Assembly (NCBI GenBank): GCA_028279745.1
Contig: JANQNC010000001.1
Coordinates: 1,170,001-1,202,000, forward strand
DNA: 32,000 nucleotides
Source: Candidatus Nanoarchaeia archaeon
GTDB taxonomy: Archaea; Nanobdellota; Nanobdellia; Woesearchaeales; JANQNC01
Direction: 5' to 3'
Shown: one piece after another, positions 1 to 32,000 of the stretch
How the letters are laid out: every line of letters begins with the position of its first letter
How positions within the stretch are numbered: position 1 is the first letter of the stretch
Program-made: the position numbers and the translations under genes
The notes under the pieces: generated by a model
Databases searched by the model: none
The model's input: the letters and a program-made list of their open reading frames with translations, nothing else
What the model was told of the DNA's origin: nothing

Positions 1-581
1 TCTTCGATAACCTCATCTGCCACCTCTTTTTCCACCTCGCTCCCAGCTTCGTCATCAACATCTTCAATATCTAAATCTTCAACTGTTTCTTCTATCTCAG
101 GTTCTGATTCTTCTACCTCTTCAACAGGTTCTTCTATAGAAATCTCTTCAGGTTCAGCAGAGATATCTTCAAAAGTCTCTTCTTCAGTTATAGAATCAGT
201 TTCGGTTTGTTCTTCATTATCATAATCATATTCTCCTTTTTCAACATCAGTTTCTTCTTTAGGAGTCACTTCCTCAAGAGGTTCTTCAACTGTTTCTAAA
301 TGGTCTGCAATAGGAACTGTTTCAACCTCTTCTTCCACTAGTTTCTCAACTTCAGGAAGGTTATCTTGAGGATCTTCAGGAATAGTTACTTCTTCATTAG
401 AAGGTTCAATAATATTTTCAGTGTTTTCTTCTTTTTGGATCTCTGGATACTTCTGATCGCCTTTATTAGACATAATGTTTTCAGCCATACGCATTGCGTC
501 TGTCTTAGAAGAAGCTAAACCATGTTCTTTAAGCTGTTTAGCTAGATTGTTAATCTTTTGAATATCACTTAAGCTTGTCAT
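1..581 (-). CDS. hypothetical protein, N-terminal part only (ORF runs off the left edge); short helical N-terminus followed by an extremely Glu/Asp-rich low-complexity tail
   Basis: Own translation of the minus strand: ATG at 581..579 gives MTSLSDIQKINNLAKQLKEHGLASSKTDAMRMAENIM..., then more than 150 codons without a stop, dominated by E/D/T/V/I. Absent from the supplied track because there is no stop codon inside the window. Confidence 0.5.
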   Translation of the reverse strand, partial: MTSLSDIQKINNLAKQLKEHGLASSKTDAMRMAENIMSNKGDQKYPEIQKEENTENIIEPSNEEVTIPEDPQDNLPEVEKLVEEEVETVPIADHLETVEEPLEEVTPKEETDVEKGEYDYDNEEQTETDSITEEETFEDISAEPEEISIEEPVEEVEESEPEIEETVEDLDIEDVDDEAGSEVEKEVADEVIE

Positions 582-649
582 GTGACCCTTACACCTCAAT
601 AAGAAATTTCTTTTACTCCTTTATAATACTTACTTTTTGCTTTTTAAAC

Positions 650-1117
650 TTAGTGTATCGTTGTTGTGAAAGAATTATTGTCTTTTTGAAGAAGACGTTT
701 TTCATCATTGTTAGAAGTTTGATTTATGATTTCACCAATTAGAATAATGTGGTCTCCAGAATCAATTGAGTTAACTAACTCACATTCAATAAATGCTGAA
801 GATTCTTTTATGTAAGAACAATCAACCTTATTGCAGTCAGCTTTTCGTAATGCTGTGTTGTCAAACTTGTTAACATGTTTCCCACTTATCAAGTTGCATT
901 TCTTAACTTCATCAACATATCTGTAAGGCATGAAATTAACAACAAAAACTTTTGATTTCTCGATAAGTGATTTAGTTAAAGTTTCTTTCTCAACTGCTAT
1001 TGCGTATCTTTCAGGCTCAACTGAAACAGGCATATGAAAACTGCAAGGGATAACATTATCAACATCCTCTGATCTAGATGTTACCAAAACAGTCTGTGCG
1101 GGTTTGTGGAAATCCAT
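650..1117 (-). CDS. flavin reductase-like (FMN-binding split-barrel) domain protein
   Basis: 155-aa ORF. The pattern VLVTS...NVIPCSFHMPVSVEPERYAIAV...GDHIILIGEII resembles the flavin reductase-like domain family (recognition from memory). Confidence 0.65.
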   Translation of the reverse strand: MDFHKPAQTVLVTSRSEDVDNVIPCSFHMPVSVEPERYAIAVEKETLTKSLIEKSKVFVVNFMPYRYVDEVKKCNLISGKHVNKFDNTALRKADCNKVDCSYIKESSAFIECELVNSIDSGDHIILIGEIINQTSNNDEKRLLQKDNNSFTTTIH

Positions 1118-1159
1118 AATAAGATTTTATCCTTCAGAGTATAAATAGGTTTTGATTTT

Positions 1160-1840
1160 TTAGTTATTTTTTAGATATGCATTTGCATTCTTATACCATG
1201 GAAGGCCATATTCTTTTGCCAATATTTTCATCTCTTTAGATTTACCTATCAAAGCGACAGGCTTTATCGGGATCTCCTTAAAGAAACAACATTCATTGTA
1301 AGGTCTTATCTGTTTTTTTGTCAGTTCCTTTAATCCGTAAGCAACCCTGAGTTCATTTAATTGTTCTAATGCCATCTTTGGATTTGGATAATTTTGAATC
1401 ATTGCTTTGTAGCTTCCTTCCATAAATCTTGAAGCGTGAGTCATCAGATTAGAAAAATAGTCGCTTGAAGTAAATGTTTCTCCATTAGTTAAAGCCATAA
1501 CATCGACAGGGCAAGCAAATGCGGGTTCTTCATCTGTCTCAAATACCAGTCCTTCTGGTCTGTAAGTATCAGGGTATTCTTTTGATAGCTTAGAAACAGA
1601 TAACCTGTCTGGGAGTTGTGAATGTTCTGTGTTGGGTCTTAATGATGCGTTACCTTCTTTTGCTGAATCCAGTACATCTGTTAAAGTTTGACTTCTGCAC
1701 TTGTATAACCCTCTGTGTTCTTCTCCATACTGAAAGTATTTTGGGGGTCTGTGAGTTAATGCCAAGGGGATGTTTGTGCATATAGCAAACCTCTCCTGGA
1801 ACCATTCAAATGTTTTTATGTATCTCATTATTTTCATCAC
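1160..1840 (-). CDS. hypothetical protein
   Basis: 226-aa ORF with no recognisable motifs. The track start at 1840 is GTG. ATGs at 1837 and 1828 follow a GAGGTGA Shine-Dalgarno-like motif, so the true start is probably 1837 or 1828. Confidence 0.6.
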   Translation of the reverse strand: MMKIMRYIKTFEWFQERFAICTNIPLALTHRPPKYFQYGEEHRGLYKCRSQTLTDVLDSAKEGNASLRPNTEHSQLPDRLSVSKLSKEYPDTYRPEGLVFETDEEPAFACPVDVMALTNGETFTSSDYFSNLMTHASRFMEGSYKAMIQNYPNPKMALEQLNELRVAYGLKELTKKQIRPYNECCFFKEIPIKPVALIGKSKEMKILAKEYGLPWYKNANAYLKNN

Positions 1841-1871
1841 CTCATAGTGTTGTCACTGTGTAATGACATAG

Positions 1872-1884
1872 TATATTTAAATAT
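1872..1884 (+). promoter_or_regulatory. candidate TATA box for the TrmB-like gene in the divergent intergenic region
   Basis: tatatttaaatat lies about 26-38 nt upstream of the ATG at 1910. A GGGGAG purine-rich motif at 1900-1905 lies between them. Confidence 0.4.
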
Positions 1885-1909
1885 TACCTTCCACTATGTG
1901 GGGAGTAAT

Positions 1910-2647
1910 ATGTACGAAAGGCTACTAGAAGGCAGTGGGTTGACAAAGAACGAGTCAGCAGTGTATTTAGCGCTTTTACAGATAGGTAAGTCAAAAACAG
2001 GGGAGATAGTGCATGAAGCAAAAGTCTCTAGCGGAAAGATATATGAGACTTTAGAGAAATTAGCAGATAAAGGCTTGGTAAAATCTGTAACTGAAAATGG
2101 GGTTAAACACTTTATAGCCAATGATCCTGAGGCTCTGCTTGATTTTCTAAAAGAGAAAAAACGAGAGATGTATGATAAGGAGAAAGAGCTAGAGAAGGTA
2201 TTGCCTGAGTTAAAGACACTAAAACAATTTGATGAAAAACTGGAGACAGTCTCATTGCTTAAAGGTATGAGGGGGGTACACCCGTTGATATACGGTTGTC
2301 TTGAGAAGGGAGAGAACATAAGAATTATGGGGATAAGATCATCTAAAAATATTAAATATAACAACTTTTGGAAGAGATGGCATCAAAGAAGATTGCAGCT
2401 AAAGAAAAATGCTAAACTGATATTCTGTGATAAAAACACAGATTATTGGAGATACTTCAAGCCGATGGAAAATACTGAGGTGAGAGAATTTTTATCATTC
2501 ACGCCTTCAGCAACTATGGTGGTAGATGATAATGTGTTTATATTTTCTTATGATGAAGATTTGACTTGCATTCACATAAATTCAAAATCAATAGCAACAT
2601 CATTCGAACGATTCTTTGATGGGTTGTGGGAGATATCAGTAACATGA
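1910..2647 (+). CDS. TrmB-family transcriptional regulator (N-terminal winged HTH plus C-terminal TrmB-type domain)
   Basis: MYERLLEGSGLTKNESAVYLALLQIGKSKTGEIVHEAKVSSGKIYETLEKLADKGLV is a typical TrmB N-terminal wHTH, followed by a coiled-coil linker. I moved the start from the track position 1847 to the ATG at 1910, which removes a non-homologous 21-aa extension. Confidence 0.8.
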   Translation: MYERLLEGSGLTKNESAVYLALLQIGKSKTGEIVHEAKVSSGKIYETLEKLADKGLVKSVTENGVKHFIANDPEALLDFLKEKKREMYDKEKELEKVLPELKTLKQFDEKLETVSLLKGMRGVHPLIYGCLEKGENIRIMGIRSSKNIKYNNFWKRWHQRRLQLKKNAKLIFCDKNTDYWRYFKPMENTEVREFLSFTPSATMVVDDNVFIFSYDEDLTCIHINSKSIATSFERFFDGLWEISVT

Positions 2648-3132
2648 ACTACTACGATGAAATATCGAAAGGATACGAGGAACTGCATAAGGAAGAGCAG
2701 ATGAAAAAGTTAAAGTTGATAAAGGAAAATATGTCGTTTTTCGATAGTGTTTTGGATGTTGGCTGCGGGACTGGGTTTTGTTTAGATGAAATTGACGCCA
2801 AAAGAAAAGTTGGAATTGATCCTTCTTCTGAACTGGTCAAGATAGGTGTTAAAGAAGGCAGAAAGTTAGTTGTAGGTATGGGAGAAGAGTTACCTTTTGC
2901 AGATGAGGAGTTTGACACGGTTATATGTTTGACAGCAGCACATCACTTTACTGATTTGAGAAAAGGGTTTAGTGAGATGAAAAGAGTTGGCCGTGAAAAT
3001 TTTGCATTTAGCATATTGAAGAAAGCTTCAACTTTTGAAGAGATTGAGAAAGTGATCAATGAACTTTTTAAGGTTGAGAAAAGAATTGAAGAAGAGAAAG
3101 ATATTATATTCATTTGTAAGAAAAACTTATAA
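2644..3132 (+). CDS. class I SAM-dependent methyltransferase (small, Methyltransf_11-like)
   Basis: Motif I VLDVGCGTGF and post-I/II features (D..S, FDTVICLTAAHH). The ATG at 2644 overlaps the TrmB stop codon in an ATGA arrangement (2644-2647), implying translational coupling. Confidence 0.85.
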   Translation: MNYYDEISKGYEELHKEEQMKKLKLIKENMSFFDSVLDVGCGTGFCLDEIDAKRKVGIDPSSELVKIGVKEGRKLVVGMGEELPFADEEFDTVICLTAAHHFTDLRKGFSEMKRVGRENFAFSILKKASTFEEIEKVINELFKVEKRIEEEKDIIFICKKNL

Positions 3133-3180
3133 AGAGTAAAGCCCAGAATAGTATAATTAACCAGTGAATGAGATGACTAG

Positions 3181-4254
3181 ATGAAAAAGGCAATAATATT
3201 GATTGTAATTTTTCTTTTTTCTGTTAGCTTTGCTTTTGCTATATGTGGCGATGGAACAGTTGATTCAGGCGAACAATGTGATGATGGTGATAGCATTAAC
3301 AGTAACGGTTGTAAAAATAATTGTAAAATGAGAGAGAATTATAGATGTGATCCTTTCTGGAACCAAAGTGCGGGTGCAGCAACAGGATCTGGACCAAGTG
3401 TTTGCACTTGGATATGTCGAAATGGTATAATTGAAGATTCAAGCAATTGTGAAGGACCTACAATTGATGGGTGTTTTTTGGATCCAAATGATCAGGAAGA
3501 GTGTGATGATGGGGATAATAATAATGCAAATGGCTGTAAAAATGGTTGCGGTATAAGAGATGGTTGGAGATGTGCTCCTTTCTTTAATGAAAGTTCGGGG
3601 CTTGCAACAGGATATGAAATAAGCAGTTGCGAATATCTTTGCGGTAATGAAGTAATTGATATAGATCAAGATACCTGTAAAGGGCCGGGTATAGATGGAT
3701 GTAAGTTTTATGGGGGAGGACTTACTTACGAAGAGTGTGATCACGGAAAACAATGTTACCAATACGGACCAGAATGTGACTCAGATGAAGATTGTGATGA
3801 AGGAGAAACGTGTGGAACCCATAATAACGATGGATGCAGCAGTTCTACATGTAGAATAGATGATGGTTGGGAGTGTTTACCGTTCTATAATGCAACTTCA
3901 GGTAATGCTAGTGATGGTGGAGAGAGTATCTGTGACAGACTTTGTACAAACTGTCAAATTGATAACTCTGATAATTGTTTAGGGCCTACAATTGATGGAT
4001 GTCATTTGAGTTGGAATGAAACTTGTGATGATGGTGAAGGCGGTAATTTAGATCATCATGACGGATGTGCAAGATTATGTACTATTAACGAGCCAGAAAA
4101 GTGGGATTTAGTAGATGTAAACGGAGATGGATTACATGATGGAGTTTGCGGTCTTGAATTACAAGAAGAACCAGTCCCTGAACTTAGTTCAATGGGGATT
4201 GTTGGAATAGTTTTAGTCTTAGGGTTAGGACTCTTTTTAATGAAGAAGAAGTGA
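3181..4254 (+). CDS. secreted cysteine-rich repeat protein (Myxococcus-type Cys-rich repeat / DUF4215-like modules) with a C-terminal VPEL-TM-KKK tail
   Basis: Signal peptide MKKAIILIVIFLFSVSFAFA. Repeated CGDG..D.GEQCDDGD....NGC...C modules. The C-terminus is EEPVPELSSMGIVGIVLVLGLGLFLMKKK. Confidence 0.85.
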   Translation: MKKAIILIVIFLFSVSFAFAICGDGTVDSGEQCDDGDSINSNGCKNNCKMRENYRCDPFWNQSAGAATGSGPSVCTWICRNGIIEDSSNCEGPTIDGCFLDPNDQEECDDGDNNNANGCKNGCGIRDGWRCAPFFNESSGLATGYEISSCEYLCGNEVIDIDQDTCKGPGIDGCKFYGGGLTYEECDHGKQCYQYGPECDSDEDCDEGETCGTHNNDGCSSSTCRIDDGWECLPFYNATSGNASDGGESICDRLCTNCQIDNSDNCLGPTIDGCHLSWNETCDDGEGGNLDHHDGCARLCTINEPEKWDLVDVNGDGLHDGVCGLELQEEPVPELSSMGIVGIVLVLGLGLFLMKKK

Positions 4255-4264
4255 GGTGAAGAAT

Positions 4265-4975
4265 ATGAAGAAAACGATTTTTATGGTGCTGATTGCATTG
4301 TTTGCAGTTGGTTTGGTGAGTGCAGATGATCCCGATTGTGGTGATTTCACATACCAAGAGGATTGTGAATATGTGTCGACACAAATAGAATGTGAGAATA
4401 GTCAAATGCCGACAGGTTATCCTTATGAAGGTTATCTTTGTGAATGGGATGCTGGTGAATGTGTTGCGAGTGACAACTATTGTGTTGAGGTTCCTCAGTG
4501 TGCAGATATTCAAGTATGGGATTGTGGTAATGTTCCTGATCAGGTAACTTGTGAAAACAGTTATGACTTTGGTAGTAGCGTAAATTGCATGTGGCTTAAC
4601 GGTTACTGCACTGAGGATGACTATACTGAATGTGAAACCTCTGGATGCGAATCTGATGATGATTGTTACGAGTTCAGTGAGTGTCTTGCAGCAAGTTGTG
4701 GTGCTGGAGGTGAGTGTGTTTTTGAATTAAGCAATGAAATGTGTGATGATAGTGAAGAGTGCACTGTTGACGTTTGTAATGAAGCAGGTAATGATGAGTA
4801 TTTATGCTCAAACACACCAGTAGCAGATGAAACACCTTGTACGGGCGGGACTTGTCAAGTTGGACAATGTGTTTTGATACAAGAAGACGAAGAAGTACCT
4901 GAGTTAAGTTCAATGGTAATTGGGGCTTTAGTCATTGCAGGCGCAGCAGCCTTCTTGGTGCTAAGAAAGAAATAA
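4265..4975 (+). CDS. secreted cysteine-rich acidic protein with a C-terminal VPEL-TM-RKK tail
   Basis: The ATG at 4265 is preceded by GAGGTGA. Signal peptide MKKTIFMVLIALFAVGLVSA. The mature part is rich in Cys and acidic residues. The C-terminus is EEVPELSSMVIGALVIAGAAAFLVLRKK. Confidence 0.8.
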   Translation: MKKTIFMVLIALFAVGLVSADDPDCGDFTYQEDCEYVSTQIECENSQMPTGYPYEGYLCEWDAGECVASDNYCVEVPQCADIQVWDCGNVPDQVTCENSYDFGSSVNCMWLNGYCTEDDYTECETSGCESDDDCYEFSECLAASCGAGGECVFELSNEMCDDSEECTVDVCNEAGNDEYLCSNTPVADETPCTGGTCQVGQCVLIQEDEEVPELSSMVIGALVIAGAAAFLVLRKK

Positions 4976-5026
4976 CACAAGAAAATCTGAAAGATTTTCT
5001 GTACACAACAAAACTTTGTTTTGTGT

Positions 5027-5088
5027 GCAAGAAATGCTCTGCATTTCTTTGCACCAAAAATCTTGTTTTTTTGTGTTTTCTTTTTTTT
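5027..5088 (+). terminator. stem-loop(s) followed by oligo-T tracts downstream of the 4265..4975 gene
   Basis: gcaagaaatgc-tct-gcatttctttgc forms a hairpin of 9 bp + bulge + 2 bp. T7 (5066-5072) and T8 (5081-5088) runs follow. Confidence 0.45.
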
Positions 5089-5213
5089 ATTTATTTTCTA
5101 GAAAGATTTAAATAATGATAAAATGAGTTAGTATACTTAATATGAATATGAATCAATTATATTGGTGGAAGTGCAGGAATGTTTTTAGTAAAAAGAAAAT
5201 AATGAGGTGAAAA

Positions 5214-5771
5214 ATGAGAAGAATAGTATTAGTCTTAATGGTGTTGTTTGCATTAAACTTAGTGAGTGCGCAACAGCAGCTTTGTTATGGTGAACTTGTT
5301 AATGATGAAGGGTTAATATGTGAAGATATATCAGAAGGGTATTGTAGTCAGTGGAGCGGAGACACTTATGAAGAGATAGATGGGCAATACTATCAATGTG
5401 AGTGGGGCAGAGATTTTGATGATCCAGAATTTGCTTGCTTTGATCCTAATCTGCAACAATGGAGACTTGACATAACTGATCAGGGGGTGTGTGTATCGGG
5501 TAATGGTTTTGACTGGATAGAGTATGAGCACTGTTTTCCATTAACATACTGCAATCCTTGCGGTAATGATTATGTAGATCCAGATGAACAATGCGGAGAA
5601 CCAGAACTTCTTAGTTGCGCATCAGGATTTGAATGTATAAATTGTGGCTGTGTCGATATGGAAGAATTTCCACAAGGAGGATCTGAAGTTCCAGAGTTAA
5701 ACACAACATCAATAATCTTAATAATTGCAGCTATTGCGGTAGGTGGAGTTATTATTTTGAAAAAAAGATAA
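5214..5771 (+). CDS. secreted cysteine-rich protein with a C-terminal VPEL-TM-KKR tail
   Basis: TGAGGTGA Shine-Dalgarno motif before the ATG. Signal peptide MRRIVLVLMVLFALNLVSA. A half DUF4215-like motif CGNDYVDPDEQCGEP. The C-terminus is SEVPELNTTSIILIIAAIAVGGVIILKKR. Confidence 0.8.
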   Translation: MRRIVLVLMVLFALNLVSAQQQLCYGELVNDEGLICEDISEGYCSQWSGDTYEEIDGQYYQCEWGRDFDDPEFACFDPNLQQWRLDITDQGVCVSGNGFDWIEYEHCFPLTYCNPCGNDYVDPDEQCGEPELLSCASGFECINCGCVDMEEFPQGGSEVPELNTTSIILIIAAIAVGGVIILKKR

Positions 5772-5792
5772 TTTTTCTTTTTCTTTTTTTTT
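5772..5792 (+). terminator. oligo-T tract immediately after the stop codon of 5214..5771
   Basis: tttttctttttcttttttttt. Archaeal RNA polymerase terminates at oligo-T. Confidence 0.45.
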
Positions 5793-5817
5793 AGTTTTTA
5801 TTCTTATTAACAGAAAC

Positions 5818-5827
5818 CTTTAAATAA
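5818..5827 (+). promoter_or_regulatory. candidate TATA box for the 5874..6260 gene
   Basis: ctttaaataa lies about 50 nt upstream of the ATG. A GAGGTGA Shine-Dalgarno motif is at 5861-5867. Confidence 0.35.
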
Positions 5828-5873
5828 ACAAAAACAAGAAAATATATTATAAAATTCAAAGAGGTGAATTAAT

Positions 5874-6260
5874 ATGTGGGAAGGAGGAAGAAGCACAGTA
5901 AGTTTTGTTCTAGGACTGATACTTATAGCAGTAGGACTGATACCGATACTAAACCAGTTTGGGGTTATTCCATTTGGATTGCCAGCGTTCTTATCTGGAT
6001 TAGTAAGCTCAATCATAATCTGGCTGATAGCAGGATCAGGACTATACTTGATAATAGAATCATTCATGGAAGGGCTGGATGAGCCATCAGCAAAATGGTT
6101 ACTTATAGTAGGATTAGTAGTTTTAGCATTAGGACTAATACCTTTACTGAACAGCTTAGGTGTAATACAGTTTACAGTACCATTGTTATCAATGATGCTA
6201 TTCAGAATAATCTTCGTGATTGAAGGCATACTGATGATAATTGGCGCATTTAATATGTAA
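5874..6260 (+). CDS. small polytopic membrane protein with internal duplication
   Basis: 128 aa with about 4 hydrophobic helices and a strong GAGGTGA SD. The two halves share LILIAVGLIPILNQFGVIPFGLP and LVVLALGLIPLLNSLGVIQFTVP. Confidence 0.7.
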   Translation: MWEGGRSTVSFVLGLILIAVGLIPILNQFGVIPFGLPAFLSGLVSSIIIWLIAGSGLYLIIESFMEGLDEPSAKWLLIVGLVVLALGLIPLLNSLGVIQFTVPLLSMMLFRIIFVIEGILMIIGAFNM

Positions 6261-6264
6261 ACGT

Positions 6265-6301
6265 TATTTTTTTTATTTTTTTTTCTAATTATTCTTTTTT
6301 T
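6265..6301 (+). terminator. multiple oligo-T tracts after 5874..6260
   Basis: T8, T9 and T7 runs lie within 40 nt downstream of the TAA stop. Confidence 0.45.
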
Positions 6302-6367
6302 AATCGGAGTGGACACTGGACATGTCTGTAAATAATCCTTATTAACTTATTAATCTTAGATTAATGA

Positions 6368-7450
6368 ATGAACGTTCTAGACAAAGCAAAAATATTAGCA
6401 GAGGCAGGAGGTTATGATAGTTGCGGACCCAAACAATGTGAAGTAAAAATAAAAGAAGGTCTGGGTGGGATATACAACGCACAGACAGAACACAAGACCT
6501 GCAAAATATTCAAGACGCTGATGAGCAATTCATGCAAGTTTGACTGCAAATACTGCCAAAATGCCACTGGGTGTGAGAAGAAAAAAGTGAAATACAAACC
6601 AGAAGAGCTAGTAACTTTATTTGATTATCTGCATAAAAATTTAGCAGTAAATGGTTTGTTCTTAAGCTCGGGAGTAAGTGGCGACCCTGACAAAGTAACA
6701 GAAGAGATGATTGAAACAGTAAAAATATTAAGATTCCAAAAAAGGTTTAATGGGTATGTGCATTTTAAAGTTTTACCGGGAACATCCAAAGAATTGGTAA
6801 AACAAGCGTCTGAGTTATCAACCAGAATGAGCATAAACATAGAAGCACCAAACTCATCTGTGTTAAACGAGTTAAGCAGTTGTAAAGATTATAAGAGTGA
6901 TATAATCAGACGACAAAAATGGATCTCTAAACTAAATCTGGGAGGGGGACAAGCTACTCAAATGATAGTAAACAATCTAGCCACAGACAAAGAAGTACTA
7001 AAAATGACCGATTGGGAGTATAATGAGCTAAGCCTAAAGAGAGTTTATTATTCGTCCTTTAGACCAGTAAAAGGCACACCCTTAGAAAATGAAAAAGCAG
7101 AATCATTGTCAAGACAGAATCATCTTTACAATGTAGATTTCTTGTTGAGATCTTATGGCTATAAGCTAAAAGAGGTGAATCCTATAATGGATGAAGGAAT
7201 GCTGCCAAAAGAAGACCCAAAATTAGCGATGGCAAAAGCAAATTTCCAAGGAGCGATAGATGTCAATGAAGCAAGTTATGAAGAGTTAATTAGGATACCT
7301 GGCATAGGGCCAAAAACTGCAAGACGAATCAGAGGTGGAAACAAGATAAGAAAATATACTGACTTACATAAACTAGGCGGGTGGGTAAAAAGAGCTAAAC
7401 CATTCATAGAAGTTAATGGAAAAAGACAAAAAATGTTAACAGAATTTTAG
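6368..7450 (+). CDS. putative DNA modification/repair radical SAM protein with a C-terminal helix-hairpin-helix
   Basis: The N-terminal KILAEAGGYDSCGP motif and the Cx3Cx2C cluster CKFDCKYCQN are typical of this radical SAM subfamily. The C-terminal HhH is NEASYEELIRIPGIGPKTARRI. Confidence 0.85.
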   Translation: MNVLDKAKILAEAGGYDSCGPKQCEVKIKEGLGGIYNAQTEHKTCKIFKTLMSNSCKFDCKYCQNATGCEKKKVKYKPEELVTLFDYLHKNLAVNGLFLSSGVSGDPDKVTEEMIETVKILRFQKRFNGYVHFKVLPGTSKELVKQASELSTRMSINIEAPNSSVLNELSSCKDYKSDIIRRQKWISKLNLGGGQATQMIVNNLATDKEVLKMTDWEYNELSLKRVYYSSFRPVKGTPLENEKAESLSRQNHLYNVDFLLRSYGYKLKEVNPIMDEGMLPKEDPKLAMAKANFQGAIDVNEASYEELIRIPGIGPKTARRIRGGNKIRKYTDLHKLGGWVKRAKPFIEVNGKRQKMLTEF

Positions 7451-7452
7451 GA

Positions 7453-7677
7453 TTATTGCTTCATCTCCTTCTTATCAGGCAAAGGTCTCTCAACAGTTAG
7501 AGGGATCTTACCTTCTTCAAACTCTTTTTTAGCAATGTTAACAGGATTAAAGTTAAGCTCTGCTAAGTCAGATTTTGACAATTTAAGCAATAAAGGCGCT
7601 CCTTGAGCTATTTGAGTAGCTCTACTGCCTATAATTCGAGCAGTTTCGTACTTTGTAAGCCTAATATCGTCTGCCAT
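7453..7677 (-). CDS. rpoK: DNA-directed RNA polymerase subunit K (Rpo6/omega homologue)
   Basis: LTKYETARIIGSRATQIAQGAPLLL is the conserved Rpo6/RpoK core. 74 aa. Confidence 0.9.
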   Translation of the reverse strand: MADDIRLTKYETARIIGSRATQIAQGAPLLLKLSKSDLAELNFNPVNIAKKEFEEGKIPLTVERPLPDKKEMKQ

Positions 7678-7720
7678 TTTAAGTAAGGAAATAAGGGGTG
7701 CTTTTTAAAGCTTTCCCCAT

Positions 7721-8494
7721 CTACTGAACAAATTTCCTAAGTTCTGTCGCTTTTTCGATAGCTATATCAAACATCTGGTTGATGTCTTCAACAGTCAGAT
7801 TAGAGTCTCCCCCTTTCTGTAAAGCACTAAGCTCACCATCTTCAGTAGACCAAACATTAAGTTTAGCTTCTGTAGCTTCCTCTTCTTCTTCGTTCAGATC
7901 AACAAAGAATTTACCGCCTGCTTTAACAACAGTTGCACAAATTGGCATCTTTGAAAGTTTCAACTTTTCATCTGTCAAAGTCTTGTAGTCAAGCTTCACA
8001 CCATCGTACTTTGGGAATCTTGCATTTTTCAAAGCAACTATTGCTGCCAAAGCAGCTGCGTCGATAAGATTTCCATCAGTATTCAAAGTGCAAATATCAA
8101 CACCAACGCTCCAAACCTTTTCACCAGGTGTGATGCAAAGTGAGCCAGTGTCAATCATCTTACTTTCTCTTATCCCTCTGTCAACAACTCTTGATAACTC
8201 AATAGCGTCTATCTTTGGAGGTCCTGCTTCAAAGTTAGGTGAAGATAAAGGTAAAAATTCAGCATTTACCATGAAGTTACCGTTCTCAGGGTTGTCAGGA
8301 TAAGGTGTTTCCACATTAAACTTAACTCCTGCAATAACGTCAGTATCTCCTATCTTAACTCTAGCAGATCCTTCTGCAGTAGAAGTAACTTCTACATCAA
8401 CTTTGATATCTCTATAGTCTTTAAGTCCTCTTCCGTCCACTCTAGTATCGTTTTTCAACAATTCCAAAACGTGATCTTTTACGATATTACTCAT
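7721..8494 (-). CDS. rrp42: exosome complex protein Rrp42 (RNase PH-like, non-catalytic)
   Basis: RNase PH-fold protein (RVDGRGLKDYRDIKV...). It sits immediately downstream of rrp41 and overlaps its 3' end. I moved the start to the ATG at 8494, which is 5 nt after AGGTGA; the track start at 8503 is GTG. Confidence 0.9.
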   Translation of the reverse strand: MSNIVKDHVLELLKNDTRVDGRGLKDYRDIKVDVEVTSTAEGSARVKIGDTDVIAGVKFNVETPYPDNPENGNFMVNAEFLPLSSPNFEAGPPKIDAIELSRVVDRGIRESKMIDTGSLCITPGEKVWSVGVDICTLNTDGNLIDAAALAAIVALKNARFPKYDGVKLDYKTLTDEKLKLSKMPICATVVKAGGKFFVDLNEEEEEATEAKLNVWSTEDGELSALQKGGDSNLTVEDINQMFDIAIEKATELRKFVQ

Positions 8495-9200
8495 TTTGTT
8501 CACCTGTGTATTTTTCTTTCAAAGCTTTCTTCTGGAATTCGTAAATCTCATCAACTGATTTCTTAGCAAGCTCCAAAGCTTCTGCCATCTGTTCTTTGCT
8601 TATCTCTCCATCCATCTGCAATAGTGTAACTTCCTTAGTTCGTGGAAGCATTGCAATAGGGATATCTGCCACAGGACCGTCTTCATAAGCTTCTTCCTGA
8701 TAATCAAGATCTACAACAATCTTATCGTCAACTCTTCCAACAGCAACTGCACTTACAAGATCCTTCATTACAAATCCTGCATCTGCTAAAGCCATAGAAG
8801 CAGCACATATTCCTGCACATCTTGAACCTGCATCTGTTTGAGGCAGTTCGATGAAAACATCCACAACTGTGTTAGGGTAGTTTTTCAAGTCAAGAACTGG
8901 CATCAATGATTTTTCTGTAACCATGCTAATTTCCTTAGCTCTTCTGTTTCCACCAGGTCTAATTCTGTCGCCTGTTCCAGAGAAAGGCATCATGTTATAG
9001 TTGCATCTTAATCTTCCTTTTGCAGGATCCTGCAAAAATTTAGGATGTAACTCTCTTGGTCCATAAACAGCAGCTAACGCCCAGGTCTTTCCAATCTTGA
9101 AAGAAGCTGATCCAACTGCATTCTTGATCACTCCAACTTTTGCTTCGATAGGTCTTAGTTCATCGAAGTTTCTTCCATCGGGTCTTTTTTCGTAACTCAT
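8487..9200 (-). CDS. rrp41: exosome complex exonuclease Rrp41 (RNase PH domain)
   Basis: RPDGRNFDELRPI..., GSASFKIGKT and IELPQTDAGSRCAGICAASMALADAG are typical of archaeal Rrp41. The gene overlaps rrp4 by 4 nt. Confidence 0.92.
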   Translation of the reverse strand: MSYEKRPDGRNFDELRPIEAKVGVIKNAVGSASFKIGKTWALAAVYGPRELHPKFLQDPAKGRLRCNYNMMPFSGTGDRIRPGGNRRAKEISMVTEKSLMPVLDLKNYPNTVVDVFIELPQTDAGSRCAGICAASMALADAGFVMKDLVSAVAVGRVDDKIVVDLDYQEEAYEDGPVADIPIAMLPRTKEVTLLQMDGEISKEQMAEALELAKKSVDEIYEFQKKALKEKYTGEQNE

Positions 9201-9886
9201 TTTTTACTCACCTTATCTAAATGTTCTTTGATTCTGTCTGTTAACCCGCTGATGTGAGCTTCTGCTTCAATCTTCTTTATTGTGTCAACAGCAATCCTTT
9301 CTTTTTCAGGATCGTCACACTGAACCCAGATAACTCCGTTTTGTCCAACTGTAACTTTACATCCTGTTGCATCTTTAATCATTGTAACCATACTTCCTTG
9401 TTTTCCAATAATTCTTGGAACTTTGCAAGGTGTTACATTAATTATTCTTCCTCTCTTAATTTTCCAAAGTCCAGGACCTTTCATGCTGACATCAACAAGT
9501 TTTTGTGATGTAACATTTGTGATCTTACATACCATGTAATCTCCTAAGTCAAAGAACTTTGTAAGATTAGCTCCTTTCTCTATGTAATCAGATGTTGCAT
9601 CCCTTAGAGGAAGCATAGCTGAATAAGCACAGTTTATGTCTAATCTCCATCCGCTCATCAATACATCTACAACTTTAGCAATTACAGTATCGTTTCTTTT
9701 AGGCATGTAACTTCCTGCCAACTGAATAACTCTTATTGCACGTCCATCTACATGAACTAACCCAACTCTTGAAGAAACTACATTTTCTCCTTCTCTAATA
9801 GCTCCGTCTGCGGGTAAATAGTCCATTCCTTCAGCCAGAACCTCTCCGGGTACGGCTATACTTTTGTCTTCTATTAGTAATCCCAT
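9197..9886 (-). CDS. rrp4: exosome complex RNA-binding protein Rrp4 (S1 + KH domains)
   Basis: N-terminal domain, then an S1-like region (GDTVIAKVVDV...WRLDI) and a KH region (IIGKQGSMVTMIKDATGCKVTVGQNGVIWV). Conserved operon position. Confidence 0.9.
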   Translation of the reverse strand: MGLLIEDKSIAVPGEVLAEGMDYLPADGAIREGENVVSSRVGLVHVDGRAIRVIQLAGSYMPKRNDTVIAKVVDVLMSGWRLDINCAYSAMLPLRDATSDYIEKGANLTKFFDLGDYMVCKITNVTSQKLVDVSMKGPGLWKIKRGRIINVTPCKVPRIIGKQGSMVTMIKDATGCKVTVGQNGVIWVQCDDPEKERIAVDTIKKIEAEAHISGLTDRIKEHLDKVSKK

Positions 9887-9898
9887 TTTTATTTCACC

Positions 9899-10600
9899 TT
9901 ATTTCGTTTTTGTTACCTCAATAGTAGCATTACCTTGTGTAAGCTCATTCACTTTGTCAAAGAAATCATCCTGCATACCTGCAGGTAATTCAATAACGCC
10001 GTTCCATGAACCATCATTCTGCCACTCATTCTTTGTAAGATTGCCAAATCCCTTGATTGCAGGGAATGTTTTATTGGCATAAGCAGTAGGTACATGAATG
10101 CTTATCTCTTTAGTCTCAAATCTGATAGGCAATACTGCTTGTATCTTTTTCAATATTTGTTGAACCTGTCTTTCTACTGGTTCGAATTCATTCACATGAA
10201 TCTTAGCTTCTTCAAAAGCACTCTCGATCACACTTGGAGGGTGAGGCAAGGAAGTTTTTGGATTAACACCATTAACATGGATGTTGTTTACAATCTGCTT
10301 TCTTTTTTCCTCAACAAGTTTTGCTTTATGTTCTGCTGTAATCTGAACATCGCCTTTTAGGATGATCTCTTTAGCTGCTTCAGCAGGGTTATCGGTATCA
10401 AAAATCTGTTTAACTTGATTCTCGCTAGCTTTCAAACCTTTTTTTGAATCAGCAAAAATGTCTTCTGAAGCTAATACTTCAGTCATGTCCACACTTTTTC
10501 CTTCTTTTAGTGCAACAGCAAGATCACAATCAACTAAGACTTCAAAATTACTTCCGCCTTTTTTTAATCTTGCAATCACAGCTTTATCTACGCTTACCAT
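9899..10600 (-). CDS. SBDS-family ribosome maturation protein
   Basis: AVIARLKKGGSNFEVLVD plus the three-domain SBDS length (233 aa). Conserved superoperon position between psmA and rrp4. Confidence 0.9.
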   Translation of the reverse strand: MVSVDKAVIARLKKGGSNFEVLVDCDLAVALKEGKSVDMTEVLASEDIFADSKKGLKASENQVKQIFDTDNPAEAAKEIILKGDVQITAEHKAKLVEEKRKQIVNNIHVNGVNPKTSLPHPPSVIESAFEEAKIHVNEFEPVERQVQQILKKIQAVLPIRFETKEISIHVPTAYANKTFPAIKGFGNLTKNEWQNDGSWNGVIELPAGMQDDFFDKVNELTQGNATIEVTKTK

Positions 10601-10606
10601 TTTTTA

Positions 10607-11323
10607 TCACTTCAACAATTCTTTAATCTTATTCTTGTCAACCTTTCTGAATTTTTTCTCTTCAGTTGTCAAGTAAACTGCATCTACTCTGTCACTATTA
10701 AAGTTAGCATCAAGAACTTTTTTCAAAGACTTAACAGCTAAACTTATAGCCTCGTCGATCTTCATTGTCTCCTTGTACTCTTTGTTAAGAACTTCAAGGA
10801 TTTCGGAATCTCCTTCACCCATAGCGGTAGCTTTGAATCCGAAATAGATACCTGAAGGTTCTGTAACATAAAGCTTAGGGCCTTCATTATCAATACCTGC
10901 AATCATCAAGCTAACTCCGAAAGGTCTTAGACCTCCTGATTGTGTGCAAAGCTGTTTAAGATCAGAAACATCCTTAACTACTTCAATAATATCAACAGCG
11001 CCATCAAAAGAAACCCTGTGTTGTTGAGCCTTAAGCTGAGCTCTCTCGATTAAAACTCTACCGTCAGAAACTAGTCCCGAAACAGTTACTGCAATGTGCT
11101 CATCGATCTGATAAATCTTTTCAATAGATTCTGGAACCATCAACTTGTCAATAATCCTTTTATCTGCTACGATAACTACTCCATCCTTGCAGATCATACC
11201 TACAGCTGTTGTTCCTTGTTTGACGGTCTTTTTTGCATATTCAACCTGCAATAATCTTCCGTCAGGACTAAACATTGTGATAGCCCTATCATATCCCATC
11301 AATTGGTGTGGTACTGGTTGCAT
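10607..11323 (-). CDS. psmA: proteasome subunit alpha
   Basis: YDRAITMFSPDGRLLQVEYA alpha-subunit signature. 238 aa. Confidence 0.95.
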   Translation of the reverse strand: MQPVPHQLMGYDRAITMFSPDGRLLQVEYAKKTVKQGTTAVGMICKDGVVIVADKRIIDKLMVPESIEKIYQIDEHIAVTVSGLVSDGRVLIERAQLKAQQHRVSFDGAVDIIEVVKDVSDLKQLCTQSGGLRPFGVSLMIAGIDNEGPKLYVTEPSGIYFGFKATAMGEGDSEILEVLNKEYKETMKIDEAISLAVKSLKKVLDANFNSDRVDAVYLTTEEKKFRKVDKNKIKELLK

Positions 11324-11346
11324 TTTTCTTTACCCCCTCGTTTTTT

Positions 11347-11688
11347 TTAAGCAATAAAATTTTCTGCTTTATTCAACACGCCAGAAGTACCTAAACTTCT
11401 AACGGTATTATCTTTAATCAATGCTAAACAAGCCTTTAGCTCATTAACATGCTTTGTCTCCACTCTTAAAATTCCTTTATTGTTACTATACTTGTCAGCT
11501 AAGAACATGATGCCTGCTTTCCCATAGTTTAAAGTTCCTAAATAAGAAAGACAACTAGTTTCAATACTCTTCTTTATGGTGCTAGAGCTAACTTTCTTGC
11601 TTGAAATCACTTCAAAGGCAACGTATCTTTTCTTTTCCCTTAAACTTGGTATTAATGTTTTCAGTTTTGTAATCGGTATCAACTCCAT
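11347..11688 (-). CDS. rnp2: RNase P protein component 2 (Pop5/Rpp14 homologue)
   Basis: LPSLREKKRYVAFEV N-terminal signature. 113 aa. First gene of the exosome/proteasome superoperon. Confidence 0.8.
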   Translation of the reverse strand: MELIPITKLKTLIPSLREKKRYVAFEVISSKKVSSSTIKKSIETSCLSYLGTLNYGKAGIMFLADKYSNNKGILRVETKHVNELKACLALIKDNTVRSLGTSGVLNKAENFIA

Positions 11689-11798
11689 ATATTTTCAAGA
11701 GAACGTAGTATTCTGATACCATCTTTTTCCGCGTTCTTCTCTCTCTGGCTTAAAAGGAGGCAGAAGTCATATTTAAAGGTTACGGATGCAATATATTG

Positions 11799-12143
11799 TC
11801 ATTCCTTAAAGAATTTCTGTTCCTCGAACCCTGAAAGCTCGTCTATAAGCTTCTGAGCAGATTGATCGTTAGGAACTATGTCTGTGCTGCTACAATAAGG
11901 ACATCTTTCAGACTGTTTAGAGCCTTCAACTCTGAAGAAGTCATAACCACAATTGTTGCACTTGTAGGGTTCGCCATTCTTAGGTTTTTCAGGCAAAGCT
12001 CTTTCCTCTTTTTTTGGATTTATTGGTTTGCCGTGAGTTAAACATGAATTGCATAGAAGATTGTCTTCATCGTCATGTCCCATCTCGCTCATAGCAACTT
12101 TCTTTTTACAGCCTTTACATATAATTTTTGTAGTGTCATCCAT
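11799..12143 (-). CDS. double zinc-ribbon protein (hypothetical)
   Basis: Two CxxC...CxxC pairs: CKGC...CNSC and CNNC...CPYC. I moved the start from the track position 12200 to the ATG at 12143 (MDDTTKIICKGC), removing an AT-rich hydrophobic extension. A TTTATAATA box lies about 30 nt upstream on the minus strand. Confidence 0.6.
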   Translation of the reverse strand: MDDTTKIICKGCKKKVAMSEMGHDDEDNLLCNSCLTHGKPINPKKEERALPEKPKNGEPYKCNNCGYDFFRVEGSKQSERCPYCSSTDIVPNDQSAQKLIDELSGFEEQKFFKE

Positions 12144-12242
12144 ATATAGATTATTAATCTTGAATATTATAAACTTTACTATTTTGAAATAGATAAACAA
12201 GAATACAAAAGAATAAAAAGGTGGGAATCTAAATTACTTTTT

Positions 12243-12920
12243 ATGAAAAGAACACTTCTAAGTTTGAGGAAATCTATCGAAAGAGCAAAGAAGAAAAAGG
12301 TAGATATGAATGAGAAGATCGATCCTGAAAAGGCTTTGTATGACTTTAGTGAGAGAGAAAAACAGTATCTGCAAAGATCGATAATATCGTCTATCAAGCT
12401 TCTTTCTAAGAAAACAGATGATCCTCTGATTGGAAAGTTACAACAAGCTAAAACATACGAAGAGATGGAGAACGTCATTGCTGAGTTAGAGAAAATTGAG
12501 CCAAAAAAAGAGAAGAAAGTTGGTGGATTGAAGGTTAGTGTGCCTAAGCTGCCAGTTGCTATACGTGAGGAAATAAGTGCAGATGTTGATGAAATGAAAG
12601 AGTGTTATTCTGGGGGATTGTATAGAAGCGCAACAATTTTGTGTGGAAGAATTTTAGAAGTTGCTCTTCATCGTAAATATTTTGAGGTTACGGGAAAAGA
12701 TATACTTGTTACAAATCCTGGAGTTGGATTGGGGAAGTTAATCGCTAAACTAAAAGAGAAAGAAGTTGAATTTGCTCCTGGGGTGACGGAACAGATACAC
12801 TTAGTAAATCAGATAAGAGTTGAGGCAGTACACAAAAAGACAAAAGTGTTCTACCCTACAAAGGAACAGACACAAGCAACAATACTATATTCTATGGACA
12901 TATTGAAGAAATTATTTTGA
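12243..12920 (+). CDS. hypothetical protein: Lys/Glu-rich coiled-coil N-terminal half plus a DUF4145/HEPN-like C-terminal helical domain with an Rx4H motif
   Basis: The C-terminal CYSGGLYRSATILCGRILEVALHRKY...LGKLIAKL...NQIRVEAVHKK matches my memory of the DUF4145-type module. RVEAVH (12816..12833) fits the HEPN Rx4-6H motif. Confidence 0.6.
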   Translation: MKRTLLSLRKSIERAKKKKVDMNEKIDPEKALYDFSEREKQYLQRSIISSIKLLSKKTDDPLIGKLQQAKTYEEMENVIAELEKIEPKKEKKVGGLKVSVPKLPVAIREEISADVDEMKECYSGGLYRSATILCGRILEVALHRKYFEVTGKDILVTNPGVGLGKLIAKLKEKEVEFAPGVTEQIHLVNQIRVEAVHKKTKVFYPTKEQTQATILYSMDILKKLF

Positions 12921-12973
12921 GGTGCGGAAATTTGAGGATAGTTGCAAAAGCAGGAGGTTTTGTAGGTGAATAT

Positions 12974-13426
12974 ATGGAACAGATGGACATTTCTTATAAC
13001 GAGATACAAGTCAGTGAAAAGTTTGAAAGAGATCTGATCGAGGAAGGAAGAGGGGGAGTGATAAAAGTAGCGTTTAACAGGGTGCCTTTATTTATCACAT
13101 CAAATATCAAATCAATAAACAAATATGTTATGAACTGGGGCGGAGGATTAGAGATTGTGGTGAACGAAGAAGAGCTTGCTTCAGTACCTAAAGGTGTTAA
13201 AGGACATGTTAAAGTTTATTCTAATCCTGAGGGAATTGTCCAAGAATTCTCAACGTGGAGAAATAACAGGATATTGTACAGAGATGTGCTGAATACTTTT
13301 TTGTATAATGGATGCTTAAATGAAGAACCAGATTCATTATTTAGAGAACGATACGGTAAACTGTTTGAAGAACTGAAAAAAGGAACAGAAGAGATACCCT
13401 ACTGGAAAATTACAGATGCAATTTGA
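12974..13426 (+). CDS. hypothetical protein (150 aa)
   Basis: The ATG at 12974 lies a few nt downstream of an AGGTGA motif, with AGGAGG further upstream; the track start at 12917 is TTG. No recognisable motifs. The 3' end overlaps the convergent receiver gene by 17 nt. Confidence 0.55.
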   Translation: MEQMDISYNEIQVSEKFERDLIEEGRGGVIKVAFNRVPLFITSNIKSINKYVMNWGGGLEIVVNEEELASVPKGVKGHVKVYSNPEGIVQEFSTWRNNRILYRDVLNTFLYNGCLNEEPDSLFRERYGKLFEELKKGTEEIPYWKITDAI

Positions 13427-13787
13427 TCATGTAGTCAAATTCTTGGATGAAGGTCATGCTTCCTTTAGATATTGTATATGTTGCGCCTGCAGTCATCCCT
13501 TGGTTTAGTATTGTAGACCTGTTGTCAAATGAACATATCAGATAAATAGGAACTTCTCTGTTAAATTGCCTTATATCTCTTATAGCTTGTATCCCGTGAA
13601 CTTTACCTGCCATCATGTTGTCAGTCATTATCAAATCATATCTTTTATCTTTTGCTTTATGGATTAGGTCTTCACCTGATTCTACAGTTGTTAGTTGAAT
13701 GTTGGGTCTTTTAGCTTTAAGCAATGCAGAATACTTCATTCTTGTGCCTGGTTCGTCTTCTGCCATTAATACTTGTTTTAGATTCAT
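13410..13787 (-). CDS. stand-alone response regulator receiver (CheY-like) protein
   Basis: The acidic pocket VLMAEDEP, phospho-acceptor context YDLIMTDNMM, and downstream S/T (LICSF) and K (ISKG) positions match REC domain architecture. 125 aa with no output domain. Confidence 0.85.
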   Translation of the reverse strand: MNLKQVLMAEDEPGTRMKYSALLKAKRPNIQLTTVESGEDLIHKAKDKRYDLIMTDNMMAGKVHGIQAIRDIRQFNREVPIYLICSFDNRSTILNQGMTAGATYTISKGSMTFIQEFDYMIKLHL

Positions 13788-13847
13788 TGTGGGTTACAGA
13801 ATACACTTCTTATTTATAAACCTTTGCATTTTGTTACCACTTTCCAG

Positions 13848-14489
13848 TTACCAAAGGAACCAGTCAGCAGTAATTAATACATAGATTATCAGGAACAAAT
13901 TAGCAGATGCGTGGCATTGGATACATGAAAAGATGTCTTTTCTGTAGTAAAGCCATAGGTTAAAGATTATACCTGCAATTATCCCGTTGATCCACATAGC
14001 ATGCATAAACCCAAAGATGGCTACGGTTAAGATAAAGCTTAGCCAACTAAATGTGCCAATAGGTAATTTATCCCATTTGTTTGAATCAACAAAGAACCGG
14101 ATAAGGAATGATCTGATAAATAATTCTTCAACAACAGCAGCAACAATAACCATGCCGATAAGTTTTGCAGCTATTAAGATGAAAGGGAATTGGGTGTTAA
14201 ACGGATTGAAAATTTCAAAGTCTGCAATATTTCCTTGATACGCAAAATTCCAACCAAAGTGTCTAGCGGCTAAATCAAAACCAATCCAGATCAAGATAAG
14301 ACCTAGGCCCATAAGCCATGCAGCGGGGTCAAACTTAGCCTTGATCTCCTTATACTGTTTCCAGAAGTAAGCAATTACTGCTAAACCTGCAATAGCTCTA
14401 ACTATGTAAGCAATATATGTATCAACTCCAAAACTAGGAAGAAACATAGCAAATAATACAACAAAAAAAGGGATTAGATATTTTTTCAT
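13848..14489 (-). CDS. CPBP-family (CAAX protease-like, Abi) intramembrane metalloprotease
   Basis: All three CPBP motifs are present: EExxxR (VVEELFIRSF), FxxxH (FGFMHAMW) and HxxxN (HASANL). Polytopic. The start overlaps the upstream ORF stop as ATGA (14486-14489). Confidence 0.85.
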   Translation of the reverse strand: MKKYLIPFFVVLFAMFLPSFGVDTYIAYIVRAIAGLAVIAYFWKQYKEIKAKFDPAAWLMGLGLILIWIGFDLAARHFGWNFAYQGNIADFEIFNPFNTQFPFILIAAKLIGMVIVAAVVEELFIRSFLIRFFVDSNKWDKLPIGTFSWLSFILTVAIFGFMHAMWINGIIAGIIFNLWLYYRKDIFSCIQCHASANLFLIIYVLITADWFLW

Positions 14490-14692
14490 TTTGAGTCATG
14501 ATGGTTTTTTATGAACACAAATCCAACCATGCAGGATATTATTGCAAGAAATACAGCATAGCCAGGAAATTCAATTGAGCTTTCTGACTGAACTATACTC
14601 ATACCTGTAGCTCCATCGCCCACACCAACAATTGCCAGGAAGAATAAGAATATCACTGACAACAATAAACCAAGCATTAATTTATCTTTCAT
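14486..14692 (-). CDS. small bitopic membrane protein (68 aa), paralogue-like to the upstream ORF
   Basis: The ATG at 14692 is preceded by GGAGG and overlaps the upstream stop as ATGA. N-terminal hydrophobic segment, GDGATGMSIVQSESS ectodomain, then a C-terminal TM and basic end. Confidence 0.6.
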   Translation of the reverse strand: MKDKLMLGLLLSVIFLFFLAIVGVGDGATGMSIVQSESSIEFPGYAVFLAIISCMVGFVFIKNHHDSK

Positions 14693-14931
14693 TGTAAAGA
14701 CGCCTCCGTCTGTTTGATTATGAAAAACCATCCAAACAATCCAACTGCAACGATTAAGCTTACACCAACTACCATCTTAGATGCATTGCCATCAACAACA
14801 CTAAAACCAGTAATTGCGTTTCCGCTTGAAGCTGTTGCTGTCGTATCATTCTCCATAAAGTTTTCAACGTTAAACAATGAAGAAACCAGTAATACAGCCG
14901 CAATTAAAAGTACAGTGGTGCTAGTTTTCAT
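14689..14931 (-). CDS. small bitopic membrane/secreted protein (80 aa)
   Basis: N-terminal signal/anchor MKTSTTVLLIAAVLLVSSL, Thr/Ser/Asn-rich middle with NAITGFSVV, then a C-terminal TM. A TATA box lies about 25 nt upstream, suggesting a leaderless-type transcript. Confidence 0.6.
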   Translation of the reverse strand: MKTSTTVLLIAAVLLVSSLFNVENFMENDTTATASSGNAITGFSVVDGNASKMVVGVSLIVAVGLFGWFFIIKQTEASLQ

Positions 14932-14953
14932 AATCTGATTTTAGTATAGTGTG

Positions 14954-14961
14954 TATTTAAA
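14954..14961 (-). promoter_or_regulatory. candidate TATA box (TTTAAATA on the minus strand) for the small-protein/CPBP operon
   Basis: Plus-strand tatttaaa lies 23-30 nt upstream of the ATG at 14931. The spacing is consistent with a leaderless mRNA. Confidence 0.4.
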
Positions 14962-14991
14962 TGTTTTGGTAAGAAAAAGAGAAAATAAAAA

Positions 14992-15615
14992 TTATAAGAA
15001 ACTTAGGTAGTCAAGCTTGTTAGCAAAAGCATCAGTCCTAGGTTCATAATGTTTCAATACAGTAACAACATCCCATAATCCTGTAACAAAAGATTCTCTT
15101 TGGCCTTCTGGTATGTTGAACTTAACCTTTTGGTTGCCGTAAGTTAACATTTTCTTTTTTAGATCTATGTCTAGCTGAGATTTAGGGTTTTGTGTCACAT
15201 AATCTACAACCTTAGCGAGTTCTTCATTAGACACTGTAACTCCTGGCACGCCTAAACTTGCGCAGTTGCCCCAAAAGATTTCAGCCATGCTTTCTCCTGC
15301 AACAATGGCGTCAATACCAAACCTATGCAAACCTTGAGGTGCATGCTCTCTTGATGAACCACATCCAAAGTTTTCACCTGCAAGAAGGATATTAGCTCCT
15401 TTGTAATTTGGATCATTAAAAGGATGCTCCTTTACTTCCTTACCGTCCTTATACCTCTCATCAATAAAAACATAGTTCCCCATGTTAGAGAAAGTTATCT
15501 CTTTCAAGAACCTAGCAGGGAGAATATCGTCGGTGTTTAAGTTAGGTTGTGGTTTGGGAATACCTGTGCCTTTAATCCCAACTATCATATTTTCTTTTAT
15601 CACTAATTTTTTCAT
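14992..15615 (-). CDS. leuD: 3-isopropylmalate dehydratase small subunit, long bacterial-type
   Basis: GENFGCGSSREHAPQGL signature. 207 aa. Lies immediately downstream of leuC. Confidence 0.9.
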   Translation of the reverse strand: MKKLVIKENMIVGIKGTGIPKPQPNLNTDDILPARFLKEITFSNMGNYVFIDERYKDGKEVKEHPFNDPNYKGANILLAGENFGCGSSREHAPQGLHRFGIDAIVAGESMAEIFWGNCASLGVPGVTVSNEELAKVVDYVTQNPKSQLDIDLKKKMLTYGNQKVKFNIPEGQRESFVTGLWDVVTVLKHYEPRTDAFANKLDYLSFL

Positions 15616-15616
15616 C

Positions 15617-17029
15617 TTACCACCTCATTAAGTAAGGTCTAGGATCTGCAATCCTTCCTTCAATAGCGCTTGAAGCAACACCTGCAGGACTCATCAAGTG
15701 AGTTCTGGTTTCTTGACCTTGTCTTCCTTTGAAAGGTCTGTTAGATGTTGATGCTGTAACATTATATCCTTCTAACGTGTCAGGACTCATAGCCAAACAC
15801 ATTGAACAACCAGGATTTCTCCACTCTGCACCAGCCCGTTTGAATATTAAATCAAGACCAAGCATTTCAGCTTCATACTTGACTTGTTCTGAACCTGGCA
15901 CAACCAGTGTTTTAACCTTAACTTTGTTTCCTTCAAGAACCTTTGCTGCATCTTCTAAATCACTTAATCTGCCGTTTGTACATGAGCCGATAAATGCCAC
16001 ATTAATCTCTATGTCATTTACGTTCTGTCCTGGGATCAGGTTCATATAAGAACAAGAGTCAAGCGCTTCATACGGATCTATAAGTCCAAGGCCATCCTTG
16101 GTGCAAGGAACAATTTGGTTGACCGCAACTGCCTGATCAGGTGAAGTTCCCCATGTAACCATTGGTTCAACAGCTGAACTGTTTATTGTGACTTCAGAGT
16201 CATATTCTGCATCTTTATTTGAAGCAACTTTTCTCCAGCTTTGTACAGCTTTTCTGAAATCTTGTTTTGGAGCGAATTCTCTTCCAAGAAGATATTTGAA
16301 AGTTGTATCGTCAGGATTTACATAACAAACTCTTGCACCACCTTCAATTCCCATGTTGCACATAGTCATCCTTTCTTCCATACTCATGTTGTCAACCGTA
16401 CTTCCGCTTAGTTCATAAGCAAAACCATTTCCACCTTTAACAGTCAGTTTGTTAATGGTGTAAAGGATAAGATCTTTAGCACTAACTCCTGCTTGTAAGT
16501 TTCCTTCGAAGTTAATCCTTTTAACTTTCAGCTTATCTTTTTTAGGATCTAAAGCTAAAGTTTGAGTTGCAAGAAGGTCTCTAACTTGAGTTGTTCCAAT
16601 TCCTAGATAGATACTTCCGAAAGCACCATGGGTTGCTGTGTGTGAGTCACCACAAGCACCTGTTTGACCGGGCCAGATAATCCCTTTTTCAGGGAACACA
16701 ACATGACAAACACCTTGTCCTTTGCCAGGACCAAAATAAGTTATCTTGGCTTGTTTTACGTTGCTCTCCAAAGTAGCAGTCATAAGCTCTGCCTTTTTAT
16801 CTTTGAAAGGCCGAGTTCTGCATTTTGTGGGTATAACGTGATCCAAGATTGCATAAGTAAGATCTGGTCTTTTAACTTTGATCTTTCTTTCTCTAAGTTC
16901 TTCAAAAGCCTGAGGGCTTGTAACTTCATGCATCAGATGTCTTCCAATAAAGAACTGAACTCTTCCATCAGGCAGTTTCCCAACAACGTGTTTTTTCCAA
17001 ACTTTATCATATAGTGTTCCTTTTGACAT
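15617..17029 (-). CDS. leuC: 3-isopropylmalate dehydratase large subunit, long bacterial-type
   Basis: The N-terminus TLYDKVWKKHVV, plus CGDSHTATHGAFG, IGSCTNGRLSDL and GCSMCLAMSPD (Fe-S cluster Cys ligands), are all as in bacterial LeuC. 470 aa. Confidence 0.95.
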   Translation of the reverse strand: MSKGTLYDKVWKKHVVGKLPDGRVQFFIGRHLMHEVTSPQAFEELRERKIKVKRPDLTYAILDHVIPTKCRTRPFKDKKAELMTATLESNVKQAKITYFGPGKGQGVCHVVFPEKGIIWPGQTGACGDSHTATHGAFGSIYLGIGTTQVRDLLATQTLALDPKKDKLKVKRINFEGNLQAGVSAKDLILYTINKLTVKGGNGFAYELSGSTVDNMSMEERMTMCNMGIEGGARVCYVNPDDTTFKYLLGREFAPKQDFRKAVQSWRKVASNKDAEYDSEVTINSSAVEPMVTWGTSPDQAVAVNQIVPCTKDGLGLIDPYEALDSCSYMNLIPGQNVNDIEINVAFIGSCTNGRLSDLEDAAKVLEGNKVKVKTLVVPGSEQVKYEAEMLGLDLIFKRAGAEWRNPGCSMCLAMSPDTLEGYNVTASTSNRPFKGRQGQETRTHLMSPAGVASSAIEGRIADPRPYLMRW

Positions 17030-17035
17030 TTTAAT

Positions 17036-18148
17036 TTACCTCTTAACTGATTCGCACACTTGGTCAACAAGAGTGTCGAGACTTTTTGTAGCGTATTCTT
17101 TGTCTCTTAAGTTAGCTAAGACAGCTTCTTTAATTGCGTCAGCAGCCTTAACTTCTTTGGACTGTTCAAGCATCATCGCATAAGACAACAATGCGGCTTC
17201 AGGTTTTACCAATTGAACTTTTTCAGGTACGAATGTGTCAGGTATATATTCTGAGCCGTCCATCTCAAACCATTTATCCGGAGCAGTTCCGTGAATAGGT
17301 TCAAACATTGAAGGGAATGTACCTGTCGGATTTAAATTTCCTGATACTGCAGTTCCCATACCTCCTTGAATCACAGCTCCAAGATCAGTTGTGATATCGC
17401 CAAACATATTTTCAGTAATAACAACGTCAAATTGTTCTGGCTTTAAAACCATCTGCATGATAAAAGCGTCAATGTGCATATAGCTTATATTCAAGTCATC
17501 TTTTTGTTTGTACTCTTCGAAAACTCTTGACCAAGGACTTGCTGCATATGTAAGAACATTGTTTTTGAAAACAAAATGAAGTTCTGGCTTGTCTCCTTTC
17601 TTTCTAGCTCTTGCTCGCTCTTCAGCAAACTCAGCTAACCTCTTAACACCTTTGTAGCTGCAGTGCATCTCTTGAATGCCAACTTCATCATCAGTTCCAG
17701 CATTTTTAACTTCACCTTTAGCGACATAAAGTCCTTCTGAGTTTTCTCTGCAAATCTCAAAATTGATGTGTCTGTAATCTTTTCCAACAATGATTGAAGG
17801 AACGCCTTCAGGTAATACTACAGGTCTTAGATTAACGTACTGATCAAACTCTTGTCTTATCTTAAGCAAAATTCCAATCTCTAAAATTCCTGGCTTGATC
17901 TTTGTAGGGTCGCCAATAGCGCCTAAAAATATTTGGTCATATTGTTTAAGTTCATTAAGCTCGGAGTCTCTTAACTCTTTGATATCATGTTTTAAGAAAT
18001 ATGCTGCGTCATAATTAAAAATTTCATGTTTTACTGGCAATGTTAACTTATCTTGTACTGCATCAGCAACTTTCAGTGCAGCATCTGTAACAGTAATTCC
18101 GTTCAAGTCACCGGGGATCACTGCAAAATTGTGGTAGTCTTTTTCCAT
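17036..18148 (-). CDS. leuB: beta-decarboxylating dehydrogenase family protein: 3-isopropylmalate dehydrogenase by operon context, with motifs closer to the tartrate/homoisocitrate dehydrogenase branch
   Basis: FLGAIGDP, YVNLRPV, CRENSEGLY and NMFGDITTDLGAVIQGGMGTAVSGNLNP. GGAGG Shine-Dalgarno motif before the ATG. First gene of a tight leuB-leuC-leuD operon. Confidence 0.75.
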   Translation of the reverse strand: MEKDYHNFAVIPGDLNGITVTDAALKVADAVQDKLTLPVKHEIFNYDAAYFLKHDIKELRDSELNELKQYDQIFLGAIGDPTKIKPGILEIGILLKIRQEFDQYVNLRPVVLPEGVPSIIVGKDYRHINFEICRENSEGLYVAKGEVKNAGTDDEVGIQEMHCSYKGVKRLAEFAEERARARKKGDKPELHFVFKNNVLTYAASPWSRVFEEYKQKDDLNISYMHIDAFIMQMVLKPEQFDVVITENMFGDITTDLGAVIQGGMGTAVSGNLNPTGTFPSMFEPIHGTAPDKWFEMDGSEYIPDTFVPEKVQLVKPEAALLSYAMMLEQSKEVKAADAIKEAVLANLRDKEYATKSLDTLVDQVCESVKR

Positions 18149-18200
18149 TCTCGTTTCCTCCTCTATTTAGAACCTCTTTTTCAGGCAGAAAAGGAGCAGC

Positions 18201-18211
18201 TTATATATAAA
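18201..18211 (-). promoter_or_regulatory. candidate TATA box (TTTATATATAA on the minus strand) for the leuBCD operon
   Basis: Lies about 55-60 nt upstream of the ATG at 18148, with a GGAGG SD in between. Confidence 0.35.
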
Positions 18212-18242
18212 CATTCACAGTTGTTTTTAAAAGAAAAAGTTA

Positions 18243-18569
18243 TTATTTCTTGAGCTTGACTGCAGTTCCGTAAGCAAGCATTTCAGAAGCGCCCTGCATT
18301 ATCATTGATGTTGTAAACCTGACACCTATTACTGCATCTGCGCCTTTGTCTATAGCATCATTAACCATCCTATTGTAAGCTTCTTCTCTTGCATTTTTTG
18401 TCATGTCGGTATAGGTTTTAACTTCTCCACCTATGATGCTTTTGAATCCTGCACCTATATCTCTGCCAATGTTTCTTGCTCTTACTGTGCTGCCTTGAAC
18501 AACCCCTATAGTTTTAACGATAGTCTCTCCAGGAATATCATTTCCAGTTGTAACGATTAATTCTGCCAT
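18243..18569 (-). CDS. YbjQ/UPF0145 family protein
   Basis: IVTTGNDIPG...VVQGSTVRARNIGRDIGAGFKSIIGGE...Y...AR.EA...M...A...GADAVIGVRF is the classic UPF0145 pattern. 108 aa. Confidence 0.9.
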   Translation of the reverse strand: MAELIVTTGNDIPGETIVKTIGVVQGSTVRARNIGRDIGAGFKSIIGGEVKTYTDMTKNAREEAYNRMVNDAIDKGADAVIGVRFTTSMIMQGASEMLAYGTAVKLKK

Positions 18570-18570
18570 T

Positions 18571-18759
18571 TTATTTCTTACCTCGCTTTTTTATTTTTTC
18601 AATCTTATCTTCTTTTTTGTTGAATAGAATGAATGCTCCTACGATTAACATAGGGATACCATAAATTAATGTAACATAAATAAAAATACCTAGGATGGTA
18701 AGAACTAATCCTAAAACGATCATAGTGATTCCAGTTATTGTTCTGCTTGTCGTATTCAT
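18571..18759 (-). CDS. small two-TM membrane protein (hypothetical)
   Basis: 62 aa with two hydrophobic helices and a Lys-rich C-terminus. Only 1 nt separates it from ybjQ-like downstream. Confidence 0.5.
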   Translation of the reverse strand: MNTTSRTITGITMIVLGLVLTILGIFIYVTLIYGIPMLIVGAFILFNKKEDKIEKIKKRGKK

Positions 18760-18792
18760 GATTTGGTTGTGTTAAACTGAATATATAAATCT

Positions 18793-20328
18793 TTAGAAAT
18801 CACCGATCTTCTGCTGGCCTTTGGCTTGATCTTTAACACTTGCTTTGTCTTTGACTTTGATCCCAACTTGTTCCTTGATAGAGATTGCAACAGCTCTGCC
18901 GATTAAGTTTGCAAGTTTTTGCAAGTCTGCCTTTTTTACATGACCCAAATCTTTAATCTTATTGTTGAAAAGCTTTCTAGCTCTAACTCTGCCAACACCT
19001 TTTAACCTTAGTAAAGGCAGTAGTTCTTCTTTGACTCCATTCTTTAATCTTAATCTTAACTTGTTTAGTTCTGGAACAACTCCTCTTAAGTTTAAGATCT
19101 TAGAAAGTTCAACACAACCATAACAAAGCCAGTCTGCATTATCTATTTTTACTCTTAACTCTCCAGGTCTAACATCATAAGTTTCTAAAAGGTATTCTTC
19201 ATCCTTTTCCTCTATCCAATCATTAAGCATCAATGATGTCTTGAAAGCGCTGATAAAATAAGAGTATTCATCATCATAGCTGTTAGGTTCTTTTTCTAAA
19301 AGTTCATCGGTGTGTTCTGCAAGCTGATTTTCAATAATGCCCCACTCTTTTGTTTTTACTCTTAGTAAAGGCCGCATCTCTCCAGTCCTGCAAAGCATAT
19401 GTATAAGTGCAATAGGTTTTGGTTTAACTGCATTAGTTAAAGAGGTTGTGAACCTGTTAGCAGAAACAGGATCAAGATATAACTCACTAACTCTTCTTCC
19501 AAGTCTTGTGGCTTTAAGCTTGTTATCTTCTAGCTCTGCAGCAGAAACAAATTCATCTGTTGTTGAAGACTCTATAAACTTGAAGCTAGATAAAAGACCA
19601 ATCATGTTGTTAAGGATAGATTCAATTCTTTGCATATCTCCAAACTGGTGTGCATAGAATGTTTTTGAAAAGAATTTTAGTAAATCTTTCTTGTCTTTTA
19701 CAAATCCAGATGATACAAGTGAAAGGATAGCAGTTCTTAAGACTGGTTCAACTGCCAATTTAGAATAAATTTCTTCAGGTTGTCCGTGAACATACCTTTC
19801 AATAATCTCGTCGGCTTGATCGCGATCAGAAGTAATACTGATAGCTTCACCAAAAGTTTCTTTACCAGGACGTCCAGCCCTGCCAGTCATCTGATGGTAC
19901 TCAAGAACAGGAATCCAATCCATGCCATAGTTTCCAAAACGCTTGAGGTCTTTCATGACAGATCTGAAAGCAGGCAAGTCAACACCTGCAGCTAAGGTTG
20001 GAGTGCAACAAATTATTTTTATTGTTCCGTCCCTAAACGCGTCTTCTATTAGTGTCTTTTGTTTTTGAGCAAGTCCTGCGTGATGGAAAGCAATGCCTTT
20101 CTTAATACATCTTGACAGACGTTCACACTGTTTAGTTGGGTGAGATAACGCTTTTAAAACTTTTTCAGAAAGATCGTTAAGTTTAGCACTGATTAAGTCA
20201 GTTTTCTTACTGATATCTTCAGCCTGCTTCTCTGCACCACGTTTGCTATTGATAAAAACTAAAGCCTGTTTTCTAATTTTGATGGTGTCTAAAGCTATGT
20301 TGATTACATCATCTCCAGATTTTGCCAT
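18793..20328 (-). CDS. hel308: Ski2-like/Hel308-type helicase lacking the N-terminal RecA1 domain (RecA2 + winged-helix + ratchet + HhH domains only); split gene or pseudogene remnant
   Basis: The ORF starts just before motif IV (QALVFINSKRGAEK). Motif V (TPTLAAGVDLPA) and motif VI (HQMTGRAGRPG) follow, with a C-terminal HhH (GVGRVRARKLF). There is no Walker A or DExH anywhere in the ORF, and stop codons occur in all frames of the 111-nt upstream spacer. Confidence 0.85.
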   Translation of the reverse strand: MAKSGDDVINIALDTIKIRKQALVFINSKRGAEKQAEDISKKTDLISAKLNDLSEKVLKALSHPTKQCERLSRCIKKGIAFHHAGLAQKQKTLIEDAFRDGTIKIICCTPTLAAGVDLPAFRSVMKDLKRFGNYGMDWIPVLEYHQMTGRAGRPGKETFGEAISITSDRDQADEIIERYVHGQPEEIYSKLAVEPVLRTAILSLVSSGFVKDKKDLLKFFSKTFYAHQFGDMQRIESILNNMIGLLSSFKFIESSTTDEFVSAAELEDNKLKATRLGRRVSELYLDPVSANRFTTSLTNAVKPKPIALIHMLCRTGEMRPLLRVKTKEWGIIENQLAEHTDELLEKEPNSYDDEYSYFISAFKTSLMLNDWIEEKDEEYLLETYDVRPGELRVKIDNADWLCYGCVELSKILNLRGVVPELNKLRLRLKNGVKEELLPLLRLKGVGRVRARKLFNNKIKDLGHVKKADLQKLANLIGRAVAISIKEQVGIKVKDKASVKDQAKGQQKIGDF

Positions 20329-20442
20329 TTTGTCAAAAAAAGAGAAGGTTGTTTAAAACACTTTTGTCTCGGAAATTGTATATTCAAAAAGGAAACCTTT
20401 TTAAAGGAAAAAACTGAGTTTAGTGGTTAAGGGGGTTGTTTG

Positions 20443-23400
20443 ATGAAACTAAGCAAGGTCTTTCTAAAAGAGACCGTAATTGGGATGTCAGTAATACTGT
20501 TTGCATTACTTGTTGTACTAATTGCAGGGCCTCAAGATGGGCTGACTGGACATGCTGTTTATGAAGAATGTCAAAACTGCACCTCCGTAAATTCTTTAGA
20601 GATGAAGTATTTGGGTGAAGCTGAGGATGAAGTGGCTTATGTTTATTCTATGCAGGGTGTTGATGAGTATACAATAGACGAAGATGGAATGTTTACAGTC
20701 GTTGATGTATATGATGAGATGATAGTCTCAGTCGGAGATGTTAATGAAACAATCAATGCATCGTGTGGAAGTTCTTTAGAAAGTGGAGATGAGTTTGGAG
20801 AGCTGGTCATCGAGAGTGTTGATACAGGAGTAGAGGAAGTTTGTGAGCTAATTGAGATCCCAGATGAAAATGAAACAAACGAAACAGTTGGTCTGAATGT
20901 TACTTTGAATGAGACAATCGTTAATGAAACAATAAATGAAACTTTTGTGAATGAAACCATTAATGAAACTGTAAATGAAACTGTAGAGATAAATGTTACA
21001 ATTAATGAAACTAATCAAACTGTTGAGGTAAATGTTACTGTCAATGAAACTAATCAAACAATAAATGAAACGGCTGAAGAAAATACAACTGATGATTATG
21101 GATCTTTCTCTTATTGTCTAGACAAAGATAATGATGGATATTATGTAACAAACACATCTGCATGTGAAACCTTTATCGTTGTGGAGAATGACGGAAATGT
21201 GATTGCACCAGCAGGCTTTATGGAAGTTAAGGTAATGGCTGCAGAAATAACCTATGGAGCAACAGGACCAGAGATAGATGTATACGTGAAACTTATCGAA
21301 GACGGAGACTACACAACCTTATTTGGTGGAGTGGATGTAGATGGAAATGAAGCGTATAACAAAACACTAACATCAGAAACAGAGATAGCAATAGAAGGAA
21401 GAGCAAAATATGGAAGAAGATTCGACAGAACATACAGATCAGACACAGGAAGCGATCATGTAGAAGTATTGATGGATGGAGACGATCTTCCAGATTATGC
21501 GCCATTTGGAAATCAAGATTCTTTATCGACTATAATTGCGCCATTCGTAGATGAAAATAATAAGATAGACATAGATGTCAACCAAGTATTATTCTTATTC
21601 GAGTTTGCAACACTAAACACCGATGCGGCAGACTTCCAAGACTTAGTAGTATTATTAACATTTGAACCAGACGACTTTCCTTGCGAGTGTGGTGAGTTTG
21701 ATTGTGACGAGAATGATCCAAACATAAACCCTGGTGCCGCAGAAATATGTGACGGGATAGACAACGATTGTGACTTTTTTGCAGATGAAGAATTTGATGA
21801 TGACGGAGACGGATTTACTGTGTGTGGAGGAGACTGTAATGATAATGATGTTAACATAAATCCAAACGCAACTGAAATATGCAACTTCTTAGATGATGAC
21901 TGCGATGGAGAAATAGATGAAGGATTTGACTTAGATAATGATGGGTTTACAACATGCGGAGGAGATTGTGATGATAACAATTCAGAAGTAAACCCAGACG
22001 CTACAGAAATATGCGACGATGAAATTGACAATGATTGTAATGGTGATGTGGATTTTGAAGATGATGAATGTGCAAACATTTTACCAACAGCATCAATCAT
22101 AAGTCCTCTGTCAGGAAGTAACTTCAAACTAAACGAACAGATAGTATTCTCAGGAATCGGTACAGATAGTGATGGAACAGTTGTAAGTTACTCATGGGCA
22201 TCTAACGTTGACGGAACATTTGGAAGCAATGGAACTGTAACACACTCAGGACTTTCAATAGGAACACACGTAATCACACTGACTGTTACAGATGATCGAG
22301 GAGGACAGACAACAGATACAGTAACAATCACAATACTTGCTTTAAATTCACCAACAGCATCAATAATATCTCCTGCAGATGGATCAGACTTCAAACACAC
22401 AAACGAAATAACATTCTCAGGATTAGGAGATGATACAGACGGAACAATTGTAGGTTACTCTTGGGAGTCAAACGTAGATGGGGTATTGAATGATTCGTCC
22501 TTATTTACAACAAATGCATTAAGTGTGGGCATACATACAATAACATTCACAGTAGAAGATGATGATGGACTAACAGATGTAGATGAGATCACAATAACAG
22601 TAAAAGAGTTAGAGGCACCAACAGCTTCAATACTTTCACCTAACGATGGAGATGATTTCAAAGACGGAGACAATGTGTTGTTTTCGGGAACAGGATCAGA
22701 TACTGATGGAAGTGTTGTAAGTTACCAATGGTCATCAAGCATCGATGGTTTGATAGGAAACACAACATCATTCTCAACAACAGACTTGACAGTAGGATTA
22801 CATGAGATTGTACTAGTTGTAGTGGATGATGATGGATTAAATGATACAGACAGCATAGAGATTGAGGTAAAAGCATTGCGAGCACCTACAGCATCAATCA
22901 TATCGCCTAATGACGGAGACCATTACAAAGAAGCAGATAACATACTGTTTAGCGGAACTGGAAGTGATCCAGATGGTTATATCACAAAATGGTATTGGAG
23001 TTCTAGCGTTGATGGCTTGTTTAAAGAACAAACTGGAGGAAATGCAAGCACATTCTTCTATGACTCACTAAGTTTAGGAACACACGATATTACTCTGACA
23101 GTTGTAGACAATGATGGGTTACAATATGTTGATACATTTACAGTAACAATTGATGTAAACCCATTATTTGCACCAACCGCATCAATCATAACGCCACTGG
23201 ATGGAGTAGTATTCAGAGAAGGAGAAGTTATTGTCTTTAGTGGATATGGAGATGACATAAACGGAAATGTGACAGACTATGATTGGGTTTCAAGTTTAGA
23301 TGGAAGCATTGGAAGCGATATGACATTTACACATTCTAGTCTAAGTTTAGGAGAGCATGATATAACACTAATTGTTACAGACGATGACGGGCAAACAGGA

Positions 23401-26400
23401 GATGACACAATAACCATCACAATAATTGACAACGATTCACCAACCGCATCAATCACATCGCCAACAGATGGGGATAGTTACAAAGAAGGACACACAATCT
23501 TGTTTAACGGATACGGAGACAATGAAACTATAGTTGGATATTCATGGGCAAGTAATTTGGATGGTGTGATAGGTAATAGTTCAACATTCTCACTTGATAG
23601 CTTAACAGTGGGAGAACATGTAATAACCTTTACAGTATTAGACGATGATGGACAGACAGGATCAGACTCAATCACGATAAACGTAAATGCATTAGAAGCG
23701 CCAACAGTTTCAATAATAGCTCCACTAGATGGTTCTGATTACAAACATACACAACCAGTATACTTCGAAGGTGTAGGAACCGATACAGATGGAACAATTG
23801 AAAGTTACCATTGGACTTCTGATGTGGATGGGGTGATAGGGAATTCAAGCAGCTTCATAACAAGCACATTATCAACAGGACTGCATACAGTAACTTTAAC
23901 AGTAATAGATAGTGATGGTTTAGTGGGAACTGATGAGATTGAGTTAACAATAAAAGTTTTAGAAGCACCAACCGTATCGATACTTTCTCCTGATGATGGA
24001 GACAACTTCAAAGAGAATGACTCAATATTATTTAGCGGGATAGGAACAGATGCTGATGGAGTAATAACACAATGGTACTGGTCATCAAGTATAGATGGAT
24101 TAATGCATGAACAGACAGGAGGAAGTGCTAGTACGTTCTACTATCATTCATTAAGTTTAGGAACACATTTGATCACAGTTACAGTAATAGATGATGATGG
24201 ATTGCAGTATGTAGATACATTTACTGTTACAATAGATGTTAATCCTGAGTTTGCGCCAACAGCGTCTATAATCAGTCCGTTAGATGGAGTGGTCTTTAGA
24301 GATAATGATCTGATTGTCTTTAGCGGGCTAGGTGATGATGTAAATGGAGTTGTTGAAAGTTATCATTGGGTAAGCAGTGTGGATGGAACCTTAGGAGATA
24401 GTATGACATTTAACTCAACCGCATTAAGTGTTGGGACACATGACATAACATTAACTGTAACAGATGATGATGGACAGACAGGAGATGACACTATCAGCAT
24501 TACAGTGTTGGATAATGATATGCCAACAGCATCAATCATGGCACCAACCGATAACGATAATTTCAAAGATGGCCAAACAATATTATTCAGCGGGTTAGGA
24601 GGAGATGAAGTTATAACTGGATACGCTTGGTCAAGCAACATAGACGGTTTGATTGGAAACCTGTCTTCTTTTTCAACTTCAGATCTTAGTCTAGGAGAAC
24701 ATATCATTACATTTAGAGTGTTTGATGATGACGGACAGTCAGGTTCAGACTCAATCACGATTACAATAAATCCTTTAGTAGCACCAACCGCTTCTATAGT
24801 TAGTCCATTAGATGGAACAGATTACAAAGATGGACAAACTGTGCTATTTAGCGGGGTGGGAACAGACACAGACGGTGTGATCTCAAGTTATTACTGGAGT
24901 TCAAGTATAGATGGAGTTATTGGGAATTCGAGCAGTTTCAGTTCAAGCAATCTATCAGTCGGTCTTCATACTATAACATTCAGAGTAGTTGATGATGACA
25001 GCTTAATATCAACAGACACGATAGAAATTACAATCAAAGCACTAGAAGCACCTACTGCTTCTATACTAAGTCCAAATGATGGAGATCATTACAAAGAAAA
25101 TGACTCAATACTATTTAGCGGGACAGGAAGCGATCCCGATGGAGCTATAGTGAAGTGGACCTGGAGCTCAAGCATAGACGGACTGATCAAAGAACAGAAT
25201 GGGGGAACATCAAGCACATTCTTCTACAATGGATTAAGTTTAGGAACACACGATATAACATTAACTGTGGTTGATGATGACGGACTAAAATATGTAGATA
25301 CATTCACAGTAACAGTTGATGTAAATCCATTATTTGCACCAACAGCTTCTATTATTTCACCTCTTGGCGGCACAGTATTCAGAGATGATGACTTAATCGT
25401 GTTTAGTGGTTATGGTGATGATGTCAATGGAGTTGTTGAAGGTTATAGTTGGGTTTCAAGCTTAGACGGCACTATCGGAAATAATATGACATTCACCACA
25501 GATTTACTAAGCCAAGGAGTACACACTGTAACACTAACAGTAACAGATGATGATGGTCAGACAGGAGACGACACAATACAAATTACTGTGTTAGACAATG
25601 ATTCGCCTACCGCATCAATCACATCTCCAAATGATAATGACAATTTCAAAGAAGGACAAGAAATACTGTTTAGTGGGTATGGGGATAACGAGGTTATCAC
25701 TTCATACACTTGGACAAGTAATTTAGATGGAGTAATAGGAAGTGGTGCTACATTCTCAACAACAAACTTGACAGTAGGAGAACATGAAATAACCTTAACA
25801 GTATTAGATGATGATGGTCAAACCGGGTTTGACACAATAACTATAACAGTTAATGCATTAGAAGCACCAACAGTATCTATAATAGCTCCTCTGGATGGGG
25901 CAGATTACAAATACACATATCCTGTTTACTTTGAAGGTGTGGGGAGTGATTCAGATGGGGTTGTGGTTAATTACCAGTGGACTTCTGACATCGATGGGGT
26001 CATAGGAAACACAAGCAGTTTCATTACTGATGAACTTTCATTGGGATTACACACCATCACTCTTACTATTGTAGATGATGATGGGCTAATAGCAACAGAC
26101 GAGATAGAAGTAACAATAAAGCCATTGACTGCGCCTTCAGTGTCTATCTTAAGTCCAGATGAAGGAGATCACTTCAAAGAGAACGATTCAATATTATTTA
26201 GCGGGATAGGAACAGATTCAGATGGAATAATAACACAATGGTATTGGTCAAGCAGTATAGATGGATTATTCCATGAACAAACTGGGGGAAGTGCAAGTAC
26301 ATTCTATCACAATGAGCTGAGCTTAGGAACACACCTAATAACTGTAACAATCATAGACGATGATGGACTACAATATGTAGACACATTCACAGTAACAATT

Positions 26401-29400
26401 GACCTAAATCCAGAATTCGCACCAACAACATCTATAATTTCACCATTAGATGGATCAACATTTAGATCAGGAGACAATGTATTGTATAGTGGGTATGGAG
26501 ACGACATAAATGGATACATAACAGACTATTACTGGACATCAGACATAGATGGAGTGATAGGAAATGAGATGACATTTAGTTATTCTAATTTGACTGTGGG
26601 GCTTCATACAATAACATTGACTGTGACAGATGATGATGGGCAAACAGGAGACGATTCAATAACTGTAACTGTACTAGATAATGATGTGCCGACATCATCA
26701 ATAGTATCGCCAGGTGAAGGAGATAACTTCAAAGATGGACAGAGCATATTATTCAGTGGAGTGGGAGATAATGAAGTCATAACCGGATATGAATGGGTGT
26801 CAAACATAGACGGAGGATTAGGAAATAGTTCAACATTCTCAACTTCAATACTAAGTCTGGGTGAGCATACAATAACATTTAGAGTGTTTGATGATGACGG
26901 ACAATCTAACTCAGACTCAATAATGATCACAATAAATCCATTAGTTGCACCAACCGCTTCAATCATAAGTCCAATAGATGGAACAGACTACAAAGACGGC
27001 CAAACAGTGTTGTTTAATGGGATTGGAAGTGATACAGATGGTTTGATAGCTAGTTATTACTGGTCATCAGATGTAGATGGAGTAATAGGAAACACAAGCA
27101 GCTTTAGTTCAAACAACTTATCAGTTGGATTGCATACGATAACATTCAGGGCGGTAGATGAAGATGGGTTAATGGCATCAGATAGTGTAGACATAACAAT
27201 CAAAGCACTAGAAGCACCAACAGCTTCAATAATCAATCCAAACGATGGAGATCACTATAAAGAAAATGATTCAATCTTATTTAGTGGAATTGGATCAGAT
27301 CCAGATGGTGCTATAGTGAAGTGGTATTGGTCATCAAGTATAGATGGATTATTCCATGAACAAACTGGAGGATTAGCAAGCACATTCTATTATAACTCTT
27401 TGAGTCTAGGAACTCACCTGATTACATTAACAGTTGTAGATGACGACGAAATAAAATATGTAGATACATTCACAGTAACAATTGACGTAAATCCATTATT
27501 TGCACCAACAGCGTCTATCTTAAGTCCTGTAGAGGGCACAGTCTTTAGAGATGGAGACAGAGTGTTGTTTAGTGGATATGGCGATGACATAAATGGAGTT
27601 GTTGAAAGTTACTATTGGACATCAGACAAAGAAGGTGTTTTAGGAAATACAATGACATTTAATGTTTCTACCTTAAGTGTTGGGGTGCATGAGATAACAC
27701 TAACAGTTACAGACGATGACGGGCAAACAGGAGACGACTCAATTGTCATAACTGTACTAGATAACGATTCACCAACAGCATCAATCACATCACCTGCAGA
27801 TGGAGACAATTTCAAAGAAGGACAAAACATATTCTTCACAGGACTAGGGGATAATGAGGTCATTAGTTCATACACATGGGTAAGCAGTCTAGATGGAAGC
27901 TTAAGCTCAAGCCAGTCATTCACATACTCAGAGTTGACTATAGGCGAACATGTAATCACACTAACTGTAACAGATGATGATGGACAGTCAGCATCAGACT
28001 CAATTACAGTTACAATAAACCCATTAGTTGCACCGGTAGCATCAATAATCTCACCAGTGGACCAAGCAGACTACAAAGAAAACCAGTTTGTAATGTTCAA
28101 TGGGGTCGGGAGTGATAGCGACGGAAGCATAGTAGATTACTACTGGACATCAGACGTAGAAGGAGTAGTAGGTAATGGAAACATGTTCAGTACTGATGAG
28201 CTATCAATAGGCTATCACACAATAACACTAACAGTTGTAGATAATGACGGATTGATAGGAACTGATGAGTTGGAGATAACAATCAAACCATTAACAGCAC
28301 CAACCGCATCAATCGTAAAACCAGACACGGGAGACCACTTCAAAGAACAAACACCAGTAGAGTTCATCGGCTCTGGCTCAGATCCAGACGGTGAGATAAT
28401 AGAATGGATATGGACAAGCGATGTAGATGGAGAGTTTGGTAGTTCGCAAAGGTTCAACTATTCAGAACTAAGTCTGGGAAGACACGATGTCACTTTGACT
28501 GTAGTGGATGATGACGCACTAAGATACACAGACACATTCACAATATGGATAGAGATAGATCCTCTAAGATCACCTAATGTAACCATAACAACACCACAAG
28601 ATAAAATTACAGTGAAAGAAGATGTAGTGGTTGTATTTGATGCGAACGTAACATATGACCCTGTATCAACAGGATCGTCATACTACTGGGTGAGCGACAT
28701 AGATGGAATGCTGGATGAAGGAACAGGAGTTCCAGTGTTGTTTAGTACGGATGAGTTATCTATTGGATATCATACAATAACACTAACAACAATAGACTCA
28801 AGAAACTTATCAGGATCAGACACAGTGCATCTATGGATAGCACCATTGCTTTCTCCAGAAGTCAATATCAGTTCACCACCAAATAACTCAACATACTGGG
28901 AAGGAGACTCAATCAATTTCTCCGCATTGATAACAGATGACGGAACGATACAATCAATACTATGGAACTCAGATCTAGACGGAAATATTGGAAACAGTTC
29001 AAACTTCACCTACTCAGGATTAACAGTAGGAGAACACAGAATAACCTTGATAGTTGTAGATGATGATAATTTAACCACGGTAACACAAATAACTGTGCTT
29101 ATCAAGAAAAAAGAATCAGGCGGAGGAGATGATGACGATGATGAAGATGGAGGCGGATCTGGAGGCTCCGGAGGATTAGGAGGAATACCTAAACCAGTCG
29201 AAATTGAAGAACCTGAAGAGTTAGAAGAAGGACTTCAGATAAAAATAGTGGAATCACCTTCCGGACTAAATATTGAAGAAGGAAAATTCGTTATTGTTGC
29301 AGAAATAATAAACAATGGAGACACTGTGTTGAAGGATATTAATGCGGAATTAGAAAAGATTGATGGATGGAAATCTAATACAGTATACATCGGTGAGTTA

Positions 29401-29916
29401 GCTGTTGATGAAAGAGTAATTGTTACATTCGAAGTAGAATCAGAAATATGTGCGCTTGGGAAAGAAGTAGGACAAATAGACAGAGAGCTAGAAATAGTTG
29501 CGGTGGCAGAGAATGAAGCTGTAAGTGATACAGATAAAGTGATGGTGGATGTAGAAGCAGAAACATTTGCAGTATTAAATGATGTAATTGACAATCAGAT
29601 AAAAGTATGTTTCATTATAGACAATAAAGGTAATGATGAAAGAAATAAAGTAGAGATAGAAATTGGAGTGTATGAAGAGGAGATAGCAGTGCTTCTTGAC
29701 TACATAACAAACATAGACGTAGAGAGTGACGAAATATTTATAAAAACAAAAGAGTATGAGTTAAGCTATATACCAGAAACAAAAAGCTACACATTAAGAG
29801 CAGACCTTTACGAAAAGGGAAAATTGTTCAGTAGCGAATATAAAATAGCAGACTCAGAAACTCAAGTAGAACTGCAAAAAACAGGAAAATCATTATGGGA
29901 ACAGATGTTTTCGTAA
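20443..29916 (+). CDS. giant (3157 aa) N-terminally anchored cell-surface protein with 26 PKD-like domains; putative adhesin
   Basis: Uninterrupted 9474-nt ORF in AT-rich DNA. The ATG at 20443 follows GGGGG. N-terminal TM VIGMSVILFALLVVLIAG. PKD-type motifs (Y.W.S..DG and H.ITLTV.DDDG) recur 26 times. See the repeat features below. Confidence 0.95.
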   Translation: MKLSKVFLKETVIGMSVILFALLVVLIAGPQDGLTGHAVYEECQNCTSVNSLEMKYLGEAEDEVAYVYSMQGVDEYTIDEDGMFTVVDVYDEMIVSVGDVNETINASCGSSLESGDEFGELVIESVDTGVEEVCELIEIPDENETNETVGLNVTLNETIVNETINETFVNETINETVNETVEINVTINETNQTVEVNVTVNETNQTINETAEENTTDDYGSFSYCLDKDNDGYYVTNTSACETFIVVENDGNVIAPAGFMEVKVMAAEITYGATGPEIDVYVKLIEDGDYTTLFGGVDVDGNEAYNKTLTSETEIAIEGRAKYGRRFDRTYRSDTGSDHVEVLMDGDDLPDYAPFGNQDSLSTIIAPFVDENNKIDIDVNQVLFLFEFATLNTDAADFQDLVVLLTFEPDDFPCECGEFDCDENDPNINPGAAEICDGIDNDCDFFADEEFDDDGDGFTVCGGDCNDNDVNINPNATEICNFLDDDCDGEIDEGFDLDNDGFTTCGGDCDDNNSEVNPDATEICDDEIDNDCNGDVDFEDDECANILPTASIISPLSGSNFKLNEQIVFSGIGTDSDGTVVSYSWASNVDGTFGSNGTVTHSGLSIGTHVITLTVTDDRGGQTTDTVTITILALNSPTASIISPADGSDFKHTNEITFSGLGDDTDGTIVGYSWESNVDGVLNDSSLFTTNALSVGIHTITFTVEDDDGLTDVDEITITVKELEAPTASILSPNDGDDFKDGDNVLFSGTGSDTDGSVVSYQWSSSIDGLIGNTTSFSTTDLTVGLHEIVLVVVDDDGLNDTDSIEIEVKALRAPTASIISPNDGDHYKEADNILFSGTGSDPDGYITKWYWSSSVDGLFKEQTGGNASTFFYDSLSLGTHDITLTVVDNDGLQYVDTFTVTIDVNPLFAPTASIITPLDGVVFREGEVIVFSGYGDDINGNVTDYDWVSSLDGSIGSDMTFTHSSLSLGEHDITLIVTDDDGQTGDDTITITIIDNDSPTASITSPTDGDSYKEGHTILFNGYGDNETIVGYSWASNLDGVIGNSSTFSLDSLTVGEHVITFTVLDDDGQTGSDSITINVNALEAPTVSIIAPLDGSDYKHTQPVYFEGVGTDTDGTIESYHWTSDVDGVIGNSSSFITSTLSTGLHTVTLTVIDSDGLVGTDEIELTIKVLEAPTVSILSPDDGDNFKENDSILFSGIGTDADGVITQWYWSSSIDGLMHEQTGGSASTFYYHSLSLGTHLITVTVIDDDGLQYVDTFTVTIDVNPEFAPTASIISPLDGVVFRDNDLIVFSGLGDDVNGVVESYHWVSSVDGTLGDSMTFNSTALSVGTHDITLTVTDDDGQTGDDTISITVLDNDMPTASIMAPTDNDNFKDGQTILFSGLGGDEVITGYAWSSNIDGLIGNLSSFSTSDLSLGEHIITFRVFDDDGQSGSDSITITINPLVAPTASIVSPLDGTDYKDGQTVLFSGVGTDTDGVISSYYWSSSIDGVIGNSSSFSSSNLSVGLHTITFRVVDDDSLISTDTIEITIKALEAPTASILSPNDGDHYKENDSILFSGTGSDPDGAIVKWTWSSSIDGLIKEQNGGTSSTFFYNGLSLGTHDITLTVVDDDGLKYVDTFTVTVDVNPLFAPTASIISPLGGTVFRDDDLIVFSGYGDDVNGVVEGYSWVSSLDGTIGNNMTFTTDLLSQGVHTVTLTVTDDDGQTGDDTIQITVLDNDSPTASITSPNDNDNFKEGQEILFSGYGDNEVITSYTWTSNLDGVIGSGATFSTTNLTVGEHEITLTVLDDDGQTGFDTITITVNALEAPTVSIIAPLDGADYKYTYPVYFEGVGSDSDGVVVNYQWTSDIDGVIGNTSSFITDELSLGLHTITLTIVDDDGLIATDEIEVTIKPLTAPSVSILSPDEGDHFKENDSILFSGIGTDSDGIITQWYWSSSIDGLFHEQTGGSASTFYHNELSLGTHLITVTIIDDDGLQYVDTFTVTIDLNPEFAPTTSIISPLDGSTFRSGDNVLYSGYGDDINGYITDYYWTSDIDGVIGNEMTFSYSNLTVGLHTITLTVTDDDGQTGDDSITVTVLDNDVPTSSIVSPGEGDNFKDGQSILFSGVGDNEVITGYEWVSNIDGGLGNSSTFSTSILSLGEHTITFRVFDDDGQSNSDSIMITINPLVAPTASIISPIDGTDYKDGQTVLFNGIGSDTDGLIASYYWSSDVDGVIGNTSSFSSNNLSVGLHTITFRAVDEDGLMASDSVDITIKALEAPTASIINPNDGDHYKENDSILFSGIGSDPDGAIVKWYWSSSIDGLFHEQTGGLASTFYYNSLSLGTHLITLTVVDDDEIKYVDTFTVTIDVNPLFAPTASILSPVEGTVFRDGDRVLFSGYGDDINGVVESYYWTSDKEGVLGNTMTFNVSTLSVGVHEITLTVTDDDGQTGDDSIVITVLDNDSPTASITSPADGDNFKEGQNIFFTGLGDNEVISSYTWVSSLDGSLSSSQSFTYSELTIGEHVITLTVTDDDGQSASDSITVTINPLVAPVASIISPVDQADYKENQFVMFNGVGSDSDGSIVDYYWTSDVEGVVGNGNMFSTDELSIGYHTITLTVVDNDGLIGTDELEITIKPLTAPTASIVKPDTGDHFKEQTPVEFIGSGSDPDGEIIEWIWTSDVDGEFGSSQRFNYSELSLGRHDVTLTVVDDDALRYTDTFTIWIEIDPLRSPNVTITTPQDKITVKEDVVVVFDANVTYDPVSTGSSYYWVSDIDGMLDEGTGVPVLFSTDELSIGYHTITLTTIDSRNLSGSDTVHLWIAPLLSPEVNISSPPNNSTYWEGDSINFSALITDDGTIQSILWNSDLDGNIGNSSNFTYSGLTVGEHRITLIVVDDDNLTTVTQITVLIKKKESGGGDDDDDEDGGGSGGSGGLGGIPKPVEIEEPEELEEGLQIKIVESPSGLNIEEGKFVIVAEIINNGDTVLKDINAELEKIDGWKSNTVYIGELAVDERVIVTFEVESEICALGKEVGQIDRELEIVAVAENEAVSDTDKVMVDVEAETFAVLNDVIDNQIKVCFIIDNKGNDERNKVEIEIGVYEEEIAVLLDYITNIDVESDEIFIKTKEYELSYIPETKSYTLRADLYEKGKLFSSEYKIADSETQVELQKTGKSLWEQMFS
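20869..21090 (+). repeat. N-x-T sequon microrepeat: 17 N-glycosylation sequons in 74 codons, based on a reiterated AATGAAAC unit
   Basis: NETNETVGLNVTLNETIVNETINETFVNETINETVNETVEINVTINETNQTVEVNVTVNETNQTINETAEENTT, counted by hand. Confidence 0.9.
21682..22071 (+). repeat. three tandem Cys/Asp-rich repeats resembling the MopE-type 'putative metal-binding motif'
   Basis: DCDENDPNINPGAAEICDGIDNDCD / GGDCNDNDVNINPNATEICNFLDDDCDGEIDEGFD / GGDCDDNNSEVNPDATEICDDEIDNDCNGDVD. Confidence 0.7.
22078..29109 (+). repeat. array of 26 tandem PKD/Ig-like domain-coding repeats (87-96 codons each)
   Basis: Each unit reads (L/N)xxPT(A/V)SIxSPxDGxxFKxxxxIxFSGxGxDxDGxxxxYxWxSxxDGxxGxxxxFxxxxLxxGxHxITLTVxDDDGxxxxDxIxIxV. 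Unit boundaries were located by hand at 22081, 22342, 22609, 22876, 23164, 23431, 23692, 23959 and onward. Confidence 0.9.
22876..28290 (+). repeat. five head-to-tail super-repeats of exactly 1083 nt (361 codons = four PKD-like subtypes of 96+89+87+89 codons)
   Basis: Equivalent first codons of the 96-codon subtype fall at 22876, 23959, 25042, 26125 and 27208. The next unit starts at 28291. Every interval is 1083 nt. Confidence 0.9.
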
Positions 29917-29940
29917 AAGAAAAAAAGAGGTTGATGAAAA

Positions 29941-30016
29941 ATGGTATGCAACAGCCGGTTACGCTCGGCTGGCGCGCAAAAGGCGGCATGCGCTCACTGA
30001 CGTTCGCTTAGCCACC
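29941..30016. other. GC-rich island with two short GC stem-loops in the intergenic spacer; candidate structured RNA or foreign remnant
   Basis: ...gcaacagccggttacgctcggctggcgcgcaaaaggcggcatgcgctcactgacgttcgcttagccacc is conspicuously GC-rich against AT-rich flanks. Stems are agccg/cggct (29953-29970) and gcgca/tgcgc (29974-29993). Confidence 0.3.
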
Positions 30017-30036
30017 TACAAAAGAGGTAAACAAAA

Positions 30037-30663
30037 ATGGTGTATATATTCGGGCTTGACATTCCGTTAATAGAGGTATTCTTCATACTGTTGATAATAG
30101 GAATAATACTGGCGGCAGTAATAGTCTACATTATCGTGAAAATAATGCAGATGAACAAAAAGATGGACTATGTTTTGAGTCAGGAGAAAAAGAAACTAGT
30201 GCAGTTCTCAGACATAACTGAAAAGGAGAAAAAAGAGTTAGCTGATTTAAGGAAATTAGAAAGAGAGCTAGATGATCTGCTTGATCAAGAAGAAGATGCA
30301 GTCAAAGCATTAGAAAAGTTAAAGACTGTAAGAAAGACAAAACCCAAGAAGAAAGCAGTTCGCCATGAGCCAACCAGTTCACCAGTAGAGAAAGGAAAAG
30401 ACTTCGTAAAAGCTTTACTTGGAGCAACAATGAGACACGAAGAAAAACCAGTCTGGAGGACAGAGAAGTGGAGAAAAGAAGGTTTGGTCTTGGTGTTAAG
30501 AAATGATAATGGTTCCATAAAAGAATGGAGAAAACATCCGCTATCAGGCATACCAGAATCACAAGTTCCATGGAAAAAAGAACACTGGTACTCTGAAGGA
30601 GATGTTGCAGTGTTAAGAAGACCAGATGGAACCTTAATCGACTGGGAAAAACTAAAGAAATGA
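30037..30663 (+). CDS. N-terminally anchored hypothetical protein with a charged coiled-coil region and two C-terminal Trp-rich repeats
   Basis: AGAGGT SD. TM FFILLIIGIILAAVIVYIIV. KE-rich helix. Repeats are VWRTEKWRKEGLVLVLRNDNGSIKEWRK and PWKKEHWYSEGDVAVLRRPDGTLIDWEK. Confidence 0.7.
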   Translation: MVYIFGLDIPLIEVFFILLIIGIILAAVIVYIIVKIMQMNKKMDYVLSQEKKKLVQFSDITEKEKKELADLRKLERELDDLLDQEEDAVKALEKLKTVRKTKPKKKAVRHEPTSSPVEKGKDFVKALLGATMRHEEKPVWRTEKWRKEGLVLVLRNDNGSIKEWRKHPLSGIPESQVPWKKEHWYSEGDVAVLRRPDGTLIDWEKLKK

Positions 30664-30732
30664 AAATTCTTTAAGAATTTTCAATCTTTATGGATAAATC
30701 CATAAAGAAGTAATTCTTTATTATTATTTTTT

Positions 30733-31824
30733 TTATCTACTTCTACTCTTACTTAACATATAACCAATGAAAAGAACAGCGACCACAACAATGATCAGGA
30801 TAAACATCAGGAAATCATTTTTGTTCAATTCTTCATCCTCATTGAAAGGAATCATACCTTCACTATCTTCACCATTTGCAGATCCATCTGTGCTATCTGT
30901 CGGTTGAGTATTATCTGGGTTTGTGGTTGATGAATCTCTAGGAGTGGGAGTTATGCCAGATCCTTCGCTGCCTGGACCTCCTGCACCACCGCTGCCTTCA
31001 CCTTCACCAGAAGCACCACCTTCGCCAGTGTTGTTTGTAGGGACTGGAGGAGGTAAACCAGGATCAGGTATCCAATCTTTCTTCAAAGGAAGATTATCCG
31101 TATTGGAACCAATTGCAACAGTGTCATCACAGAAACTGTCGTAGTTATCATCCAAGCAACCTTGACCTTCTAAGCCGAAATCACCCCAATAGTTTCCGCC
31201 TGTGTTTGGACCATCAACAACATTCCTCTTAGTCTTTTGAGGAACATTCCAGTTATTATTGCTATTATCAAAAGCGTTAACCGCATTAGCTAGATAGTTA
31301 TCATAAAAGTAGTTATTGTTGGAGTTGTCAACGTAAATACCAGAACCTTGAGCACCAGTAATAGTATTAGAGTAAAACTGGTTATTATTTGAGTTAACTA
31401 CATGTACGCCATGAACAGCAGAATCAGTTATTTCGTTTTCAATTATTACATTAGTAGATGATTGAACAACCTTGATACCTGTGTCACAGCTATCTATAGT
31501 ATTGTATGCTACGCTGCTGCCATCACTGCCTATAGAAACACCTTGTTGTATGCCTATTTGGAAGTTCTCAACAGTACAATGACTTACGCTTAACTCAGAG
31601 AAGTCCTGCATCAGAATGCCTGTGCCAGAACCATCGCCTCTAATAACGTGGTCGTTACAGTTAAGGATTACATCATTGGCACCAATTGTCAAACCATCGT
31701 CTGAACAGTTAAGATCTTCAAGTAGGTCTACACTTTCAGTAAGAACATCGCCGCAGCTTACAGCAAATGCTGTGCTGATTGATAATAAAATTGCAAATAA
31801 AAACGTATAGTATTTCATATTCAT
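30733..31824 (-). CDS. secreted right-handed parallel beta-helix (NosD-like / PbH1 repeat) protein with a Gly/Ser/Pro/Thr-rich stalk and a C-terminal TM anchor
   Basis: Signal peptide MNMKYYTFLFAILLSISTAFA. Repeats are N.I..N.I......G(I/V).V..S..N (e.g. NVIIENEITDSAVHGVHVVNSNNNQFYSNTITGAQGSGIYVDNSNNNYFYDN). GGNYWGDF and D..CDD...I....D..PL motifs are typical of NosD-type domains. The C-terminus is FLMFILIIVVVAVLFIGYMLSKSRSR. Confidence 0.8.
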   Translation of the reverse strand: MNMKYYTFLFAILLSISTAFAVSCGDVLTESVDLLEDLNCSDDGLTIGANDVILNCNDHVIRGDGSGTGILMQDFSELSVSHCTVENFQIGIQQGVSIGSDGSSVAYNTIDSCDTGIKVVQSSTNVIIENEITDSAVHGVHVVNSNNNQFYSNTITGAQGSGIYVDNSNNNYFYDNYLANAVNAFDNSNNNWNVPQKTKRNVVDGPNTGGNYWGDFGLEGQGCLDDNYDSFCDDTVAIGSNTDNLPLKKDWIPDPGLPPPVPTNNTGEGGASGEGEGSGGAGGPGSEGSGITPTPRDSSTTNPDNTQPTDSTDGSANGEDSEGMIPFNEDEELNKNDFLMFILIIVVVAVLFIGYMLSKSRSR

Positions 31825-31870
31825 AACCTCTTTTGTTTTATACTAAATTATTTAATTTATAAATGTTTGT

Positions 31871-32000
31871 CTAATTTACTGTGGCGCTAACAAAATCATA
31901 ATCAAGAGCTTCAGTTGCCACCATAATCCACTCATCAGACTCTAACCTTGTATTAAGTACAAGATTTAATCTCATCCAAACCTCCTCTTCAGCACATTTT
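31871..32000 (-). CDS. C-terminal fragment of an unidentified protein (ORF enters from the right edge)
   Basis: Own translation of the minus strand gives 42 open codons, ...KCAEEEVWMRLNLVLNTRLESDEWIMVATEALDYDFVSATVN, then TAG (31873..31871). The one other minus frame I translated contains a stop. Confidence 0.35.
   Translation of the reverse strand, partial: KCAEEEVWMRLNLVLNTRLESDEWIMVATEALDYDFVSATVN

Follow-up and report, generated by a model that had tools for sequence, protein, structure and literature searches.

C-terminal sorting signals determine which proteins remain on the cell surface, and several described systems resemble the one considered here, a set of VPEL-containing tails encoded in a 32-kb window (the whole stretch of DNA that was analysed) of an archaeal genome. 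In the PEF-CTERM system the signal is paired with archaeosortase C (ArtC, TIGR03762), as stated in PMC5244752. This system is also archaeal and its signals share the tripartite design and the V-P-E-x start of the present tails, whereas the Phe of the family is replaced by Leu in the tails of the window. To our knowledge, a separate CPBP protease is no part of the described ArtC system. The PEP-CTERM/exosortase A system does have a CAAX-protease partner, and the CPBP protease of the window is a scoring member of that family (TIGR03008). VPEL departs from VPEP in one residue only, the one that takes the place of the second Pro, but the present host is an archaeon and has no outer membrane. The MYXO-CTERM/myxosortase system is similar in having a CPBP protease beside targets with tripartite tails, and one of the proteins described below (T1) shares its myxobacterial-type Cys-rich acidic repeat (TIGR02232). 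The MYXO-CTERM signature, however, contains an invariant Cys, while [VI]PE[LFI][SNTG][ST] contains none. The bacterial XrtE (TIGR04162)/VPEID-CTERM system resembles the archaeal one in the V-P-E core and in the combination of exosortase and CPBP protease domains. In XrtE both activities are fused in one protein, whereas the archaeal exosortase and CPBP protease are encoded by separate genes, which are adjacent in two of the related contigs used for comparison (L003 and L030) and 2.3 kb apart in a third (L010), with the CPBP gene alone in the window; the proteins of these archaeal hosts score 33–99 against TIGR04162, below its cutoff of 150. Finally, archaeosortase ArtA provides a precedent for the fate of such tails, since the PGF-CTERM helix is removed and a lipid attached, and an internal tripartite segment is processed as well (PMC6098224).

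The tails of the window belong to three genes on the same strand, at the positions that an earlier note on this DNA had given, as confirmed by the ORF listing:

3181..4254, forward strand: T1 gene, encoding a 357-aa secreted Cys-rich protein with four DUF4215/myxo_disulf_rpt Cys-rich acidic repeats between its signal peptide and its tail
4265..4975, forward strand: T2 gene, encoding a 236-aa secreted Cys-rich protein without known domain
4980..5076, no strand assigned: hairpin cluster, short inverted repeats I1–I6 followed by T-runs, within the 238-bp spacer between T2 and T3
5214..5771, forward strand: T3 gene, encoding a 185-aa secreted Cys-rich protein without known domain

T2 starts 10 nt past the stop of T1, and the two genes are probably co-transcribed. 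Its start is most likely the ATG at 4265, which gives the 236-aa protein present in the database as P0001, and not the GTG at 4256. The hairpin/T-run cluster is a likely transcription stop for T1–T2, so that T3, which is preceded by its own intergenic region, would form a separate unit. All three proteins begin with a signal peptide composed of K/R residues, a hydrophobic stretch and an A-x-A-like site, and are rich in Cys (14–34 residues, 7.6–10.2%, with 34 in T1) and in acidic residues (D+E 18–21%). T1 matches TIGR02232 in four stretches (39 bits, cutoff 20.8; NCBIfam) and also PF13948 (Pfam). The mature bodies are dissimilar, as had been claimed: BLASTP of T1 against T2 reveals the tail, the signal peptide and a weak Cys-rich similarity and nothing more, and BLASTP of T3 against T1 and T2 reveals no similarity. 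A full-length search with T2 of 5.8 billion proteins returned T2 itself as the sole homologue, so that no orthologues are available for a test of tail conservation. A 128-aa protein with four transmembrane (TM) segments, encoded 3′ of T3, was considered as a hidden sortase and rejected, as it contains neither Cys nor His and matches no family.

In each of the three signal-peptide proteins the signature, the TM helix and the basic cluster are located at the extreme C-terminus:

4174..4251, forward strand: tripartite tail of T1, with VPEL motif, TM helix and KKK
4895..4972, forward strand: tripartite tail of T2, with VPEL motif, TM helix and RKK
5688..5768, forward strand: tripartite tail of T3, with VPEL motif, TM helix and KKR

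The tails read EEPVPELSS-MGIVGIVLVLGLGLFLM-KKK (T1), EEVPELSS-MVIGALVIAGAAAFLVL-RKK (T2) and SEVPELNTT-SIILIIAAIAVGGVIIL-KKR (T3), with VPEL[SN][ST]–TM–KKK/RKK/KKR as the common ending. VPEL is encoded at exactly 4174–4185 (GTCCCTGAACTT), 4895–4906 (GTACCTGAGTTA) and 5688–5699 (GTTCCAGAGTTA). The use of different codons had been taken as a sign that no recent DNA duplication is involved, and the identity of only 44–58% between the tail-coding DNA segments indeed excludes one. The acidic run noted before the motif is merely a tendency in the wider family. The idea that a Cys precedes the motif at a constant distance was also discarded: the nearest upstream Cys is 7–13 residues away, at varying spacing, and is missing in some members.

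No other ORF of the window was found to carry such a tail. The window and related loci, 234 kb in all, contain 2,444 six-frame ORFs, of which only nine matched the pattern [VIL]PE[FLIVMP]–TM–basic, none of them an obviously spurious ORF. The NosD-like surface protein of the window (30733–31824) has an ordinary C-terminal TM anchor without a VPEL motif, which has two consequences. Plain C-terminal TM anchors do occur in this organism, and the tails of T1–T3 might likewise be unprocessed anchors of type-I surface proteins; VPEL would then owe its conservation to structural constraints or to an ancient 3′ cassette common to the genes, and the nearby CPBP gene would be a coincidence. On the other hand, the motif is not a general feature of C-terminal anchors here, and its different codons also argue against this explanation, which we regard as unlikely.

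The occurrence of the tail on other proteins bears on the same question. Searching 1.84 billion cluster representatives with a profile of the tail (E≤1e-3) identified 11 proteins, i.e. T1–T3 and eight others, all of which carry [VI]PE[LFI], with the match at the C-terminus or within 13 residues of it. The case in which the tail would be confined to the three proteins of the window, raised in the earlier note, thus does not apply. The eight further proteins have C-terminal [VI]PE[LFI][SNTG][ST]–TM–K/R tails on unrelated bodies; among the bodies that bear tails are DUF4215 repeats, DUF7901, choice-of-anchor N and orphan Cys-rich domains, so that the same tail is found on several non-homologous proteins. 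This recurrence on unrelated bodies supports the view that the tail is modular and behaves like a C-terminal sorting signal for exosortases/archaeosortases. A plain anchor would hardly be expected to keep one short motif at a constant position ahead of the helix in many non-homologous proteins from different samples. A search of the 5.8-billion-protein index with 45-aa tails returned three word-sharing candidates, none of which scored, this index being blind to tails so short and variable.

Among the curated sorting-domain models, PEF-CTERM (TIGR03024, cutoff 23) matches the tails of the window best, the V of VPEL being aligned with model position 1. T1 scores 14.9 and T3 scores 14.8 at full length and 19.5 for the tail alone, while T2 is not matched; with 14.8–19.5 against a cutoff of 23, the tails are not ordinary members of the family. 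The P-E-F signature is absent in all three tails of the window, which have P-E-L, while the relatives have PEF, PEL or PEI. Most VPEF/IPEF relatives also fail the model (11.6–17.4), but the tail VPEFPTIAIPALISLGIIFLIFRKRRKN (VPEFPT...) of a choice-of-anchor N protein at the L028 locus passes with 23.6. Because this neighbour tail passes, VPEL can be placed at one extreme of a [VI]PE[LFI] continuum, which grades into PEF-CTERM. One tail approaches the PEP-CTERM model (14.8, cutoff 16), and none of the named NCBIfam sorting-domain models reaches its cutoff with the tails of the window. The proposal in the earlier note that VPEL represents an unnamed class therefore holds in so far as no curated cutoff is reached, but not in the sense of a separate class. 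Its suggestion that PEF-CTERM and VPEID-CTERM are closest is borne out for PEF-CTERM; the likeness to VPEID-CTERM concerns the enzymes and not the tail, since that model matches neither the proteins nor the isolated tails (NCBIfam, E≤10). The LPXTG model TIGR01167 covers the TM and basic parts only (model positions 11–32; 16–18 bits for isolated tails, 8.8 for full-length T2), and the LPXTG motif itself is absent from the tails. A Woesearchaeota tail fragment (P0032) has been named an LPXTG anchor by NCBI; this label is an annotation artefact. The failure to reach any curated cutoff would also fit plain anchors. We consider it more probable that the tail is related to the PEF-CTERM/PEP-CTERM signals but has diverged from them and so far lacks a model of its own, with [VI]-P-E-[L/F/I]-[S/N/T/G]-[S/T] as its putative signature.

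A candidate enzyme is encoded in the same window and had been overlooked in the earlier note:

13848..14489, reverse strand: gene for a CPBP/Rce1-like glutamic intramembrane protease (213 aa, PF02517), 8.1 kb from T3

The protein passes TIGR03008 (pepcterm_CAAX) with 116.2 bits (cutoff 81.05) and matches TIGR04162 (XrtE) with 61 bits over the protease half only (positions 329–515 of 516). All 17 aligned homologues match both models (E≤1e-5). In these 17 sequences the residues of the motifs EExxxR, FxxxH and HxxxN (E121, E122, R126, F159, H163, H193 and N197) are invariant, and the AlphaFold model of the window protein has a pLDDT of 90. The myxosortase models give 22.2 (cutoff 100) and 24.7 (cutoff 75), so that the Mrt_core/MrtJ cutoffs are not reached. 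A scan of viral contigs with the CPBP alignment returned no matches. The protease is a candidate for processing the tails or for an accessory part in it. The local link is nevertheless weak, because the gene is located 8–11 kb from the tail genes, on the opposite strand, with housekeeping genes (exosome, proteasome, SBDS) in between; this position among unrelated genes would agree with a coincidental neighbour of plain anchors.

The neighbourhoods of CPBP homologues on other contigs provide a closer association. Since the CPBP gene served to find every locus used for comparison, the neighbourhood statistics are biased toward it. In four independent contigs a CPBP homologue is found within 1.9 kb of proteins with [VI]PE[FI] tails, and six of the nine pattern matches in the 234 kb lie within this distance of a CPBP gene. 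In L003 a protein with a VPEI tail, a protein in which an IPEFST tripartite segment is internal, the CPBP protease and an exosortase are encoded together within 3.5 kb. L007 has a protein with an IPEFSTT tail 0.66 kb downstream of the CPBP gene, L015 has two ORFs with [VI]PEFST tails that start 51 bp downstream of it, and L028 has a PEF-CTERM protein 47 bp upstream. No tails or exosortase genes were found at L004, L008, L011 and L012 within several kb of the CPBP gene. That tail genes repeatedly abut CPBP and exosortase genes is difficult to reconcile with plain, unprocessed anchors. Several of the tail proteins that adjoin a CPBP gene are small (74–155 aa) and Cys-rich, and members of PF02517 act in bacteriocin immunity or processing. 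The tail proteins might by this token be bacteriocin- or toxin-like and the CPBP protein an immunity or maturation factor. This appears highly improbable. A C-terminal TM helix with a basic cluster anchors a protein and does not signal its release, large adhesin-like repeats and a choice-of-anchor domain are found among the bodies, and the CPBP protein belongs to the clade that is linked to exosortases.

In agreement with the earlier note, the 32-kb window, out of a genome of 1.30 Mb, contains no exosortase or archaeosortase detectable with Pfam, NCBIfam and a clade-specific HMM (E≤10). The lack of a sortase-type enzyme in the window is compatible with plain anchors. At about 14 independent homologous loci, three CPBP homologues (L003, L010 and L030) have an unclassified exosortase-family gene no more than 2.3 kb away; it is divergently adjacent to the CPBP gene in L030 and lies within an EPS-type gene cluster (two Bac_transf, NTP_transferase, Wzz/CbiA) in L010, a further resemblance to the PEP-CTERM/exosortase A system. 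The three exosortases score 46–54 against the generic exosortase/archaeosortase signature TIGR04178 (cutoff 23), and Cys225, Arg272 and His293, corresponding to the proposed exosortase catalytic triad Cys/Arg/His (10.1101/2023.06.07.544157), are invariant in all of them. With 29–35 against the ArtC model (cutoff 100) they are not ArtC. Against XrtA they score 37–39 (cutoff 208) and against TIGR04162 33–54 (cutoff 150); the exosortase half of XrtE (positions ~100–297) is nevertheless the best or joint-best subfamily-level match for two of the three (L003 and L030). A contig scan with the exosortase alignment, based on a low-complexity pattern (KK[IM]N...), gave one distant Pseudomonadota exosortase (L027) among the matches listed. 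A synteny based on TrmB between the window and L007 was discarded, with an identity of only 27%.

The explanation that we favour, with moderate confidence, is that the VPEL tails are lineage-specific PEF-CTERM-like sorting signals, served by a split system of exosortase and CPBP protease. It draws on the architecture and recurrence of the tail, the CPBP gene in the window, the repeated adjacency of CPBP genes to tail and exosortase genes, and the intact catalytic motifs. The sortase-type architecture proposed in the earlier note is in this respect sustained by the modular tail and by the CPBP and exosortase neighbours elsewhere, although not as a separate class. T1–T3 would be exported through Sec by means of their N-terminal signal peptides. 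The C-terminal helix would initially retain them in the membrane, and the K/R cluster would lie on the cytoplasmic side. VPEL, at the outer membrane face, could then be recognised and the helix removed by a membrane-embedded machinery comprising an exosortase-family Cys/Arg/His enzyme and the TIGR03008-type CPBP glutamic protease. The Cys-rich ectodomains would remain attached to the surface, presumably via a lipid, by analogy with ArtA substrates. We infer that an exosortase is encoded elsewhere in this genome; cleavage and anchoring of the tails, and a division of labour between the exosortase and the CPBP protease, are likewise expected from this scheme.

Alternatively, the CPBP protease by itself could be the sorting enzyme, clipping the helix at VPE[LFI] in a myxosortase-like manner without an exosortase. 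Tail genes adjoin the CPBP gene while an exosortase is missing from the available flanks in L007 (10 kb upstream), L015 (10 kb downstream) and L028 and from the window, and the CPBP catalytic motifs are intact. Myxosortase-type signals, however, require the invariant Cys that the VPE[LFI] signature does not have, the CPBP protease scores far below the Mrt models (22–25 against 75–100) and above the TIGR03008 cutoff, an exosortase is encoded at most 2.3 kb from three of its homologues, and both activities are fused in XrtE. We consider this alternative improbable. The related proposal that a CPBP protease of the TIGR03008 clade, rather than or independently of the exosortase, recognises and removes the Cys-less [VI]PE[LFI] tails is based on its gene being the one most consistently encoded beside the tails, and is itself doubtful. 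If true, the family of the 'PEP-CTERM-associated CAAX protease' would gain its first function, and archaea would possess a CPBP sorting pathway that does not depend on Cys.

DPANN-type archaea live attached to hosts, and their surface proteins are likely contact and adhesion machinery. As the present tail class is invisible to curated models or mislabelled as LPXTG, the surface proteomes of these archaea are under-annotated. The neighbourhoods of tail, CPBP and exosortase genes offer a small and tractable set, in which the substrate would have 185 aa, the protease 213 aa and the exosortase ~320 aa, and which bears on the role of the exosortase-associated CAAX-type protease implied by the XrtE fusion. 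The CPBP gene of the window is itself preceded by a further pair of genes:

14486..14931, reverse strand: two small genes (81 and 80 aa) that overlap each other and directly precede the CPBP gene, with a 4-nt overlap into it

Each of the two proteins has an N-terminal TM segment, an xTG[MF]S[IV] motif and a C-terminal TM segment. The genes are called in Logan contig L002 and occur in the same order in L013, with 62–69% identity, and their products are possible accessory proteins or substrates of the system, as tentative members.

The three adjacent genes for secreted, Cys-rich proteins with a common C-terminal tail (T1, T2 and T3) are confirmed at the place given in the earlier note:

3181-4254, +, T1, ORF of 357 aa
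4256/4265-4975, +, T2, ORF of 236 aa
5214-5771, +, T3, ORF of 185 aa

The window has a G+C content of 36-39% and an archaeal gene content, including the exosome subunits Rrp41, Rrp42 and Rrp4, SBDS, proteasome alpha and Pop5; its source is probably a DPANN-like archaeon with a small genome. T1, T2 and T3 each start with a typical signal peptide, contain 7.6-10.2% Cys and ∼18-21% acidic residues, and end in VPEL[SN][ST], followed by 17-20 hydrophobic residues and KKK, RKK or KKR. The VPEL codons are located exactly where first reported (4174-4185, 4895-4906 and 5688-5699) and, as stated then, differ in codon choice from gene to gene, with just 44-58% identity in the tail-coding DNA. The mature parts, described as largely dissimilar, prove unrelated in BLASTP comparisons, except that T1 and T2 resemble each other weakly in Cys-rich stretches. 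All ORFs of the window were searched for further tails of the VPEL type, and none was found. The spacer between T2 and T3 (4976-5213, 238 bp) contains long T-runs and several short perfect hairpins (arms AGAAAATCT/AGATTTTCT and AAGAAATGC/GCATTTCTT), and is likely a terminator and promoter region setting T1-T2 apart from T3.

A 36-column profile of the T1-T3 tails, used in a HMMER search, matches 11 proteins among 1.84 billion cluster representatives (E≤1e-3), i.e. T1-T3 and eight others. In all eight, the match lies at the C-terminus or at most 13 residues from it, and the motif (EIPEINST, EVPELTST, RVPELSTI, QVPEFSSV, PVPEFSSV, AVPEFSTV, TVPEFGTS or EIPEFSTT) precedes a helix and a K/R cluster. 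The majority are small, Cys-rich and equipped with a signal peptide, and one carries DUF7901. The family signature, [VI]-P-E-[L/F/I]-[S/N/T/G]-[S/T], thus recurs on unrelated bodies, as a modular sorting signal would.

Comparison with NCBIfam release 20 reveals that the window tails reach the cutoff of no curated model, in line with the initial view that they belong to no named class. Of the two classes then thought closest, PEF-CTERM (TIGR03024) is indeed the top sorting-domain match, at 14.8-19.5 bits versus a cutoff of 23, with the alignment beginning at model position 1 on the V of VPEL, but VPEID-CTERM is absent from the matches at E≤10. The VPEF/IPEF relatives mostly fall below the PEF-CTERM cutoff too (11.6-17.4 bits), and one misses the PEP-CTERM cutoff by 1.2 bits. 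The LPXTG model covers the helix and basic part of the tails, and nothing else. P0032, a tail-family protein from a Candidatus Woesearchaeota archaeon (NCBI MBD3249041.1/MBD3249835.1) with the VPE[LFI]-class tail AVPEFSTVGLILAVAIAGLGIALIVKRKK, is named 'LPXTG cell wall anchor domain-containing protein' at NCBI. This assignment is an artefact, as TIGR01167 matches its helix and basic portion alone, barely over the 15.9-bit cutoff; mis-annotation of this kind is probably systematic among archaeal MAGs.

The earlier survey had found no archaeosortase in the window, and searches with Pfam, NCBIfam and a clade-specific HMM (E≤10) likewise reveal no exosortase. The survey had, however, overlooked an intramembrane protease gene:

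13848-14489, -, CPBP/Rce1-like protease, 213 aa, PF02517

The protein passes the equivalog TIGR03008 'pepcterm_CAAX' (116.2 bits versus a cutoff of 81). Its second-best match is to positions 329-515 of the 516-position model of XrtE, the exosortase E/protease of the VPEID-CTERM system, while the myxosortase (Mrt) models score just 22-25 bits. Homologues number 23; the motifs EExxxR, FxxxH and HxxxN are invariant across 17 aligned CPBP sequences, all of which match TIGR03008 and the XrtE protease half. The AlphaFold model is confident (pLDDT 90), and its top Foldseek match, MmRce1 (4cad), is below significance.

Gene neighbourhoods of CPBP homologues (identity to the window CPBP, followed by neighbouring features):
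L003: 52%; two proteins (194 aa with C-terminal NMVPEISPAGFLISLFAVAMIIVYAVRKR; 292 aa with internal tripartite segment PIPEFSTIGIIIAIAVIFVSFFFIRKNTNKK), the CPBP gene and, 34 bp on, a 327-aa Exosortase_EpsH protein
L007: 52%; IPEFSTT-tail protein 0.66 kb downstream
L015: 41%; ORF pair starting 51 bp downstream, with the C-terminal ends VVPEFSTV... and EIPEFSTI...
L028: 43%; 202-aa protein ending VPEFPTIAIPALISLGIIFLIFRKRRKN, 47 bp upstream
L010: 48%; 321-aa exosortase 2.3 kb away, among EPS-type genes
L030: 54%; 319-aa exosortase, divergently adjacent

The 202-aa protein of L028 passes PEF-CTERM (23.6 versus 23) and 'choice-of-anchor N' (47.6 versus 40). Neither tails nor an exosortase are present within several kb of the CPBP genes of L004, L008, L011 and L012. 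A regular expression for the tripartite tail (motif, TM helix and basic cluster), run on 2,444 six-frame ORFs from 234 kb of non-redundant sequence, matches nine ORFs, all within five CPBP-containing regions and six of them at most 1.9 kb from the CPBP gene. Since the loci were sampled via the CPBP gene, these counts show linkage of tails to CPBP and do not rank CPBP against exosortase. Tails adjoin CPBP also at loci in which no exosortase was detected, which makes a CPBP-only, myxosortase-like system attractive, but this rival explanation is weakened because such systems require an invariant Cys and the tails lack it.

The exosortases of L003, L010 and L030 are mutually 40-43% identical, and TIGR04178, the generic exosortase/archaeosortase signature, is the sole model that they pass (46-54 bits versus 23). 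They remain below the cutoffs of the XrtE exosortase half (33-54 versus 150), XrtA (37-39 versus 208) and archaeosortase C, ArtC (29-35 versus 100), and form an unclassified exosortase/archaeosortase subfamily. Cys225, Arg272 and His293 are invariant; catalysis in the exosortase family has been proposed to depend on Cys, Arg and His (10.1101/2023.06.07.544157). XrtE fuses an exosortase and a protease domain, and these enzymes and the adjacent CPBP reproduce that pair as two separate genes.

The VPEL tails are best read as a sorting signal that resembles PEF-CTERM and is specific to this lineage. In this scheme, export of the three Cys-rich ectodomains would be followed by transient anchoring via the tail. 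An exosortase-family enzyme, working with the TIGR03008-type CPBP protease whose gene lies 8 kb off, would then process them and anchor them at the cell surface. We infer cleavage, the type of anchor and an exosortase gene in this genome outside the window. The other rival explanations are that the tails are plain unprocessed anchors, or that the genes reflect a bacteriocin/immunity pairing. The architecture and logic of the sorting-signal reading match known exosortase/archaeosortase systems. Novel aspects are a signature variant in which L or I occupies the F/P position and which escapes all curated models, its presence in archaea of the DPANN type, an exosortase subfamily outside the existing classification, and the repeated, close linkage of tails with a stand-alone CPBP protease of the TIGR03008 clade. 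For specialists this is a natural extension, and the role of the exosortase-associated CAAX-type protease, so far unexplained, could be tested in this compact system.

In L003, the 292-aa signal-peptide protein (9014-9892, -), whose gene adjoins the CPBP and exosortase pair, contains PIPEFST-TM-RKNTNKK (aa 174-205) and, beyond it, a second TM helix and an additional domain of ∼70 aa, resembling the internal substrate described for Haloferax ArtA (review PMC6098224). The L010 exosortase lies on an AT-rich contig (33% GC), within an EPS-type cluster (L010 1400-7282) of two Bac_transf sugar transferases, an NTP_transferase and a Wzz/CbiA-type chain-length regulator, resembling bacterial PEP-CTERM/EPS loci; a Cys/Asp-rich secreted protein is incomplete at the contig end.

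Located 100 nt downstream of T3 is an internally duplicated (GLIPILNQFGVIPF/GLIPLLNSLGVIQF) four-helix membrane protein of 128 aa (5874-6260, +); it was rejected as a hidden sortase because it has no family match and no Cys or His. The radical-SAM and helix-hairpin-helix protein at 6368-7450 (+) resembles TIGR03916, 'putative DNA modification/repair radical SAM protein' (252 bits, under the cutoff of 343). At 30733-31824 (-), a NosD-like beta-helix protein with signal peptide has a plain C-terminal TM and SKSRSR anchor without VPE motif, and provides a helpful comparison with T1-T3 from within the window. The giant surface protein at 20440-29916 (+; 3158 aa) combines ∼12 PKD/K319L-like repeats with Big_7 and MopE-type Cu-binding motifs; it has a TM at the N-terminus, but neither a C-terminal anchor nor a VPE tail. 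Two mutually overlapping small genes (14486-14731 and 14689-14931, both -; 81 and 80 aa), the downstream one overlapping the CPBP start by 4 nt, keep their order in L013 (207-706; 62-69% identity). Both products, a 151-aa ORF upstream of the L004 CPBP (9549-10004) and the giant protein's N-terminus (20440-20600) have in common an N-terminal TM helix with xTG[YFMH][AS][VI] after it (ATGMSI, ITGFSV, ITGYAV, LTGHAV), possibly a motif for N-terminal processing or sorting. Outside the window, a LAGLIDADG homing-endonuclease-like ORF (91-672) on the same organism's Logan contig L001 precedes the window's flavin reductase gene by a few kb, on its upstream side.

Follow-up and report, generated by a model that had tools for sequence, protein, structure and literature searches.

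Surface proteins of very large size are commonly suspected of allowing DPANN archaea to recognise other cells and to hold on to them. Giant surface proteins are recognised interaction candidates in these organisms (PMC6642349; bioRxiv 10.1101/2023.10.27.564410). The SPEARE proteins of Nanohaloarchaeota are 3,315-8,553 aa long and mostly extracytoplasmic, carry adhesion domains and one TM helix, which is N-proximal in one member, and have been proposed to act in host interaction; their defining domains are a serine-protease domain, a laminin-G domain and a cytoplasmic type III restriction-endonuclease domain (PMC6642349). Here we analysed a 32,000-nt stretch of DNA (the window) that encodes a protein of 3,157 aa, which is like the SPEARE proteins in its DPANN origin, its great length and its single TM helix. 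However, none of the SPEARE domains was present among its Pfam matches, it is predicted to expose just some 10 aa to the cytoplasm, and no sequence relationship to the SPEARE proteins was found.

Giant Ca2+-stiffened Ig-repeat adhesins of Gram-negative bacteria, such as MpIBP of Marinomonas primoryensis, LapA and SiiE, combine a cell-proximal N-terminal retention end, a tandem acidic Ig-like extender and ligand-binding modules at the end or ends. The archaeal protein shares this overall logic. It differs in that its host is an archaeon without an outer membrane, in that its repeats are PKD and not BIg domains, and in that its retention would use a TM helix; furthermore, neither RTX nonapeptide repeats (HemolysinCabind or related) nor a T1SS C-terminal signal was detected in it with Pfam. 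A giant surface protein is of the kind expected for small-genome archaea, and what is new here is an unannotated beta-sandwich within it and a partner gene downstream of it.

Integrity and domain order of the giant gene

The gene takes up 29.6% of the window (about 9.5 kb) and, as the initial annotation had stated, is a single uninterrupted reading frame. The following features bear on its integrity and expression:

20379..20442, + strand: upstream region, read directly from the sequence
20443..29916, + strand: coding sequence of the giant protein, complete (3,157 aa plus stop)
26254..26285, + strand: 32-nt exact repeat, copy 1, at which Logan contig L001 ends
27337..27368, + strand: 32-nt exact repeat, copy 2, at which Logan contig L085 starts

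The frame has its limits at 20440/20443 and 29916, begins with an ATG at 20443 and showed zero internal stops on translation. At the base composition of the window, 3,157 codons would stay open by chance with p of about 5e-101, and an identical 3,157-aa product is recorded at NCBI on a contig of 1,301,350 bp. The calculated pI and mass of the protein are about 4.05 and 339 kDa, respectively. Two A/T-rich, TATA-like boxes upstream (at about 20379-20386 and 20398-20405) may represent the promoter, and a G-rich, Shine-Dalgarno-like AGGGGG (20430-20435) lies 7 nt before the ATG. The possibility that the complete gene was recently acquired by horizontal transfer was rejected on the basis of its composition (GC 38%; GC3 0.26 versus 0.29; codon-usage correlation with core genes 0.79).

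A chimeric or frameshifted assembly had been named from the start as one finding that would refute this gene, and the alternative that the long frame is an assembly artefact or a decaying gene, with a chimeric ORF or a wrong number of repeats, was weighed against a second assembly made independently from this sample. Two Logan contigs (run SRR20820740) are 100% identical to positions 8812-26283 and 27339-32000 of the window, and the only stretch of the gene outside both is 26284-27338 (1,055 nt), the other 8.4 kb being identical. The breaks of the contigs fall precisely on the two copies of a 32-nt sequence, the longest exact repeat in the gene and the sole one of at least 31 nt, as expected of a k=31 assembler, and thus 26284-27338 alone is without confirmation from the independent assembly. 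This stretch amounts to about one super-repeat of the stalk described below and has the 32-nt repeat on both flanks, as an artefact would predict. However, reads need to exceed only about 40 nt to resolve a 32-nt repeat, the super-repeats are just 68-74% identical at the DNA level, the frame stays open throughout, and the gene sits on a 1.3-Mb contig. An artefact is largely refuted by these observations, and we regard it as extremely improbable.

From the N-terminal TM helix to the C-terminal module, our re-analysis gave the same order of domains as the initial annotation; in the list, P0131 is a homologous protein that is described further below:

20443..20556, + strand: N-terminal segment (aa 1-38), from hydropathy, with a motif conserved in P0131
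20557..20862, + strand: head domain (aa 39-140), with 37% identity to P0131 across aa 6-164
20863..21090, + strand: array of 17 N-x-T sequons (NET/NVT/NQT; aa 141-216)
21091..21678, + strand: predicted pilin-associated beta-sandwich of an unannotated family (aa 217-412)
21679..22080, + strand: three MopE-type Cys/Asp-rich motifs (PF11617; 14 Cys; aa 413-546)
22081..29115, + strand: 26 PKD domains of 87-96 aa each, no Cys (aa 547-2891)
29116..29184, + strand: flexible Gly/Ser/Asp linker SGGGDDDDDEDGGGSGGSGGLGG (aa 2892-2914)
29185..29913, + strand: tail module of 243 aa (aa 2915-3157), sharing 37% identity with the P0131 C-terminus

The head contains four cysteines; it had no Pfam match and belongs to no known family, and a JGI metagenome scan with the head alignment (A5) returned zero relatives. 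Between aa 143 and 214 we counted 17 N-x-[ST] sequons, the number given originally, and their density lies above that of every shuffled sequence (16 in aa 141-215, compared to a shuffle mean of 3.8 and a maximum of 9). This array, which is missing in P0131, is probably an N-glycosylated spacer. Cysteines are restricted to the head, MopE and tail regions of the protein. The MopE region matched Cu-binding_MopE (PF11617) at 90.5 bits, compared to a cut-off of 27, in three stretches at about aa 420-545 with predicted metal binding, in line with the three metal-binding-like repeats proposed earlier.

The stalk scored far above the Pfam cut-offs for PF22352 (K319L-like_PKD), PF00801 and PF18911 (373.4, 300.6 and 234.5 bits, compared to 27, 23.5 and 27), and both segmentation and a self-built HMM gave exactly 26 PKD domains, as had been claimed. 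A DDDG-type loop was present in most repeats. In PKD domains 3-24, a unit of four domains, A-B-C-D (361 aa, 1,083 nt), occurs 5.5 times, an eight-domain periodicity is additionally present, and the nearest solved structures are the PKD domains of KIAA0319L (AAVR) and those of ColH collagenase. Behind the linker, the tail has the length anticipated for the C-terminal module (about 240 aa). Its suspected CARDB/NEW3 character held up in part: CARDB (PF07705) passes in the tail of P0131 (34.3 bits, cut-off 22.7), whereas NEW3 (PF10633) stays below threshold in the giant protein itself (14.3 bits, cut-off 24.4). In an AF2 model the first half of the tail reached a pLDDT of 60-90, the remainder about 30, and the first half matched generic Ig/MG/FixG-like sandwiches. 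The model thus suggests a CARDB/NEW3-like sandwich of about 110 aa and about 120 aa of low-confidence fold. No relatives of the C-terminal module were returned by a word-indexed homology search or by a JGI metagenome scan with the tail alignment (A4).

A pilin-associated beta-sandwich and its weak lectin resemblance

The initial annotation had described an unknown acidic domain of about 200 aa after the sequon array. This domain, aa 217-412, is no orphan: sequence profiles place it in a widespread family of 804 cluster representatives (E<=1e-3), the members of which are mostly type IV pilin-like. It had no Pfam, NCBIfam or PDB sequence match, and searches of PDB sequences with its profile yielded no meaningful match. 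An AF2 model of aa 217-412 (pLDDT 91.7) confidently predicts a beta-sandwich fold. The first N-terminal homology query was dominated by MopE matches and left five usable matches of higher coverage. Profile matches extend over about 190 aa and include the motifs ITYGxxGP, DVDGGE and AADFQDLV (family alignments A2/A3), the family alignment contains invariant and near-invariant columns, and the domain shares 48-59% identity with five family members that were compared.

The sandwich marks pilin-like proteins of CPR bacteria, Planctomycetota, Thermoplasmata and Methanosarcina, and within the family the giant protein groups with CPR pilins (100/100 bootstrap). Among 85 full-length members, the recurrent partner domains were bacterial N_methyl (10), archaeal Pilin_N (5), PilX_N (3), Tad (2) and MopE (10), and no others recurred. 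Furthermore, all three of the closest bacterial homologues that were checked lie in operons of the order PilB-PilC-x-[homologue]-pilin-x-PilM-pilin. Judging from these comparisons, the nearest relatives of aa 217-412 are large minor pilins of CPR-bacterial pilus operons. These proteins (for example P0115 of Falkowbacteria MFD04716.bin.1.162, P0101 and P0106) are 450-950 aa long, start with a G|FxxxE prepilin signal, are encoded between PilC and PilM, and have the same sandwich (47-60% identity) followed directly by a MopE motif, after which they end. In contrast, the giant protein has another N-terminus and extends for another 2,600 aa, and only the internal sandwich is common to both. One module common to CPR bacteria and a DPANN archaeon offers a testable handle on the protein.

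We also compared the predicted fold with solved and classified structures. Foldseek matched the model of aa 217-412 to BclA, a lectin of the PA-IIL family (prob 0.99, TMt 0.57, E 1.4e-2), and to a DUF4114 protein (prob 0.99), with query-normalised TM-scores below 0.5 for the lectin folds. PA-IIL (LecB), BclA and DUF4114 have in common with the family a beta-sandwich, a C-terminal strand of the form D-[FY]-[NQ]-D-x-V-V, which holds Ca2+ ligands in LecB, and a link to pilus tips. The family-invariant D177-F-Q179-D180 aligns with the LecB Ca ligands D101-Y-N103-D104, and D-F-Q-D-L-V-V is a possible candidate for a PA-IIL/DUF4114-like Ca site. However, LecB-type lectins are about 115 aa long compared to about 190 aa here, and three of the five loop ligands align, with no significant HMM or hhalign support (hhalign probability 6.5%, the LecB ligands D101/N103/D104 being aligned and E95/D99 out of register). 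Pfam DUF4114 (PF13448) was matched by one of 35 family members, at E=0.09. The resemblance of the modelled domain to PA-IIL/DUF4114 Ca-lectins is thus weak. In Myxococcus, DUF4114 has been proposed to be a Ca-dependent sugar-binding domain of the pilus-tip protein PilY1.1, with exopolysaccharide as the proposed ligand of DUF4114, the PilY1.1 N-terminal domain (PMC9109919). The sandwich, about 190 aa long, is missing from current domain libraries and may be a Ca-dependent lectin, and it offers another concrete handle that can be tested.

A homologue from the same sample and the partner gene

The sole family-level homologue found was P0131 (1,053 aa; Logan SRR20820740_50899), which comes from the same sample. 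That it is a paralogue from the same genome was rejected, as it is not on the 1.3-Mb NCBI contig; its genomic neighbourhood differs from that of the giant gene, and the two loci come from different genomes with different context. P0131 and the giant protein share 37% identity in the head, 52% in the beta-sandwich (66% in its core) and 37% in the tail, and MopE motifs are common to both. The stalk of P0131 consists of about 450 aa of MopE/DUF4215 Cys-rich repeats and contains no PKD domains. The GTDB representative genomes that were scanned do not include the genome from which the window comes.

The gene behind the giant gene also has a counterpart at the P0131 locus:

30037..30663, + strand: partner gene (208 aa), homologous to the 333-aa gene directly after P0131

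The 208-aa protein shares 51% identity with the product of the 333-aa gene in L003 over the C-terminal 145 aa and 37% over the N-terminus. It has an N-terminal TM helix, with a short acidic N-terminus outside and KKMD inside, a cytoplasmic coiled coil of varying length and then a conserved, basic, Trp-rich C-terminal domain; by the positive-inside rule it is predicted to be mostly cytoplasmic. It had no family match, and an IMG/VR scan with the partner alignment yielded no further members. Because a homologue of the partner gene follows P0131, the surface-protein gene and the partner gene form a cassette, which appears conserved in the two examples seen, both in one sample. A conserved head, tail and partner with an exchangeable stalk point to the parts worth expressing and testing. 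Should the sandwich, the sharing of the module and the cassette all fail as handles, the protein would still be a well-documented, ordinary DPANN giant surface protein.

Proposed anchoring and function, and the neighbourhood

Residues 1-38 run from a basic MKLSKVFLKE through a hydrophobic helix of ~19 residues to PQDGLTGHA. In the hydropathy profile one 19-residue window, near aa 11, was strongly hydrophobic, and the C-terminus had no such window; values above 1.6 were confined to the N-terminal segment and one otherwise marginal window, and residues before the helix are basic and those after it acidic. The one N-terminal TM helix and the LTGHAV motif of the initial annotation are both there, and LTGHAVYEEC has its counterpart in ITGRAVYEEC of P0131. 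The segment could act as a signal-anchor; alternatively, it could be a long signal peptide that may be cut at a G-x-A site just ahead of VYEEC. The helix may be cleaved, since G-H-A at this position fits the -3/-1 rule, and cleavage would leave the giant protein without a recognisable anchor, as it has no C-terminal TM helix and no VPEL-type tail. Its C-terminus reads ...KSLWEQMFS, with no hydrophobic segment after aa 30 and no archaeosortase/exosortase-type tail (motif, TM helix, basic cluster). Three small proteins of the window (3181-5771) do carry VPEL+TM C-terminal tails (PEP-CTERM-like), a difference that had been correctly noted before. The giant protein's N-terminus also differs in type from the short classical signal peptides of four other secreted window proteins, which are 12-15 residues long and end directly in AFA/VSA. 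Pilin HMMs (N_methyl PF07963, Pilin_N PF07790) did not match aa 1-64 even at E<=5, and at FLKE|TVIG the helix is not preceded by the G/A/S of a class III signal.

With a probability of roughly 55%, we read the giant gene as encoding a long-reach, adhesin-type surface fibre of a Woesearchaeota-like DPANN archaeon, which would act with its downstream partner and may make contact with a host. An extracellular location is suggested by the 26 PKD domains, the three MopE motifs and the CARDB-like tail, all of which are typical of extracellular proteins. The basic N-terminus and single hydrophobic helix would direct the protein to Sec in an N-in/C-out orientation, most likely with the membrane tether kept. 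Next to the membrane would stand the small Cys-containing head and a 75-residue spacer with 17 N-glycosylation sequons, followed by a beta-sandwich as in large minor (tip-type) type IV pilins, which probably binds Ca2+ and carbohydrate, and by three disulfide/Ca-type MopE knots. The 26 acidic PKD domains would build a stalk about 100 nm long, which Ca2+ probably stiffens, and the flexible Gly/Ser linker would join it to the CARDB-like C-terminal module. Head and tail would be the conserved functional ends and the stalk an exchangeable spacer, and the downstream single-pass membrane protein with its cytoplasmic coiled coil may serve as an anchor, assembly or coupling partner. One feature is odd: an N-anchored protein would carry its lectin-like domain near the membrane and not at the distal tip, which is unusual for a ligand-binding module.

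In an alternative reading, a Sec signal would be cleaved after LTGHA to give a mature start at VYEEC, and the protein would be secreted or bound non-covalently in the S-layer or extracellular matrix via its tail; the head with the lectin-like domain would then be the free distal end. Such processing is consistent with G at -3 and A at -1, the helix-breaking GPQDG before them and the conservation of ITGRA|VYEEC in P0131, with the position of the sandwich in its pilin relatives, at the end far from the membrane helix, and with the lack of any other anchor signal in the giant protein. However, a hydrophobic core of about 19-20 residues with a 9-residue c-region contrasts with the 12-15-residue signal peptides of the four window proteins, and the tail shows no evident retention mechanism; we consider a cleaved, released or envelope-associated matrix protein an unlikely alternative. 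Capture of particulate polysaccharide, mineral surfaces or metal ions by the fibre, for nutrition or biofilm anchoring, would be in keeping with the fact that proteins which bind or degrade polysaccharides commonly contain PKD, CARDB/NEW3 and lectin-like folds, with ColH among the closest solved PKD structures, with the copper-binding protein from which the MopE-type motifs take their name, and with the exopolysaccharide binding proposed for PilY1.1 DUF4114 (PMC9109919). Pfam detected no catalytic domain anywhere in the 3,157 aa, and this use would differ from an adhesin-type fibre in the ligand only; we judge it quite unlikely.

A non-canonical class III signal could place the protein within a type IV pilus-like filament or at its tip. 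This arrangement is suggested by the ties of the sandwich family to pilin-type N-termini in bacteria and archaea and to T4P operons, and by the ETVIG at the start of the helix, which loosely resembles the archaeal pilin xVIG motif. In addition, about 2 kb downstream of the giant gene (31874-32000 and beyond, - strand) lies the gene for a protein of 270 aa in which RGQ|AATEFL, a canonical class III motif of archaea, is accompanied by a hydrophobic stretch. Yet the giant protein has KE|T with no G/A/S at the expected -1, lacks the pilin HMM matches described above, and lies in a window without PilB or PilC genes; we know of no precedent for a 339-kDa pilin with 26 Ig-like domains, and a pilus-borne subunit of this size appears very unlikely. 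A broader proposal, which we put forward tentatively and hold to be unlikely, is that the cassette represents a so far undescribed two-gene DPANN surface-fibre system whose cell-recognition module, composed of a PA-IIL/DUF4114-like Ca-lectin sandwich and a MopE knot, was exchanged with CPR pilus-tip pilins. Two unrelated episymbiont groups would then share one glycan-binding attachment device, and a type IV pilus-like filament might even carry the fibre by way of a non-canonical pilin-type N-terminus.

The best named relatives of the window's proteasome-alpha protein all belong to Woesearchaeota/Nanoarchaeia, which, together with the 1.3-Mb contig, assigns the host to a small-genome, Woesearchaeota-like DPANN archaeon. 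The divergent neighbour of the giant gene is, as had been recognised, a truncated helicase, of the Hel308 type and without the first RecA domain. The GC-rich spacer after the giant gene gave neither an Rfam or tRNA match nor a fold signal (z = 0.09). This spacer is missing from the P0131 cassette and lies outside the conserved cassette. The neighbourhood is rich in envelope genes, as the initial annotation had supposed, and includes a NosD-like beta-helix protein. Just beyond the end of the window follow a 1,045-aa PKD/Big_9 protein and a pilin-like protein.

Reading frame and architecture of the giant gene

The initial annotation had read the giant gene as a single uninterrupted ORF, and this was borne out: the + strand frame is open from 20443 (ATG; a TTG start lies at 20440) to 29916, translation from the ATG gives 3,157 aa, and an identical product is recorded at NCBI on a single 1,301,350-bp contig. 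At the base composition of the window, stops should occur roughly once in 14 codons, which puts the probability of 3,157 open codons at ~5e-101. Two Logan contigs, independently assembled from run SRR20820740, matched window positions 8812-26283 and 27339-32000 at 100% identity, so that all of the gene except 26284-27338 was independently confirmed. Both contigs terminate precisely at the two copies of a 32-mer, the longest exact repeat within the gene, which is the expected behaviour of a k=31 assembler. Since reads longer than ~40 nt resolve this ambiguity, an assembly artefact is very unlikely.

The architecture previously read from the translation was correct in every checkable point. The sole strongly hydrophobic segment, aa 11-29, lies between MKLSKVFLKE and PQDGLTGHAVYEEC; hydropathy revealed no second one in the giant protein, in agreement with the reported absence of a C-terminal sorting tail. 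Seventeen N-x-T sequons lie within aa 143-214, compared to a mean of 3.8 and a maximum of 9 when the segment was shuffled. Domain HMM searches recovered three MopE-type motifs (PF11617, 90.5 bits) and three PKD families (373, 301 and 235 bits), confirming the repeats as PKD-type, and motif segmentation together with an HMM built from the repeats counted exactly 26 of them; a Gly/Ser/Asp linker and the 243-aa C-terminal module (the tail) follow. PKD domains 3-24 repeat a unit of four domains (types A-B-C-D; 361 aa, 1,083 nt) 5.5 times, with an extra eight-domain periodicity (domains 8/16, 88%; domains 4/12/20, 83-84%). The mutual DNA identity of the four-domain units is only 68-74%, and the PKD repeats are old.

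A pilin-associated beta-sandwich family

The "unknown acidic domain" of the initial annotation is not an orphan. Residues 217-412 share 48-59% identity with the C-terminal part of proteins carrying bacterial prepilin signals (KGFSLLEIL...), in which the domain is followed by a MopE motif, the same order as in the giant protein. Searched by profile against 1.84 billion cluster representatives, it proved to belong to a family of 804 members at E<=1e-3 (397 at E<=1e-10), and no coverage of the domain was found in Pfam (2025), NCBIfam (2026) or PDB sequences. Only two kinds of partner domain recurred among 85 full-length members: pilin-type N-termini (N_methyl 10, archaeal Pilin_N 5, PilX_N 3, Tad 2) and MopE (10). 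In reference genomes, bacterial hosts comprised CPR (Falkowbacteria, Parcubacteria, Peribacterales), Planctomycetota (Phycisphaerae), Lentisphaerae and UBA10199-type deltaproteobacteria, and the domain was also found in Thermoplasmata and Methanosarcina. All three of the closest bacterial homologues examined were encoded in an operon of the order PilB - PilC - 142-aa gene - beta-sandwich protein - pilin - gene - PilM - pilin.

A neighbour-joining tree built on 164 core columns grouped the giant protein and P0131, a 1,053-aa homologue, with P0030, a protein with a bacterial-type prepilin N-terminus (100/100 bootstrap). This group was nested inside a CPR clade (100/100 bootstrap) and well separated from the Thermoplasmata and Methanosarcina clades. 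The beta-sandwich module has thus been exchanged, in one direction or the other, between CPR-type bacteria and the DPANN lineage of the giant protein.

The pilus operon is conserved and common to CPR bacteria (Falkowbacteria and relatives), as seen on three contigs (L083 4596-13314, L086 3745-11525, L087 4305-12053); NDK precedes PilB, and the large minor pilin carries the beta-sandwich and MopE and is highly variable in its middle (acidic disulfide repeats, Big_2, DUF4215). One of these contigs (L086 14485-15876) also bears, ~3 kb downstream of the operon, the signature of a diversity-generating retroelement: a reverse transcriptase (RVT_1) together with a bAvd-like gene. Many family members with PilX-like N-termini (P0151, P0154, P0157, P0163) have in common an upstream motif, ICHVPPGNPxNxHT(L/I)xV, accompanied by acidic runs, which looks like another conserved, unannotated element of the beta-sandwich pilus proteins.

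AlphaFold2, supplied with a 35-sequence alignment, predicted a confident all-beta sandwich (pLDDT 91.7, pTM 0.88). Foldseek found no close solved structure for this model; its top matches were C2 domains (TM 0.3-0.47) and the PA-IIL-family lectins BclA (prob 0.99, TMt 0.57) and thrombocorticin. In a profile-to-sequence alignment with LecB (sequence checked against PDB 1OUR), which reached a probability of only 6.5%, the family-invariant D177-F-Q179-D180-L-V-V fell on LecB D101-Y-N103-D104-A-V-V, of which D101, N103 and D104 are three of LecB's Ca2+ ligands, and LecB E95 and D99 had no counterpart. Comparison with viral models ranked a DUF4114 protein second (prob 0.99). DUF4114 has been described at the N-terminus of the Myxococcus pilus-tip protein PilY1.1 as a Ca-dependent domain that probably binds exopolysaccharide, and as a relative of PA-IIL, RS-IIL and BclA (PMC9109919). 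Pfam DUF4114 matched one of the 35 aligned members (E=0.09). A distant relationship of the beta-sandwich to Ca-dependent lectins is suggestive but unproven.

Head, tail and partner, and the putative fibre

P0131 was recovered by the beta-sandwich profile search on a 7-kb contig (L003) from the same sample. Its N-terminus and head are 37% identical to those of the giant protein (ITGRAVYEEC vs LTGHAVYEEC), as are the C-terminal 240 aa; the beta-sandwich is 52% identical, and MopE motifs occur in both. Where the giant protein has PKD domains, P0131 has a stalk of Cys-rich MopE/DUF4215 repeats, and the sequon array is absent. The start of the tail clears the Pfam CARDB threshold in P0131 (34.3 bits) and gives only a weak NEW3 match in the giant protein. 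When the tail was modelled with AlphaFold2 from two sequences only, its first 110-125 residues formed a moderately confident Ig-like sandwich and the remainder was unusable.

A 333-aa protein encoded directly behind P0131 is a homologue of the 208-aa partner encoded after the giant gene; both partners retain a transmembrane N-terminus (YIFGxDIPLxExFF) and a basic, Trp-rich C-terminal domain (51% identical), and their coiled coils differ in length. P0131 is absent from the 1.3-Mb contig and has other neighbours (a tRNA-synthetase fragment, a nitroreductase and PolB), so that the combination of surface protein and partner is found again in another organism and another context. On the sequences compared, head, tail and partner are conserved and the stalk is not. 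JGI metagenomes and IMG/VR yielded no further cassette members.

Residues before the helix of the giant protein are basic and those after it acidic, so that N-in/C-out insertion is expected from the positive-inside rule and everything past aa 30 would lie outside the cell. The helix could instead be a cleavable signal peptide, as G-H-A|V behind it is a legitimate signal-peptidase site. However, in four further secreted proteins of the window the signal peptide is short and runs straight into AFA or VSA, whereas the giant protein has a longer leader with a 19-20-residue hydrophobic core and a 9-residue tail; its N-terminus looks like a different class, and a signal-anchor is the favoured reading. 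The sequon array would form a heavily N-glycosylated, protease-resistant spacer. The PKD domains, 26 in number, acidic and devoid of Cys, would build a stalk whose length is estimated at roughly 100 nm (~4 nm for each Ig-like domain). To judge from their DDDG loops and SPxDG starts, these domains may be stiffened by Ca2+ in the manner of the giant adhesins of bacteria. The conserved ends (head and lectin-like sandwich; CARDB-like tail) are candidates for ligand binding and cell attachment. The positive-inside rule predicts a largely cytoplasmic partner, which could serve to hold the fibre or to assemble it. Sequence does not distinguish between the candidate ligands: a glycan of a host cell, the envelope of the archaeon itself, or a polymer from the environment.

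Very long surface proteins, such as SPEARE proteins, are leading candidates for DPANN host interaction (PMC6642349), and PKD and Ig folds have been noted on DPANN surfaces (bioRxiv 10.1101/2023.10.27.564410); a giant adhesin as such is expected for a DPANN archaeon of this kind. The proposed working is that of bacterial Ig-repeat fibre adhesins, but the giant protein belongs neither to these nor to the SPEARE, pilin, RTX or sortase-substrate families. It lacks the protease, LamG or restriction-endonuclease domain of a SPEARE; it is not recognisable as a pilin by N-terminal HMM search, as a sortase-type substrate by C-terminus and hydropathy, or as an RTX adhesin by Pfam search. What is new is the combination of a head/tail/partner cassette, an unannotated beta-sandwich of CPR-pilin type, a dense sequon spacer and a 26-PKD stalk; the pilin-associated domain, its sharing between CPR and DPANN, and the conserved partner gene are worth pursuing.

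Host and genomic neighbourhood

Features around the giant gene
7721-11688, - strand: archaeal exosome/proteasome superoperon (Rrp42, Rrp41, Rrp4, SBDS, proteasome alpha, Pop5), ordinary; served only for placing the host
18793-20328, - strand: Hel308-type helicase, 511 aa, divergent from the giant gene (Helicase_C aa 68-155, HTH_61, domain 4, HhH)
30037-30663, + strand: 208-aa membrane protein gene (partner), downstream of the giant gene
30733-31824, - strand: NosD/right-handed beta-helix envelope protein, classical signal peptide (…STAFA|VSCG)
31874-32000, - strand, continuing in L085 (Logan contig matching 27339-32000) 3569-4381: 270-aa pilin-type protein, archaeal class III N-terminus
L085 283-3420, beyond the window end: very acidic PKD/Big_9/cadherin-like protein, 1,045 aa (NCBI call: 1,061 aa)

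Among named relatives of proteasome alpha, the best (64-68% identity) belong without exception to Candidatus Woesearchaeota or Nanoarchaeia; the host is therefore a DPANN archaeon of Woesearchaeota-like type, and its contig measures 1.3 Mb. Composition and codon usage gave no sign of recent acquisition of the giant gene. The divergent neighbour, only 114 nt away and described earlier as a truncated helicase, has an ORF that starts inside the second RecA domain and lacks the first RecA/DEAD domain; it is a truncated gene or else a C-terminal paralogue that stands alone.

With the partner, NosD-like, 270-aa and 1,045-aa proteins, the region is rich in envelope genes, as had been proposed. The NosD-like protein ends in a Gly/Ser/Pro/Thr-rich linker, a TM helix and SKSRSR; the 270-aa protein begins MNYRSRGQ|AATEFLTTISWGILIVII..., a canonical archaeal class III N-terminus (RGQ|AATEFL...). 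The 1,045-aa gene lies upstream of the 270-aa gene, both are on the 1.3-Mb contig, and both share the orientation of the NosD-like gene. Domains, host lineage and envelope neighbourhood lend partial support to the earlier reading of the giant protein as a candidate host- or cell-attachment adhesin.

The GC-rich element noted behind the giant gene is present as a ~75-nt stretch (29941-30015; local 150-nt windows 42-44% GC vs ~37% for the whole window) inside the 120-nt spacer to the partner gene, which is only 15 nt in the homologous cassette of P0131. The element had no Rfam or tRNA match, no folding signal (z = 0.09) and no second copy among the loci compared.

Three adjacent small, Cys-rich, acidic secreted proteins are encoded at 3181-4254, 4256-4975 and 5214-5771 (+ strand), the first with a weak DUF4215 match. 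Each ends in E-VPEL-(S/N)-(S/T), a TM helix and KKK/KKR, a tripartite sorting tail of PEP-CTERM/archaeosortase-like type whose signature is 'VPEL'.

Follow-up and report, generated by a model that had tools for sequence, protein, structure and literature searches.

Five tandem copies of a four-domain PKD block in the gene of a predicted giant archaeal surface protein

Gene anatomy and neighbourhood

The stretch of DNA analysed here (the window, 32,000 nt) carries the gene of a predicted giant cell-surface protein of 3157 aa at 20443..29916; this and all other features described below lie on the + strand. The gene was delimited by its open reading frame (ORF), its translation and the database protein P0001, which is 3157 aa long and 100% identical to the window protein. 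The ORF list gives the start as TTG 20440, and the ATG at 20443 agrees with P0001. Within this single ORF (20440/20443-29916) lie 26 PKD-type units, which are matched above the curated Pfam cut-offs by PF22352 (E 3.7e-114, 17 stretches), PF00801 (E 1.9e-91) and PF18911 (E 8.3e-71).

The translation begins with a hydrophobic N-terminal segment (VIGMSVILFALLVVLIAG, 20476..20529), a putative signal peptide or signal anchor. Short tandem repeats detected by TRF at 20908..21059 encode a run of N-x-S/T sequons (NETI/NETV/NQTV), and 24 sequons are present in aa 1-545. Three MopE-type Cys-rich motifs follow at 21700..22080 (PF11617 above cut-off, E 7.3e-26, 3 stretches, aa ~421-545), and then the first three PKD units, u1-u3, of 89 codons each (22081..22881). 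Units 4-23 constitute a regular array (22882-28296) of four subtypes, A, B, C and D. Unit u3 is nearest to subtype D (mean identity 58% vs ~51% to A, B and C), which places the start of the period-4 register one unit upstream of the array. The last PKD units, u24, u25 and u26 (28297..29118), are all found in the nearest ortholog, P0003, as well; u24 is A-like and lacks the 5-residue insertion of that subtype. An acidic/Gly-rich linker and a C-terminal domain complete the protein (29119..29913); the domain is built of two beta-sandwiches and ends in a short helix. Pfam returned no significant match for the N-terminal 425 aa or the C-terminal 243 aa, no C-terminal hydrophobic helix of the kind that anchors archaeal surface proteins in the membrane (PGF-CTERM or TM tail) follows the last domain (the translation ends ...QKTGKSLWEQMFS), and the PKD region contains no Cys. 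An AlphaFold2 model of the A-B-C-D block (pLDDT 93.7) consists of four 8-strand sandwiches, in agreement with the compact fold of about 85-95 residues typical of PKD and K319L-like PKD domains; in the model the 5-residue insertion of subtype A is predicted to fall in the strand pair E45-51/E55-60.

The gene downstream (30037..30663) encodes 208 aa, with a hydrophobic segment at the N-terminus recognised in the alignment, and also adjoins the ortholog (39% identity, E 7e-21); its coiled-coil Pfam matches are weak and fall under the curated cut-offs. An archaeal exosome operon and a gene for a Hel308-type helicase are located nearby, and the relatives are Woesearchaeota; judged from these sequences, the host is probably a Woesearchaeota-like DPANN archaeon.

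Periodicity, divergence and the single block of the ortholog

The array comprises five tandem copies of 1083 nt, each encoding four PKD domains of 96+89+87+89 = 361 codons (subtypes A/B/C/D) and together free of indels. Copy 1 (A1 B1 C1 D1) occupies 22882..23964, copy 2 (A2 B2 C2 D2, even type) 23965..25047, copy 3 (A3 B3 C3 D3, odd type, nearest to copy 1 and then to copy 5) 25048..26130, copy 4 (A4 B4 C4 D4, even type) 26131..27213, and copy 5 (A5 B5 C5 D5, a diverged odd type) 27214..28296. The original prediction had described exactly this nested hierarchy of PKD unit, four-unit block and two-block (2166-nt) periodicity, with the same unit lengths for units 4-23 of 26 and the same 1083-nt interval, in a frame that began at 22876, 6 nt earlier; the hierarchy, the unit lengths and the interval were confirmed. 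Ungapped self-identity reaches 0.589 at lags of 1083 and 2166 and is ~0.30 when the lag is offset by 3 nt, and a MAFFT alignment of the five copies contains zero gaps. In the unit identity matrix, units are 58-89% identical within a subtype vs 40-61% between subtypes; accordingly, similarity peaks at lag 4 (58-89%, as compared with 43-61% for adjoining units) and again at lag 8 in A, C and D.

Module length was held while the sequence diverged, as had been proposed. The copies share 67-72% of their nucleotides, i.e. 28-33% differ, and exact repeats in the gene reach 32 nt at most. Substitutions between copies are saturated at synonymous sites (dS 1.2-2.3) with dN/dS of 0.10-0.21, and four-fold-site identity among copies is 0.44-0.62 vs a random expectation of 0.435. 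The copies are old, their synonymous sites are randomised, and every one of them is under purifying selection. A last large duplication of an 8-domain, 2166-nt block had been postulated; the 2166-nt periodicity is borne out, but saturated dS and near-random four-fold identity show that the duplication is not recent. When long identical tracts were sought with a GENECONV-like approach, only tracts of 13-15 polymorphic sites emerged, with borderline p values. There has been no recent conversion or homogenisation among the copies, and the copy number of the array is probably now fixed.

Comparison with P0003 revealed the units u1-u3, A, B, C, D and u24-u26, with the A-B-C-D block present once and unit lengths of 89/89/89/96/89/88/89/91/91/89. 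The amplification is therefore apparently lineage-specific, and the unit lengths appear to be older than it. P0003 is the sole informative ortholog, and its contig comes from a short-read assembly at 2.4x coverage (a low-coverage MAG), in which copies may have been lost or collapsed. It falls outside all five copies, with dN of 0.39-0.41 to this outgroup vs 0.18-0.29 among copies, and the tree agrees. The edge units are the most ortholog-like (A1 66% identical to ortholog A, D5 63% to ortholog D), which fits mid-array duplication (PMC1553488). Whole-protein homology searches were dominated by MopE-repeat proteins, leaving P0003 alone as useful; a profile search with the block alignment recovered short PKD fragments of <=44% identity and did not recover P0003, block-motif scans of genomes and metagenomes returned nothing nearer than P0003, which reaches 59% in the best segment, and a second Woesearchaeota match (L003, 880 aa) lacks A-type units.

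The strict absence of indels had been taken to imply strong structural constraint. The absence is real, but it fits the low indel rate of this family: the ortholog comparison shows about 2 indels for every ~550 substitutions, which predicts ~1.2 events for the ~329 substitutions in the array, with P(0) about 0.3. Zero indels are thus unremarkable for this protein.

Genealogy of the five copies

Copies 1 and 3 and copies 2 and 4 cluster with bootstrap values of 95-100%, and quartet sites of the patterns 13|24, 14|23 and 12|34 number 74/39/30 (nt) and 32/4/3 (aa). The alternation expected from the original prediction is seen in the identity matrix for units A, C and D, where it extends to the pair 3-5: A+C+D amino-acid identity is 0.77 (1-3), 0.81 (2-4) and 0.73 (3-5), and 0.64-0.69 for every other pair. 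It fails in unit B, which contributes 0/32 of the amino-acid 13|24 sites and nucleotide counts of 7/17/8, and whose tree splits 1-2-3 | 4-5. Strict 2:3 splits give the same picture, with 34 of the types 13, 24 and 35 vs 1 of the type 45 in A, C and D, and 0 vs 5 in B.

The discordance was localised to block aa ~104-160 of units B2 and B4 (chi-square 31-39, null maximum 25 in 1500 permutations), the sole significant mosaic segment of the array. Within B2 (24274..24444) copy 2 sides with copies 1 and 3, contradicting the 2-4 pairing, and in the matching B4 segment (26440..26610) copy 4 is like copy 5 and unlike copy 2. The split of B against the lag-2 pairing of A, C and D points to at least one further old exchange, by gene conversion or internal crossover, that would have replaced about 55-100 codons in B. 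Faster evolution of B4 alone was considered as the source of the discordance and rejected, since B4 shares states with B5 (31/38 informative sites) and is not merely private; the five 45|123 splits in B are polarised both ways.

Also considered was a model that starts from three copies and undergoes one tandem duplication of 2166 nt, since a single step with one breakpoint would give five copies, with copy 3 as the hybrid. This model was rejected as it misfits the segment-wise pattern: support for 1-3 is centred in block aa 228-316, support for 3-5 peaks in aa 316-361, and B2 and B4 are dissimilar. Trees from third codon positions were uninformative or contradictory, as saturation predicts, and were left out of the genealogy. 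The synonymous trace of the odd/even pattern is weak (codon identity 0.59/0.56 vs 0.50-0.55), so that the genealogy leans mainly on amino-acid-changing sites, which are open to shaping by selection.

The original prediction derived copies 1-4 from the last 8-domain duplication and regarded copy 5 as a chimera of odd and even types, an account that the strong 1-3 and 2-4 pairings favour. Of the residues of copy 5 at the 32 diagnostic sites, 16 are odd-type and 11 even-type, and these fall into 9 runs where 14 +/- 2.4 are expected (runs test P = 0.033); a 36-nt tract in A5 (WYWSSSIDGLFHEQ, 27331..27366) shows no difference from copies 2 and 4 across 13-14 polymorphic sites in succession (global p 0.03-0.075), a borderline candidate for a small even-type patch. 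We nevertheless consider the chimera unlikely. Breakpoint tests with copy 5 as child, one of the checks proposed for it, were non-significant (719, 60 and 116 of 1500 permutations exceeded the observed value), and its nucleotide states are wholly interleaved (33 runs vs 34 expected). When polarised by the outgroup P0003, copy 5 equals the outgroup at 13/18 polarisable 13|24 sites, which makes its mixed diagnostic strings mostly common ancestral states; the outgroup joins 2/4/5 at 4/6 consecutive sites in aa 259-280, which suggests that most of the 'NALEAPTVSIIAP...PVYFEGVG' string is derived in copies 1/3. The last unit, described before as copy-2/4-like, is 67% identical to D3 vs 58-60% to D2/D4, and the elevation of pair 3-5 across A, C and D indicates an odd-type copy, not a half-and-half chimera. 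The chimera model is, moreover, silent on unit B, the site of the strongest mosaic signal. Bootstrap support for the three positions of copy 5 is 55/28/15%, and the copy is best described as a diverged, conservative odd-type copy that is not demonstrably chimeric. With most of its mosaic explained by common ancestral character and the true discordant segment located elsewhere, the case illustrates that a 'mosaic' repeat copy needs an outgroup before recombination is invoked.

Very unlikely, in our assessment, is an account in which selection made or keeps the odd/even alternation, with the 8-domain period fitting a partner or lattice, as the super-repeats of titin and nebulin do, and the module length serving as a ruler. 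The contrast between strong alternation at replacement sites and a weak one at synonymous sites speaks for it, as does purifying selection on all copies with no length change. However, saturation makes a weak synonymous trace expected from pure ancestry, and what remains (quartet sites 30 vs 15/15) agrees with the ancestral pairing; unit B has no alternation at all, which would be odd for a structural period, and the ortholog functions with one block. The length conservation is in keeping with the low indel rate of the family, and family members with Cys-rich stalks of very different lengths argue against a fixed one. Fainter still is the prospect that the 8-domain alternation and fixed lengths are functional, the PKD rod assembling in register with copies of itself or with a partner to form the archaeal equivalent of a titin/nebulin-like ruler or a GhpA-like multimer; in that case the interfaces would alternate between odd and even blocks, with unit B left out of the pattern because it faces solvent. 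The weak synonymous trace and the purifying selection on all copies are compatible with such in-register assembly. Finally, although tandem repeats are well known to cause errors in assembly, a mis-joined or mis-counted array is scarcely conceivable here, and the collapse once feared is no concern, given that copies differing at 28-33% of nucleotides with no more than 32 nt of exact repeat allow reads of >=100 nt to be placed uniquely, the reading frame is unbroken over 9.5 kb and the contig spans 1.3 Mb.

Proposed history and comparison with known systems

The explanation we consider probable, taken as a whole, is that the array supplies 20 of the 26 PKD-type beta-sandwich domains of an extended stalk, and that an inherited A-B-C-D block underwent lineage-specific amplification to five copies with a reticulate genealogy, copy 5 being odd-type. 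The block (96/89/87/89 residues) would already have been present in the common ancestor with P0003, and would have been amplified in frame, mostly in a two-block (2166-nt) register, with unequal recombination between repeats or replication slippage as the presumed mechanism. After this ancient amplification the synonymous sites would have been randomised and the length kept under purifying selection, while the genealogy would have become reticulate, A, C and D pairing at lag 2 (1-3, 2-4 and, more weakly, 3-5) and B being altered by at least one further old exchange. The net gain of 16 domains would add a reach of ~60-70 nm, assuming ~4 nm per Ig-like domain, and the longer stalk plausibly sets the projection distance of the conserved terminal domains from the cell.

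Duplication of multi-domain blocks is a common mode of repeat-protein growth, exemplified by the 7-module super-repeats of nebulin and those of the titin A-band (Bjorklund et al. 2006, PMC1553488). The present array resembles these proteins in its repeated domains of one family, in a similarity peak at a multi-domain lag (here 4, again at 8), in adjoining domains that are more diverged than same-subtype ones, in mid-array amplification with A1 and D5 nearest the ortholog, and in the smaller number of block copies in the ortholog, namely one in a single low-coverage MAG. It differs from nebulin and titin in its archaeal host, without introns or exon shuffling, in the PKD fold and in having no known partner filament of matching period, and from recently expanded arrays in the far greater divergence of its DNA. 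The pattern is real and cleanly kept, yet it follows an ordinary route of repeat-protein growth; the locus offers a clean, well-dated example of a giant prokaryotic surface protein that would have grown from a pre-existing four-domain block, its array frozen after mid-array amplification, too diverged to recombine and held by purifying selection.

Arrays in bacterial adhesins (alpha C/Rib, Bap, Esp) consist of repeats with nearly the same DNA sequence, and the number of copies differs from strain to strain. The likeness lies in the in-frame tandem Ig-like modules of a surface protein and in the presumed growth by unequal recombination; in contrast, identity among the present copies is 67-72%, exact matches extend to <=32 nt and recent homogenisation is absent, so that the array lacks the near-identical DNA and long exact tracts of concerted evolution.

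A Foldseek search with the modelled A-B-C-D block gave as best PDB matches fragments of the Ig-like stalk of the grappling-hook protein GhpA (E 1e-14). In GhpA, a giant surface protein from Aureispira (PDB 9flu and related), a long stem of slightly varying Ig-like domains serves to reach and hold another cell (bioRxiv 10.1101/2024.01.29.577165). Both are giant proteins with a long chain of Ig-like domains; however, GhpA shares only 16-20% sequence identity with the present block and, as a substrate of the bacterial T9SS, carries a C-terminal sorting domain. Disulfides stabilise its heptamers, whereas the present PKD region is Cys-free. The T9SS sorting domain (PF18962) was not found by Pfam in the window protein, whose C-terminal domain is a distinct two-sandwich module. 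We know of no T9SS in archaea.

This C-terminal domain marks a small family of 800-3600 aa in total length, in which the ends are conserved and the stalks vary (PKD or Cys-rich repeats), the PKD stalk being replaced in other members by Cys-rich repeats of very different lengths. For DPANN biology, it may thus represent a surface-protein family whose N- and C-terminal modules are conserved and whose stalks can be exchanged freely, and which together with the conserved small membrane-protein neighbour would be candidate host-contact structures. A comparable case is Vampirococcus lugosii, a small-genome episymbiotic CPR bacterium with proteins of several thousand residues bearing PKD/adhesion-type domains, for which host attachment has been inferred (PMC8080830); it shares with the present organism a small genome encoding a giant protein with PKD domains, and differs in being a CPR bacterium as against an archaeon. 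Some relatives in the family (P0230, P0232 and P0256) carry a C-terminal TM segment followed by a basic tail.

Anatomy of the repeat array and of its ortholog

The giant surface-protein ORF that contains the repeat array lies at 20440/20443–29916 on the forward strand, the ORF list starting it with the TTG at 20440 and the 3157-aa database protein with the ATG one codon later (20443). This database protein (P0001, NCBI data, 1.30-Mb contig) is identical to the window's protein over 3157 aa. Pfam analysis placed three Cys-rich motifs of the MopE type ahead of PKD, K319L-like PKD and Big_7 matches that cover ~2350 residues. When unit boundaries were set by anchoring on the conserved "xPTASI" start, 26 PKD-type units (u1–u26) were counted on the forward strand: u1–u3 with 89 codons each, five blocks of the subtypes A (96 codons), B (89), C (87) and D (89) starting at 22882, 23965, 25048, 26131 and 27214, and u24, u25 and u26 with 91, 94 and 89 codons. 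The original prediction used the same register, offset by two codons. Relative to the 89-residue form of B and D, subtype A possesses a 5-residue insertion and a linker 2 residues longer, and C a 2-residue deletion. The four subtypes are real, with unit identities of 58–89% for the same subtype and 40–61% for different subtypes.

At lags 1083 and 2166, the repeat region matches itself without gaps at an identity of 0.589; at lags 1080, 1086, 2163 and 2169 the value drops to ~0.30. MAFFT aligned the five copies with no gap, indicating that compensating indels are absent, and the five exact 1083-nt copies first proposed are thereby confirmed. Moreover, u3 (22615–22881, forward strand) resembles subtype D most, and u24 (28297–28569, forward strand) is clearly an A-type unit without the 5-residue insertion, so the period-4 register reaches one unit past the array as first reported on both sides.

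The sole informative homolog found, the 2601-aa protein P0003 of the Woesearchaeota MAG GCA_027083015.1, was used as the outgroup; at the genome level, the block's two best relatives are both Woesearchaeota MAGs. P0003 has the order u1, u2, u3, A, B, C, D, u24, u25, u26 (89/89/89/96/89/88/89/91/91/89 residues), in which the A-B-C-D block occurs once at nearly the same lengths, showing that the block and its odd lengths are older than the amplification. Its u3 is likewise D-like and its u24 likewise A-type without the 5-residue insertion, and thus the 1.5-copy pattern of period 4 (D' A B C D A') also predates the amplification. The amplification itself is specific to the window's lineage, since dN is 0.39–0.41 between the copies and the outgroup, against at most 0.29 among the copies, and the outgroup roots outside all five copies in the tree. 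The units at the array edges are the most ortholog-like: the A unit of P0003 is 66% identical to A1 (subtype A, copy 1) and 56–64% to the remaining A units, and its D unit is 63% identical to D5 and 54–60% to the remaining D units. Domain repeats generally expand by duplication of several domains at once in the middle of an array (PMC1553488), with which the position of the ortholog-like units A1 and D5 agrees. In kind, the amplification follows the standard route by which domain repeats grow, here in a little-studied archaeal lineage. A second Woesearchaeota match (Meg22_1618_Bin_104, L003 9662–12304) encodes an 880-aa relative with a u24-like unit (YTDTFTIWI), a u25-like unit, classic PKD units and a CARDB-like C-terminus, in which the A-type insertion unit is absent; it represents a shorter architecture of the same broad group.

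Relationships among the five copies

Whole-copy pairwise identity is 0.67–0.72 (nt) and 0.64–0.76 (aa), highest for the pairs 1–3 and 2–4, so the identity matrix recovered the predicted clustering of copies 1/3 (odd type) apart from 2/4 (even type). Quartet sites of copies 1–4 supporting 13|24, 14|23 and 12|34 number 74/39/30 (nt) and 32/4/3 (aa), bootstrap values for 1+3 and 2+4 reach 95–100% (amino acids; codon positions 1+2), and the clustering is far beyond chance. Over A, C and D, aa identity is 0.768 (1–3), 0.809 (2–4) and 0.728 (3–5), the other seven pairs falling at 0.64–0.69, and residues private to a pair number 27 (2–4), 21 (1–3), 16 (3–5), 10 (4–5) and 3–7 for the others. The raised identity and private sharing of 3–5 assign copy 5 to the odd type, extending the A-B-A-B alternation of copy types to A-B-A-B-A. 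The alternation does not extend to unit B.

Inside B, none of the 32 aa sites of the 13|24 type was found, where ~10 are expected from its length. Strict two-state splits of copies 1–5, counted per subtype, gave the same picture: 24|135 (A 8, B 0, C 4, D 4), 13|245 (A 4, B 0, C 4, D 3) and 35|124 (A 2, B 0, C 3, D 2) are missing from B, and 45|123 is concentrated there (A 0, B 5, C 1, D 0). Bootstrap trees of B joined 2+3 (72%), 4+5 (62%) and 1+2+3 (65%). In sliding windows on codon positions 1+2, 2–4 identity is 86–93% in A and C/D and 58–71% at block aa 91–165, and 4–5 is the best pair over block aa 121–180. Segment scans, with null maxima of 23–25 in 1500 permutations, placed copy 4 with 5 and not 2 at aa 109–214 (chi-square 39.1), copy 2 with 3 and not 4 at aa 110–146 (35.9), and copy 2 apart from 4 at aa 104–160 (31.1). 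A single 2166-nt duplication in a three-copy array does not fit this segment-wise pattern, and no unique series of events was derived. Acceleration of B4 alone would set B4 apart, but it is excluded both by the states that B4 has in common with B5 and by the outgroup, which polarises the 123|45 sites in both directions. At least one extra old exchange is needed, whether by gene conversion or by a crossover that broke within the block. The demonstrable mosaic sits in B2/B4 and not in copy 5.

Copy 5 had been read as a recombination mosaic, since it combines diagnostic strings of both types. At the 32 aa sites dividing 1/3 from 2/4, it is indeed odd-type at 16 and even-type at 11. The outgroup agrees with copy 5 at 13 of 18 polarisable sites, an agreement to be expected if copy 5 retained ancestral residues at positions altered in either the 1/3 or the 2/4 lineage. 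At aa 259–280, the region of the string NALEAPTVSIIAP, the outgroup sides with copies 2/4/5 at four of six consecutive sites, suggesting that this string is largely derived in copies 1/3. The odd and even states of copy 5 are mildly clustered at the aa level (9 runs vs 14 ± 2.4, P = 0.033) and not at the nt level (33 vs 34 runs), and maximum chi-square segment scans that took copy 5 as the possible recombinant were all non-significant (719, 60 and 116 of 1500 permutations exceeded the observed values). Together with the outgroup agreement, these scans argue against the mosaic reading. The last unit, described as 2/4-like, was misassigned, D5 being 67% identical to D3 vs 58–60% to D2/D4. The only hint favouring an even-type patch in copy 5 is the 36-nt tract WYWSSSIDGLFHEQ in A5 (27331–27366, forward strand), which agrees with copies 2 and 4 at 13–14 consecutive polymorphic sites (global p 0.03–0.075).

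Age and length conservation of the array

Four-fold degenerate sites are 0.44–0.62 identical between copies, against the 0.435 expected from composition only, and NG86 estimates between copies are dS 1.2–2.3, dN 0.18–0.29 and dN/dS 0.10–0.21, indicating that the copies are ancient and that each is held by purifying selection. The "last large duplication" of the original prediction is thus not a recent event. Synonymous sites keep no more than a faint trace of the odd/even history: quartet sites in residue-conserved codons number 30 for odd/even vs 15 and 15, and the identical-codon fraction at invariant residues is 0.59 (2–4), 0.56 (1–3) and 0.50–0.55 for other pairs. No two copies share an exact match longer than 32 nt, which is also the longest exact repeat in the gene, making the suspected collapse or mis-assembly very unlikely. 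The array now offers little substrate for homologous recombination, and with no longer exact tract left its copy number is predicted to be fixed.

The strict absence of indels had been taken to imply strong structural constraint on module length. The tree of the five copies sums to 0.91 substitutions per site, equal to ~329 aa substitutions, with 0 indels. Comparison with the ortholog, for which we estimated ~550 substitutions from unit identities, revealed length changes in 2 of 10 units (C 87/88, u25 94/91); the resulting indel rate predicts ~1.2 indels in the array, with P(0) ~0.3. More distant PKD arrays have unit spacings between 85 and 96 residues, usually uniform within one protein, which indicates that the fold allows other lengths, but in these compact sandwiches indels are intrinsically rare. 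It is fair to speak of structural constraint, but zero indels are unexceptional and, alone, are not a sign of selection on super-repeat length.

Protein architecture and genomic surroundings

In the AlphaFold2 model (pLDDT 93.7), the A-B-C-D block folds into a string of four beta-sandwiches with eight strands each. Its best matches in the PDB are Ig-like fragments from the stem of GhpA, the Aureispira grappling hook (E ~1e-14); this giant surface protein builds a 240-nm prey-catching appendage from 52 Ig-like repeats. One such domain spans ~4 nm, consistent with the GhpA figures, and we infer that the amplification added 16 domains, or roughly 60–70 nm. The window's protein has an N-terminal hydrophobic segment, no cysteine in its PKD region, and 63 N-x-S/T sequons, 24 of them in the first 545 residues, where short tandem repeats with periods of 12, 27 and 39 nt (20908–21059, forward strand) encode the N-glycosylation sequon run NETI/NETV/NQTV. 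An acidic/Gly linker joins the PKD stalk to a C-terminal module (29119–29913 with linker, forward strand) of two beta-sandwiches and a short helix (pLDDT 90.5), whose fold matches are only generic adhesin, transglutaminase-barrel and RbmA-like structures. The family defined by this module is small, with 44 cluster representatives. In the member P0221, the N-terminal domain and C-terminal module are common with the window's protein and Cys-rich MopE/DUF4215-like repeats replace the PKD stalk; other members range from ~700 to 3600 residues, some having an extra C-terminal TM segment plus basic tail. The stalk swap and size range mark the stalk as an exchangeable spacer. For ultrasmall episymbionts, it is commonly suggested that giant surface proteins with PKD domains serve to attach the cell to its host (PMC8080830), and such a role is plausible here.

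Directly downstream, a forward-strand gene (30037–30663) encodes a protein of 208 aa that has a hydrophobic segment near its N-terminus and weak Pfam matches to coiled coils. It is conserved at the same place beside the ortholog (L001 8233–8799; 39% identity over 102 aa, E 7e-21) and may be a partner or anchor of the giant protein. Upstream lie a Hel308-type helicase gene with archaeal domain 4 and, at 14992–18148 on the reverse strand, genes for the large and small subunits of an aconitase-family enzyme and an isopropylmalate/isocitrate dehydrogenase, a leucine-type or related biosynthetic trio that is notable for a presumed reduced DPANN genome. The surroundings are archaeal, including a complete exosome/proteasome superoperon (Rpp14/Pop5, proteasome alpha, SBDS, Rrp4, Rrp41 and Rrp42; 7721–11688, reverse strand), and all named relatives of the proteasome subunit belong to Candidatus Woesearchaeota or Nanoarchaeia. 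Together with the Woesearchaeota MAGs that match the repeat block, these relatives point to a Woesearchaeota-like DPANN archaeon as the source. Further putative surface-protein ORFs were found at 3181–4975 (forward strand) and 30733–31824 (reverse strand). Among the nearby putative surface ORFs, one of 357 aa scores 25.3 bits for a DUF4215-type Cys-rich match, which is weak and falls narrowly short of the 27-bit cut-off, the adjoining 239-aa ORF has a very weak C-terminal LPXTG-anchor-like match (E 0.21), and the third encodes a NosD/right-handed beta-helix protein.
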